Under the pieces are notes generated by a model. It saw only the letters and a list, made by a program, of their open reading frames with translations, did not search any database and was not told the origin of the DNA. A stretch of 64,000 nucleotides of DNA from Malacoraja senta. Lineage: Eukaryota. The position numbers and the translations under genes are program-made. Shown one piece after another: positions 1 through 64,000 of the stretch. The number at the start of each line of letters is the position of its first letter. Within the stretch, counting starts at the first letter, position 1. The stretch spans positions 16,432,001 to 16,496,000 of the forward strand of contig CM075988.1 of the NCBI GenBank assembly GCA_038087875.1, in the 5' to 3' direction.

Positions 1-458
1 TATCCAAGCTGAGATCAAATTTAGAATTGAACAGAAATCAATGTGCAAGAGGCTGAGCCTTAACCAATTGACTTTTATTTTTCAAAATACAGGTATCACT
101 GCCAAGCAATCTACTTTGCCAAATAGGATCTAACCATTAATCACACACTGTTTCTGCAACTCATATCTGGTTCTTAACCTGAATATTCTGGAGCATAATT
201 CACTAATTATTACCAAATGCCCTATTTTTTTCTTTCAGCTGCTTTTTATTGTTAGGTTACCTTCCTCTCACCGGAAATCCATTATCAAAGCTTCACTATT
301 ATGAACATGTCTTATTAAGTTGCTGTTTAACCTTCTCTGCTGTAAGGAGAATGACCATGACTTCTCTATATACGATCAAAGCTTTCATTCCTGATTCTAT
401 TCCAGCAGATATTTTCCTGGTGTTTTTGCTCTTTTACAATACTACTTAAGTAACAGTG

Positions 459-593
459 GGGTGGAAGATTGCAACCTTCACGTGGTCCGCCCTGTTTTGA
501 CGAATGCAATCAACCTGGCGTGCACAATCAAATAAGATCAAATAGAACAAGTTGTCCTACAACTTTTAGGCTGTGCACGCCATACGCAAGAAG
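459..593 (+). mobile_element. Short retroposon insertion with AAG-repeat tail
   Basis: 11-bp TSD AAGTAACAGTG at 448-458 and 594-604. Confidence 0.75.
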
Positions 594-1170
594 AAGTAAC
601 AGTGATCCACATGGCCAGTGATGTTTTAAATTACTGCACCTCTGTTCTTCATGTCCTCTATCTTCCTTGGCAGAGTCTTATCACAGGTCTGTCTCAGTGT
701 AATTATCACATTTTCAGCTTTGGCATATATTTACAAAGTAGTTAAAACATAACAGGCATTTGTGTCCAACATGTGTGTGTAAGTGAACGCCTCTGCTCTC
801 TTCAACTGAACACCATCTACCTCTTTTCCTTCAGGTGCTTATCTGGTTTCCCTTTAAATGCTAATAATCTCACCTATTTCTGGTTCCACGTGTTTACCGC
901 TTTTATGGATGGCTTAGTAACTAGCCCACATTTATAGTTGCTGCTTCTGGTCCTGCCTGCAAATCTAATTTTCTATACCTACTCCATCAAAGCATTCTAT
1001 TTCAAATTACCCTAACAGGCCTTTCATCAGGAAGAACTGTCCACGTCCATTAATCTTTCCTGATAACTACTCAGTTCTGGTGCCTATCATCACCCTTCTC
1101 TCCCTGCCTGACTCATTTACCAATCATTATAAGTTCATAGGTGAAAGGAGCAGAATTAGGCCATTCAGCC

Positions 1171-1383
1171 TGTAGACAGACTCCAGACACGCTATGTGAT
1201 CCAAAATCATCTTTAATCAACACTTGAACTTTAACACCATGAAGGATGGTTAGATGTCAGAACATGCCAACTGCTGCTCAAACTGAGTAGTGCCAGAAGC
1301 AAGTGTTAATATAAACGTTATAGTGAGGTGGGGTTAGTGATGCTAACTATATGTGATTGGTTAACATGCATAATCAATCTACA
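1171..1383 (-). mobile_element. Solo LTR inserted in a CR1 3' UTR fragment
   Basis: TGTAGA...TCTACA termini; 5-bp TSD CAGCC; minus-strand TATA-like and ATTAAA signals. Confidence 0.82.
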
Positions 1384-3425
1384 CAGCCCATCAAGTCTAC
1401 GGCGCCATTCAATCGTGGCTTATCTGCCTTTCCCTTCCAACCCCATTCTCCTGCCTCGTGCGCCTAACCCCTGACACCCTTGCTAATCAAGAAGCCCCTC
1501 CTTACCTGGATCTGCCTATCTTTTGCCAGTTCTTGCCCCATCCATACCTTCACATAGTGCAAATGAAGTTTAGACTGTGACTTACAGGAAACCCACATCT
1601 GATGGTGTTCCTCCTTATCTGCTAGCTCAAGTCCTGGTGGATGATAGAGGCTGACTGTTTAGGAGATGTGGGAGACAACTTACCAAGGTGCTGCAGTGTA
1701 TTTTATAGATTATATGTACTGCAGCTACAGTGTTGGGTGTGGATAATTAAGAAGATTGCTGGAATGCTAATGAAGCAGACACTCGGAACTGCAGATACTG
1801 ATTTCCAAACAAAGACATAAAGTGCTGGGGTAACTTAACTAATCAGGCAACGTCTCTGGAGAACATGGATAGGCGACTTTCCGGGTCAGGACCCTTCTTC
1901 AGACTCACCTGTCCCTGTTCTCCGCCGATGCTGTCTGGAACTGCTCAGTTACTTCAGCACTTTGTTTCTGCTAATGAAGCAGGCAGTTTTGCCAGGGATG
2001 GTGTCATCGGTCAGCACCGGCGGCAACCTACGAGAACCTACGACCTTATGTGTTTGGTTGTGTGATCTCACAGCTTTCAATTCTTAAACTTCTTTCCACA
2101 GCCTTTCTCTGTGATATAAAAACAGAAATAAGTAAAACATGGACCATTGTAAAACCCAACATTATTCCTCTGCACACACCTTGATGTTGCCACACTTACT
2201 TTCTCCAACATTAACTTACAATAGACCCTTCACTGACACATTAGCAAGAAACAAATTGATCAAAACTTGCCGGATGTTTGCCCATGACGTCTTGATTATG
2301 TTCTGTGAATTGTAACAACTAGAAATTGGCACCAGAGCATCTAGTTTTTAGGAACTTCAATTTGGATCATTGCAATGTCTCAGATAACATTTGAATTGCT
2401 GCTGTATTACTGTGGACGGACGTCTCCCTCAAGTGGTGTCAGTATTTCATTGCACCATTCGATACATCTACCAAAGTAATCCACAGCTTTCTTGGGAGAT
2501 CCAAATTGACATATTTATCACACGCAAAAAGTGCACTTTCCGAGGTTTAATGTGCCTTGTGCGACTACACTACAAAGCCAATGGTCTGGGCTCTCTGGGT
2601 GGTCATTGTAAAATGTTGTCTTTATAGGTATTTCTTAAGATCTTGAATCAGTGTTGATTCTGTACCACAGGGTTTCTTTTGGTATTTGATTTTAATACGT
2701 TGGTTCCTTGTCCACGCCCTTAGATGCGTGCCCTCGTTCGTGAGTACAGTTGATATTTATAACATACCATTGTTCAAGCTCCATTATTTGGTGTGGTTGA
2801 GTTGTGAACCCGACTGAAATTTGGCGTTGATGTGTCATTAGTGTGCCCTGACTAACCATTTTGTAGCTTCTGTTCACAGAAGACTGCTGCCGGCTCTCCT
2901 GATGGGTTGTTGTTCACCCGGTACGAGCCTCTGGGTTACAGCATCCTTACAGCATTCATTGCGAGCTGCCTGAGAGTTTTTTTCTTGAACGTCCTACCAG
3001 GGACTTTCGAGTGTGGTGATCGGGAGTGGCTATGTTCTTTGTTTCTGGCTCCAGTCTGGTCTTAGTTACTGGTCCATGAACATGTCTATGGTCAGCCGTG
3101 TCGTGAAGTTGGAGACCTATTTTGCGAGTGTCTTAAAATGGCTTATTTTCAGGTATTCCACAGCTCGTCCTTTTGATTTTGTTTTTGTTTGGTCAGATGT
3201 TTGTATCTGACTTCCAAGGATAGTCTTTTTCTGATGACGGCTGATGGTATTTGCACTTCCAGTCTTGGAAGGCTCAGTCTTCCATCTAAGTTCCGTGCAT
3301 GAAGGATATCGTCTGGGGTCTCACTCGGCAAGTGGAGGATCTCTCACCGTTTTCTTTATTAGATTTCTGGGAGGCTTTCGTAAGGATAAAGTGGAAATAT
3401 AGGTTCGGGACCTCGTGAGGCCTAA

Positions 3426-4055
3426 TGGGCCTGTCCCACGTAAGCGACTTTTTAGGCGACTAAAGGAGACTATGCGGTCGCCACATGTTCGTTGCCGGGG
3501 AGTCGCCTTCATGGTCGTGAGTAGTTCCCGCATTCTTGGAACTGGCCAAGGAAGGAAATCATTTCCTTCTCCTTCATTCTGGTCGCCATGGAGAGTAGTG
3601 GGAAGTGCAGTGGTAGTGTGTCGCCAGGAGGTCGTTGGTTCTCGTAGGTTGTCGCCGGTGCTGACCGGTGAATTTCATTGGCTCATTGGGGACAAAAACG
3701 TAAACCGTACTTTTCAGAACCAAGGATAACCGACCGTGTATCTCTGGCTTCTTAAAAGTTGTCTCCACTCCTTCTCCCCCCTCTTTTAAAGGACTTAAGT
3801 GACCCTTCCCGTACACTATGCTTTCACCATCTTAATTACAGCGCCAACCTTCCTGTTCATCATGGTGTGTGTCTGTATAACATTGGGTTTACACCGTGTG
3901 AATTTCACTTAAACAGCGCTCCCCCCCCACTTGCCCTGTCCCCGCCTACTAACTGGCAATGTGTGTGTGTGTTCCACTCTGACAGTCGCCGGGTTTTCAG
4001 TAACCGGCCACTACTTGACAGTCGCCTAAAAAATCGCTTAAGTGGGACAGGCCCA
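3426..4055. mobile_element. Harbinger-type MITE
   Basis: TAA TSD; TIR TGGGCCTGTCCCAC. Confidence 0.88.
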
Positions 4056-4305
4056 TAAGTGTCTCAATCCTTTGCAATGGTTTCGACTCTAGATTTAGCT
4101 GTTGCTTCATGGCCAATTACAAAACCCAAGTTAAACCAACTAGCTTTAAGAAAAAACCCAAATGTTGGTGGGGGTTTTTAGGCTGCCAAGCGATTTATCG
4201 AACTTGGAGTACTAGTTCTCTTCACTAGTTCCAGACCAGGGATCAATACGTGCACTAAGGTATTTCTAAATCTCCCCTGGATTTATGTATTCGATTGAGC
4301 CCTAA

Positions 4306-4861
4306 AGGGCCTGTCCCACTTGGCTGTCTTTCGCGCGCCATTTATGCGACCTGCTAGCACGTGGGTAGCGCGGGGACGGGCGCATGGAGAAGTGTGGACT
4401 TCGTCCTGAACGAAATCTTCTCCCGCCATCGGCCTGTCGCGTAACTGACGGCCAAAGTTGGACAGGCCCAAGACCCTGGTGCGACGCAACGTCTCACCTC
4501 CAACAGCAGCAGAAGCAGGCAAGTGATCGCCGAGCTCGGCCTGAGGCTCACGGCCTTTCCGGATCCGCCCCCACTCCTACTCCCAGAGCGGGGCCAAGAC
4601 GATTGAAGATAGACACAAAATGCAGGAATAACTGAGCATCTCTGGAGAGAAGGGTCTCGACCCGAAACATCATCCATTCCTTCTCTCCAGAGATGCTGCT
4701 GGTCCCGCTGAGTTACTCTTGCATTTTGTGTCCATCTTCAAATGACGTCACGTGCTCCAGACGGCTGTGTGGGCGCATGACGCGCGCGACTCACGAGGAC
4801 CGTCGCACGGCTGTCACTACCGGCCTGTCGCGTAAGTGACGGCCCAAGTGGGACAGGCCTT
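4306..4861. mobile_element. Harbinger-type MITE with an internal copy of its right end and a nested Penelope palindrome
   Basis: TIR AGGGCCTGTCCCACTTGG; TAA/TAT flanks; extra end copy at about 4430-4469; palindrome at about 4605-4741. Confidence 0.8.
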
Positions 4862-5279
4862 TATTTATTAACCAGTTGTTTAAAGGGTTGAAGACATATG
4901 TCTTCCTTTTGCTGACCATGTGGAAGCTCTTGGTCATTCTCACATTAATTTCCAGCCCCGTATGCATGCAGAATGTTTGCAGGATTTTCAATCATACCTT
5001 TACATGAATCACTAAGGATTGCACTATCTTCTGCGAAGGTTAGAGCTGCACAGCTAACCTGTTCTCCATTTTTCAAAAGCACTCCTTGTCCTTTCTTCTG
5101 GAATGTACAAATCAAAGAGTCCAATGTGATATTGAATAGGTTCAGATACAGGATCCCCTTGTTTGACTCCTCTGTTTATCAAGTTGGGCTTTGTTTTTTC
5201 TCTGCCGGGTTTGACCACGGTTGTTGTTTCTGCATATAGATCATATTAGAGAAAGGCCTTGTTGTTGTTTCAGCATATA

Positions 5280-6896
5280 CAGTGGCTTGCAAAAGTATTC
5301 ATACCCCTTGAACTTTTCTACATTTTGTCACGTTACAACTACAAACGTAAATGTATTTTATTGGGATTTTATGTGATAGACCAACACAAAGTGGCGCATA
5401 ATTGTGAAGTGGAAGGAAAATGATACATGGTTCTCAATTTTTTTTAACAAATAAAAAACTGAAAAGTGTGGCGTGCAAAAGTATTCAGCCCCCTTTACTC
5501 TGATACCCCTAAATAAAATCCAGTGCAACTAATTGCCTTCAGAAGTCACCTAATTAGTAAATAGAGTCCACTTGTGTGTAATCTAATCTCAGTATAAATA
5601 CAGCTGTTCTGTGAAGGCCTCAGAGGTTTGTTAGAGAACATTAGTGAACAAACAGCATCATGAAGCCCAAGGAACGCACCAGACAGGTCAGGGATAAAGT
5701 TGTAGAGAAGTTTAAAGCGGGGTTAGGTTATAAAAAAATATCCCAAGCTTTGAACATCTCACGGAACACTGTTCAATCCATCATCCGAAAATGGAAAGAG
5801 TATGGCACAACTGCAAACCTACCAAGACATGGCCGTCCACCTAAACTGACAGGCCGGGCAAGGAGAGCATTGAACAGAGAAGCAGCCAAGAGGCTCATGG
5901 TAATTCTGGAGGAGCTGCAGAGATCCACAGCTCAGGTGGAAGAATCTGTCCACAGGACAACTATTAGTCGTGCACTCCACAAATCGGGCCTTTATGGAAG
6001 AGTGGCAAGAAGAAAGCCATTGTTGAAAAAAAGCTATAAGAAGTCCCGTTTGCAGTTTGCCACAAGCCATGTGGGGGACACAGCAAACATGTGGAGGAAG
6101 GTGCTCTGGTCAGATGAGACCAAAATTGAAGTTTTTGGCCTAAATGCAAAACGCTATGTGTGGCGGAAACCTAACACTGCACATCACCCTGAACACACCA
6201 TCCCCACTGTGAAACATGGTGGTGGCAGCATCATGCTGTGGGGATGCTTTTCTTCAGCAGGGACAGGGAAGCTGGTCAGAGTTGGTGGGAAGATGGATGG
6301 AGCCAAATACAGGGCAATCTTGGAAGAGAACCTGTTAGAGTCTGCAAAAGACTTGAGACTGGGGCGGAGGTTCACCTTCCAGCAGGACAACGACCCTAAA
6401 CATACAGCCAGAGCTACAATGGAATGGTTTAGATCAAAGCATATTCATGTGTTAGAATGGCCCAGTCAAAGTCCAGACCTAAATCCAATTGAGAATCTCT
6501 GGCAAGACTTGAAAATTGCTGTTCACAGACGCTCTCCACCCATATCTGACTGAGCTTGAGCTATTTTGCAAAGAAGAATGGGCAAAAATTTCAGTCTCTA
6601 GATGTGCAAAGCTGGTAGAGATACCCCAAAAGACTTGCAGCTGTAATTGCAGCGAAAGGTGGTTCTACAAAGTATTGACTCAGGGGGGCTGAATACTTTT
6701 GCACGCCACACTTTTCAGTTTTTTATTTGTAAAAAAATTTGAAATCCATGTATCATTTTCCTTCCACTTCACAATTATGCACCACTTTGTGTTGGTCTAT
6801 CACATAAAATCCCAATAAAATACATTTACGTTTGTGGTTGTAACGTGACAAAATGTGGAAAAGTTCAAGGGGTATGAAAACTTTTGCAAGCCACTG
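5280..6896 (+). mobile_element. Full-length Tc1/mariner DNA transposon (IR/DR type, Passport-like)
   Basis: TA target duplication; about 210-bp TIRs starting CAGTGGCTTGCAAAAGTATTCA, with inner direct repeat GCAAAAGTATTCAGCCCC; 1617 bp. Confidence 0.97.
5660..6678 (+). pseudogene. Tc1 DD34E transposase, frameshifted near the C-terminus
   Basis: 297-aa ORF with HTH region, GRPPK, WSDETK, QQDNDPKH and SPDLNPIENLW; the remaining C-terminus (ELELFCKEEWAKI...GGSTKY) follows in shifted frames after about 6540 and 6620. Confidence 0.93.
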
Positions 6897-7096
6897 TAGA
6901 TCTTATTAGAGGTCTATAAACTTTCGTGGCAATCACATTCTTTCTAGTGACTTAAGCAAATGTGTCCAACAGAATTGAATGCTTTGGCCAAATCAGTGAA
7001 GGCGATTGTCAGTTCTTTATTTGTCTTCTTGACCCGATTCATGATGCGCCCAGGTGTTAAGAAGATTCACCTTCATCGGGAGTCATTCCTTACTAA

Positions 7097-7301
7097 AGGG
7101 CCTGTCCCACTTTCACGACCTAATTCACAACCTTTTTTACTTGTGGACATTTTTCGTCATGTTGAAAAAACGCCCCGACCTACTTGATGCCACGAGTACC
7201 TACGACTAGCATCACGACCTACCGACGACCTCGTGACGACCATGCTGCGAGTATGAGTCAAGGGCAAACTCGGCAGAGGTCGTGAAAGTGGGACAGGCCC
7301 T
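7097..7301. mobile_element. Harbinger-type MITE
   Basis: TAA TSD; TIR AGGGCCTGTCCCACTTTCACGACC. Confidence 0.9.
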
Positions 7302-8019
7302 TAAATGATAGGGGCATCTCACAAAAATGTGATTTTATCTTAAAGCTACTTATAATTACCTGGGTGTTATTATAAAGCAACAGCCAATCTCAGAGAAAGG
7401 TACTCACAATGTTATTGGTGTGGATGTGATCCAAGTAACTGAGCAATCAATAACAGTTTTGAATTCTCGAGAATGGTAAAACAGTATTATTAGCTAATTT
7501 TTAATTCACTTCAAACATTTTGCAGAAAGTAAAATAAAGATTAGAAGCATACACATGAAATTAAAACAGATCCTAAACATTTAAAACTGGAATTGTGAAA
7601 TTATTGGCCGAGGAAATGATAGTTCACAAAAGATTAGAGGTTTAAGGTCAGAGATGTTGGTAAATAGTAATTATGGCTTACTATGCTGTTTAAAACTCAC
7701 ATCTCAATCAACAACGTAACATTTTTAGGGTATTTTACAGCCAGAATAGTTGGCACACATTTGGAGATCCTATCAATTTATGATTATACTGGAAAACCCA
7801 GCAACCAAGCTTCCTGTAGACACAAGTTATCTCAGAGAGTGAGGTCTGGAGTTCCTACCTAATTACACGTGGTTTCTCCAGCTGTTGCTGTGAAGCTTTC
7901 TCCCTGATAATGGTGAGCACTGAGAGCCTCGTTGTTATTCTCAAAGCAAATTCTGGTTCTTTGTTTTATCAATTTGTCTTGTGTATGAATGGTAGAGTAA
8001 GTACCATATGATTTCTTCA

Positions 8020-8216
8020 AAAATGAGGGAATTATCCCTGGCATCCTGGCAAATATTTATCACCATTAATATCACAAAAACAGATTATTTAATCATTCTC
8101 ACATTTCTGTTTGCTGTGTGTAAAATGGCTGCTGTGTTTCCTACAACTGTAATTGTTTATTTTTGTAAAACATCTCTGCACTCAGAGATTGTAAAAGGCA
8201 TAATATAAATGTAAGA
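8020..8216 (+). mobile_element. Old DeuSINE-like fragment
   Basis: CCTGGCAAATATTTATC...AAACAGATTATTTAATCATT...AAATGGCTGCTGTGTTTCC resembles the Deu domain; a related copy lies at about 30260-30440(-). Confidence 0.55.
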
Positions 8217-9189
8217 CTTATTGGTTGACAAAATCTGAAATGTATGTTATTTCATGTATAAATACATGTATACACATTAGAATACCAGATTAAATCATGT
8301 TAATGTTATCACATTTTTAAATCTATGTTGTGCTTTTCATAATTATTGTAGCAAAATTAAAATAAATCATTAATTTTAACTCATCACTATTGTTGCACAC
8401 TTATTAAAACAATTAGTACTGGATGTCAGTGCTGTTCAATTGAAATTGGAGATTGATTGCCTAAATATGCCGGCGTTAGATAGTGTGTATGAATCGTGTG
8501 AGATTTGTGGGTACCTTTTTAATAGCAATGGGTGAATGTTCGTTGAATAATTAATGTCTCAGGTTATCTTGGTACATAATCGCAGGATCTTGCGGAGAGC
8601 ATAAACAGGGCCTCAGTTTAACATCTCAGGCAGGGGACAGTGTTGCACAGAGTGTCAACTGATTGCAAAGGCTGTAGACTTGCAAGTGTTCTCTGCTGCA
8701 TCATGGCTGACTCAGTGCAACAATGCTCCATGGAAGACTTTTTACTCCTAAAGGACAATCCCAAATGCCATATTTTCTTGCTTTAAAATTCAACAAACAA
8801 TTGTTTAAAAAAAAGGCTTTGTTGCATAGTCAGAATCAGGGGTAGAAGTCAATACTGATATGGTATCCCCCATCAAGCAAATTCAATGCAAAGTGATGAT
8901 GTCTGTTTCTAAATTCTCAATATGAAAATCTCTGGGAAGGACAAAATTAATTCTCATCTCTAGAATATAATAGTCATTTCTGATTAGTTGCATCATTACC
9001 TGATAATTGACTGAATGTACAGTCTTTAAATGGCCCGTCTAATTGAAATGCTGGCACAATAGCTGAGGTTTGTAGCAATGCCTTTCAAAACATACAATTA
9101 AGAATACATACAGATTATTCTGCTGAGAAAACATTACACAGTTGCCTCAGAAATGTCTTCTCCTTCGTGAACTATGGCTTTGTCTCGAC

Positions 9190-9900
9190 TGCATTCTTTA
9201 AATTTCCTACAATTCTGTCTTCTCCTTACATTCCACCACGACAATCTCAGCATTCACCTCTCCTTCGCACTTTCCACCAGCTCCAACAAAATCCCACCAC
9301 CAGATTTACCCACTCAGGCGGCACAGTGGTATAGTTGCTGCTTTACAGCGCCAGTCACTCGGGTTCCCTAATTTGTAGGTTAGAACTAGTGTATGGGTGA
9401 TTGCTGGTTGGCACGGACGCGGTGGGCCGAAGGGCCTGTTTCCACACTGTATCACTAAACTAAAGTCTTCTGGCATTTTGAAAGAATCACTCCACTCTTC
9501 CATTCCATCCCTAGCACTCCCAATTTTATTGGCACCTTCCCATACAATTGCAGGAAAAGCAATGTCTTTCACTTTCTCCCTTCCCGCCTCCAAGAAACAC
9601 CGATTCACGTACTTCAAATGTAGTTGATTGTATTCACTGTTCACCATGTGGCCTTGTTCATATTGAAGAAACCAAACTCATATTGGTTGATCACTTTGCT
9701 GGGCACCTGCATTCATTCTGCATTCATTGACCCTAAGCTTGCTGTTGCTGAGCACTTTAATTCATCATTCCACTCCCATTCTAATCATTCTTTGTATGAC
9801 CTGCACTGTTACAATGAGGGCCAGTGCAAGTCTCCACAACCCTGATTCTTTCTTGGCATGTTACAGCCTTTGGGATGTAGTCTCCAGTTCTACAACTTCA
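9190..9900 (+). mobile_element. Decayed Penelope-like element (GIY-YIG endonuclease region), interrupted by a SINE
   Basis: TSNVVDCIHCSPCGLVHIEETKLILVDHFAGHL...LAVAEHFNS is a degenerate GIY-YIG domain with the Cys/His motif. Confidence 0.8.
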
Positions 9901-10013
9901 GCGACTCACTCTGCCTTTCGGTATCAGAAGTAGCTATATCTGCATTTTTCATTGTGGTTCCGTTTTTATTTTATTTGTACAATTTAATCTGCTGGGTTTG
10001 TCCCACAGACTTA

Positions 10014-11860
10014 AAGGGCTGTCTCACTGTGCGAGTTGACCCACGAGTGACCCCGAGTTTAAAACAAATTTAACTCGTGGTAATCACGTACAATTAACGT
10101 AGCGGGAACTTTGAAACTCGTGGACGCAACTTGGCGACTCTTGGCGCTAACGGGAGGTACACGTGAAACTTGTAAACTCTTGCAAAAGTTCAAACATGTT
10201 TGTACTTTTCCACGAGTAAAATGTACTCTTGTGGTTAAAATTTGAAACATTTTAAACTCGTTGTAAGAACCTAGTGGCCCGTGCGTTTAACTTTGTGACT
10301 CGTGAGTCTACCGTGGGAACTCTTTTTAGAAACTATAATCAGGGACAGAAATATCAGCTACTTAGACTTTTTAAAGACAAATTCTGCTTAACAAAGTTAA
10401 GCAAGTTATTGATAAGGTGACAGAGTGGGTTGAAAAGAAAAAAATTGCTTGAAGTTTATATATAAATTTGTGTTGTGTTGTGTTGTGTTGAAAAGCTTTT
10501 TGCTGATCCGTTTGATTCTCACTGTTTGTTTACTTCATTGCACAATAAAAGAGAGTTATTTGCTATCAAGATCAAATTGATGCCTGGAAGTCTTCATTTT
10601 AATATCACTACAAAGTCTCATGACTTGAATGTAATATTCCTTTCATCATAAAACACAAAATAGAGGAAGGCAAAATATATTCACATCTTGATTCTCGCAA
10701 TCATTTGTGAGATTTAAGGACAGCTGCCTCATATGCTGTGCTTTTTAAATGTTTAAAATTGTCACCTCTCAGTAGATCAGAAAATAAGACAAAGTCTTAT
10801 GTGAAACAAATGTCTTGAATGTGAAACAAAGTCTTTATTCTTGTTCAATATAAAAAACGCTTTTTTGCGCATATTGAGAAATATGCGTAATTTCCTGCAA
10901 ACCCATATCACGGTGAAGCACCACAGCAAACAACACAGTGGTCTGAAAAAGGGCTTCTCATACATGAAAATCAACAAATGAAGCACAAATAAAAGTATTT
11001 CCACTATATACTAATTCAGCTGAGAAATGCACTAGTCTAAATTCAGGCAATAAAAGATACAATGCAATGCGCTAAATGACAAGTTTTGAGATCTACAATC
11101 AGATAAGCAGATGCATGATAACCACGTTTTAAAGGAAAGACAGATGCAATGAAATTACTTTTACACCACAATAAAAAATAAAATCCACACTTAAAGTTAA
11201 ACAATGAAAAGTCAGCAGGATTTAAACTAAACATGAAATTAACTGGATTTTTCTGTATGTGGGCTCTCCTCATGCAGTGATGTACCTGTGGTCGGCAGCC
11301 GCTCAAAATAAGCTGTCCTGCCACGGCACACTGCCCAATTCTGAATTATAGTAGGAGCAGAGATGGTCTCTGCTCTTTTGCACTGTTGGTCCCCGTGTTA
11401 CCTCGAAAACACTGCAGTGGCACCAAAGTCTCATCGTTTGTACCACTCCTCCACGCACCTAGTGTTATTCTCCCTGTTTGACTGTCCACTAAGTCACTGT
11501 CCTGCATGGCTGTTGCTGATCCTGAAGCTGCACCTCTGATACGGATCAGGTTGTGCAGAACACATGCAGCAAACACAATAGTCTCTACGTTCTTTGGCTG
11601 GCATGACATCATTTTTTGAACATGTGATAATTTTTCAACACTTCGATATACATTGTTGCCTCAAGATTAACGGGAGAGGAACTTGGTACACTCGGGAGAC
11701 GAACTTGGAACATCGCAGAAATGAGAAGTAAACGGGAAACTTAGACATACCCGTGGGAACTCGGTTAAACTCTGGATCATAAACTTGTAGTCTCGTACGC
11801 AACCACGAGTCTTTCACTCGGGGTCACTCGTGGGTCAACTCGCACAGTGAGACAGACCTT
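10014..11860 (-). mobile_element. PIF/Harbinger internal-deletion derivative with transposase remnant
   Basis: TTA target duplication; about 40-bp TIRs AAGGGCTGTCTCACTGTGCGAGTTGACCCACGAGTGACCC; ORF 11346-11612 contains IVFAACVLHN, the Harbinger transposase C-terminal motif. Confidence 0.9.
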
Positions 11861-12899
11861 TTAGCATTACACAGAGAAAGCACATAACTGGTCTTAATTG
11901 TCACATTTGCTCAGTTGGTCTCACCCTATCGATAATATTTCATTTGTTCTTCCCATTTCCGCCATTCCTTCCCACTGGTTCAACCTCCATCTTCTGTGTA
12001 AACTAGCACTAACTCATTAATGGAGACACAAGAGACTGCAGATGCTTGAATCTTGAGCAGAACACTAAGTGCTGGAGGAACTCGGCGAGTCAGGCAGCAT
12101 CTGTGGAGAGAATGGGCAGATGACTTTTTGGATCAGGACCCTTTTTTCAGATAATTTACTAACGTATTTTCTCTCTTTCCTAGTTCTGACAAAGGGTCTT
12201 GGCCCCCAAACATTAACGCTACTTCTCTCCCCACAGATGTTGCTAGGCCTGCTGATGGTTTGCAGCATTTTCTGTTTTTATATTTGCCAGTTCCTTTCGA
12301 TAACCTGACTGTCACTGTGGAATTTCTTTCTAGAGGATATGCCATTTCCCACAAATACTTTCCCATGTCATAAAATTTGCTTTCGCATGTCCATCTTGAA
12401 ATTGAGGACTGCCCATTTTCAGGTTCAGAGTTTCTCAAAGGGGAACATCTTGAACCAGTTCAATGAAAGTTTTATTTTTCACTAGAGGGCAGTGCATTTT
12501 GATGAATTCTGAAGTTGCCAATATCCCGATCAACACTAGGTGGCAATTCACTCCAATTTGAAGCCCTTCCCATACCATCCTGAGTCAGATGTTCAAAGGC
12601 AATTCTTGATGCTAACTGGAATACTTAAAAAGATTTATAAGCAAAACCAAAGCTGGAGGAACTCAATGGGTCAGGCAGCATCTGTGGAAGTAAAGGACAG
12701 ATGACTTTTTGGGTTGGAATGGCATTAAAAGCACATGATAAGAAGGAGCAATTACTAAAAGTGGAGAGGAAATTAGTTCTGCTGAGTATAGGAATGAACA
12801 TATACATACGTTGGACTTTTGAATTGAATAATTGTATGGGAGCTTGTTTTTTTTAATGTTGGAGTGTCTATTTGATGGGTGTTCCTAACCCAGGGCTGT

Positions 12900-13660
12900 T
12901 TCTGTCACTTCAATTCACCTTTCTCTGACATATGTTTGTGGCCTCCTGCACTATTACACAGAGGCTCAACACAAGCTTGAGGAGCAGCACATCATTTTCC
13001 ATAGAGGCATGTTGCAGCCTCACTGACTCAATATCAAATGTAATAAGATAGTCACAAAAAACTGGAGTAACTGAGCGGGACAGGCAGCATCTCTGGAGAG
13101 AAGGAATGTGTGACGTTTCGGGTCGAGACCCCTCTTCAAACAGGTCTGAGGAAGGGTCTTGACCCGAAACGTCACCCATTCCTTCTCTCCAGAGGTGCTG
13201 ACTGTCCCACTGAGTTACTCCAGCTTTTTGTGACTATCTTCGGTTCAAACCAGCATCTGCAGTTCCTTCCTACATCAAATATAATAATTTCAGACAACGT
13301 GCTATCCCTACATCAGATCTGACATTAACTCAGCTTCCTGATCTCTATTACACGGCCTAATCAGCTGGGCATTTCTACAGGTCACCAATTTTACATGCTC
13401 CTTTGTGTTCCCATTCTCTTTAGCAAATCAACCAGAGAGTTTTATCAACTAATGATCACCTCAGCAACTCTGGCCTCACCCTATCGGAGATAGTCCCTCT
13501 ACTCTGCATCTTCAAACTAATTTGTTTTACTCTCTTTCCCATTCCTCACCAAGGATCTTTAACCTATGACCTTCATTCTGTTTCACTTTCCACAGGTGCT
13601 ACTACCTTGCTTGCCATGTATGACTAGCAGTTTCTGTTCAAATTTCCAGCACCTGCACTT
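12900..13660 (+). mobile_element. Penelope-like 3' end with an inserted palindromic pseudo-LTR derivative
   Basis: GLLHYYTEAQHKLEEQHIIFH-like C-terminus at about 12940-13040; inverted repeat at about 13047-13250. Confidence 0.75.
13143..13176 (+). ncRNA. Minimal type I hammerhead ribozyme motif (Penelope-associated)
   Basis: GGT-CTGAGGA-A-GGGTC-TT-GACCC-GAAAC-GTC|ACC: conserved core, stem II, palindromic ACGT stem III and GUC cleavage triplet. Confidence 0.7.
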
Positions 13661-14177
13661 TTTTTGAGTTTCATTGTAATATATGTTGCCATAAAATGAG
13701 GCATCTATTTTGGATATTCATACTCTCTCTAAGATATTTAACTGAAATCAGTCTGACAGGCATTCTTTGTCTAGCCCGCCTCCTCTATTTTCTCAAACCC
13801 TTAAAGTCCATGGGAATGGCCACCATCTCTTCGCTGAGCGATCCAGTTACTTGACCACAAAACACCAGTTGCCAAGCTGTTCTGACCTCCATTGACACAT
13901 GTGGACAATTTGCAATACTTGTGACCCATCCAGTGCCTGTGGCGAATGATTGCACATTTTCTTTTTCAACACTACTGTATCAAAGGTACCATCACCACAA
14001 TAGTGAGTGAGTGTTAGTCCCAGGGGTAGTATTTATGCAATGTTCGAACCGTGGTGTTAACGATCTTAGTGGGTGGAAAAATGAACTCCCACTCCAACGC
14101 CCAGACAGATGCAAGTATTATATGGGTGCCACCCTTCCCATTATAGTGTTTGTGGGAGGCTGTAAAACCATTGTTTA

Positions 14178-15078
14178 ATATAGATAGATAGATAGATTCC
14201 ATTATTGTCATTCAGACCTTTCGGTCTGAACGAAATTATGTTGCCTGCAGTCATACACAGAACCAATAATAACAAAACATACAATAAACACAAATTAAAC
14301 ATCCACCACAGTGAGTTCACCAAGCACATCCTCACTGTGATGGAGGCAAAGTCTTAGTCTCTGTCTCTTCCCTCCTTGTTCTTCCTCTGCGCTGAGGCGA
14401 TCGATCCAGGCCAAAGATGCCGCCCTCCAGTCCAGCGGACCTCCGTGGTGATGTCGCCGCCGCCGGAACGCCGTCTCCGCTCTGAGACGGCCCGCCACAG
14501 CATCAGCTCCAGGCCGCTGCCCCAGCTCCAGGCCGCTGCCCCAGCTCCGGGTCCCGCAATCTCTGCTCCGGGCCGCCGCCCCAGCTCCGGGTCCCGCAGT
14601 CTCCGCTCCAGGCCGCTGCCCCAGCTCCGGGTCCCGCAGTCTCCGCTCCAGGCCGCTGCCCCAGCTCCGGGTCCCGCAGTCTCCACTCCGGACCCCGCTG
14701 TATCAGCTCCAGGCCGCCGCCGAAATCCAGAACGCCGCACCAGCAAGTCGGGCCACCGCTGCCTCAGCCCCGAAGACGGCCAGCATCTCGTTGGTAAGTC
14801 CTGGCTGGCTCTGCCTCCGTAGCCTCGGGGTCGGTCACAGGTTGGAGGCCGCCAGCTCCGCCATTAGGCCTCAGCGCAGACGGAGGCAGATAAGGGGGAC
14901 ACGACACGAAAAAGTCGCATTCCCCCGAAGGAAGAGACAGAGAACATGTTTCACCCCCCCTAACACAACCCAACAAACTAAAACTTAACCAAAACAAGAC
15001 AAAAAAAACAACAGAAAAAAGTAAAAACAGACGGACTGCAGGCGAGCCGCAGCTGTTAAACAGCGCCGCCACTTCCGG
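14178..15078 (-). mobile_element. Non-autonomous retroposon with GC-rich minisatellite and (TATC)n tail
   Basis: Minus-strand start CCGGAAGTGGCGGCG; 39-bp tandem units at about 14500-14720; perfect hairpin TTCAGACC-TTTC-GGTCTGAA near the tail. Confidence 0.6.
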
Positions 15079-15660
15079 ACTCAGTGTAATAATACTCAGT
15101 GAAGAACTAATCACTCCATCGGCGGCTATTAAACTATAGGTCAGCAAGGAGGAATTATATTGCTGGCTCTTGGAACGTTAATCAGCGCCTGAATTCTTCA
15201 TATTATACTTTACATGAAGACAGTGCGGATATAAAAATGATTGCATTAGCATCCTAACTTTAAAGCGTAGACTCGATGGGTCGAATGGCCTAATAACTTA
15301 TGAAGTATGGATTATGGATAAAGGCCATCTCAAGAATTGCCACTGCAAAGCTCAGCCATCTATTATTGGATTCCATATAAATGAAGGGTGGTTCTGCTCA
15401 AGAAGGCCAAGGATCAAATATCAAGAGTGTTTTATTATATGTAGAAATAGAACAATTAATTTCTTACTGTCTATGATAAGCATGGTACTGTAGAACATTA
15501 ATCGGGGCCAGAGTATTTTCTTGAGTAAACTTTCATTTCCTAAGTGAGTGAGAGGAACTATCCAGATTTATTCTTCTTGAATGAGGTGGGAACTGATGTA
15601 CTGGAATATACACAGCATCACAATGATGCGTCCAGCTCGTTGAAAGCAAATTAAATATGT

Positions 15661-16500
15661 TGTTACGGTTCACTTCTTAATAAACAGACAACTCACAAAA
15701 CGTTTGTTAGACCAACTCAAGCTTTACTGATCATCGGCTGGGAAGTGAGGGGGATACACCAGTCAAGTAAGCAACACAGACACTTGACTTCCCCCGTGCC
15801 ACCACTTAAATGAACAAAGAGTTGCATGATCTTTTATACTGTGTGTTTGTCACTTAGTCACATTCCAAAGATGTTAGTCATGGTCAGAGATACAGTCAAT
15901 AAACATTACCACAGGATGCGTCTGAGCTTGTCTCTTGTCAATTAGTGGACACATTTCAAAGGCATTATATCAGTTGGTACTTTCAAGACAAGACATCTCA
16001 AAGGCATCGGTCATTGTCTCAATATACATCACCGAGACAAGTCTGAGCTCTCTATCATCAATTGGTAGACACATTTCAAAGGCATCGGTCATTGTCTCTA
16101 TACACAGCAACCTGAGGCTTCTCTCTCTCTCTTATCAATCCACTGGAAAAGGCCTGCTTGAGATGAAATATAAGCTATAACCTAGTCCAGGGTTCCATTA
16201 TGTATTTAACCTTTTCATTAATGTGTTATTTGAATCCTAAAAGTAACAAAGACTATGAAATGCAGAAACTTAAAAAGGCAGAAAAGATTAAAAGGGATGG
16301 TATACCTAAGAATTGGGATGTGTTACAAGCAGAATGTAATTGGCATGATAAAACACCAGGAAAAGGCCTGATCGAGTCGCAAATTAAGCTACAATTGGTA
16401 AAAAGAGAAAAAAAGGGCGCTATAACGAAATATATGCTGTAACCTAGTCCAGGATTCCATTATATATCTTTTATATATTTAAAAGCATTTAACCTTTTCA
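15661..16500 (-). mobile_element. Probable solo LTR with internal tandem duplications
   Basis: TG...CA termini with 4-bp ATGT flanks; minus-strand TATAAAA (about 15832) and AGTAAA (about 15723); repeated GACACATTTCAAAGGCAT units. Confidence 0.62.
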
Positions 16501-17299
16501 ATGTGTGTTTGTGTGTGTGTGTAGGAAGCTCCAAAAAACACTAATGTGATGATGACCAGATGCCTTTTCTTTCCACTGATGGTGACTAAATGATAAATAT
16601 TGTCAGGAAAAATAATTGCCCCAAAGTTTTTCTAGTCTATCTGAGTGCATGAAATATTTACACATGTAAACACGTGGGGATATTGATAGAGTATTTGGCT
16701 CAGGGTGTGGATAAAGACTCATCTTTGATGCAAGACAGAATTGTTTGTCAGTGCCTCAACCATTCACAATTAATTTGCATCCTTTTCACAAAGGATAAGG
16801 ATTTATCAAGGAGAAATTTGCATTTATAATTACATTTTAAGCATGCTTATTCTTTTATTTATTAATTATACAAAGGTGTTCAGTGCTCCTTTGTATGATG
16901 ATACCTTACTGTGTGCTGTATAGGATGAGTTAATGATAATTATGGAGACACAAGGAACTGCAGATGCTGGTTAAATAAAAAGACAAATGGTGTTGCAGTT
17001 CAGTTTAGTTTTCACGCTTGTATAGCTTTTGTCCGATGGGAATGGGGAGAAGGAGTGGCCAGTATGAGACTCGTCTTTGATTATGCTGCTGGCCTTGCTG
17101 AGGCAGCATGAGGTATAAATGGAGTCAATGGAAGAGAGGTTGGTTTGTGTGATGATCTGGGCTGCATCCACAATTTGCAGCAATTTCTTGTGGTCTTAGA
17201 TGGAGCTCAAACCAAGCTGTGATGCATTCTGATCAATTGCTTTCGACGGCGCATCTGTAGAAATTGGTGAGAGTTTTTGGGACATGTCGAACTTCCTAA

Positions 17300-17628
17300 A
17301 AGCCCTGTCCCACGGTACGAGTTCATTCCAAGAGCTCTCCCGAGTTTTTAAAAAGTCTAACTCGTGGTAAGCACGGAGAATGAACGTAGCGGGTACGTCG
17401 GAGCTCGGGGACGTCACTTAGCGGTTCGTAACGCTAATGGCAGGCACTCGGGAAGACTCGCTAATGGCAGGTAAGCACGGGAAGACTCGTGAAGATTTTT
17501 CAACATGTTGAAAAATGTCCACGAGAGCCCGAGTACCGACGAGTGGCCATTACCGTAAATCTCCGAGTTCGAATCAGGGCAAACTCGGGAGAGCTCTTGG
17601 AATGAACTCGTACCGTGGGACAGGGCTA
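17300..17628. mobile_element. Harbinger-type MITE inserted in a LINE fragment
   Basis: TAA TSD; TIR AGCCCTGTCCCACGGTACGAGTTCATTCCAAGAGCTCTCCCGAGTTT. Confidence 0.9.
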
Positions 17629-17659
17629 TAAGCCTTCTAAGGAAGTAGAGGCGTTGGTA

Positions 17660-18450
17660 TGCTGGAGTAACTCAGCAGATCAGACAGCATCACTGGAGAA
17701 CATGGATAGGTGATGTTTTGGGTCAGGATCTTCCTTCAGACTGATTGTAGTAAAGGCATGAGAGGTGGGGGTAGGACAAGTGATAGGTGGATACAAATAA
17801 GGAGAGGATGTGATAGGTTAAAGGCCAGAGATGAAAAGATATAATACGAGCTAAGGAAAAAATAGCAAATTGTGAAGCCAGAGAAAGGAATATAGGTGAG
17901 GGGGGGGGGGGGGGGGCAGGGGAAGGGGAAAAATGGGTGAAAATCCAGATGAGGCACATGGAAGAGAGTAAAGTAAAGTAAAGTAAAGTAAGTTTATTTA
18001 TATAGCGCCTTTCAATCAGATTACTGAAACCAAAGCGCTTCACAGACAATTAACCATACAAATAAAAATAAAAAGGTAGAATAAAAAAGACACGACACAC
18101 CACTTAGAGATTCAACATGAACATCCCGCCACAGCAGAGTCGACACTCTCCACTGTGAGGGAAAGGCACCAAAATGTCCAGTCCTCCTCCCAGTCCACCC
18201 GAGATCGGGTGGTTGTTACCTAAAACTGGATAATTCAATGTTCATATCGTTAGACTGTAAGCTACCCAAGTGGAACATGAAGAGCTGTTCCTCCAGTTTG
18301 TGTGGGGCCTCACTCTGGCAATGGAGGAGACCCAGTATGGGAATGAGAAGCGGAGTTACAACCCGGAGATCCTGTAGCCCTTGGGGAACTGAGCACGTGT
18401 TCGACGAAACCGTCGCTTTGTCTACACTTGATCTCACCGATGTAAAGGAC
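17660..18450 (-). mobile_element. Penelope-like 3' region, interrupted by a (GTAAA)n-tailed retroposon at about 17968-18215
   Basis: LLHCQSEAPHKLEEQLFMFHLGSLQSNDMNIELSSFR* C-terminus followed by pseudo-LTR sequence. Confidence 0.75.
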
Positions 18451-19129
18451 TGCGAGGGGTTGAATACATCCATGACAAGGATTGTAACATAGTTGTATAA
18501 TAGTTTCTTTAGTATATTTCTTTGTCTTGTATTATGGTGGTGGGTTCTGTTTTGTTTTATTGTATTGTAAATATTATTTTTAATAACTGATTAATTTTTT
18601 GGATAATTAAAAAAAGGGATGATTGTTTGATGGGACTTACGTTACAGAGAGCTGTGTTTATGGAGGGAGGAAAAGGGGAAGTTGAAGACCTTGGATTATT
18701 CAAATCTAATGTAACAAAGGCACAATATTTAAAAAAAGAAAAGACAACTAAGAAAGACAATCTTAGTGATTCATGGATATTGTGCACCTCTCAGTACACT
18801 ACATTGATTTTTTAGGATGTAGTCCCTTTCTTAATCATGTAATGAACAAATAGCTGCTCATTCCCTTTGCTCACAGTCTTTGAACATGCTGTAGATTGAT
18901 TCAGACACTGAGATGTTTGTAAGAACACTACCCAAGGGTGATTGCAAGGGCACTGACAGGCAGTTAAAGATTATACAGAGACTCTAAATCAGGCCAAGTA
19001 AGCTTATTAATGGTCTTAGACAGTCTTGCTGAGATTCATTACACTGCCCCATCCACTCCATCAAGCACTCGGCTGGGTGAAAATCACGGGCTGCTTTAGA
19101 AGGAAAATAAATTTTAACGAGGGTACAAT

Positions 19130-19183
19130 ATGCTGGCCACTCTGATGGCAGTGTTGTTCCTTATCACCAGAGCAGTTGCGCAG
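19130..19183 (+). CDS. Candidate first coding exon encoding a signal peptide MLATLMAVLFLITRAVAQ
   Basis: ATG with A at -3, hydrophobic core, AxA cleavage motif, consensus donor CAG|GTGAGT; phase 0, matching the 23109 exon. Confidence 0.55.
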
Positions 19184-19937
19184 GTGAGTCTAACAGCATA
19201 AGTAACAATTGCTGTTAATAGCTGTGTTAAACATGATCTTTGCATCAATGTCATCTGTTTTCAGAAAAAAATAACTATTCACCTCTTTCCCTGATTCTAC
19301 CCATCCCCTCCCCCCCCACACCGATCAATCAAATGTACCGTAAGGATGAGGTTTTGTGATTATAAGGTCTTAGCTTGAACCCAGAACTGCGATCAGTGAA
19401 GTGATCTCGGATAAGTAGCATAGCTTCCGAAAGATATTGTGATCAAAAGAAAACCTATTATGGTTCATACCTAGCACTGTGACTTCTTATGAAAAGAGTG
19501 TGAATAAAGACATCTAGTGTGAATATAATGGTATTTCAGTGAAAGCAAGCTATGGAATTGTTCCAAACAGAGCAAGGTCTTTCTATATATTTCCGACTGT
19601 CTGCGCCACCTGTTATCCCCGGAACCACTTCCTTATCAAGGTCAGCTTTTTAATTAGAAAAATGTACTTTAATCGTGATAAAAAATATATACCAAACAAA
19701 AACTGCAGAACTCTTAATGTATTCTGAGTGTACATTCAATATTCAATTAGTAACTCAGTGGGTTCCTTAACTCACTGGAGAAAAGGACAGGTGATGTTTC
19801 AGGTTGAGACCCTTCTTCAGACTCCAGACATCTGCAGTTCCTTCCTACAAACTTCCCTTAAAGTCAGCCAGCCAGCCAGCCAAGAGCAATGTTTATAAAG
19901 TGGGATATTTTATGATTTACGTACTCTCTGAAATTTA

Positions 19938-20034
19938 TGTTGAGGTCGGAGTCGGGACTCTTTTACCGACTCCGACTCCAGCAGCACCAAAATTGCTCCG
20001 ACTTCGACTCGACAACTCCGACTCCACAGCCCTG
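19938..20034 (-). mobile_element. End fragment of a non-autonomous DNA transposon (hAT-like)
   Basis: Minus-strand terminus CAGGGCTGTGGAGTCGGAG with (GGAGTC)n subterminal repeats; the other end was not found. Confidence 0.5.
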
Positions 20035-20239
20035 TTCTGCATTGTACACAACAACAGAAAGTCCAAGACTTTATTGGTGGACGCAGGAAATGAAAGAATT
20101 TCCTGCCACACCGTCAGGAGGAGAATCGACTGATAAATCGATTGCTGCCAAATCACAATAATCAATCTCCATTTATCAATTAACAAAAAATTGACATGAT
20201 GGTGAAAGTTTGCCTACCATGGTTTCAAAGTCAGCTGTT

Positions 20240-20748
20240 CTAGTCACCCATCCAAATGAAGGGGATCATTACATTGGAAAGGGTGCAGAAAAAAGATTCA
20301 ATAGGATGTAACCCGAGCTTCCGGGTTTAGGTTATAGGGAGAGGTTGGATAGGATGGGACTTTTTTCATGGGAGCATAGGATGCCGAGACCTTATTGAGG
20401 TGCGCAAAATCATGAGGGCATTGGTTAAAGTGAATGTTCACAGTGTTTTCCAGGGTAGAAGATTCTAAAACTAGAGGTCATAGACTTAAGGTGAGAGTGG
20501 AGTGATTTAAGGGGCAACATTTTCACACAGAGTTGGTACTTCGTATCGGGAATGAGCTGCAGGAGGAAGAGATAGTAATGGTTAAATGACTTTTCAAAGA
20601 CATTTAGACAGATATATGGATAGGAGAGATTTAGGAGGTTATGGGCCTAATGCAGGGAACGGAACTATCTTAATATGCCCACTTGGTCGACATGGACAAG
20701 GTGGACCAAAGGCCTAGTTTTCATGCCATTCTGCTCTATGAGCCTATG
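20240..20748 (+). mobile_element. Old CR1 LINE 3' fragment
   Basis: LERVQ...SYRERLDR.GLF...KTRGHRLKV-like sequence; similar fragments at about 27470, 28000, 38560, 39225(-), 41825(-), 43225 and 53610(-). Confidence 0.8.
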
Positions 20749-21559
20749 TTCCTCACCATCATGCAGTACTTATCCCTTGTCATTTGACAAATTTCATATA
20801 TGTAATATTTGATGTATTTTTAATTGGCCTAAATATGCAACACAACCTCAAGTAATTTTTTAGACAATTTAGACTTGAGATTCAAAAGGACTTGCCGGCA
20901 TCCTCTGGGTCTCCGATTTCCTAAGTGTTGAATGTAATATAAGGTATTTTGTCTTCAAATGTGTTTTAAGTTTTTGGCTGGTAGAGATACCAAATGCCTG
21001 ACACGACCTCCTGGGGCTAGTAAGTAAATCTGGAAACTAAAAGAAAAGCTTGCTCATCGTAAGACCACCAAAAATTGTGCAGATGATTAAAAACTGTAAA
21101 ATAGTTGTAGTAGCAGTTTATCAGTTGTAACAGTGTTTTCAGTTATCACTTGGAATGCCACAGTGGCAGCTACCTCATAGAGCCAGGGACCTGTTCCTTG
21201 GGTGCTGTCTGTGTGGTGTTTGTTCATTCTCCCTGTGATCGGGTGGGTTACCTCCAGGTGGTCCAGTTTCCTCTCACATCCCAAAGATGTGTGGGTTTGT
21301 TGCTTAATTGGCCACTGTAAATTGCACTTAGTGTGTCGGGAGTGGACGAGAAAGTGGGATAACACAACTAATGTGAACGGGTTGGCATGGACTTGGTGGG
21401 CAGAAGGGCCTGTTTCCATGCTGTATCTCTAATTTAAACTAAACTAGGCTGAGGTACAGATTTTGTAGGATTCACAAGCCTAATATGATTGAGCACCTTC
21501 GGGGGGAGAGAGACGCAGCTATTTTACACTAGCTTATCTCACCTCTCTTCATAGGTAGA

Positions 21560-21929
21560 CACAACCTGGTGCAATCCATACACAATTATTGGATACTGTC
21601 TACAAAATTAAATAATTACAATGGAGGTGATGTTTAAGAAAGAACTACAGATGCTGGAAAAATCAAAGGTAGACAAAAATGCTGGAGAAACTCAGCGAGT
21701 GAGGCAGCATCTATGGAGCAAAGGAATAGGTGACGTTTTGGGACTCGACCCGAAACGCACCTATTCCTTCGTTCCATGGATGCTGACTCACTCGCTGAGT
21801 TTCTCCAGCATTTTTGTCTACCTTTGATTTTTCCAGCATCTGTAGTTCTTTCTTAAACATCACCTCCATTGTAATTATTTAATTTTGTAGACAGTATCCA
21901 ATAATTGTGTATGGATTGCACCAGGTTGT
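21560..21929. repeat. 370-bp inverted repeat (Penelope palindrome plus mirrored flank)
   Basis: ACAACCTGGTGCAATCC... is mirrored by ...GGATTGCACCAGGTTGT; centre at about 21745. Confidence 0.93.
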
Positions 21930-22595
21930 TTGTGCAGAATGTCCTTGTGGCACTGCCCACCTGGATCGCCAGAATAGATTGGCAGAACTCAATTAATTCT
22001 TTCAACGTAATGGCAGCACCTCTAACAATGAGGCACTCCTAGAGTGCTGCTCTTAAACCTCCATCAAGAGAATCTACTTGGGATGAGACTTCAACTCCCA
22101 GTCTGACATCTTAATTGAACAACCAAGATGGGACCAGAGGAGCAAACGAAAAATGTCTAGCCCTATCGCAGTGTGAACAGATCATTGCTGATTATTAACG
22201 TGCTAATTTTCTCAGTTGATGGTGTTACATCTATTTGAGCATTTCGGTGAGTTGGTTTAAAAAAAAGTATTAAGACCAAGAAGATTTTTCATGGCCAAAT
22301 ATTTAATGGGTGATTATGTTGAAAGAGCATTTATTAGCATAATGACATCAGTAATAAATGCCGGCTCTTTCAACGAAATCAAGGGCCACTCACACCACGC
22401 ACATTCCCTCTTCTCCCCTCTCCATCGGACAGAAGATACAGAAGCACCTACCAGATTCAGGGACACCTTCTTTCCCACTTCCATTAGACTATAGAAGGAA
22501 CCTTTCATGAACCAATGGTGTGGTCCCGATCTCCCCACCTGCCTCGTTGCAGACCATGCACTTTTTTAATCTCCCCTTCCTCTATAAGTCGGTGT

Positions 22596-22660
22596 AGTTA
22601 TATAGATAACTATATAACTATATAGATAACTATATAACTAGATTAGATATAACTAGATTC
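22596..22660. repeat. AT-rich short tandem repeat
   Basis: Repeated TATATAGATAAC/TATATAAC units. Confidence 0.75.
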
Positions 22661-23108
22661 TTGATAACAACTAGAGAGCAGTCCTGAGCTACTATCTACC
22701 TCATTGGAGACCCTTGGATTATCTTTTATTGGACTTTATGTTGCACCAAATGTTATTCCCTTTATCATGTTATTCCCTTTATTCCCTTTATACACTGTGA
22801 CTGGCTTGATTGTAATCACGTATTGTCTTTCCGCTGGCTGGTTAGCCAACAAGAGCTTTTCACTGTACCTCGGTACATGTGACAATAAACTAAACTAAAC
22901 TCGTAATCTCACTATATTCTCCACTCTGGTTATTTTCTCTTTGCACTACTTGTTGATCTGTACTTGCGTATCGCTTGATTGTAATCATGTCTGGTACGAT
23001 TTGACTCGATTGCATTCAAAACACGTTTTTCATTGTCTTTTGGTACCGGTGACAATAATAAACCAATACGAATAATGCCCATTCTTGTTATCCTGTGCCA
23101 TTCTGAAG

Positions 23109-23219
23109 ATTGGGACCAGCTTTTACCGGCAGGAGCCAGTGCACTACCAGGTGAACCAACCGCTGCCCTGGAAAGTTCAGAACGTCAGCCGCAATCGAAG
23201 ATCCAGTCGGGTCGATGAG
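23109..23219 (+). CDS. Candidate internal exon IGTSFYRQEPVHYQVNQPLPWKVQNVSRNRRSSRVDE
   Basis: Pyrimidine tract plus AAG acceptor, GAG|GTAAAA donor; 111 nt, open in phase 0, GC3-rich codons. Confidence 0.55.
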
Positions 23220-26200
23220 GTAAAAGCCATTGTTCCTCTCAGATTATAGATTGATTGCTGTAAAAATGTGCACATAAATCGCGACCACTGCTAAAATAGA
23301 CCACCAACGTGCTCTGATCAATGTGAGTTCAGACTCTAAATTCTTCTTGTGTGAGTACAAAAGCTTAAAAACACTTTTCATCAGGTTTAGGAACGGCCTC
23401 TTCCCCGAAACGACCTGTCATATGCTAAGGTCGTAGTCTCGATCTCCCAACCTACCTCATGTACTATTCTGCTTCTGAGTGTTTAGTTTAGAGACATAGG
23501 CCCTTCAGCCCTCCGAGACCACACTGACCAGTGATCCCTGTACACTAGCACTATCCTACACACTCGGGACAATTTTATAATTTTAGCTTAGCCATTTAAC
23601 CTACAAACTTGTACGTTTTTGGAATGTGTGAGGAAACCGGACCATTCTAGCGAAAAGCCACGTGGACATGGGGACAACGTGCAAACTCCATACAGACAGT
23701 ACCCGTAGTCAGGATCAAACCCGGGTCTCTGGCACCGTAAGGCAGCAACTCTACCACTACGCCACTGTGCCTCCCGAGTGTTTTTGGAGGTTTGGGTTAT
23801 GTTAGTTTGTAGGTCTGAATTACGTATGCTTGTTCTTGATTCAGAGGGCCGTGAATTTCTGCAGAGAGTCAAATACTACAATCTAAACTGGTGCCCCATG
23901 TGCAGCTCTGGGGGAATCCTGTTTTGTCTTCCAGCTGAGGTGTTGTTTGCTTTCTGAAAGGAGCAGCGGCAGTCCTTGGACGAGGAGTTCATATGTTGGT
24001 GTTTGTATGAGCTGCTTGTCATCCTTCCTCCATCACAATAGGAATATGAAAGTTTGTGCTTGGATCTGTGGTGCTGTGTGGGGAGAAGTGAAATGGTCCC
24101 TCAATCAGAAGATAGAGAGATACAGCGTAGAAAAAGGACCTTCGGATCACTGAATCTGTATCAACTATCGACCACCCATTTACATATCCTCCATTGATCC
24201 TATCATTTTTATTAGCAGATCAAACAGCACAGTAGTTTAGTTTAGAGATACAGCGCGGTAGCAGGCCCTTTGGCCCAGCGAGTCCACACCCGCACATTAA
24301 CATCACCCTACACACACGAGGGACAATTTTACATTTACACCAAGCCAATTAACCTGCAAACCTCTACGTCTTTGGTGTGTGGGAGGAAACCGAAGATCTC
24401 GGAGAAAACCCACCCAGGTCACAGGGAGAATGTACAAACTCCGTACAGACAAGCACCCGTAGTCAGGATCGAACCTAGGTCTCTGGCGCTGTAAGGCAGT
24501 TGCTCTACCGCTACGCCACCGTGCCGCCACTACAGTAGCACAGGAACAGGTCCTTTGCCTCACCATGTTTGCACCAATCATGATGCAAACTCAACAGAGA
24601 CAACACCTGAGATGAGGATTGAATCGGGTCTTTGGTTTGGGTTTCGGTTTATTCTGGCCACGTGTACCCGAGGAACGGTGAAAAGCTTTGCTTTGCATGT
24701 CATTCCATCATATAAAGGGGAAGATACAGAGTGCAGAATATCATTCTCTGCATTGCAGCGCACCAGTTCTATGGACAAAGTCCAATGCCTGCAAGGGGGT
24801 AGAGGTGAATCGGACAGTACCTTAGTTTATGGAAGGACCATTCAGAAGCCTGATTGCAGAGGGGAAGAAGACCAGATTGCAGTCTGGTGGTGTGGACTGT
24901 AAGATACTGGATCTGCTCACAACATTGTACCACGGACTTCAGAGTAAAACTGAATGCTCCTCTGGGCTGCCGTGCTGCTATACGCACGATTCCAATACTG
25001 AGAGAGTGCTAAAACGTTTCACCAGTTCTCTTGTACGTTGATGTTAAAGGTTGGAGTTTGAATTGTCCAAACATTTAGTCTGGGAATTTCTTATCGACTT
25101 ATTTCCTCGCAGACAGAATTGTAAATGACTCTTAAGAGTTTGGGATTGACAAATGTCATGATTTGTGAACGCACGGTGGACATTCTGTTCCTGACTCACA
25201 CATTAGCTGCTGCTGTGATGTGCGAACAGCACTGTACAATTGAATATATTATTGATATACAAAAGGTGCAAGATCTAAGATGAAAAATATCCTGCAGATT
25301 CCTTGTTTATTCAGACACTGAGTGGAAAGAGGCATGTTGTATTGTCACACAATTTAATTCTCCAGTGTATTCATTCACAGATTGCGGGCAGTTACTGGGC
25401 AGCATAATGTGGCCAAGGAATCATGTTCGGGGAGACTAAATAAGCGCAGCAGATTGCCTTCCCTGAAGCAAATCTGATTTTTATGACATTGTAATAAGTT
25501 CACAGCCACCATTATTGATGCTAGCTTTTTAATCACAGATTTTCTTAATTCATTGAATTAAAAACTCCCTACATGCGCAGTGGTGCAATTTGAACTCCGA
25601 ACCTTAATCCAATAACATAGCCTCCTGTGTACCATAGCCATCCGAGCAATATGCCGCGATTTAGTTTAAAATCCGCACAATTGGCAAAACCTTGAATGCT
25701 TCTGAGTGGAATTGAAGTGAATAGAAGAGAGGAGGAAAAAGAGTGCATTGAAATTAATTAAAAATGACTTGCATCAAAACAAAATTCACCTCGCTGCGCA
25801 AGCAATCCACCCATCCTCTTCATCTCTGCACCTGCTCCAGTATTTGAAGCCCTGACTAGAGAGATTAAGGCATTGTCGATCCTCTGCAAATAAAATACAG
25901 GGACGTGGAAGCCATCTTGATATTCAGATAACACGATCTCCAACGATGACAGTAAAATAACCAGAGCAAATGAGTAGGACCCCGGTGTGGAGTGTCGGCT
26001 TGTTGCTTGACTGATGCTATTTCCAGCCAGCGTTGACATATTTATAATTCCTTAAACCCTGCTGTAGCTTCCACCATCTGTGCATCTCCAGCAGAAAAAA
26101 AAGTGACCTTCCTGTGCCAAGGGAAAGCAGCGGAGTCGAAGGAAAAGGAAGGCAAAATTTGCTGGCTCATAAGGAATGTTGCCATGTCAGAACTTGACAG

Positions 26201-29200
26201 CTGATTAGATATTCTGACTATCGGTTCCAAGAAAGAGTGAACTCCTTCCACAAAGCCAAAAATCAACACCATCGTTGGGCCTTAGAAGACCAAACCCTTT
26301 CTGACTAACTTATCAATTAACTTTTCAGATAATGTTTTGCCACAAAAAGCTTTTGCTTAAAATAAAAATCTCTAAGAGGAGAATGAATTCTTATAGGGAG
26401 GTAAATGGATATTGGTATCAGTAGGATTAAGAAGTCAGTCATAGTCATACTGCACAGAGACAGGCCCTTCGGCCCAATGCATCCATGCCGACCAAGATAC
26501 CCTATCTAAACTAAACCCATTTTTGCCACATTTGGCCCATATCCCTCCAGACCTTTCCAAGTGTCGTTTAAATGCTGTTGTGGTGCCTATGAAAGTCATT
26601 TTTTTGTTTTGAGGATAGAATTTCTTTTCTTCAAACATATTAATTCATCGGCTTTACTATTTTGGGAAATGCCAGTTTTTATTAGCTTAGATTAGTTTGG
26701 AAATAGAGCATGGAAATAGGTCCTTTGGCCCACCTAGTGCATGCTGACTATGTGGCAACAGCTCTACCAGCTACACCACACCTTGCCCTCCCAATACGGA
26801 AACTGAATATGTCAGATTATATAATGTGTTCCTATTATTGCAGCAAAGATGAAACCAAAGAGTTAGGTTTGTATTGGCCGTTTGTATATTCCTAATTTTC
26901 ATTGCTCCACCATTATTGGCTGCAACTTCACCTGCCAAGTCCTAAACTCTGTAATTCTCTCTAAATCTCTTTGATTCTATCCTTTCCTTTAAAGATCCCC
27001 CACTATTTCCTCCAGGTGAACTTTGATCTGCCTTCCTGCTGACCTGAATGGTTTGCATCCATTCTTGTGATACAGATTGGGATGTTTTAGAGTATTAATA
27101 TAAACATTATTGTGGAATATTGCAAACCTTCTTGGCATCTTCTGAGGCAATTTGTTCTAAATTTCCAAAATGTTAGGTTTAATTCTTCTTGCAAAAGCCT
27201 CTGGCTAAATATCATGTGGCAAGTATTATCCCTTTTTTTTTAGCTCTTCATTTGCCAAATGCTTAATTGATCCAAATCTTTTAACACATCTTTTGCTACA
27301 TCCCCTGATTCTAAACTGCTCTTAATTTGGTGTGCCACCATCATTAACCGAATGTGGCATTCTCCACTGCATGAAGCGTACGAGAATGGCATCATGTTGC
27401 AACTTTATACCTACCTGTTGGCAGCTCTGGTCGCAAGACAAAGGAGATTCACATGGAGGTGGCTGAATTGGAGCATAGCAGTTATAGGGAGAGAATGGAT
27501 TTATCCCTGGAGCAAAAAGTGACTGAAGATGACCTGATTGAGGTAATGAAGGGAATGAATTGGGTGGATAGTCACAACCATTTTTGCGTGGCGCGAGTGA
27601 TTAAAACATGAGTGGCAAAGCTACAAGCTGAGATTTAGGAGGTTTAGAGGGGATCTGAGCGTGGGTTTTTGTTTCGTACAGAGGGTTACTTTAGACTTTA
27701 CTTTAGGTGGCGCTGACCATGGCTGCCTCACCAATGGTCTGTCTCATCTTTTTCCTTCTTTGTTGTTTTTGGTTTGTTGTAAAATGTATGTTTTAGAGTA
27801 CTTTTAGTTTTGTTTTGTGTGGGGGTGGGGGAATTAAACAAAAAAAATTTGTTTAGGGCAACTTTTTTCCGTGTCGTATCTCCGTCCGTAGTCACGATCA
27901 AACCCGGGTCTCTGGCGCCGTGAGGCAGCAACTCTACCGTTGCGCTACCGTGCTGCCCACTAACATTTCAATTAGAGGGAGAGTATGGAAAGGCTAGGGT
28001 CGAAAGAGACTGTAGGTGACCTGATAGAGGTGTAGAAAGAAATGAGGGAATGAATCAGGTGGATAGGAAGAACCATTTTTGAATGGTGGGAGTGATTAAA
28101 ACATGAGTGGCATAGCTACAAGCTGAGAGGTAGGAGGTTTAGAGGGGATCTGAGTATAGATGTGACTTTAGACTGAGCATAGGCTTTAGAGATACAGCAT
28201 GGTAAATTTGAGAATTCCTCTTAATTCTCCTTCTGCCTCTTTTAGTTGATCCTATTCCTTGCTCATCTGCTTTCCTTTTAAATGCATCAATGCCATTCAC
28301 TTCAACTGTTCATACTGCACAGAAACAGGACTTTGTCCCCGTCCGTCCTCCCCCCCCCCCCCGCCCACTCCACCCCCCAGACCATGGTAGTTATCTATAC
28401 TACCTATCCATTTACCTGCATTTGGTGGCTGGTGATTCAAGTGCCTGTCTAGATGCTTCTTAAATGTTGTGAGAGTAATTGCCTCCATGTCCACAAGCAG
28501 TGCATCTTAGAATCCAAGCACTTGCTTGCAAGGGAAGCTTAGAGGCGCAGCGGTGGAGTTGCTGCCTTTACAGTGCAAGAGCTGGGGTTCGATCCTGACT
28601 GTACAGAGTTTGTACGCTCTCCCTGTGTCCGCATGGGTTTTCTCCGGGTGCTCTGGTTTCCACCCACATTCCAAAGACATGCAGGTTTGTAGGTTAATTG
28701 GCTTCTATAAATTGTCCCTAGAGTGTAGGATAGTGCTAGTGTAGGGGGTGATCACTAGGCAATGCGGACTCGGTGGGCTGACGGGCCTGTTTTTTCATGC
28801 TGTATTTCTAAAACTAAAACTAAAGCTGAATACAACCACTTCTCTCACTGCGCTCTGTCCCTGGACTCCAGATAGAGTCTAATGGTCTTGCTTGTTCTTG
28901 CTTGGATCACCCTCCATTGTAGTGGGTCAGACCTGGCATCGGTTTGGTAGCCCTCATTCATTCAGAAGGCATGGACTAAGTTTAAAAAAAAATTGTTTAA
29001 TGTTTTTGATAAATCTAAATATATTTATATATTCTCCGTTCAATTGTAATCGTCAGAGGCACTTAAACCATTAAAACGCCTTGCTAGTTTGATACGGACT
29101 CCCAGCCTTGCCTTCTGCCAAAGACCAGCTGGGCCTTTTTGTGTGTAGTAGCTCTGCTCCATGCTGCCTGAGGTCTGATTGCCCGACTCGAGTGTGTGTG

Positions 29201-30014
29201 GAAACTCAGTCAGATCGCTCGTCCGTGTCCAGACAAGATGAATATTGATATGGGGAGGAGTGCAGGCAGTGGAGTAGATGATCCAACCTATTGTATTTAC
29301 TCTTCCATTACCACATTCGGTAGCTATGAGAACATTGTCATGTCAACAAGAATATAGAGAAGTAATATCTATGTCTATGTTTAAAAGATTTGAGATAACT
29401 ACTGCTGTAGACAAATATCGGTTTTAACGCAAATGTCACCACACATCCCATAACATAGCTGAGCGTATCTCATTCCGAAATATCCCAGTGACTATGATGC
29501 AGACTAAACCTTTCCATTGGATGAGGTAGGCTGGAGACCCCACTATTTCACCAATCAGTACCATACGAATAAACTGTAATTGATTTGACAAAGCTGAATC
29601 TTGAATGTTATTTCTGCTGCACCAGTTTGCTGAGAAGGGAGAGAATTACATTTATTCACTCTAACCACCACAAAAGAAAAGTCCAAGAATTGCAACACAT
29701 TACGTCATAGCAGAAATTCCTCCATTCAAGATTATTGGTTATGAATTTGAGTTGCAACTTCTTTTGAAAGAAATGTTCTTTGGTCTAAATGTATAAAATC
29801 AAAATCAAAGCATGTTCTAGATTTATCTTATCTTGTAAATAACTTTAAAAAACAAGAGGAATGAAAAGCACTTCACCACTGCAAGAAGCACCCTTATCGG
29901 TTTTAAGATGTGGGTAACAGACAGGGCATCAAACTGATTCTTGGTTAAGAGAGTGGTCACTATATCAGCATAATTTACAATGACCACTTATACAGACTCT
30001 TCTTTTTTCTTTAG

Positions 30015-30073
30015 GAAGGACGGAGGCTCTCGATGAAGCCGTGTTAATCGCTCGAAGGGCAACACAGCAAGAG
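30015..30073 (+). CDS. Candidate internal exon of the plus-strand small gene (reading frame ambiguous)
   Basis: Strong acceptor CTCTTCTTTTTTCTTTAG and donor GAG|GTAGGT; 59 nt of non-repetitive, GC-richer sequence. Confidence 0.55.
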
Positions 30074-30679
30074 GTAGGTTTCCAATTTCCACCTGGCAAC
30101 CATTCAGAATTTGAACTGCAACCATCTGCCTGAGCTTCTGAGGGCCGTCTCCAAATGTCCACACGACTGTTCAGAGAGCCACGGGATCTGGAGAGCGCGA
30201 TTACCAACTCAAACCCTTTGGAAGACTGGTGCCCTCAAATATTTATTTTTTAAAAGTCACCGCTTTTATATAACACCTTGCATGTCCCCTTCAGAACAGA
30301 CAAAAAGTATTTCAAACCTAATGAAGTACTTTTAAAATGAGTCAAAGTGGAAGATGCAGCAGCCATTTGTGCCTTGCCAGCTCCAACAAACAGAGATGTG
30401 ATAATGGATAATCTGCTTCAGTAGGATTGATAGGGGGGCACACAGAGCTCTCTGATTTTGGTTCAAATGGGAAGCCTTTAGTTTAACATCTAATCTTGGA
30501 AACAGGGCAAGCCTCGCTGGCTGGACTGATCGGAACAGCTACTGAAACTTAAGTCAGTCTCAGGCTTGGGGACAGACCCGAACTGGTTGTTTGCTGCACT
30601 GGAGCTTCCGTCTAGAGCTTCGTAGTTTAGTTTAGAGATATAGAGTTTAGCCTCTGTATTCAATCGCTGGATACCACCA

Positions 30680-30895
30680 TACCCCTCCCACCTATCACCC
30701 TCCTTCCCCCACCCCCACTGTTCTCCCACCCCTTCCTCCCTCCCATCCCCCCTCCCTCCCCTACCCCTCCCCCCCAGGCCCCTACCATCTATCTCCATCC
30801 CTTCCCCAATCACCCCCCCCATCCCCACTAAGTTCTCTCCCTCCTCCCTCCCCTACCCCTTCCTCCATCCCATCCCCCTCCTCCTTCCCCCCTCA
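30680..30895. repeat. C-rich polypyrimidine low-complexity tract
   Basis: Many runs of CCC and longer; G-quadruplex/triplex-prone composition. Confidence 0.8.
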
Positions 30896-31063
30896 ATCCA
30901 TCAACATAAATCAAATAACACCCACTGAGTCCAATTATAAACCAAGATCACACCCATGCAAGGATGTACAATTACCAGTAGATAACCTGACATCTACCAT
31001 GTTCAGTTGCCTTAAAACCAAAAAATGGTTGAGAATGGAGAAAGTATGAACAGTAACCCTGCA

Positions 31064-31582
31064 GTTGACACTAAAGTGGGTGGTATCGTGGATAGCGAAG
31101 ATGGTTGTCAAAAGTTACAGCAGGCTCTTGATCAGTTGGGCAAGTGGGCTGGTGAATGGTGATGGAGTTTAATGCAGATAAGTGCGAGCGAGGTGTTGCA
31201 ATCTGGGAAGTCAAACTGGAGCAGGACCTATACAGTGAATGGCAGGGCCCTGGGCAGTGTTGTAGAGTAGAGGGTTCTAGGAGAGCAAGTGCTTCTTTTC
31301 TTGAGAGTGGTCGGGGAATCAAGAACCAGAGGACATAATAGGAACCTGAGGGGCAACTTTTTCACGCAGATGGTGATGGATATATGGAACTGCTGCCAGA
31401 GGAGGTAGTTGAGGCAGGTACTATAGCAACATTTAAAAGACATTTGGAGAGGTATGTGGATAGGAAAGGTGTGGAGAGATATGGGCCAAATGCAGGCAGA
31501 TTGATTTAGTGTAGATGGGGCATCTTGGTCGCCATGGGCAAATTGGGCCGAACTGCCTCGTTCCGTGCCCTATGACTATGAC
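31064..31582 (+). mobile_element. CR1 LINE fragment with internal deletion
   Basis: DTKVGG...LDQLGKWA...MEFNADKCE joined to the 3' end; (CTATGA) tail. Confidence 0.85.
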
Positions 31583-32858
31583 TCAAACTAAAATCAGCGT
31601 TACTGTCATTTCTACTGAAAGTTAAGAAATGTTCATAATCTGTTTATAATATTGAGCAGTCTTGGGCTGTATAACTTATTGCCTTAATATATGAATGTGA
31701 TCTAGGTTACCTGGACTAATTCTAATCTGTAACAGCTGGTGTAGGCTCTATAACTGGCCAACTGTCTCTTTATTTGAGAAGGAAAAACAAGAGTGAAGCA
31801 TTGGTAGATTCTATATGATGGGTTAAAATGTAAAAAGTACCAGTAGAGGGAGTACTCAGTCAATCAAACCAAGAGTAGGAAGAATTTCCAAAATGTTTCC
31901 CCATGATTGGTCAGAGATGGTGCAAGGCTCACCTGAGCCAAAGTGAGCTGTGCTGCCCTTTGTGTGTGAGTTCAGGTGTGGTCTTGGACAGATGCAAGAG
32001 CATCACCAGAGCAACATTGTTTATGTGTTTGAGACTTGATAAAATAAACCAGTTCAATATGTGGTGTCGGAAGAAGGAACCTTTAAAAAGTTCAAAATGC
32101 TTCCCGCCTCCAACCTTCCTCTTCCTCCTGGTCTTTTATCCTCGACGTGGCATCAACTACCTTGACTTCTCCATGTGCCTCACCCATTCCAATCTCACCC
32201 CACACCCCCCAATCACACAGGTCTCTGCTCTCTCCCCACACCAATGCCGTCCTTGCCATCAAACCCGCGGACAAGGTTGGTGCTGTTTGGTGTTAGTTCT
32301 AATTTTAGATATGCAGGGAGGAAACAGGCCCTTCGGCCCACCAAGTCCTCACCGACCAGCGATCCCCGCACATTAACACTATCCTACACACATTAGGGAC
32401 AATTTACACTAATACCAAGCCAATTAACCTACAAACCTGTACGTCTTTGGAGTGTGGGACTCCTCTCCCTCACCTCTTTATAATGGCATCACGGAATCTT
32501 CGTCAGTACCTAGAGCAGTGTTAATGGCAACTCTGGACGAACTGCAGAAACAAAGGCAGGAGTTTTAACGTTAGGCCCAATTAAAATCACGGGCCAGTTT
32601 GTTGTGAAAAGCGAGACTGGTACTAAAAGTTAGACCGATGCAAATGACGAAGCCATCTCCATCCATGTGGCTCTTCTACATACATGCTCAGACATTAAAT
32701 CTTGTGCATCCAATCATTTAGATTGAATTTTCTCATCTTTAAACTTCGCACAAACTTATCTCGTAGCATCTCGCAGGAGGAAGACATGGATATCACAAGT
32801 TGTGACAAATCCATCACTGTCACTGTATGATCTTAAGTTTCTGCTTGTGAATTTGTAA

Positions 32859-33166
32859 AGGGCCTGTCCCACTGTACGAGGTAATTCAAAAGCTCTCCCG
32901 AGTTTAAAAAAAAAAGAAACTTGTGGTAAGTACGTAGAATATACATAGCGGCTACGTCGGAGCTCGTGGATGTCTCGTAGCGGCTCGTAATGCTAACGGC
33001 AGGTACTCGGGAAACGCCGTAACTTGTGAAGTTTTTTCAGCACTGTGAAAAATGTCCACGAGAGCCCCGAGTACCTACGAACGGCTATTACCCGTAATTC
33101 TCCGAGTTTGAATCGGGGGAAACTCAGGAGAACTCTTGAATTACCTCGTACAGTGGGACAGGCCCA
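32859..33166. mobile_element. Harbinger-type MITE
   Basis: TAA TSD; TIR GGGCCTGTCCCACTGTACGAGGTAATTCAA. Confidence 0.9.
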
Positions 33167-35689
33167 TAACTTTCTACAATCTATGAAGGAGCTGGGTTAA
33201 AGTTATTCTACAATCTCTCTGTCTTCTCATCAGACAAACATGTTCCATCTTGCTTAGAGTCAGGAGATCTCTCCAGGTAGCACATCCTTACTACCCTACT
33301 CTAACGTTACTGAGCCTACCCTTTCCAATATGATTACTTGCATGGCTTCATTTTGAGAGAGCCCTCAACTTCAATGACATTGTTCTTTCTGAAAAACACC
33401 TCCACCCAATTTTCTGCAAGAACTGAATTGATCCTGCACTTTATCAAAAACCTCAACTGTGGCATTGGATCCATGCGGCCAACATGCATTGTTCTCGTTT
33501 TATCAACTGCAAGACCAGTGGCGCAGCGGGTCGAGCTGCTGCCTCACATGCCAATGACCCGGGTTCGATCCTGTCCTCGAGTGCTGTCTGTGTGGAGTTT
33601 GCACGTTCTCCCCATGGGTTTCCTCTAAGTGCTTGGGTTATCTCCCACATCCCAAAGACGTTTGGGGTATGTAGGTTAATTGGCCTTCATGAATTGCCCC
33701 TAGTATGTAAGGAGTGGATGAGAAAGTGGGATAACATAGAACTAGTGTGAATAGGTGGACTTGGCGGGCTGAAAGGGCCTGTTTCTATGCTGCATCTTTA
33801 AACTAAACTAAACTAAACCTAACTCAACAATCTTATACCTGAGCCTGTAATTCTGGGCTGGGTTATTTTTGGTTGTCTAAGCTTGAGTACCATCACTTCC
33901 AACCTTCACGGTGAAGTTACTGTGACTCATCAAGCCACCACCTTTGGGCAGCTTCAATTTTTTTCCAACGGTGCAACATACAAACTCTTGTGAGATTGTG
34001 TTTCGGAGTGTGAAAATGTAGCATGTTAAAGTTGGCAACATGGGTCCAATGCCAACGTTCTTAGACTTTATGATAAAGTAATGTGTTTAGTGTGAAAACG
34101 CACACCTCCAGATTCAGGGACAGCTTCTTCTCAGCTGTTAAGAACAAGCAACTGATTCATTCTACCACAACTAGAGAGCAGTACTGAACTACTATCTGAA
34201 GGTCCTGACCTAAAATGTTACTTATTTCTTCTATCCAGAGATACTGCCTGTCCCGCTGAATTACTCCAGCATTTTGTGTCTATCTTTGGTGTAAACCAGT
34301 ATCTGCAGTTCCTTCCTGCACATACTATCTATCTCTTTGGTGACGCTCGGACTATCCTTGATCGGACTTTGCTGGCTTTACCTTGCACTAAACACTATTC
34401 CCTTACCATGTGTAAATGGCTCAATTGTAATCATGTGTTGTCTTTCTGCTGGCTGGTTAGCACACAACAAAAGCTTTTCACTGTACCTCGGGTACAAGTG
34501 ACAATAAACTAAACTCAAACTAATGTGCTCAGAAATATATGAACAAGCTTAAAAGTGGTGTCTCATTTGTTTCCAGGCTGCACACAGTGATGGCAACAGT
34601 GATATGGTGTGTATTTACATATAAAATGTATTTTTGATTGATGGCATGCATTGTTGCTCTGGTGATGTACCGAGTACCTGTACCTTCTTTGACCTGGGTG
34701 CTGTTGGAGCTGGAATCACCCAGGCCAGTGCAGAATATTCGATCCAGGTCCTGACTCGAGACCTGAAGATGGTGGAAAGCCTTGGGGGGGCATCTAGAGG
34801 TTAGTCAGTTGCTGTAGGATGCCCAGCCTCTGGCTTGCTTTCATTGTCACAGTAAATATGTGGTTGGTATGGAGGAGATTTGTCCCATGATCATGGTGAG
34901 GGACTCGAGCAATGGCTCAGCTTTAAAAATTCTCCTCCTTACTTTTACATTCTAAACATTCTTTCGGGTAGTACAGTGGCACAGCGGTAGAGCTGCTGCA
35001 TTACAGTGCCAGAGACCTGGGTTCAATCTTGACTGTGGGTTCTGTCTGTATGGAATTTGTGCATTCTCCCTGTGAACGCACGAGTTTCCTCTAGGTGGTC
35101 CAGTATACTCCCACGTTCCAAAGACATGCAGGTTAATTCGGTTCTGTAAATTGTCCCTAGTGTGTAGGATAGAACTAGTCTACAGGTGATCGTTGGTCGG
35201 CACAGGCGTTGTATCTCTTTATCTTGGAAATCACCTCCATTTCTTCCTAGTTGTTCACCATTCAGATTTAAAAATGTGAATCAACTTTGTGATCCTGATA
35301 GAACTTTTGTAGAAAATGACATAATTATGTATGTAATCCTCCCTCAGAGATATGTATTTCTCTAATTTTGATCTTCTATTTATCCCCAAATGTAATCATC
35401 CCCATCACCAGTGCTGAGTCTATCTGCGAGGCAAGCTCCTGCAATTCTTCCTCCTGCATTTGACTGTCCACTTCTTTTCCCTCCCATTATGATGGTCCTT
35501 CAAATATAGTGCCTTAAAATCTACCGACCAAACTTGAAATCATTGCTTGTACAGCTCAATGGTGTTGTTGAAACACCATCCATAAGCACCTTACAAAAGA
35601 AGCAAATATATGATCAGAGGAATGTAAAGGGAATGCAGATAAAATGGAGAGTTGGATTAGCCCGCACAGTCTATGTTTAATCCAGGTAG

Positions 35690-35898
35690 AAAGGAACTGC
35701 ACATGCTGGTTTACACCAAAGACAGACACAAAGTGATGGAGTAACTCAGCAGGTCAGGCAGCATTTCTGGAGAAAAAGCATGGGTGTCGTTTCGGGTCGT
35801 GGCCCTTCTTCAGACCCGACCTGAAACGTCTTCCATCCTTTTTCTCCAGAGATGCTGCTTGACCCGCTGAGTTACTCCATCACTTTGTGTCTATCTTT
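35690..35898. repeat. Penelope-derived palindromic element
   Basis: GACACAAAGTGATGGAGTAACTCAGC...GCTGAGTTACTCCATCACTTTGTGTC; related copies at about 1785, 12025, 43726, 46566, 48180, 54528 and 59772. Confidence 0.8.
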
Positions 35899-37346
35899 TG
35901 TTTAATCTTTTTGGAATTGTCTGAATTGTGCAAACAAACCGAGATCCCATCAATAAAGATAAAGCTGACATTTGACAGTTTCAACCGATTCGTTTAACCC
36001 GGCACCTTGATACAGCACTGCCAGGTCGTAATGTCCTAATCTACACCGACAACAAATAAAAATTAAAATGGACCTTCAAAAAAATCGGAAAGATAATGTT
36101 TTAAAATGAATAATTTATCGTGATTGTCTTGACTATTAGAAGCAAGAAACAGTGTTAGTCTCGGATATTATATCATTTTGATGTGGTGAAGCAATAATAG
36201 ACATCCCAAGGTTTAGTATCCCTGGTTATATATCAATGCAAGATATCTTGACGTTAAATGATAGAATTAGCTCATTACTGTAAAAAAAAATGAGTTTTCA
36301 AAATGCAATTCCACCTCAGGGGCCAATATTACATTTTTTAAATTTTATGGCAAGCAAAGCATTTTGGAAAATGAGCACTAGCTGCGATGAGCAGAAGCAT
36401 GCAGCTCGAGTATAAGGGGAGAATTGTTAGATAGCCATTTATAAGCTGTTGTTCTGAGGACATGCATTTGGCTGACTGCTCCTGAAACTGCCATTGTTAC
36501 AAAAACATATTTATGCTCGTCAACAAAAGGTTCTAGTGAAAATGCCTCAACAGTCCCCATACTCTCAGAACCACTTATTGCACGGTGTATTTTAGAAAGT
36601 TTTCAAACGTGGGTGGCACATTGGGGCAAATGGAAGTGCTGCCGTCTCTCAGCAACAGCGACCCAGGTTCGATCCTGACCTCGGGCGCTGTTTACATATT
36701 CTTGCTGTGACTGTGTGGGTTTCCTTTGATGCTCTGGTTTCCTTCCACACTCCAAACACATGTGGGTCAGCAGATTTATTGGATATCAATGAGACTTTAT
36801 TGTCACATGTACATAGGTACTGCGACATTCTTTTTTTTGATATACAATTCAGTAAATCTTACTCTACCCAGGCAAAATCATACCTTGGCACAAGAGTGGA
36901 AGAATAGTAGATTACGCTGAGGCAGTACTCAAGAGTTGCAACGTTTTTGGTGAATTAACCAAAATTGGTTAATTGTATCTTTCCAAGTTTCAGTTCTTAA
37001 ATATAGATCCAAATTTCAGTTCAGTTTAGTTTATTGTCACGTGTACTGAGGTACAGTGAAAAGCTGATCATTGTAGCTATCCAGTCGGCAGAAAGACAAT
37101 ACATTAATACATTTGATCCATTTATAGTGTATAGATACATGATAAGGGAATAATGTTTAGTGCAAGACGTTTCCGGTCAAGATCCTTCATCAGCCTGACT
37201 TCAGTAAGTTCTGCTTTGATTTCAGATCTCCAGCATCTCCAGTATTTTGCATTCAGATGCATATTGATCATAACACAGTTGAGAGACATGACTGACAAAA
37301 TAATTTTTTTAAACAATTAATTTATATTTTTGCTTTATGTCTGTAG

Positions 37347-37465
37347 GTGTTAAACGTTGGGAAGAAAATATCTTTGCGGAACTCAGCCTGGAGAGTGTAG
37401 CTATGACCATCCAGACACAATACCGGAGATATCAAGAATGCAAAAAGTATGAACAAAATCCATAA
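37347..37465 (+). CDS. Terminal exon encoding a PCP4/PEP-19-like IQ calmodulin-binding motif
   Basis: Acceptor TTTTTGCTTTATGTCTGTAG; phase-1 frame xVKRWEENIFAELSLESVAMTIQTQYRRYQECKKYEQNP*, resembling PCP4 GQKKVQEE...AAVAIQSQFRKFQKKK; AATAAA at 37732. Confidence 0.7.
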
Positions 37466-38204
37466 GTGATGTGGAGACACAAGAGACTGCAGATGTAGGA
37501 ATCCCGAGCAAAAAGATGTGGTCTGGACCACTGAGTTCCTCCAGCAATTTGTTACTTCCATAAATGATGTGTTCTTGATGATGTCCCTCATGTGTAATGT
37601 TCAATATAAGGCCAAGTGATTGGAATTTAACATTAATGTTCAGTGTTTAGATACCAGGTCACAGACGTAAAGCTAGATCATGTCCATTCTCCTGCATGTG
37701 ACTTATTGATCTGTATATTTCCATGATCTTTAATAAAGATTAGGAAAACAAGAACCAAATGCTATAACAAGGAATTGCAGATGCTGATTATACCAAAGAA
37801 AGACACAAAATGCGGGTGTAACTCAGCAGGTCAGACAGCATCTCTGGAGATCATGGGTAAGTGACGTTTTGGGTCGGAAGGTTGATTGCAGGTTAGTTCC
37901 CATACGTTGATTGGAGACAGGTGGCCCAGGGAAAGGTTCATTCAAAATCACAAGCATGCCATCAGTGTATTCCAATGTCAAGGGTTCAAACTGCCTCCAT
38001 CAATGGCCTTGAGTATCCTCTCTGAAATGAATTTAGTGAGAGTAAACTCAAGTTCTCTTTTTAGCTGTGTCAACCACAGGTCTCTGGGGAACACTCAAAC
38101 CTCTGTGATCCTGTCATTAATATTGAAACACATTGAGTTAGAAATGCGTTCACACAACTCTGAAATAGAAGAAAAATACATTGTGTTGTTGAAAAATCAG
38201 TTTA

Positions 38205-38513
38205 AGAGCCTGTCCCACTGTACGAAGTAATTCAAAAGCTCTCCCGAGTTTAAAAAAAAAATCATACTCGTGGTAAGCACATAGAATGTACGTAGCGGGT
38301 ACGTCGGAGCTCGGGAACGTCGCTTGGCGGCTCGTAACGCTAACGGCAGGTACTCGGGAAACGCGGTAAGCTCGTGAAGATTTTTCAACATGTTGAAAAA
38401 TGTCCACGAGAGACCCAAGTACCTACGAGCGGCTATTACCGTAATTCTCCGAGTTCGAATCAAGGGAAACTGGGGAGAACTCTTGAATTAGCTCGTACAG
38501 TGGGACAGGCCCA
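38205..38513. mobile_element. Harbinger-type MITE
   Basis: TTA TSD; same subfamily as the copies at 32859 and 55277. Confidence 0.9.
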
Positions 38514-39734
38514 TTAATCTGAAGCTGAACAATGTTGCACTATTTTCTGGGTGTCTTCGCACCCGTCTTAACAAATCATCACAGGACAGAAGTGAATGGA
38601 CTTGGAAGGGTGCAGAGGAGATTTAACAGAACGTGGACAGGATTGGATAAATGATAAGTGAGGAAAGATTTGTCTGTTTATCCTTTGGAATGGTGCTTTG
38701 AGGGGAGACTTCCCTGAAAAATTATAAACGTTTGAAGAGCCTGAATGGATCCTATTGGAAGTTTCTACTTTCTTTAGCCGAAGAATCAAAAACTAGATAT
38801 AAAATCATTGGTGGAAGATTCAGATGGGAATTGGGGAACCATGTGGTTATGGTACTCACTGATGGAATGAGGCAGAAAAGCTGCATGCGCACTTGATGAC
38901 CTTTGACCTGCCAGTGTCCCGGTCTAATACTGGGGGTAGGGTGAGGTTGGGTTGTGAATGGCACAGACACAATGGACCGAATGGCCTACTTCCGAGTCAT
39001 AACTTTTCCTTGATTTGATGATTCTATGAATTATATTTTTTGGTGAAATTTACATTGTCCACAGCACTTTACTTTTAGTCTAAATGAGGGCTGTGTCGAG
39101 TAACATAATATGAGCCTACAGTGAGATGTTCAATTACACTGGTCTTCAAAACAGTTCTTATCTACTCACAAAGCAACCAGGTTTCACCAATTCTGTTTTA
39201 CCTTGAACCATGCTATTTAAAAGTTCATAGAAGTAGGTCATTCGGCCCATCATGTCTACTCCTCCATTCAATCTTGGCTGATCTATCTTTCCCTCGCAAC
39301 CCCATTCTCCTGCCTTCTCCCCATAACCCTTGACACCGTTAATAATCAAGTATCGTTAATCTCCACCTTAAAAATACCCTATGATGGCCTCCACAGCCGT
39401 CTGTGGCAATGAATTCTACAGATTCACGAACCTCTTCCTGAAGAAAGTCCTCCTCATCTCCTTTCTAAAGGTACTTCCTTTTATTCTGAGGCTGTGCCCT
39501 CTGGTGCTAGACTTTCCCACTAGTGGAAAGATCCTCTCCTTATCCACTGCTGATTGTTCATAATGCATTCTTCACTGAGACCTGCAACTCCTTGTGATCT
39601 CAGAAACAACCCTATCTGTGTACCTGGAATGTCTTGCCCAGCGGATTAGGGTCACAGTCACTCTCACCTTCCTAGTAGCCACGTAATTCTAGACAGCTAT
39701 TGCTAATCTGTGCCCCATCCATGCATTGTTGCTC

Positions 39735-39901
39735 GGCCTGTCCCACTTGGGCGTTATTTGCGCATCATTTACGCATCGGGAGACATGGTGGTGTAGGCAG
39801 TGACGCGCGGTAGCGCGCGGCGCCCCAGGATTTTGGGATTCTCAAAATCCTCGCGCGCCACCTGCGTGACGTGCAAATGACGCCCAAGTGGGACAGGCCC
39901 T
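39735..39901. mobile_element. Short Harbinger-type MITE
   Basis: TIR GGCCTGTCCCACTTGGGCGT; left end slightly eroded. Confidence 0.8.
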
Positions 39902-41230
39902 TTAGTTTACGATGAAACAGAAGAGACTTCATTTATTTTCCTTTGAGTCTGCAGTCCCCTCATGATAAGGAATTAAGCAGTCAAGGAATTATTGAATGTC
40001 CTAGGACACAATTTCTTAGAACAGAACAAATTCTTCCAAACATAAACACAAAATGCTGGAGTAACTCAGTGGGACAACCAGCATCTCTGGAGAGAAGGAA
40101 TGGGTGATGTTTTAGGTCGAGACCTTTCTTCCGACCGAGTCAGGAGAGAGAGAGAGAGACTCGAGATATGGATGAGTAAGTTAACGGAGTGAAGGGATAT
40201 GGGGAGAAAGCAGGAACGGGATACTGATTTTTTTCTGATCAGCCATGATTATATTGAATGGCGGTGCTGACTCGAAGGACTGAATGGCCTACTCCTGCAC
40301 TTGTTCTCTATGTTTTTACGTTTCTAGATCGAAGCAGACGATAGTCAAGGAAATGTAGAATGGTTCATTGTTAAGTGAGGGGAAGGTGACAACAAGGCAT
40401 ACAATCAGTAAAATGAATCAGGAGGACAGTGAAACTAGTCAGAGAAGTAGGGTGGGGGGAGGGATGGAGAGAGAGGGAAAGCAGGGGTTACTTAATCAAG
40501 AGAAATCAATACTAGTACTGCTGGGATGTTAGCTGCCCAAGCAAAATATGAGGTGCTGTTTTTCGAATACTTCCACTTGGGTTCGTGAGCAAACCAAGCA
40601 GTGAGAAGACCACTTATTGCCGTGCAATTTTCAGGAGCTGTTGGAAATCAACTGCCTCAGATAAGTGATGTGTCACATCAGCTCAGCTGTGGGGAGTCTC
40701 CTAGCAACGTCAGCACTATGTGTTTGAGATTGGATTTGTTACTTTGTCACAAATTCTTTAAATGGATAACAAATGTTTCAAAAGTGTAATAGAATATCGC
40801 TCATTCGAGTCCCAGACATGTACTTGAAGACTTTGAATTTTTAGTTTAAATCTATTGTCACATGTACTGAGGTACGGTGAAATGCTTTTGTTGTGTGCTA
40901 ACCAGTCAGCGGAAAGACGATACATGATTACAGTCGAGTCATCCACAGTGTACAGATACATGATGATGGGAACAATGTGAATCGGTGAGAGATTTTGGAA
41001 CTGCAATCCAGTGTAAGCAGTGGGTACTTCCATACTGGTAGCAAAGTTAAGATACCTTCATTACTACACTTAGAAGAACAGTGCCTCTTTCTACCCACTT
41101 TCCCACAGCTTTGTGAGCTTTCTGGGTAAGTGTCCCATTTGCATTTGAGTCTGATTCTCACCAGAAGCAGGGATGAGGCGATTACAAACTCAAGAAGATT
41201 GCAGATTTAAACTCTGGTTCAAGAACTTAT

Positions 41231-41572
41231 TTAAATGGATAACTATATAACACTGCGGAGCATCTTGGACAATACAGTTCACCCCCTCCATTGACACACT
41301 AGTCAACCTGAGGAGTACCTTCAGCACCAGACTGGTTCCACCAAGATGCAGTATAGAACACCACAGGAGATCCTTCTTCCCTGTGGCCATCAAACTGTAT
41401 AACTCCACCCCCCCCCTTCTGTCTTGGGGTAGACTGACCCCTGCCCCCCCCATCCCAAATCTTTGCACATCCCCGATCCTTTCCACTCATCACTTTAATT
41501 TCATGTATTTTGTGTTCATGACTGCTGCCAGTTCAATTTCCCTCCTGGGGTAAATAAAGTTGTATCGTATTG
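41231..41572 (+). mobile_element. Rex1/Babar-like LINE 3' end
   Basis: LRSILDNTVHPLH...RRSFFPVAIKLYNS; (GTATC) tail; TATATAA TSD. Confidence 0.8.
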
Positions 41573-44500
41573 TATATAAGGTCAGGTCGGTCCAATCCTG
41601 GGTCTCATCATGTGGCCTCTCATTGGTCCTGTGCTCCCAATCCCGTCATTGGTCACTAACACATTTCTATCCTCATTGGCTACAACGTAGTCTTCCCACT
41701 ACTCAATTGGATAATTCATGACCAGTCAAGTTTTCTTTGCCCTCCCTTCAATGTCTAATAACTTAACAGCCAAATAAGACAAAGTGTCCAAAGAAAATGT
41801 GTTTTACAATATTTTGTTTGATATAGAACATAGAACAGTAGAGCACAGGAACAGGCCCTTTGGCCAACAATGTCTGAGCCAGACCTGATGCCAAGATCTC
41901 ATCTACCTGCACGCCATCCATTATCCATGTGCCTATTTAAAAGCCTCTTAAACGCCGCTATCGTATTTGCCACCACACCCCCTGGCAGCGTATTGCCGGC
42001 ATCCATGGCCCTCTGTGTAGAAATACTTGCTCCACGCATCTCCTTTACACTTTGCCCTTCTCACCTGAACGCTATGCCCGCTAGTGCTTGATATTTCCAC
42101 TTTGGGGGAAAAAGGGGTTTCGACTGTCTACCTTATCTATGCCTCTCATAATTTTATATGCGTTCAACGTATTTTCAGGCTTCGCTCATGGGTTGTGCCT
42201 TTAATTCCTGGAGAGTGCAGGGTAGTCGGAAGGGTTGGGAACCCCACCAAGAGGCGGAAGGTCAGCCTGCTATGACCACTGTCTTTCTCGAACTTCCTAT
42301 CAATACTCTGACCATGATTCAGTCACAAATTCCAGAGTGCCTATTGTCTTGTTCATAATGGGATGCCTCGGGAAGGGAGTTGGTGACGAACTGAAGCATA
42401 ACGGCAAATGTAATTGGAGCCATCTCTTGCTCAGCAGCCTGAAGAGTCCCAGAGTCCCAGATTATGTTTTGCAGGATGTTCCTGTTCTAAATAGAAAGCT
42501 GAAATCTTCCTCGCGCGCAAAACAAAATACTCAGAACGATGTTACGCTTGTAAATCACCCCTTAAGGCAACTGACCACCCAAAGCCGCCTCACAAAGTAA
42601 TCTGTGAAGGATAACCACGTGGTTTTCATTTCATGTGTTGAGTAATCAGCAGTGAAAGGCTGAGGGTTAATAACTGATTTAACCTGAAATATCAGCCAGT
42701 CATCAGAAGAGAGAGAGAGAGCAGGCAGCCACACAAAGCTTGTGAGCGGCAATAGAACGGAGCAAAGTGTGGCCTGAACCCAGATGGTTGAAAATCCAAT
42801 TACATAGCTGTCGAGGAAATACAGGCATTTCTAACTGGTACGAGGAGACAGTGAGAAAGGCCACAAGCGCCATAACAGCAATATCACTCTGTTCAGGGCT
42901 TGTGATCATTAGCAGGCAGAGAGTCTCATTACTCTCCCTTCTCCACTTGGGATAGAAATATCCACCGCAGTGCAAGTAATGACCACAAGTCTCTCTGAAA
43001 CCATGTTAACTGACATGTTCTAGTGGCCCGACACTGACCTCCTCACTTGATTAACTGCCAAGACCTAGAAGCCAGAGGGCCCCAGGCACACGCGGCTTAA
43101 TTAAAATATCTACAAACATCGGTGGTTCCGATTAACCCTTCACCTGCCGGATGTTGCACCAACTTAAGGAATGCAGTTCACTTCCCTGTGATAATTTTTC
43201 ATAGGCCACCGTCTTATACAACAGTGTGTGAAGTTCTCTGGATGCTTTCAAGTCAGAGCTAGATAGGGCTCTTAAAGATAGCGGAGTCAGGGGATATGGG
43301 GGAGAAGGCAGGAACGGGGTACTGATTGTGGATGATCAGCCATGATCACATTGAATGGCGGTGCTGGCTCGAAGGGCAGAATGGCCTACTCCTGCACCTA
43401 TTGTCTATTGTCTATATAAGTGCACACTGCTTTCTGATGTCCAACAACTATTTTACAATGAAATATAGTGGCTTAGAAGGGATGAAAGGAAGATATTTGG
43501 GGATTTTTTTTTCCAGACGGTGGCTGGAACTTGGACAGCATTGCCTGAGAATATGGCAGAGACAGAGACTGTCCTCTAAGGAGAGCCCGGCCACAGAATG
43601 GTTCTCCAAGGATAGACACAGTGGGAGCAGGAGTTGACCAATTCCATCAATGAGAAGAGGTGTTTTAAAGGTTGGTGGTTGGCCATTGCACAGTGCAGAG
43701 AAACCTATCCAGAAACTCGACTCACAGGGAACCGCTGATGCTGGTTTACACAAAATGACACAGAGTGCTTTAGTAACTCAGCAGATCAAGCAGCATCTCT
43801 GGAGAACAGGAGTAGTGACGTTTTGGGTTGAGACACTTCTTCAGTCTGCAAGAGGGTCTCAACCCGAAACATCTTCTATCCACTGTTACTCCAGCACTTT
43901 GTGTTCATTTTGGAAGCAGATATCTGTGGCATCTTTTTTTGCAAAGCATATGAGCTCACCATTCTATGAAGGATCAAAGCAACATCTATGCCTGTCGGTT
44001 CTAGACATGTGCATCATGACTTGTAAATATCCTGCTATTTCCTAACTGTTCCTAAAACTGGGGACTCTCTGCCCAACACTGAGAGCACTAGAGGACTGCA
44101 CTGGTGGGAAAAGGAGGCTTACCACCACTTTCCCGAGGGTAAAGAGAGAGGGAGTCAATAGATGCTGGCTTTGCCAATAATATCCCATGAAGAAATTAAG
44201 CAAATATGTTTCTCCCATCACACAATTTTCCATTTCAATCTTCTTCTTGTTTCCTTCTAATGACTAACTGGCCTTAGCATGGACACTAAGTTGAGAGCAG
44301 GAATCTCACAGCAAGCACTAACACAAGCAGAAACTGATGGCCCAAAACTCTGTTCTGAGTCCCTCAGAGATCTAATCAGAATTTGCCTTCATTTGGTCTC
44401 ATCAAGGTGTCAGTTACCCCAAACCCTCATTAGAGTAACACAATGTGGCTTAACTTTCATTTCAGTTGAAGGACACGATTCCTTTAAGAGATTGGTTGCA

Positions 44501-46065
44501 AGCATTAAATAAGGTAGTATATTCAATGTAGAAAGTCAATAATGGGAAACTGATCCAATGCAGATGGATACTGAACTTGGTATCATGAACAACCTTAATT
44601 GCTAAAGTCTGCATTAGATGCTGAGGAGAAGGAGGAAAATTGGGAGATGTGGGAGGCTCCTGGAAATTATCCAGAAAAAAAACATGCAAGTGGACTTCAT
44701 TTCCAAACCCTCAGTGTAGCAGTACAAGGCTGCCTCTCACACTCTGCCTCACTCTCTATCCTAGCTTCTTCCAATCTCTAAATTGAGTACTAAATTTTAC
44801 CTAAAAGTAAAATGGATGAGAAAAGCATTTTGAAGAAAGCATATAGAAATAAATGTCCATTTAAGATTAATTCGTAACTGTGCCAAGAATGCCTTGTTGA
44901 CTACTTTAACATGGCTAGGATCAACACACAGACTGCTGAACACCCCAGTATAAAACAAAAGGACTTCTCCATAATTTGTCAAGTAGTCTGTTTAGGATTA
45001 GAGGTAGCCACAGAGGGAAGCTTGGTACATTCATGCAAACCAATAGACCTTTTTCAATGTTGGCTGTTCCAACAACAGTCATGACATTCAGAACTATCAA
45101 GGTGAAAGCATTCTGCTTGATTGAGTCCACATCCATCTTTATGAGCATTTTCATTTCTCACATTTTTTTGTGATTTTGGAGTTTATTTAGCTTCTCAAAC
45201 ATATGCCAGATCTCAGTGCAATTCCATCAGTCCCATTCCCCCGATTACTGCTCTGTATCCCATTCCCTCTCATTGCCGATCAATCCCCTCTCCCCCCCCC
45301 CCCCCATTCCGTTTCCCTGAGACGCAACCAAGCTCAGGGTGTTTACAGAGGACAATTAAGCTACCGTGACCAGCACGACTTTGGGATGTGGGAAGAAACT
45401 GGAGCACGTGGTGAAACCCACGAGGACACAGGGAGAATGTGTGAACTCCACTCACAGGGCAACAGAAGTCAGAATTGAACCCAGGTCACTGAAACAATGA
45501 GACAGCATCTCCACTGCAAGAAGTACCATTTAACATTCCCTCCACGACCGATGCATTGTGATTGTAGTGTGGACTGAGGACTTCTAGTTGTTCAATCTGA
45601 AGCACAACCTGACATTCAAAGAAGGTAAGTGTATTGGCTTGTGTGAATGTATCAAGCCTCACTCTGTGACTAGCATCTATTTCCTTTGTCCCAGTTGCTA
45701 TGGGACACCTGCTCTTGAGGAAGCAAAGTACCAAAGCTCACCAGCACCTTTTCTAGGGGAATTAGGGATAGTTTAGGAAACTTCCCAGTTTCAATCCCAT
45801 CCAAGGGGAAAATTGCCATCATAGTCACATTAATTTGTCATTTCAATCCTTTCCCTCTTTGTCCTTGTGAAGGAATAATTGTCATCTCGTGAAGAATTAT
45901 CTGAGAGCAGGAATTTCACACCGTACTAACTCACCTAGGTTTCTCACATGACATCTCCAAACCCATATTCTCTGCCACCAAGAACAAGGACTTCACTTTC
46001 AGATACCTGTCCAGGGTGCACACCATCCTGACAAAAATATATTGCCATTCCTTCATCTTTGCTGA

Positions 46066-46371
46066 GTTTAGTTTAGTTTAGAGAGACAGCATGGAAACAG
46101 GCCCTTCGGCCCACTGGGACCGCACCGACCAGCGATCCTTGCATATTAACTATATTACGCACACTAGGGACAATTTTTACATTTACCAAGCCAATTTACC
46201 TACATAACTAAGTCTTTGGAGTGTGGGACGAAACCAAAGATCTCGGAGAAAACCCATGCGGTCACAGGGAGAACGTACTAACTCCGTAGAGACAGCACCC
46301 GTAGTCGGGGTCGAACCCGGATCTCCGGCGCTGTAAGGCAGCAACTCTACCGCTGTGCCACCGTGCCGTCC
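46066..46371 (-). mobile_element. V-SINE
   Basis: Same family; other minus-strand copies at about 23483, 24235, 32293, 45340, 49881, 55022 and 58540. Confidence 0.87.
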
Positions 46372-47281
46372 TAAGTCTAAATCCTGGAACATATGCAACA
46401 CCCAAAGGACGGAGGCAGCTTAGGAAAGTGGCTTCCCGCCACCTTCTGATGGAAATTTAAAATGGGCAATAAATGCATTAAAAAATAACTTTGATTAAAA
46501 GTACTTTTAACCTTATGTTTACAATGATGGTCTTACTCACTCACAGGTAATTTTCAGTTTTCATATGTCAAAAAGAAGACACAAAGTGCTGGAGTAACTC
46601 AGCAGATCGGGCAGCATCTCCAGCATATTGTGTCGTTTTATTGTAAACCAGCATCTGCAGTTCCTTGTTTCTACCCATCAACTTGGCTTGGAACCCTTGA
46701 CAAGAGACAAGTAAGTTGTGGAGAGAATGGAATTTTACATCAAAGGGACAGGCACAACCCAAGGGATATCAACCAATAATACTAGTTGAGTGTTGCTTGG
46801 TGTTACAGTTCCAGTGTTACACTACATGGTTCAGAGTTCCATGCCAGTTTGTAGGAGAATCTTGGGGCCAACCCTCAAGGTCTGCTGGAAACCACCCACT
46901 GTGGGAATGGTGGTAGGCTTCAACTTTAAATACTCCCAATTGTCTGGGCTCCTCAACTCTCTGGGGTAGAACTTAAAATAGTACAGCACAGGAACAGGCT
47001 CTTGTTCCCATTTCTCCCTTTCCCCTCCACCTGTATTCCTTTCTCTAGATTCACATTTCATCTCCTGTCTGTATCTCCTGATCTCACACTTTTGCCTTTT
47101 CATCTTTGGCTTTTGTCCAACCATTTGACAATCAAAAGTCCCCATCACCTGCATCCACCTCTCACTTGCCAGGCTTTGTCCTGCCCCCACCTCTCTTCCA
47201 GCTTCCTTTCCCCTTCTACACAGTCTGAAGATGGATCTCGACCGAAAATGTCACTTCTCCATGTTCTCCAGAGATGTCTGA

Positions 47282-48181
47282 CATAGATACATAGAAAATA
47301 GCTGCAGGAGTAGGCCATTCGGCCCTTCGAGCCTGCAGTGCCATTCAATATGATCATGGCTGATCATCCAACTCAGTATCCCGTACCTGCCTTCTCTCCA
47401 TACCCCCTGATCCCTTTAGCCACAAGGGCCACATCTAACTCCCTCTTAAATATAGCCAATGAACTGGCCTCAACTACCCTCTGTGGCAGAGAGTTCCAGA
47501 GATTCACCACTCTCTGTGTGAAAAATGTTTTTCTCCTCTCGGTCTTAAAGGATTTCCCCCTTATCCTTAAGCTGTGACCCCCTTGTCCTGGACTTCCCCA
47601 ACATCGGGAACAATCTTCCTGCATCTAGCCTGTCCAACCCCATAAGAATTTTGTACGTTTCTATAAGGTCCCCTCTGAATCTCCTAAATTCTAGCGAGTA
47701 TAAGCCAAGTCTATCCAGTCTTTCTTCATATGAAAGTCCTGACATCCCAGGAATTAGTCTGGTGAACCTTCTCTACACTCCCTCTATGGCTATAATGTCC
47801 TTCCTCAGATTTGGAGACCAAAACTGTACGCAATACTCCAGGTGTGGTCTCACCAAGACCCTGTACAACTGCAGTAGAACCTCCCTGCTCCTATACTCAA
47901 ATCCTTTTGCTATGAAAGCTAACATACCATTCGCTTTCTTCACTGCCTGCTGCACCTGCATGCCTACTTTCAATGACTGGTGTACCATGACACCCAGGTC
48001 TCGCTGCATCTCCCCTTTTCCTAATCGGCCACCATTTAGATAATAGTCTGCTTTCCTGTTTTTGCTACCAAAGTGGATAAACTCACATTTATCCACATTA
48101 TACTGCATCTGCCAAACATTTGCCCACTCACCCAGCCTATCCAAGTCACCTTGCAGTCTCCTAGCATCCTCCTCACAGCTG
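47282..48181 (-). mobile_element. CR1 LINE 3' fragment
   Basis: LQGDLDRLGEWA...LVRPHLEYCVQFWSP...QRVVNLWNSLP plus 3' UTR. Confidence 0.95.
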
Positions 48182-48559
48182 ATGTTTCTGGCCTTCTGGC
48201 CTTTTCTTACCTCCAGTTCCCTCCCCTCTACTTCCAGCCTGAAGAAGGGTCCCAACCTGAGACGTCGCCCATCCTTTTTCTCCAGAGATGCTGCCTGACC
48301 CGCTGAGTTGCTCCAACACTTTGAGTCTATCTTCGGTATAAACCAGCATCTGCAGTTCCTTTCTACACCCTTATCCAGAGATACTGCCTGGCCTGCTGAG
48401 TTGCTCCAGCAATTTGTGTCTTTCTTTGGATAAAGCTTGGAATTCAAATTAATGGTTTGGCCTGATGTCTCTCCCCAGTCATTCCTTTCAGAGCTCCCTA
48501 CATTTAATCAGCAGGGACAAAAGCTAAACCAAATCAGCAGACAACAGCATATAAACAAA

Positions 48560-48943
48560 TGTTTTATTGCACACGGCGTTGGAGTTTTTTTTCATAGAAA
48601 AAAGGTATTAACACAAGCATTTGCAAATAGAAGCAGATTCTTTATGAGTTATCCTTTTAAACAGTAAAATAGTCCGCATGCAATGGCTTCAGGGAACTTG
48701 CTTTGAAACAATCCACAACATCAGAAAAAAACCTCATTTGTGTCCTCTGTTCAAAACAATGTGCGCTTTTTTTTTGTTTTTCTTTTTTAAATAACATCAC
48801 ATTTTGATTTTTTTTTTTTGTGCCCTGATCAGTCTGCAGAAGAAGAAAATAGTATTATTTATACAAAAAGAGTTCTTTATGTACAAGAAATATTTTTATT
48901 ACAAATTAACAAGGGCGAGGGTGATGAGGGGGGCGTGTTTGAC
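48560..48943 (-). terminator. DSCAML1: DSCAML1 3' UTR with candidate polyadenylation signals
   Basis: AT-rich, repeat-free sequence after the stop; minus-strand AATAAA at about 48895-48900 and 48563-48568. Confidence 0.55.
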
Positions 48944-49380
48944 CTACACCAGGGTGTAGGACTTTGAATAGGCTCCTGGCCCCTGCTTCTGTGACCTGCC
49001 CAGTCCAGCCGCGCTCATCTCTAGTAGCGAGTCTCTGGAGCCGCTGATTTTGGTGTGCGCGGGCAGCCGCGATTCGGCGGGGGCACTGGCGCCGCCTGTG
49101 TTGGCGCTGGAGGTGGTCGTGTTGGTGGAGGTGGCGGCGACGGGAGCCGTGGAGCCGGGCACGGTGAGAGTCCTCTGAGGTAAGGTGGCCGTGGCATGCG
49201 GGTGGATGGGCGGCTTGCTGTTGGGGTCGAGGGTCATGTGCCGGCCTTGTGCCTGGTATGCTCTGGCCACGCTCCGGATTGACGCTTCCCTTGGCGGCAC
49301 CACGGGGCAAGGGTCGCGGCCATCCGACTTGCGGAAGAATGCATCAGACTTGACGTACAGGGGGAGATTGCAATAATCAC
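48944..49380 (-). CDS. DSCAML1: DSCAML1 last coding exon
   Basis: TTTTACAG acceptor; GDYCNLPLYVKSDAFFRKSDGRDPCPVVPPREASIR...SRDSLLEMS...GAYSKSYTLV*; C-terminal PDZ-binding TLV; these motifs match DSCAML1 rather than DSCAM as recalled. Confidence 0.93.
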
Positions 49381-49494
49381 CTGTAAAATAAATAAATGAA
49401 TCAACGCAAAGGTCGAAACAAATGTAGAAACCCAAGATCACCCGAATGAAACCAATCCAACACTATTGTCCCATTTCACTGAGTGTTTACTTCA

Positions 49495-49880
49495 GTTGAA
49501 ACATCCTATAGATGGGATATGTAGAAAGCATCATATCCAATTACATTACAGCTTGGTTTGGCAACAGCTCTGCCCAAGATTGCAGGAAATTGCCTTGTCC
49601 ATCCCACAGACTAGACTCCCCACCATCATCTCCAACTCCACTCCACGCTGCCTCGGGAAAGCAGCCAGCACAATCAAGGACCTGCTTCACCCCAGTCATC
49701 ACCTCCTGTCCCCTCTCCCATCAGGCAGAAGATACTAAAGCTGAAAGCATGTACAACCAGCTTTGAGAAGAGCTTCTGCCCTACTGTTACCAAAGTAGTG
49801 AAGTGTCCTTCCATAAGCTAGGGTGTAGTCCCAATCTTCTAACTTGCCTCATTGTGGATGTTGGACTTTTTACTATGTAA
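49495..49880 (+). mobile_element. Rex1-like LINE 3' fragment
   Basis: ESIISNYITAWFGN...KAASTIKDLLHPSHHLLSPLPSGRRY; related fragments at 17010-17660(-) and 22365-22900(+). Confidence 0.75.
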
Positions 49881-51044
49881 CTTTAGTTTAGTTTAGAGAT
49901 ACAGAGTGGAAACAGGCCCTTTGGCCCAGCGAGTCCACACCGACCAGCAATCCCTACACATTGACACTATCCGACACACACTAGGGACAAAGTAAAATTA
50001 TACCAAGCCAATTTACCTACAAACCTATACGTTTTTTGAGTGTGGGAGGAAACTGGAGATTCTGGAGAAACCCAACGCGGATCACGGGATGAGCATACAA
50101 ACTCCATATTGAGAAGCCCCCGTAGGCAGTAACTGTTATGCAACAATGCTGTAGAACAATATTCTGCACTCTGATATTTTTCTCTCTGCACTATTTGTAC
50201 CTGTGCTTGGCTTGATTGTACTTATATATAGTATGTAGAAAAAGAGGGGTACCGACCCAAAACGTCACCTATCCTTTTTCTCCAGGGATGCTGCCTGATC
50301 TGCAGTTTACTCCAGCACTTTGTGTCTATCTTTTATGTATAGTATGACTTGATTGAACAGCACACAGCCAAGGCTTTTCACTGTATCTCAGTCCATGTAG
50401 CAGTCGTATAAACCAATATCCAGCTGTAATTATGCCTCAGCTGCTGAGCTTGGTTCTTGGTGTCAGCAAGAGCTTGCACTGCCTGTTGTCCCATCATCGC
50501 TCCTCTCCCCCAGTTTCTATCACTCGCCCAAACACGAGGGGCTATTCACCTACCCTCTGCCACATATTTGGGATGTGGGAGGAAACTAGAGGGGGCCTGA
50601 AGGAAATGTATCAGGTCGCAGAAAGAACATGCAAACTCCACACAGACAGCACAGGAGGTTCGGAAGGAACCCGGGTAATCAACAATCGGGCTTGGATAAG
50701 GGCGATGTCTGGCCTGTAGGCAGGGGGCCGGCAGCAGACACAACAACCCAGATGATCAGCCCTAGTTGAACCAGCGTTGCACACCCCTGAGCCTACATCA
50801 AACAACCTTACCGATTCAGAAAGCCCGCTCAAGACAGAGATTTGTGAGCCATAGGACCTTGCATAAAAAATCCAGTGACATGGATTAGCTATTGGATTAG
50901 TCATTAATTTAAATCAAATGAAGGCAACCAGGGAACAGCAACTCGCAAAAATCTCAATTTAAAACTAGTAATAGTAATGGTAACCATATTGCTACTGGTT
51001 GCCTAAAAAAATGGCTGGGATCGCCAAGAAATCTCTCATCCTTA

Positions 51045-51344
51045 AGGGCCTGTCCCACTTTTCCAAGTTACTCACGAATTCCCCTGAGTTTTCCCCGTGA
51101 TTCAAACTCGGAGATGCCGGCCGTAGGTACTCGGGGCTATTTTTTTTACTCGTGGACATTTTTCATCATGCTGAAAAAACGTCCCGACTTACCTGATGCC
51201 CCAAGTACCTACGGCTACAATATAACGAGCCGCTACGATATATCCACGGACTCTTACGGACTCGCTACGGACATTCTCCGAGTTTGAATCAAGGGGACAA
51301 CTCGGGAGAATTTGTGAGTAACTCGGGAAAGTGGGACAGGCCCT
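51045..51344. mobile_element. Harbinger-type MITE in a DSCAML1 intron
   Basis: TIR AGGGCCTGTCCCACTTT; TTA/ATA flanks. Confidence 0.87.
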
Positions 51345-51891
51345 ATACCCAGTTTAGCCTTTGTGTGACGTCAGAGCACTGCAACATAGCTGAATCTTAA
51401 TGACCTAAAATGGCCTGGCGTGGCTTGTAGTTCAGGGGAGATTATGGGCAGGCAATAAATCCTGTCCTTACCAGTAGCATCTGCATCTCGGAAAATAATA
51501 AATCCCAGAAGTATCTACATTGTTGAGAGTTGGTTTCTGTTGAAGGCTTACTGAGAGTCAATGTGTCAATGTGAAAAACAACAGCCACATATCTGCACAA
51601 ATGCAGACAGCCTGCATCCAAATGGGTGCATTATAAGTGATGTATCGTGTGCATTTTATATTACGTGATAAAATGTTGTTTTGGGAGGTTACGCTCATAA
51701 CTGTAACCATAGTGATACAAGTTAATGATAAATACTCGGAAGCATTGCCTCAGAGCAAGTACGTTTGGAAAACTGTTTATGTCAAGTTCTGTACTCATCA
51801 AGGTGAGGGATGTTAATGCTGGGGGCTGAAACACTTCCTGTCATTTCTACCCAATGTCAGTGGGCCAGCGGTACGGAGGATAACTCAGAAA

Positions 51892-52185
51892 GGGTGGCAC
51901 GGTGACGCAGTGGTAGAGTTGCTGTCTTACAGCGCCAGAGACCTGGGTTTGATCCTGACTACGGGTGCTGTCTGTATGGAGTTTGTACGTTCTCCCCGTG
52001 ACCTGCGTGGGTTTTCTCCCACACTCCGAAGACGTACAGGTTTGTAGGTTAATTGACTTTGGTAAGAATTGTAAATTGTCCCTAGTGCGTATGGGATAGT
52101 GTTGGTGTGCGGGGATCGGTGGTCGGTGCGGACTCGTTGGGCCGAAGGGCTTGTTTCCGCGCTGTATCTCTAAACTAAGCTAAAC
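51892..52185 (+). mobile_element. V-SINE
   Basis: Same family as 56321; other plus-strand copies at about 9315, 21160, 28541, 33517, 34966 and 36611. Confidence 0.87.
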
Positions 52186-53038
52186 TCTCCACGCTGTTCT
52201 ATCAATCCCTGGAAGGGTAAATAAGGCACAGCTTACAAAGTAAACTCAATGTTCCACTCGACTCTCTGAGGGTAGATATAGCACTGGTTGGAGTAATGTT
52301 CCCTCAACACAGTCGGTCAAACATACCCATGGCAAGTGCAGCACAACTTAGGTATGGAACATCTTGGTCCCATCAAATCTTTCCACATAAGACAGAAGAC
52401 GGTCTTGATCATGAGTAAGTCTCCCTGGATCATCCCAGGGCAGTTATAATATGGGTTACATGGTTTAAGGTCCCTCCACACTATCCCATCAAGCACGCCA
52501 AGGGCAGGCAGAAAATGGGTTGGAAACTGAGCCAACTTCCTCTGTCCCATCAAACTGCAACAAGTGCAGCTTAGAATCAACATGAAAATCCCTTCCAACT
52601 TTCCCATTTAAATCCCAAATTCTGCTTATCTTGCCTCAACAACATGTAACAACGCACACACAAGAGACGGGTTTATGGAAAAAGACACAAAGTGCTGGAG
52701 TAACTCAATGGGTTAGATAACACCTCTAGCCGACATGAGTAGGTGATGTTTTGAGTTGGAACCCTTCTTCAGACATTGCAGTCGGGGGAGAAAGCGCTGG
52801 AACAAAACGCTCTTCACTGTACTTAAGTATATGTGACAATAATAAACTAAACTGATATTGCAATCTAGCAAGCTCCAGGAATAAGACCTGCAGTTAGTAC
52901 TCTGTTAAGCCGCGGTACTTTTCCCAGTAGTTTAACATGGACTAGCGGAAGGTGGATTGGAAGTGGAATTCATTGTGGGCTCTGCCCCGAGCGCTAAGGC
53001 CAGGGAGTGGTGAGTGGCGCAGGCCTAGCACTGCTTAC

Positions 53039-53344
53039 CAGCTCGATGGGCGATGGGCACGGCAACGTTCTTCCCTCGGTCGACGTCCTGGGGCTGTGGG
53101 GGCGATGCGGTGAACCGGCAGATGCCAGCCTCTGAGGGCGTGCTCATGGACGTCATGCTGTCAGCGTTATCGTTGGTGCCAGTGGTCATCTGGTCCGAGG
53201 AGCTGTCCGAAATGAAGCACTCGGTGATCTCAAACTTGGCGTGTTGCAGCTGCTCTTCCAGCTTGGCGTGCTCGTAGGCTCGCGCCAACTCCTCGTAGGT
53301 GGAGGAAGCACTCTCCGTGGAAACCATGCTGTTCCGGCCTTTGT
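53039..53344 (-). CDS. DSCAML1: DSCAML1 penultimate coding exon
   Basis: AAG acceptor, GTAAGC donor; [57 protein letters not shown]...VAVPIAHRA; 306 nt, phase 1-1. Confidence 0.95.
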
Positions 53345-55276
53345 CTTGAAAGGAAAAGCAATAGGATGGAAGAAGGTTGTAAGCAAAATAATGGAATCAG
53401 ATACATAACATTGCTTATCATCAGAGATCATGATCAACATGAGCCGCCATTTTCTTTAATCACCATGGATTGGTACAACCGGAATGAGCATTTGAAACAT
53501 ATTCAATGATGATTTTATCAAAATGTGCTGGAGAAGTTTGAAAAGGGGAGAAACGTTGTCGGCCCACAGACAGCAGTTTAGGGTAAGTGAAGGGTGGAAT
53601 GGGTACAATTAGAACATAGAAATGTACAGCACAGGAACAGGCCCTTTGGCCAACAATGTCAGTACTGAACATGACGCCAACTGAAACTAATTCCATCTGC
53701 TTGCACATGACCGGTATCCCGCCATTCCCTGCGTATTCATACACCTATCTAAAAGCCTCTTAAACGGCACAATCGTATCTGCCTCCACCATCACCCCTGG
53801 CAGCGTTTCAGACACCTGTGTAAAACGGTGTAAAAAAACATGCCCCGCACATCTCCTTTAAACTTTGCTCCTCTCACCTTAAAGCTTTGCCGTCTGATCT
53901 TTGACATTACCATTCTGGGGAAAAAGGGGTTCTGACTGTCGACACTATCTATGCCTCTATAACATTCTATCAGGTCTCCCGCAACCTCCAGCATTCAAGA
54001 GAAAGCAATTCGAGTTTGGACGGCTCTTACAAAAGACACAGTGGGAAGAGTGGGCTGTAGGGTCCCGTGAGAATGAGAGTGTGTCTCCCATCACTCAGAC
54101 TAAGGCCGTTGCTGTAGTCTACATTTCAAAATTCAGCAGTAATTATGTCAGTGGAGCTACGGAGTCCAAACTGTGGCCATCTGCACACTAAACTGAGATC
54201 CCATTTCCACCGTTAGAATTCCTCAAATAAGTTCCAGGAGAAATCAGATAAACACTTGAAAAATAAAAGTTGTAAATGGTGTATGATACGAGCTGGGGAT
54301 TAGAGGAGAAAGCTCCTGTACTGCAGAAATCTCCACAATACATTATTTATATTTGCAGAATAAATCCTTGTGGAAGATATCTTTCCTTTAAAAGCATAAA
54401 GGATATCTTGTCGGATTTAATTGAGGAATAATAAGTAAATCCCAAACCCTATGCACTTCAGCCACCGTGCAAGTTGTTAGTCACAAAGCAACAAGGGTGT
54501 TTCTCAGCAAGAATACTGCTGATGAATGTAGAAACAAAGAACTGCAGATGGTGGTTTATACCAGAGATGGACACAGAATGCTGGTATAACTCAGCGGTTC
54601 AGGCAGCATCTCTGGAGAAAAAGGATGGGTGATGTTTTGGGTCGGCTTCTGAAGAAGGGTTCCAACCCAAAATGTCATCTCCAGAGATGCTGCCTGACCC
54701 GCTGAGTTATGCCAGCATTTTGTGTCTGTCTACTCCTGGTGAATTTTTGAACACAGGTTTAGTGAGCTCAGGGCTAGAATTGAGTGCAGCACGTGTGAAA
54801 GGGATTGTGGATCGAATTGCACCATCATTCTAGTTTTGGTACCTCCCTCAAAACATTCTGGAAGGAGTGAACCATCCCTCAGGCACCAGCAGGCCTTGTA
54901 GGAGGGCCCATTGCTGAAAGTAAGAGGCAATGGGGAGGGTGGTGACGATGATGATCACTTGACCAAGCCAGGTTACCCTTGTTCTCACTACATCAAGTTT
55001 CAAAAGCACAGATTTTTTAATTAGTTTAGTTTAGTTTGGAGATACAGCGTGGAAACAGGCCCTTCGGCCCACCGAGTCCACGCCGACCAGCGATCCCCAC
55101 ACACCTACATTATCCGACAATACAAGGGACAATTTACATTTATAGAAACCCAATTAACCCACAAACCTGTACGTGGAAGGAAACCGAAGATCTTGGAGAA
55201 AGGTCACGTGGAGAACGTACAAACTCCGTACATAGTCGGGATGGAACCTGGGTCTCTGGCGCTGAAAGCGCTGTAA

Positions 55277-55574
55277 AGGGCCTGTCCCACCGTACGAGCT
55301 AATTCAAGAGTTCTCCCGAGTTTCCCCTGATTCGAACTCGGAGAATTACAGCAATAGCCGCTCGTAGGTACTCGGGGCTCTCGTGGACATTTTTCAACGT
55401 TGAAAAATCTTCACGAGTCTTCACGAGTACCTGTCGTTAGCATTTACGAGCTGCTAAGAGACGCCCCGAGCTCCGACGTACCCGCTACGTACATTCTACG
55501 TGCTTACCACGAGTTTGATTTTTTTTTTTACTCGGGAGAGCTCTTGAATTACCTCGTACAGTGGGACAGCCCCT
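55277..55574. mobile_element. Harbinger-type MITE inserted into a V-SINE
   Basis: TAA TSD; splits the SINE sequence GCGCTGTAA|GTCAGCAACTC. Confidence 0.9.
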
Positions 55575-56320
55575 TAAGTCAGCAACTCTAACGCTGCGCC
55601 ACCGGTCCGCCCTAATTATTTATTTTGCCGCCCTTTAATGTTAAAGAAATCACAGAGGTGATCATTGGTGGTAAGGCCAGCTTTTATTGGTCATCCACAC
55701 TTGCTCTTAACATGCTGATGGCCAGCCATCGACTTGACCCACCACTGTCCACGTGACCAAGTGTGTTGGTCAGGAGGAAGCTCCGGGACGTAAATATATT
55801 GACAACCATAACGACAGCAAATATTTACAAGTCAGCATGGTGCATGTTTTGGAGATGGTGGAGCTTCTGGACGTGTGTACCCCTGGACTTCTTGGTGGCT
55901 GAGGTTGTGGGTTTGGGAAGTGCTGGTGGCCTGGCCTGGATGTACAACGGCATACAGATGGTTCACACTGCAACCATGGTGGGGGTGGTAGTGGACAGAG
56001 TGATAGTTGGAAGGGTGGATGGGGTGTCCAGTGGTACACTTACCAGTGAATTACTCGGCGAATGAGCTGTCGGAGGTGGTAGTTGAGGCAACAAAAGCTT
56101 TTCACTGTACCTCGGGTACACGTGACAATAAACTAAACTGAACTAGTTGAGGCAGGTACAATCGCAACGTTTAATTTTTTTTTACACAGGTACATGGATA
56201 GGACAGGTTTAGAGGGATATGAGTCAAACGCAGGCAGGAGGGGCTAATGTAGATGGGAAATATTAGCCAGTGAGGGCAGGTTGGGCTGAGGGGCCTGTTT
56301 CCACGCTGTAAGACTAGCTA

Positions 56321-56647
56321 GGGTGGCACGGTGGCGCAGCAGTAGAGTTGCTGCCTTACAGCGAATGCAGCGCCAGAGACCCGGGTTCAATCCCGACTAC
56401 AGGTACTGTCTGGACGGAGTTTGTACGTTCTCCTCGTGACCTGCGTGGGTTTTCTCTGAGATCTTCGGTTTCCTCCCACACTACAAAGACGTACAGGTAT
56501 GTTGGTTAATTGGCTTGGTAAATGTAAAAAAATTGTCCCTAGTGAGTATAGAATAGTGTTAATGTGCGGGGATCGCTGGTCGGCACAGACACGGTGGGCC
56601 GAAAGGGCCTATTTCCGCGCTGTATCTCTAAACTAAACTAAACTAAA
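56321..56647 (+). mobile_element. tRNA-derived V-SINE (HE1-like), full length
   Basis: A/B boxes (GGTGGCGCAG, GGTTCAATCC), V-domain GGAGTTTGTACGTTCTCC...GGTTTCCTCCCA, CR1-like 3' part, (CTAAA)n tail. Confidence 0.88.
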
Positions 56648-56714
56648 GACTCTATGACTTACATCTGGCAATAAATACAGTATAACTTTCAAAATCTTTG
56701 CGGTACAAATCCTT

Positions 56715-58131
56715 AAGAAAGACGGCAGAGAGAAAACAGGGAATTATAGACCAGTTAGCCTGACATCGGTGGTGGGGAAGATGCTGGAGTCAATTATAAA
56801 AGATGAGATAGCCGAACATTTGGATAGCAATAACAGGATCGGTCCGAGTCAGCATGGATTTACAAAGGGGAAATCATGCTTGATTAATCTTCTGGAATTT
56901 TTTGAAGATGTAACTAGGAAAATGGACAAGGGAGAGCCAGTGGATGTAGTGTACCTGACTTTCAGAAAGCATCTGATAAGGTCCCACATAGGAGATTAGT
57001 GGGCAAAATTAGGGCACATGGTATTGGGGGTAGAGTGCTGATATGGATAGAGAAGTGGTTGGCAGACAGGAAACAAAGAGTAGGGATTAACGGGTCCCTT
57101 TCAGAATGGCAGGCAGTGACTAGTGGGGTACCGCAAGGCTCGGTGCTGGGACCGCAGCTATTTACAATATACATCGATGATTTGGATGAAGGGATTCAAA
57201 GTAACATTAGCAAATTTGCAGATGACACAAAGCTGGGTGGCAGTGTGAACTGTGAGGAGGATGCTATGAGAATGCAGGGTGACTTGGACAGGTTGGGGGA
57301 GTGGGCAGATGCATGGCAGATGAAGTTTAATGCGGATAAATGTGAGGTTATATCCACTTTGGTAGCAAAAACAGGAAGGCAGATTACTATCTAAATGGCG
57401 TCAAGTTGGGAAAAGGGGAAGTACAACGGGATCTGGGGGTCCTTGTACATCAGTCTATGAAAGTAAGCATGCAGGTACAGCACGCAGTGAAGAAAGCGAA
57501 TGGCATGTTGGCCTTTATAACAAGAGCAATCAAATAGAGGAGCAAAGAGGTCCTTCTGCACTTGTACAGAGCCCTGGTGAGACCACACCTGGAGTATTGT
57601 GTGCAGTTTTGGTCCCCTAATTTGAGGAAGGACATTCTTGCTATTGAGGGAGTGCAGCGTAAGTTTACAAGGTTAATTCCCGGGATGGCGGGACTGTCAT
57701 ATGCTGAGAGAATGGAGCAGCTGGGCTTGTACACTCTGGTGTTTAGAAGGATGAGAGGCTATCTCATTGAAACATATAAGATTGTTAAGGGTTTGGACAC
57801 ACTAGAGGCAGGAAACATGTTCCCGATGTTGGGGGAGTCCAGAACCAGGGGCCACAGTTTGAGAATAAGGAGTAAGCCATTTAGAACGGAGACGAGGAAA
57901 CACTTTTTCTCACAGAGAGTGGTGAGTCTGTGGAATTCTCTGCCTCAGAGGGCGGTGGAGGCAGGTTCTCTGGATGCTTCCAAGAGAGAGCTAGATAGGG
58001 CTCTTAAAAATAGCGGAGTCAGGGGATATGGGGAGAAGGCAGGAACGGGGTACTGATTGGGGATGATCAGCCATGATCACATTGAATGGCTCGAAGGGCC
58101 GAATGGCCTACTCCTGCACCTATTGTCTATT
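56715..58131 (+). mobile_element. CR1 LINE, 5'-truncated, RT to 3' UTR
   Basis: NYRPVSLTSVVGK, QHGFTKGKSC, SGVPQGSVLGP, KFADDTK and LVRPHLEYCVQFWSP motifs; few frameshifts or stops; (CTATTGT) tail. Confidence 0.95.
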
Positions 58132-58184
58132 GGTACATCCAAGAAAGGGCGGCTTGATCGGACCCTCTGCTGCCCCCCTCTTAC

Positions 58185-58379
58185 CGGTGTCCTGTGAGAG
58201 GCTGGCGCTGTAGCTGTCACTTTCTGTCGCGGTTATTCCATGCTGTGACCCCACAGTTCTCCAGTCAGAGGTCAGGGTTCGGGCAGGGGTGGAGGCCTGA
58301 CATTTGGTCAGGGTCCACTGGCTGGAGTACCTGTTCCTCGTACTGTGGGCCGATTTAACGCTCTTCCTGGCGACTGGAT
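58185..58379 (-). CDS. DSCAML1: DSCAML1 coding exon (not in ORF track)
   Basis: CAG acceptor, GTAAGA donor; NPVARKSVKSAHSTRNRYSSQWTLTKCQASTPARTLTSDWRTVGSQHGITATESDSYSASLSQDT; 195 nt, phase 1-1. Confidence 0.93.
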
Positions 58380-58892
58380 CTGGTGGTAAGCAAAACCAAG
58401 AGACTTTATAGCGTCATCGGGCCTGGCTCCATTCGGCCCAGTGAATTCCTGGCAAACATCAAGTGACTATATTAATCACTTTCTTTCCCTCCCCAGTTCC
58501 CCCCACACCCTCCCCCCCCCCCCCCCCCAGATTCCATCACTCAGCTCAATGCTACGGGTAGCTTACAGTGGCCAATTAACTATCCTCTGCCACTATTTTG
58601 GGATGCGAGACAAAACCGGAGTATGTGAGGGAAACACAGGGGGTCACAGGGAGAAGATGCAAACTCTGTATACAGAGCATTGGAAGGCAGGATGGAACCT
58701 GGGTCTCTGGTGTTGTGAGGCAGCTGCTCTATCAGCTGTGCCACCGGGCTGCCCAAACTGTGTTGGCAAAGGTGTTCTTGTCTCTTCATCACATAACCTT
58801 CTACACCTTCCATGGTTAGCTCCCCCCAGTGTTTAGAAACCAGCAGTGCAGATCACTGACATTTTTCAGCATAGAAAGACCCACATACTTAC

Positions 58893-59045
58893 TCGTGCCT
58901 GGGCGGATGTCCGACATGTCGATCAGCGGCCCTGTGTTCTGGACCAAGGCTGGGTGATGGAGGGACACGCCGGTGCAGAAACTCTGGGGGTTGACCGATT
59001 CATTGAACTCGGAGTCGGTCACTGGGATGGTGGCCTTGTCGTCCC
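58893..59045 (-). CDS. DSCAML1: DSCAML1 coding exon
   Basis: CAG acceptor, GTAAGT donor; GDDKATIPVTDSEFNESVNPQSFCTGVSLHHPALVQNTGPLIDMSDIRPGT; 153 nt, phase 1-1. Confidence 0.94.
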
Positions 59046-60139
59046 CTGCAGCAGAATGCAGAGCAAGAGGGTGAGGAACACTGGCACAGACAGGGAACGG
59101 CCCACACACAGGGATGTTTGGCCGTGAGGGAAACCGTGGCCTTTCTTGGCTTAGTCAATAAGCCTGAGTAAAGTTGTCTCAAGCACACTGTCTGGTGAAG
59201 GTCAAAGAGCAAGAGGTACCATAGAACAAAATGTTAGGTGAGGGTTTATTATTGTCGCGTGTAGCGAGGTGCAGTGAAAAGCTTTGTTTTACACGCTATT
59301 GAAACAGATTAGATAATAAATAGAATCAAGTCAAACTCAAGTACAATAGGCAGAGCAAAGCGGAAGATACAGAGTGCAGAATATAGTTCCGTGAGACCAC
59401 AAGACATAGGAGAAGAATTAGGCCATTCGGCCCATCGTTTACTCAAGCATTCAATCAAGGCTGCTCTATTTTTCCCTCTCAACCCCATTCTCCCATCTTC
59501 TCCCCGCACCCTTTGACAACCTTATACAATTGTTCTCAGCACTGTAAGACATCAATTCCATAGACATAAGTCCAATGTCCGCAAATTAATCTGAGAAACG
59601 CCAATAATATCACTTTTCTTACAGTTGAAGCAGATTGAGAATTTATTTTCGCCTGTAGATATTCTAGTCAATGCATCAAAACATGGTCTCAGATCCATCA
59701 ACCAAGAATGTGAGATTGAATTTCGATTGGGACCAGTAAAACCCTCTAATATTCAGTCCTTGACCAGAAAGGTTTAAGAAAGAACTGGTTGCTGGAAAAA
59801 TCAAAGGTAGACAAAAATGCTGGAGAAACTCAGCGGATAAGGCAGCATCTATGGACCCTTCTTCTTCGAGCCGAAACGTCACCTGTTCCTTCGCTCCATA
59901 GATGCTGCCTCACGGGCACTGAGTTTCTCCAGCATTTTTGTCTACCTTTGACCAGAAAGGTGCTTCTCTCTCTCATAGATCTGCTGATTTTGAACAGATA
60001 GAATCCAAATCTTTTCTTTCTCTTGTTTCTGTTTATGCGGCAGGTTACACTATAAGCTGCACTTTGGTAGTTTTCTCTTTGTTCCACCTGTTGTACGTGT
60101 ATGGTTTAATTATATTCATGTGTAGCATTGTTTTGTTTA

Positions 60140-60540
60140 CAAAGCCCTTAACGGGCTCGCCCCCACCCACATCAAAAATCTGTTTTCCCACCATACCACT
60201 TCCAGGTCCCTCAGAATGGCCGACTTGGGGTTACTGACCATCCCGCGGTCTAGGCATAAGCTCAGGGGCGACCGCACTTTTGCGGTTGCAGCACCTAGAC
60301 TATGGAACAGCATCCCTCTTCCCATCAGAACTGCCCCCTCCATCAACTCTTTTAAATCTAGACTTAAAACTTATTGCTACTCTCAAGCCTTTCTTGATGT
60401 CCTCTGAGGGAGAGCTGTATGTATTTAGTATGTATTGTTGATCTGTGTACCACTGTTTGTAGCAAGTTAGTACCTGCACTAATGTAAAGCACTTTGGTCA
60501 ACGAGAGTTGTTTTTACATGTGCTATAGAAATAATATTTG
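60140..60540 (+). mobile_element. L2 LINE 3' end
   Basis: LLTIPRSRHKLRGDRTFAVAAPRLWNSIPLPIRTAPSINSFKSRLKT; TGTAAAGCACTTTG 3' motif. Confidence 0.85.
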
Positions 60541-60712
60541 ACTGATTGACTGACTGATTATCTAATTTAATTGGATAGTATGCAAAAAGAAAGCATTTCA
60601 ATGTATCTGGGTACTCGTGACAATAATAAACTAAACCAAATGATAGAGGCAAGGCACTGAATGTGGGTGGTTCACATACTTGATTTTGCCCTTTCAACAG
60701 GATAGGCCATTA

Positions 60713-61220
60713 AGGGGCTGTCCCACTTGGGCGACCTAATTGGCGAGTTTAGAAGAGTGAAAAAATGACATGTTGAAGACCTCCTTCGACTATGTTGAAG
60801 ACCAGCTTCGACTAGCTATGACTAACTTCGGGAATATTGGACACCGAATAGTGGAGTGTGAAGACGACCTCCTTCGATCTCCTTCGACCTCCCTTAGACC
60901 TCCCTTCGACTATGATGAAGACTATCTACGACCACCTTCGACTACCCTCGATTACCTACGACTAACATGCCGACCTACTACGACCTACTACGACTAAACC
61001 TACGAGTAAAAAAAGTAGCGATTTTTTCCATGGTGACCTTTTTTTATTCACGGGCATTTTTTAACATATTGAAAAAACCGCTGCGACCCAGCTGAGCCCT
61101 TGAGTACGCGGAGACCACTCTCGAGCATGAAGGAGAGTTACGAAGACCTCCTACGACCTCGTCTCGAGTATGAGTCGAGGGCAAACTCAACAGAACCGCA
61201 GATTAGGTGGGACAGGCCCT
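60713..61220. mobile_element. Harbinger-type MITE with internal (CGAC/CTAC)-rich repeats
   Basis: TTA TSD; TIR AGGGGCTGTCCCAC/GTGGGACAGGCCCT. Confidence 0.87.
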
Positions 61221-61261
61221 TTAGACACAGATGGGCTCATTTTGGACTACAGGCTCTGCAA

Positions 61262-61510
61262 TGGGGATCGGCCATTCATCACGACGCAGGCCATTCGTAG
61301 AGCACTCAACAAGGAGTGGGCTAATTCAACAAAGATTAGGCTAATCCGCGGGAGTAGGTTATTCAACATGAGTTGGCTACACAACAGGAGCAGCGCATTC
61401 AACAAGAATGGGACAGGCAACAGGAGTTGGTCATTCATCAGGATCGGGCCTTTAAACAAATGCAAGCCACTCAGTAAGGCGTAGGCCATTCGACGGGAGT
61501 AGGCCAGCCA
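61262..61510 (+). repeat. Degenerate tandem array of about 18-bp units
   Basis: Recurring consensus close to AACAGGAGTAGGCCATTC. Confidence 0.65.
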
Positions 61511-61873
61511 GCAGGGGAGGAGAGTTTAGAACTAGAGGGCACAACCTTACGGTGAGAATAGAGAAATTTATAAGAGTTTTTTTCCACCCAGAGGATGGTG
61601 TAGGAGGAGTGGGGTGGGGGTGGGGGGGGGGGTGGGGAGGGGGGCCTTGCCGATATAATTACACCATCTAAAGCTGGTACTAAGTAAGGACAGGCATAGA
61701 AGAATATGAGCCTGTGTGCTGAGTTACTCCAGTACTTCATTCTTGTTTAAAACTGTAAACCATCATCTGCAGTTCCTTGTTTCTATATCTCTATTGCTGT
61801 TGTGTACAGCTACTACTCAGGCTTTGTCATGGATTTTGAATGAGGGGGCACTCAGGCCCTCTGAAGCACCTAC

Positions 61874-61992
61874 CCAGTTGTTTGATTCCCTCTTTGTCCT
61901 CTATGAGTAATTGGACTCTGGGGATATCGATATGAAGTCGGGGTCCCTGTGGCTGCCCTTTCACCGGAGTGTCGAAGCTACGGTTGTTCTTA
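61874..61992 (-). CDS. DSCAML1: DSCAML1 coding exon (cytoplasmic domain)
   Basis: Polypyrimidine/CAG acceptor and GTAGGT donor; encodes KNNRSFDTPVKGQPQGPRLHIDIPRVQLLIEDKEGIKQL, matching the recalled DSCAML1 tail; phase 2 to 1. Confidence 0.93.
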
Positions 61993-62974
61993 CTGCAAGA
62001 AAACAAGAGAATCGGGAGTCTTGTATTGTCATGCATCCCACAACAGAACAATGAAATTCTTACTTTCATTGCCTTTTCAGTTTACTGCAATTCTTACAAC
62101 AGATATGCCAACATAGTACCCTGCAAATACCATCACGAGCAACAAAAAGAAGTTCACTATATATTAAAATAATCAAACAATAATTGTGCAAAGGCAAAAA
62201 TAATGCCCGTCAAGTCTATGTAGTTCAGAGCTTGGATGGAGGTTGTGGTGGCCTGACAGTTCCGTAATTTGTGTTTCAGAAAAATGACTCGGATTAAATG
62301 TTTTTGTTCAGTTTGACACTTTACTTTGATGTTTTATGAAATAAAATTTGACAGATTTCAAGTTAGATATTTGGAAAGTAATAGAATCTTAAAGAACACG
62401 GAGCAATAACTAATAAACTAATAAAGACATTGCAGATCATAAAATCGATCTATGGAATCGAGCAATGGGCAATAAACTCCAAACGTACCAGCAATGTCCA
62501 CAACATTGAGAATGAGGCTCTTTTTTTAATAAAAGGACACAGAACCCTGAATTAAACAAATCTCAGGTACAAGGCAAATGCCTTGCGGCAGACACTAAAT
62601 TGTCGGTCTGTAAGCGCCCTACACGTGGCGACTATTTGCATACCTTGGCTAGCAAAGAATTTCACTGCGACTTGTCAGTTCTATTCAGGGTATCGGAGCA
62701 GCAAATACAGTCTGGTTTTGGAAATAAGGATCGGGTAATGTTCCTGGCAAGACATTTTCTGTGCTTCTACTGTGGCCACAACAGTTTGTCACTATATTTA
62801 TTTCCAGGGTTTACGATTCTCCATGTTATTGGAAGTGACTGAATTGCAAACAGTATCTGTGCACTCTGCATCACTGTGGATACTATTGTGCCTGTTAGCT
62901 AGTAATGTGTAAGGTGAGCTTCAAACTCAGGATCACAGGTCTGCAGTTCTTTTAGAAGGATTAATTTTTTAGAA

Positions 62975-63341
62975 GAATTTGTAAGGATGAGAGGGGATCT
63001 AATATAAAATTCTTAAGGGATTGGACAGGCTAGATGCAGGAGAAACGTTCCCGATGTTGGGGGAGTCCAGAACCAGGGATCACAGTGTAAGAATAAGGGA
63101 TAGGCCATTTAGGACTGAGATGAGGAAAAACGTTTTCACCCAGAGTTGTGAATCTATGGAATTCTCTGCCACAGAAGGCAGTGGAGGCCAATTCACTGGA
63201 TGTTTTCAAGAGAGAGTTAGATATAGCTCTTTGGGCTAATAGAATCAAAGGATATGAGGGGAAAGCAGGAACGTGGTGCTAATTTGGGATGATCAGCCAT
63301 GATCAAATTGAATGGTGGTGCCAGCTCGAAGGGCTGAATGG
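62975..63341 (+). mobile_element. CR1 LINE 3' end in the opposite orientation
   Basis: RMRGDL...LGESRTR...WNSLP plus 3' UTR GATCAGCCATGATC. Confidence 0.9.
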
Positions 63342-64000
63342 CCAGTCCCACCATCCCAGGAATTAACCTGGTGAACCTACGCTGCACTCCCTCAATAGCA
63401 ATAATGTCCTTCCTCAAATTAGGAGACCAAAATTGCACACAATATTCCAGGTGCGGTCTCACCAGGGCCCTGTACAACTGCAGTAGGACCTCCTTGCTCC
63501 TAAACTCAAATCCTCTCGCAATGAAGGCCAACATGCCATTAGCTTTCTTCACTGCCTGCTGTACCTGCAAGCTTACTTTCAGTGACTGATGTACAAGCAC
63601 ACCCAGGTCTCGTTGCACCTCCCCTTTTCCTAATCTGACACCATTCAGATAATAATCTGCCTTCCTGTTCTTGCCACCAAAGTGGATAACCTCACATTTA
63701 TCCACATTATACTGCATCTGCTATATGCATCTGCCCACTCACCTAACCTATCCAAGTCACCCTGCAGCCTCATAGCATCCTCATCGCAGCTCACACTGCC
63801 ACCCAGCTGTGTGTCATCCACAAACTTGGAGATGTCACATTTAATCCCCTCATCTAAATCTTTAATATATATTGTAAATAACTGAGGTCCCAGCACTGGG
63901 CCTTGCGGCCTGCCATTCTGAAAAGGACCGGTTAATTCCTACTCTTTGCTTCCTGTCTGCCAATCAGTTCTCTATCCAGGTCAATACCCTACCCCCAAAA
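63342..64000 (-). mobile_element. CR1 LINE RT fragment
   Basis: LGPQLFTIYI, KFVDDT and LVRPHLEYCVQFWSP motifs; runs off the window edge. Confidence 0.93.

Follow-up and report, generated by a model that had tools for sequence, protein, structure and literature searches.

A 64,000-nucleotide window of the Malacoraja senta genome contains three short open segments that can be spliced into a 65-residue product with a hydrophobic start, an N-terminal Gln after a putative signal-peptidase site, a furin-type site and a G-RR signal. A first-pass annotation took them for an unannotated, prohormone-like gene of no known family. Does this locus encode a secreted peptide, or part of another kind of protein? 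Sequence comparison suggests that it is probably a truncated four-exon copy of an unnamed jawed-vertebrate gene, whose intact protein would likely be tethered to the membrane and regulated by kinases, binding calmodulin as a relative of PCP4/PEP-19.

Exon chain and reading frames

The three exons originally proposed do have GT/AG ends and phase 0 joins, and they give 65 codons up to the TAA (Table 1). However, they do not amount to a three-exon gene: a donor (30073/30074) follows exon 3, and a further exon, which encodes an IQ motif and was missed in the first pass, begins at 37347 and is followed by an AATAAA at 37732. The same gene is present in the skate Rhinoraja longicauda (LOC144608778, XP_078282994/5; 79% identity, equal length). 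Since exons 1 to 3 each match the skate protein P0004 in order and on one strand (E = 1e-4, 1e-18 and 7e-4 within the window), homology indicates that they are not chance segments and belong to a four-exon gene; four co-linear matches to P0004 extend over the locus. Identity to the skate protein is 14/18 residues in exon 1, which retains a conserved Arg at residue 14, 31/37 in exon 2 and, in the conserved frame entered at 30019, 13/18 in exon 3.

Table 1. Features of the locus and its neighbour, numbered from the first letter of the window. Splice scores come from a rough matrix, not from MaxEntScan.
Feature	Position	Strand	Remarks
Alternative first exon, part seen by homology	7862..7912	+	Matches N-terminus of skate isoform X2; donor at 7913 scores 8.0
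Coding exon 1	19130..19183	+	54 nt = 18 codons; hydrophobic N-terminal helix; phase 0 donor, score 12.0
Exon 2	23109..23219	+	111 nt = 37 codons; QPLPW core and first RRxS site; both ends phase 0
Exon 3, cut at upstream AG as first proposed	30015..30073	+	Shifted frame; TAA 30045-30047; product 65 aa
Exon 3, conserved frame from downstream AG	30019..30073	+	55 nt, phase 0 to 1; second RRxS region
Premature TGA, conserved frame	30034..30036	+	Skate protein has Arg there
Last exon, coding part	37347..37465	+	PCP4-like IQ motif; stop 37463-37465; acceptor score 12.7
AATAAA	37732..37737	+	Likely polyadenylation signal of last exon; sole AATAAA within 37460-39000
Last four exons of neighbouring gene	48944..59045	-	Tail to tail with the locus; open exons 59045-58893, 58379-58185, 53344-53039; ORF 48944-49462

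The frame of exon 3 is where the initial description departs from the relatives. Orthologues read the frame from 30016/30019; splicing into exon 3 at 30019 rather than at 30015 gives a four-exon chain of 112 codons with one internal stop, co-linear with the 112-aa RefSeq skate protein. The 65-aa product therefore ends in 10 residues, among them G-RR, that have no counterpart in relatives, and by this comparison the supposed amidation site merely results from the shift in frame. The 65-aa form could nevertheless be made in this species, because the 30015 acceptor scores slightly higher than that at 30019 (13.5 versus 11.8, rough matrix). The third frame of exon 3, open to its donor, was ruled out by homology to orthologues; with exon 3 skipped, 72 codons are left, with no IQ motif.

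A tblastn search with skate isoform X2 (P0003) matched the alternative first exon at 83% over 18 residues (E = 4e-6). The skate gene has the same two alternative first exons, but its models are full-length, whereas the window copy is interrupted by a TGA in exon 3 and lacks the isoform X2 start codon, which reads ATT here. The alternative exon ends in an ATG in frame with exon 2; if the exon is used in this species, as we infer, this ATG would yield a form devoid of the hydrophobic helix.

A jawed-vertebrate family with a PCP4-like tail

The family is represented in sharks, rays, bony fishes, amphibians, reptiles and birds, and none of the hits listed is named as mammalian. RefSeq and UniRef hold models from many vertebrates under the label 'uncharacterized', so that the view of an unannotated gene outside any family does not hold at the family level; in UniRef, several of the entries are automatically labelled 'Secreted protein'. 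A literature search found no description of the gene, and its N-terminal half has neither a name nor a Pfam family. In a tree of 23 rows, the window copy is sister to the skate protein (support 96/89) and the supported groups follow known vertebrate lineages; its end branch measures 0.16 (skate, 0.096) and was not flagged as long. The phylogeny indicates that the locus is orthologous to this family, from sharks to birds. From the 33 hits of one homology search, P0006, P0015, P0019 and P0021 were left out as unrelated repetitive proteins. The core also gave weak matches, with mitochondrial uL18m (best E = 0.045) and with Pfam S1 (E = 0.088), which were regarded as chance.

Intact family proteins are about 105-118 aa long. 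They start with a hydrophobic helix, contain the QPLPW core and RRxS sites, and end in an IQ tail resembling that of PCP4. Mean pairwise identity is highest in the core (residues 27-44, 71%) and reaches 70% in the IQ motif. An R[RK]xS motif is found in 55/59 members and a second, R[RKH]xS[ILV], in 33/59; the second residue after RR is a conserved Ser in 56/60. Residues 1-13 have a mean hydropathy of 2.25 (57 rows), and residues 1-14 show 59% mean pairwise identity from shark to bird, a high value for a disposable signal peptide. No basic residue occurs within residues 1-12 in any of the 56 rows that start at the shared Met, and 54 of the 56 have one within residues 13-18; under the positive-inside rule, such a pattern fits an anchor with its C-terminus inside. 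AlphaFold, at a pTM of 0.28, predicts a single helix over residues 2-23, which runs through the proposed cut, and another over residues 88-110, with a disordered middle between them. The strongly hydrophobic stretch covers only about 13 residues, which is short for a transmembrane anchor.

The family profile matches PEP-19 (2N77) over the C-terminal region with an E-value of 1.5e-5, and 54/60 members match Pfam IQ at E up to 0.05; the skate match, at 18.4 bits, lies below the Pfam cut-off of 20.3. For one member (P0101), the source gives the name 'Calmodulin regulator protein PCP4', and Atlas neighbours include a PCP4 cluster (0.86), which is a lead only. The IQ exon points to a cytosolic calmodulin-binding protein. 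In the mechanism we propose, the first 20 residues or so would escape cleavage and serve as an anchor, leaving the rest of the chain on the cytosolic side; PKA-type sites would lie in the disordered middle, and the C-terminal IQ helix would bind calmodulin and hold it at the membrane. The alternative first exon may provide an unanchored form.

State of the gene and competing readings

Because of the TGA in the conserved frame, entry at 30019 gives a product of 60 aa, and both strong exon 3 acceptors (65 or 60 aa) therefore stop before the IQ exon. Among the 14 AG sites scanned between 29900 and 30069, only 30058, with a score of 1.6, reaches the IQ motif in frame. The IQ exon is present but degenerate, with R90S and A91V changes (skate numbering) at conserved positions; A91 is kept in 59/60 family members, the window having Val. 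The window exon 4 peptide has no match in Pfam, where the skate protein matches at E = 0.0017, and a search with the window IQ exon brought up a single protein in the 75-2000 aa range, which came from another genus. Identity to the skate is similar before the stop (45/55) and in exons 3 and 4 (42/56), so that faster decay of the tail is not demonstrated. Both stops sit 26 or 37 nt before the last junction; stops within 50-55 nt of it usually escape nonsense-mediated decay. Since neither strong acceptor leads to the IQ exon, the gene is likely losing its calmodulin-binding function here, or is already a young pseudogene.

A DNA run (X1) also reads TGA, in a single, unbranched contig of depth 26.8 with no differing letter over 28850-30689. 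This is the one run that covers the site, X2 coverage leaving out exon 3; X1 is possibly the assembly's own source and contigs drop rare variants, and for these reasons the TGA may be one individual's allele. We may hypothesize that this species has a functional, full-length gene and that the TGA is a rare or private allele, or is bypassed by splicing at 30058 or by read-through. No splice site has been lost, the poly(A) signal is in place, identity stands at 79%, and the end branch was not flagged as long. We find this quite unlikely, however, given the uniform X1 contig, the low score of 30058, the changes in conserved IQ and RRxS residues and the poor retrieval by the IQ exon.

It is also unlikely, in our judgement, that the family consists of secreted peptide precursors, in which a signal would be cut near residue 17 and a convertase acting at RR would release a QPLPW peptide of about 27-30 residues; the IQ tail would then be a relic of a PCP4-type ancestor or serve the unanchored isoform only, and the truncated form found here would still yield the peptide. 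Such a precursor is consistent with the core being the most conserved region, marginally ahead of the IQ motif, with its place between a signal-like start and a plain RR (49/59), with weaker RxxR motifs that could be convertase sites (41/59), and with the automatic 'Secreted protein' labels; in this copy exons 1 and 2 are unbroken, and stops placed like these two would usually escape decay. The residues around the cuts argue otherwise. Residue 17 is small in 30/60 members, as a signal-peptidase site would have it, but Glu in 22 and Arg in 5, which places one or the other before the cut in 27/60; the following Gln is found in 37/60 (Lys in 10, Ser in 9), and the furin-type RxK/RR site in only 5/59. 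Moreover, the Ser after RR is kept as a kinase site needs, and an IQ motif as conserved as the core is hard to explain in a secretory lumen. Amidated peptide prohormones resemble the family in their signal-like start, conserved short core and dibasic pair; they differ in that cleavage, pyroglutamate and amidation marks are poorly conserved in the family, which conserves a cytosolic-type IQ motif. What stands of the first-pass annotation is a small-protein gene with a hydrophobic N-terminus and exactly placed exons 1 and 2; the prohormone reading is poorly supported, its frame being shifted relative to relatives. Family motifs were absent from the single supplementary file of a zebrafish brain top-down study, a result that is uninformative for peptide secretion.

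Far less credible still is a 65-aa prohormone, with furin RNRR and G-RR amidation sites, that acquired a new function in this lineage after the frameshift. Its frame is open, no AG lies between the pyrimidine tract and 30015, which also has the higher score, and closely spaced AGs can both be used, according to a passage of PMC2875228. However, the closest relative, skate P0004, is in the other frame, and amidation would yield a piece of 7 residues that is not conserved. A G-dibasic motif occurs somewhere downstream of the core in 11/59 orthologues, nine at offset 27-31 and one at 69; only one, at offset 18, lies near the offset seen here (17 after the core). Lastly, we consider decidedly unlikely a two-faced, DSCAML1-side twin of PCP4, in which one first exon would give the precursor of a novel and deeply conserved QPLPW peptide hormone and the other a cytosolic calmodulin regulator, mammals having lost the gene and the skate lineage having dropped the calmodulin half while keeping the secreted peptide.

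Relation to PCP4, neurogranin and GAP-43

We tentatively take the minus-strand neighbour to be DSCAML1, through its cytoplasmic tail; searches did not confirm the name. A CEP164-like end, sought by motif, was not found. If the name is correct, the arrangement would resemble that of Pcp4, which lies beside Dscam. This adjacency holds in gnathostomes according to a preprint (bioRxiv 10.64898/2026.04.14.718097); the relevant passages of PMC13069148 and PMC8234412 deal with Pcp4 itself.

Among the closest known proteins are PCP4/PEP-19 and PCP4L1. PCP4/PEP-19 and the family have an alignable C-terminal IQ helix and a disordered body in common, as PMC5122967 describes it for PEP-19. PCP4/PEP-19 is a soluble protein of about 62 aa with no hydrophobic N-terminus, whereas family proteins, of about 112 aa, have a hydrophobic helix and, in addition, the QPLPW core and RRxS sites; a further difference is that no mammal is named among the family's listed hits. 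The same paper reports, in PEP-19, an acidic sequence before the IQ motif with a Phe30/Ile32/Met34 plug and Pro37 (PMC5122967). In the family this stretch is partly present but does not appear to be kept in register: the 11 matching positions hold 0-5 acidic residues, at least four in 14/60 members, and the Pro register differs in the 12 rows inspected. Neurogranin, like the family, is a small disordered IQ protein (see also PMC5122967).

Searches by family profile, in Pfam and among Atlas neighbours gave no match to neurogranin or GAP-43. If the proposed mechanism is correct, non-mammalian vertebrates would possess a PCP4 relative that holds calmodulin at the membrane under kinase control, and this gene, predicted in many vertebrate annotations yet unnamed, would take the place of the PCP4 counterpart that is missing from the duplicated DSCAM/DSCAML1 region, with the truncated copy described here as a natural loss-of-function case. 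Such a design is not known from the PCP4 branch but is known from GAP-43, a small disordered IQ protein that combines a membrane anchor with an IQ motif under kinase control. In GAP-43, palmitoylation provides the anchor and phosphorylation takes place within the IQ motif, whereas the family would rely on a predicted hydrophobic helix and on candidate kinase sites upstream of the IQ motif.

Exon chain and frame in the window

The three segments proposed in the first-pass annotation as a small prohormone-like gene (19130-19183, 23109-23219 and 30015 onward) are all present, with GT/AG ends, phase 0 joins and 65 codons. On a rough splice matrix, the window exons have donor scores of 12.0, 7.2 and 9.3 and acceptor scores of 4.9 and 13.5. 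The third exon, however, is not terminal: it carries a donor of its own, and a further candidate exon lies downstream. The 112-aa X1 isoform of Rhinoraja longicauda LOC144608778 (P0004) matches window segments 19130, 23109, 30016-30075 and 37346-37462 co-linearly; the skate X2 isoform is unlike X1 in its first exon only, which corresponds to window 7862-7915, where the 3' end of this alternative exon is an in-frame ATG. The skate's exon 3 follows the reading frame that begins at 30019, which is four bases beyond the acceptor first proposed. The last ten residues of the 65-aa product, including the G-RR taken for an amidation/cleavage signal, thus belong to a shifted frame. Through 30019, the window chain has 112 codons, the same length as the skate protein, with 79% identity and one internal stop.

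Features of the window, with strand and basis
Feature	Position	Strand	Basis or detail
Exon 3 donor	30073/30074	+	splice scan
Internal TGA	30034-30036	+	skate protein has Arg there
Candidate exon 4, IQ-like motif	from 37347, stop 37463-37465	+	splice scan, translation
AATAAA	37732	+	sole AATAAA of the stretch after the exon-4 stop
Four exons, tail to tail with the window gene	48944-59045 (end at 48944)	-	ORF/exon scan
Tc1/mariner element	5275-6901	+	long inverted repeats (~226 nt, complementarity 93%) with direct repeats inside
Its transposase stretch, 301 codons open	5648-6553	+	Sleeping Beauty-type HTH and DDE_3 model matches
Small element	7096-7302		perfect 26-nt inverted ends, 155 nt between
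ORF piece, presumably like a Harbinger/DDE-type transposase end	11346-11660	-	ORF scan
GC-rich tandem repeat	14525-14689		40-nt unit, 4.1 copies, 94% matches
Fragments, presumably like CR1-type LINE reverse transcriptase	47549-48507, 56658-58056, 63217-63720		ORF scan

Fourteen AG sites were scanned at 29900-30069. The strong ones, 30015 and 30019, yield 65 and 60 aa, respectively; 30058 (score 1.6) is the only one giving an in-frame route to the IQ motif, which is not reached in frame by skipping exon 3 either. In DNA sequencing run X1, possibly the assembly's own source, one contig spans 28850-30689 at depth 26.8 with zero differing letters; exon 3 falls outside the coverage of run X2. The last junction is 26 and 37 nt downstream of the two stops, and since stops this near to it can escape decay, the truncated product could do so. 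Excerpts of one report indicate that closely spaced acceptors may compete (PMC2875228); the 65-aa product may therefore be made in this species without being the ancestral one.

Conserved residues are altered beyond the stop (S63R, as well as A91V and, by inspection, R90S, the latter two in skate numbering), and the window exon-4 peptide has no Pfam IQ match. Identity to the skate is nevertheless similar before the stop (45/55) and in exons 3-4 (42/56), hence there is no sign of faster decay; the truncation looks recent, or an allele. In three lizard models (P0083, P0085, P0099) the IQ motif is degenerate and the N-terminal half intact, a parallel to the tail loss in the window, and repeated loss of the calmodulin-binding half is possible.

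Among the mobile elements, the Tc1/mariner copy looks fairly young. Ends like those of the small element seem to flank 32854-33176 and 38208-38515, and the three are likely members of a single MITE family. Several of the long ORFs on both strands are spurious products of the tandem repeat.

Spread and neighbourhood of the family

A search with the IQ-exon peptide (two candidates, 75-2000 aa) returned one protein, the 'uncharacterized' product of LOC144608778, which also came top among 33 matches to the exon-2 peptide. Twenty-nine of these form one family; the remaining four, all repetitive proteins, are unrelated to it. Two family profile searches gave 115 matches among 853 candidates and 252 among 2227. 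Among the matches listed (for the second search the best 120 of 252, some unnamed), the family occurs in cartilaginous fishes (chimaera, sharks, rays), bony fishes (bichir, sturgeons, gar, bowfin, teleosts) and tetrapods (frogs, salamanders, tuatara, lizards, turtles, birds), and no mammal is named, a hint only of gene loss there. UniRef calls one relative, P0013, 'Chloride channel CLIC-like protein 1'; its sequence gives no support for this name, likely an automatic mislabel.

Residue counts were taken from 60 hand-picked, near-full-length sequences (58 of the 115 matches, P0004 and the bamboo shark P0037), an alignment from which fragments, most long isoforms and models that read through were excluded. 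In a tree of the window copy, its stop coded X, and 22 of the aligned sequences, the window copy is sister to the skate (96/89), with the devil ray next and sharks after; the source organism is accordingly likely a skate-like batoid, and the window gene likely a simple orthologue. The introns seem to have kept ancient positions: bird and teleost models reading into introns diverge from the family precisely at both exon-2 ends. The exon-3 acceptor seems unstable among cartilaginous fishes: a bamboo shark isoform pair is one residue apart (P0037/P0038), catsharks have a downstream start (P0069/P0132) and a stingray model an upstream extension (P0008).

The minus-strand exons facing the window gene we tentatively take to be the DSCAML1 cytoplasmic tail. 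In excerpts of a preprint, Pcp4 adjoins Dscam in gnathostomes, and Cep164 and no Pcp4 relative is named beside Dscaml1 (bioRxiv 10.64898/2026.04.14.718097). If the neighbour is rightly named, the window gene is likely PCP4's DSCAML1-side counterpart.

Secreted precursor or calmodulin binder

The processing sites once read as those of a prohormone are poorly conserved across the family. At position 17, before the proposed signal-peptidase cut, a small residue stands in 30 of 60 members, Glu in 22 and Arg in 5. Position 18, the supposed N-terminal Gln, is Gln in 37/60, and the furin-type RxK/RR occurs in 5/59. A downstream G-dibasic motif exists in 11/59 orthologues, near the originally proposed offset in one. 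A precursor would agree with RR in 49/59 and RxxR in 41/59, with a mean pairwise identity of 71% in the core (the QPLPW region of exon 2), on par with the IQ motif (70%), and with the 'Secreted protein' labels that UniRef assigns automatically. R[RK]xS is kept in 55/59 and a second motif, R[RKH]xS[ILV], in 33/59; both are PKA consensus. We regard the 65-aa prohormone as proposed as very improbable; that the conserved core is secreted is less so, yet still unlikely.

Basic residues are absent from N-terminal positions 1-12 in all 56 rows and present at 13-18 in 54/56, the charge pattern of an anchor leaving the C-terminus in the cytosol. The intact protein is, in our interpretation, a putative membrane-tethered calmodulin binder, in which kinase sites would lie upstream of the calmodulin-binding part and the alternative first exon would give an unanchored form. 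An AlphaFold model (pTM 0.28) has helices at 2-23, spanning the proposed cleavage site, and at 88-110, with disorder between them. At E up to 0.05, 54/60 members match Pfam IQ; the match of the skate protein is under the curated cut-off.

A search of the open literature on the PCP4 family, DSCAML1 and the core motif found no description of this gene. Databases already contain predictions of the gene; the new elements are an interpretation of its anatomy and its truncated state in the window.

PEP-19/PCP4 is the sole strong match of the family profile among solved structures (E 1.5e-5). Excerpts on PEP-19 describe an IQ helix that binds calmodulin and an adjacent acidic stretch that tunes calcium binding (PMC5122967). 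As the family has only a partial match to this stretch, we infer calmodulin binding for its members and do not extend to them PEP-19's tuning of calcium binding. The family would work like a PCP4-type IQ protein, although it differs from the PCP4 family in size and solubility.

Follow-up and report, generated by a model that had tools for sequence, protein, structure and literature searches.

Small neuronal calmodulin regulators, namely PEP-19/PCP4, PCP4L1, neurogranin and GAP-43, are known from mammals. GAP-43 (neuromodulin) and neurogranin, the calpacitins, are small disordered proteins which retain calmodulin through an IQ motif; GAP-43 is tethered to the membrane at its N-terminus through palmitoylated cysteines, carries its IQ motif near that end and releases calmodulin upon phosphorylation. 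PCP4L1 is not known to have a hydrophobic N-terminus, and the terminal exon of PCP4 itself is a phase 1 exon. A study on PEP-19 (PMC5122967) reported that the protein depends on a segment comprising F30, D31, I32, D33, M34 and P37 to accelerate the binding of Ca2+; an IQ peptide that lacked the acidic sequence gave no increase of the Ca2+ on-rate. As to gene order, the text cited here from a 2026 preprint (10.64898/2026.04.14.718097) sets Pcp4 beside Dscam, and Cep164 beside Dscaml1, in gnathostomes and dates the Dscam/Dscaml1 duplication to early vertebrates; that text names no PCP4-like gene at Dscaml1, and its figure or supplements could show one.

The window analysed here is a 64,000-nucleotide stretch (C12:16432001-16496000) of the genome of the skate Malacoraja senta, in which the initial annotation had noticed a PCP4/PEP-19-like exon tail-to-tail with DSCAML1. 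This exon proved to be the last one of a larger gene. The explanation that best accounts for the whole of the data, and that we consider reasonably probable, is that the gene is a PCP4-family ohnologue encoding a membrane-tethered calmodulin binder, and that the copy in the window is broken.

Structure of the gene

A pyrimidine-rich tract (...tctgtag) ends at position 37346 and is followed by GT and the codons GTT AAA CGT, which is the start of a phase 1 exon. The frame from 37349 translates to VKRWEENIFAELSLESVAMTIQTQYRRYQECKKYEQNP and is closed by a TAA stop at 37463-37465, and an AATAAA lies at 37732-37737. The acceptor, the IQ-motif exon, the AATAAA and the convergence on DSCAML1 described in the initial annotation were all confirmed in the sequence. 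The upstream exons were placed by tblastn with the proteins of Rhinoraja longicauda and Mobula birostris, which gave a gene of four coding exons and 112 codons (19130-37465, + strand) with GT-AG ends and phases 0, 0 and 1. The features of the gene are:

7862..7912, + strand, alternative 5' exon; it corresponds to exon 1 in the X2 model of Rhinoraja (88% over 17 aa by tblastn)
19130..19183, + strand, coding exon 1 (54 nt, phase 0), with the start codon and a 13-residue uncharged hydrophobic run followed by Arg
23109..23219, + strand, coding exon 2 (111 nt, phase 0-0), with the end of the N-terminal helix, the conserved QPLPW block and an RRSS site
30019..30073, + strand, coding exon 3 (55 nt, phase 0-1), interrupted by a premature in-frame stop
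37347..37465, + strand, coding exon 4 (phase 1), with the PCP4-type IQ motif
37466..37737, + strand, 3' UTR, ending in the AATAAA at 37732-37737 (cleavage site putative)

The earlier view of the locus holds for the last exon, which is real, but the protein is roughly double the length of PCP4, begins with a hydrophobic helix and is encoded by three further exons upstream. In the alternative 5' exon, the start codon reads ATT in the window, and an in-frame ATG (7910-7912) stands at the end of the exon, followed by a GTGAG donor; transcripts with this exon could encode a form that lacks the hydrophobic helix, and the use of the exon in this species is putative. The same exon structure was found in a teleost genomic contig of 4.5 kb retrieved by a metagenome scan with the family alignment: its exons 1-3, of 54, 114 and 43 nt, have phases identical to those in the window (0/0/1), exon 3 is open, and the contig ends before exon 4. 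A metagenome scan with the chicken protein gave no match.

The exon 4 peptide alone, searched against 1.84 billion representatives, matched two chondrichthyan proteins labelled 'uncharacterized', those of Rhinoraja longicauda and Mobula birostris (78% and 62% identity, E 1e-9 and 7e-5); the third match, a repeat IQ protein, is unrelated. With a profile built from orthologues only, the exon scored 46.5 bits (an E-value of 2.8e-12 in a set of 25,654 six-frame ORFs), and by protein search it is single-copy in the genome. Taken by itself, it reached 13.3 bits against the Pfam IQ family, under the cut-off of 20.3, and searches of the PDB and the Atlas with the bare exon returned generic IQ matches only. 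A word-based protein search, run with exon 4 and two additional codons, gave no match.

Orthologues and phylogenetic range

Of the 8,000 candidates scored in the profile search, 79 proteins came back as matches, 75 of them with E <= 2.1e-5; the last four, with E >= 0.1, were sodium-channel-type IQ fragments. An organism name is carried by 65 of the 75 matches and is missing from 10. The named matches come from sharks, rays, bowfin, gar, bichir, sturgeons, teleosts, frogs, tuatara, turtles, lizards and birds, and cluster look-ups for 10 of the matches added chicken, duck, medaka and others. Mammals were found neither among the 65 named matches nor in these look-ups, although their absence from the retrieved records is not a proof of mammalian loss. 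Within teleosts, the matches belong to eel-like fishes, bonytongues, smelts and spiny-rayed fishes; zebrafish, catfish and herring have no record among the 65 named matches, which may point to a second loss or to incomplete coverage by the search. The gene had been supposed to be retained in cartilaginous fish. Open orthologous exons were indeed found by the protein search in other sharks and rays, but the supposed range was too narrow, as it extends to bony fish, frogs, reptiles and birds.

For the phylogenetic tree, one full-length isoform per species was used, leaving out fragments, long 5'-extended models and unnamed records. The resulting tree (39 rows) agrees with the species tree, with the window copy as sister to Rhinoraja (support 98/91, 79% identity). 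Judged from these sequences, the gene forms one orthologous group whose age is that of jawed vertebrates, and it survives in every sampled jawed-vertebrate group but mammals. Concerning expression, the complete 112-aa protein of chicken has been recorded from Logan contigs no longer than 1,679 nt, whereas other Logan products run from one exon into an intron; the full-length products would therefore most simply derive from spliced RNA, and we take the Logan records as an indirect sign of expression. A search of sequencing runs listed nine runs and no RNA run among them: two contained all the query words and possibly stem from the source itself, four from two other organisms contained 0.29-0.39 of them, and three had small shares; we draw no evidence from these.

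Existing gene models already represent the orthologues, such as LOC144608778 in Rhinoraja, LOC119954159 in Scyliorhinus and A0A8V0ZZV7 in chicken, and none of them is marked as a separate paralogue. Their labels are 'uncharacterized', 'hypothetical' or 'Secreted protein', and one Dissostichus record was automatically named 'Calmodulin regulator protein PCP4'. In a literature search that left subscription papers mostly outside its reach, the text found on PCP4 and DSCAML1 synteny named Pcp4 beside Dscam only. No paper was found on the PCP4 paralogon or on PCP4/PCP4L1 ohnologues, nor for six gene or accession identifiers; PCP4 did not occur in the papers listed for elasmobranchs, and the names pcp4l2, pcp4c and pcp4-like 2 were absent from the papers listed for them. 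The gene is thus already predicted in databases, where it is unnamed, and no description of it was found in the literature searched. It would have stayed hidden under 'uncharacterized' labels because mammals seem to be without it.

Protein architecture

Three parts are conserved in the alignment, namely an N-terminal stretch, a QPLPW-type block (PQPLPW) and the IQ motif. The N-terminal stretch contains a 13-residue uncharged, mostly hydrophobic run followed by Arg or Lys in 38 of the 39 rows (16 residues in the remaining one), after which an amphipathic turn follows. In the block, Q35, P36, P38, W39, V44 and R48 are invariant; an R[RK]x[ST] site of the PKA type is present in 38 of the 39 rows; and the IQ core residues A91, A92, I95, Q96 and K106 are invariant in 35 sequences from sharks to birds. 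AlphaFold predicted helices at residues 2-23 and 88-110 joined by a low-confidence linker (mean pLDDT 65.8, pTM 0.27).

The 14 residues before the IQ motif are unconserved and contain one to five acidic residues in the 39 rows, compared with six in the PCP4L1 of this genome and seven in PCP4. The initial annotation had regarded the motif EENIFAE as the replacement of the acidic stretch of PEP-19; this motif turned out to be skate-level sequence within a poorly conserved linker and is not found family-wide. The PEP-19 acidic segment with its alternating hydrophobic anchors, Asp31/Asp33 and Pro37 is absent from the family, and the small (about 60-70 aa) soluble disordered form of the PCP4 family is not seen either, the protein having about 111 aa and a hydrophobic helix. 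Since both of these PEP-19 properties are lacking, the family was not classified as a PEP-19-type tuner.

Relation to the PCP4 family and genomic neighbourhood

Searched against the PDB, the 35-sequence family profile found PCP4 first (2n77_B, E 2.3e-6) and IQSEC1 next (E 0.009), and a seven-row profile also found human PCP4 first (E 2.9e-4); in both cases the next IQ protein was 50 to 4,000 times weaker. Neurogranin and GAP-43 are absent from the 10 PDB matches (up to E 10) of the family profile. With a C-terminal profile built without the window, the window exon scored 46.5 bits and PCP4L1 38.2 bits, while the 30 best Pfam-IQ loci fetched reached at most 15.4 bits. A feature-based Atlas search with the shark C-terminus ranked an unnamed chordate cluster first (0.92), followed by PCP4 (0.90) and PCP4L1 (0.88). 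By these comparisons of sequence, the IQ exon belongs to the PCP4 family, which bears out its description as PCP4/PEP-19-like. The PCP4-homologous part is confined to the last 35-45 residues or so (profile positions 68-111), and exons 1-2 match nothing in PCP4.

A motif search located PCP4L1 of this genome in a repeat-rich region of another contig (last exon C5:42532552-42532686, - strand, L046). Its IQ exon is also a phase 1 terminal exon, and the IQ motif lies 22-29 codons from the acceptor in both PCP4L1 and the window exon. The 200 kb around PCP4L1 consist mostly of repeats, and no neighbour was recognised among the features listed.

The neighbours of the new gene on both sides are:

48944..49345 (right bound approximate), - strand, last coding exon of DSCAML1, with the stop at 48944-48946, converging on the PCP4-like gene
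C12:16282001-16432000, upstream neighbours DPAGT1-like, HINFP-like, C2CD2L-like and H2A (X-like) (L016, L019, L021 and L030)

The PCP4-like gene and DSCAML1 stand tail-to-tail, with their ends 11,479 nt apart. The last DSCAML1 exon found no relative in the PDB, and the identity of the gene rests on an FN3 exon (L080) that lies further upstream in it, about 113 kb past the end of the window, and matches human DSCAML1 (PDB 1va9) with E 1.1e-46 and few differences. The tail-to-tail arrangement is established for this genome. On the other side, within 200 kb, a glycosyl-transferase-4 exon (DPAGT1-like) was found above the cut-off, together with a C2CD2L-like exon (SMP_C2CD2L, E 0.001) under the cut-off, a histone H2A (H2AX-like) gene and a fourth ORF (L019) which we take to be HINFP. 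The DPAGT1, C2CD2L and H2A genes presumably sit with DSCAML1 on human 11q23.3. CEP164 was not recognised among the ORFs longer than 150 aa in the 200 kb, a search that short exons escape, and gene order near the DSCAML1 3' end may therefore differ from that of other gnathostomes. Heuristic searches of this genome (one Pfam family and three DSCAML1 exons) did not find DSCAM, and PCP4 proper was not found by heuristic searches either, whereas DSCAML1 and PCP4L1 were; an assembly gap, a withheld stretch and a true loss may each account for this and are indistinguishable here. A large clustered family of FN3-repeat genes was noticed on contig C18 (1.0-1.4 Mb and 7.0-7.6 Mb) and on small contigs; it consists of about 25 long ORFs in a single frame, of up to 1,274 aa, which scored near the cut-off of the FN3 family PF25059.

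The window also contains mobile elements. A Tc1/mariner transposase frame of 301 aa (5648-6553, + strand) has HTH_Tnp_Tc3_2 and DDE_3 above the cut-off and stops short of the usual length. The frame at 11046-11660 (- strand) had no Pfam match and presumably is a remnant of a Harbinger-type transposase, which it resembles. LINE reverse-transcriptase remnants occur at 47773-48507, 56658-58056 (RVT_1 at 56918-57391) and 63217-63720, and one of the LINE remnants sits just past the DSCAML1 stop.

How the gene came to lie beside DSCAML1 was considered in view of these data. That exon 4 is a chance IQ-like frame or a repeat remnant might be suspected from its score under the Pfam IQ cut-off and from the empty word-based search, but this is refuted by the chondrichthyan matches, by three more exons upstream in the right order, by the single genomic copy and by 75 homologues at E <= 2.1e-5, and we regard it as practically inconceivable. 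Best matches to a repeat or an unrelated IQ protein, which the initial annotation would have taken as a refutation, were not obtained; orthologues were found, and PCP4 is the top PDB match of the family profile. It is also conceivable, though improbable, that only the last exon derives from PCP4 and was taken over by an unrelated gene for a small membrane protein, or was duplicated locally, in which case the position beside DSCAML1 would be no echo of genome duplication. The four coding exons, and exons 1-2 without any counterpart in PCP4, would fit such a capture, but the tail-to-tail placement beside the DSCAM paralogue mirrors the Dscam-Pcp4 pair, the family is as old as jawed vertebrates, and the upstream neighbours are those that we place with DSCAML1 on human 11q23.3. 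An exon capture that took place after the duplication would be compatible with the favoured explanation. We therefore consider it likely, with good confidence, that the gene is the PCP4-family ohnologue of the DSCAML1 segment: the DSCAM-PCP4 pair and the DSCAML1 pair described here would descend from one ancestral pair via the early vertebrate genome duplications. Of the earlier proposal of a PCP4 paralogue in the DSCAML1 paralogon, family membership and tail-to-tail placement in this genome were thus established, while origin by duplication is what we infer.

Proposed function and the premature stop codon

The hydrophobic N-terminal helix and the lack of an acidic segment suggest that the protein is most likely a membrane-tethered cytosolic calmodulin binder and not a PEP-19-style tuner, a reading that we favour slightly. 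The run of 13 uncharged residues, which no charge precedes and Arg or Lys follows, would anchor the protein in the membrane and leave the remainder in the cytosol, although 13 residues are short for a membrane span. The IQ helix would hold calmodulin at the membrane at low Ca2+, and calmodulin would be handed on when Ca2+ rises or when the linker is phosphorylated, by analogy with membrane-bound GAP-43. Without the acidic segment, the protein should bind calmodulin and buffer or position it, but should not speed Ca2+ exchange.

In the window copy, exon 3 reads GAC GGA GGC TCT CGA TGA, and no open frame leads through to the IQ exon in this assembly. The stop is located as follows:

30034..30036, + strand, premature TGA (codon 61), located 37 nt upstream of the last exon junction, seen in one assembly

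Codon 61 encodes Arg in Rhinoraja and in 9/9 outgroup chondrichthyans, and TGA differs from CGA by one C-to-T change. At 37 nt from the last junction, the stop is within the roughly 50 nt in which transcripts usually avoid nonsense-mediated decay, and a peptide of 60 residues that consists of the anchor part may be produced. The protein would end ahead of the IQ exon, and this exon has begun to drift: the residues before the IQ motif are ESVAM in the window copy compared with E[RK]AA[VLIAS] in the orthologues, and R90S and A91V, just before the IQ motif, are among the changes of the window lineage. When changes were polarised, 15 fell on the window lineage (9 of them at or after codon 61) and 7 on Rhinoraja, with two ambiguous, an excess that is not significant (binomial p 0.13, or 0.19 without the stop). 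The window copy departs from the 31 conserved columns at four positions, one of them shared with other rays, and the other three are within the range of several intact orthologues. Decay is therefore suggested rather than shown. However, an in-frame TGA at codon 61 together with an altered, otherwise invariant residue before the IQ motif makes it probable that exon 4 is no longer translated in this individual. The window copy, with its stop taken from one assembly, has probably become a pseudogene recently or represents a null allele. In another batoid, Narcine bancroftii, which is on the longest branch of the family tree (0.56), three isoform models (P0008, P0011 and P0012) end inside the motif, a few residues beyond the IQ pair, and so cut it short; a second decay in batoids or a model error is possible.

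Two other readings have to be weighed against these, one for the protein and one for the window copy. The N-terminus could be a cleaved signal peptide and the protein a precursor of a secreted peptide, with cleavage near residue 15-17, a freed conserved peptide that spans the QPLPW block and ends at a conserved basic pair, and an IQ-like tail that is leftover or extracellular. The automatic name 'Secreted protein' of several members, the small residues at -3/-1 around position 15-17 in many rows and the invariant R48 with a second basic residue next to it agree with this reading, which is nevertheless unlikely, as it leaves unexplained the invariant IQ core from sharks to birds, and this invariance argues for a cytosolic calmodulin partner. 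Furthermore, no positive charge stands ahead of the hydrophobic run and one always stands behind it, a pattern that keeps the C-terminus cytosolic according to the positive-inside rule, and the predicted helix continues to residue 23. As for the window copy, the gene could be intact and the IQ exon translated, if the TGA were an assembly error, were present on one allele or were spliced out via the AG at 30056-57. All four exons keep their GT-AG ends and sizes without any frameshift, the rate excess is not significant, and this AG keeps the frame, as an exon 3 from 30058 would be a phase-compatible exon of 16 nt that bypasses the stop. However, the AG has no pyrimidine tract, skipping the whole of exon 3 shifts the frame, and the change is a CpG transition, which is the commonest kind of real mutation. 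In addition, the nine outgroups agree at positions 61, 63, 90 and 91, all of which are changed here, and one of these is invariant in all 35 family rows. An intact gene thus appears rather doubtful, and loss of the IQ exon from translation is the reading we retain.

Significance

Putting these results together, we tentatively propose that jawed vertebrates except mammals have an undescribed third PCP4-family gene on the DSCAML1 segment, which would be a membrane-anchored, kinase-switched calmodulin dock, and that mammals have lost it while batoids are losing its IQ motif independently. If this is true, a further small calmodulin regulator has been kept for more than 400 million years in fish, amphibians, reptiles and birds, and the empty slot of the DSCAM/DSCAML1 duplication is filled. 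The protein would also represent a new design, in which a hydrophobic anchor is combined with a PCP4-type IQ motif without the acidic tuning loop, and the gene is a natural comparison for what the acidic segment adds to PEP-19. That the window copy is probably broken lowers the value of this locus, yet it offers a dated loss to study.

Comparison with known calmodulin regulators

With PCP4/PEP-19, the new gene shares the PCP4-type C-terminal IQ helix, the position next to a DSCAM-family gene and the disorder outside the helices. It differs in length (about 111 aa compared with 62 aa), in the hydrophobic helix and the QPLPW block, which PCP4 lacks, and in that it was not found in named mammal records. 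Furthermore, the acidic segment described in the PEP-19 study (F30, D31, I32, D33, M34 and P37; PMC5122967) is not conserved in the new family. PCP4L1 is the best-scoring paralogue in this genome (38.2 bits) and likewise carries its IQ motif on a phase 1 terminal exon, but it keeps an intact acidic segment of the EEIDIDL type along with an intact IQ motif and sits on another chromosome-scale contig (C5). GAP-43 differs in the nature of the tether and in the place of the IQ motif, as the new gene has a hydrophobic helix as its putative tether and the IQ motif at the C-terminus. Compared with these systems, the gene represents a new architectural variant of the PCP4 kind and is probably the ohnologue belonging to the DSCAML1 segment.
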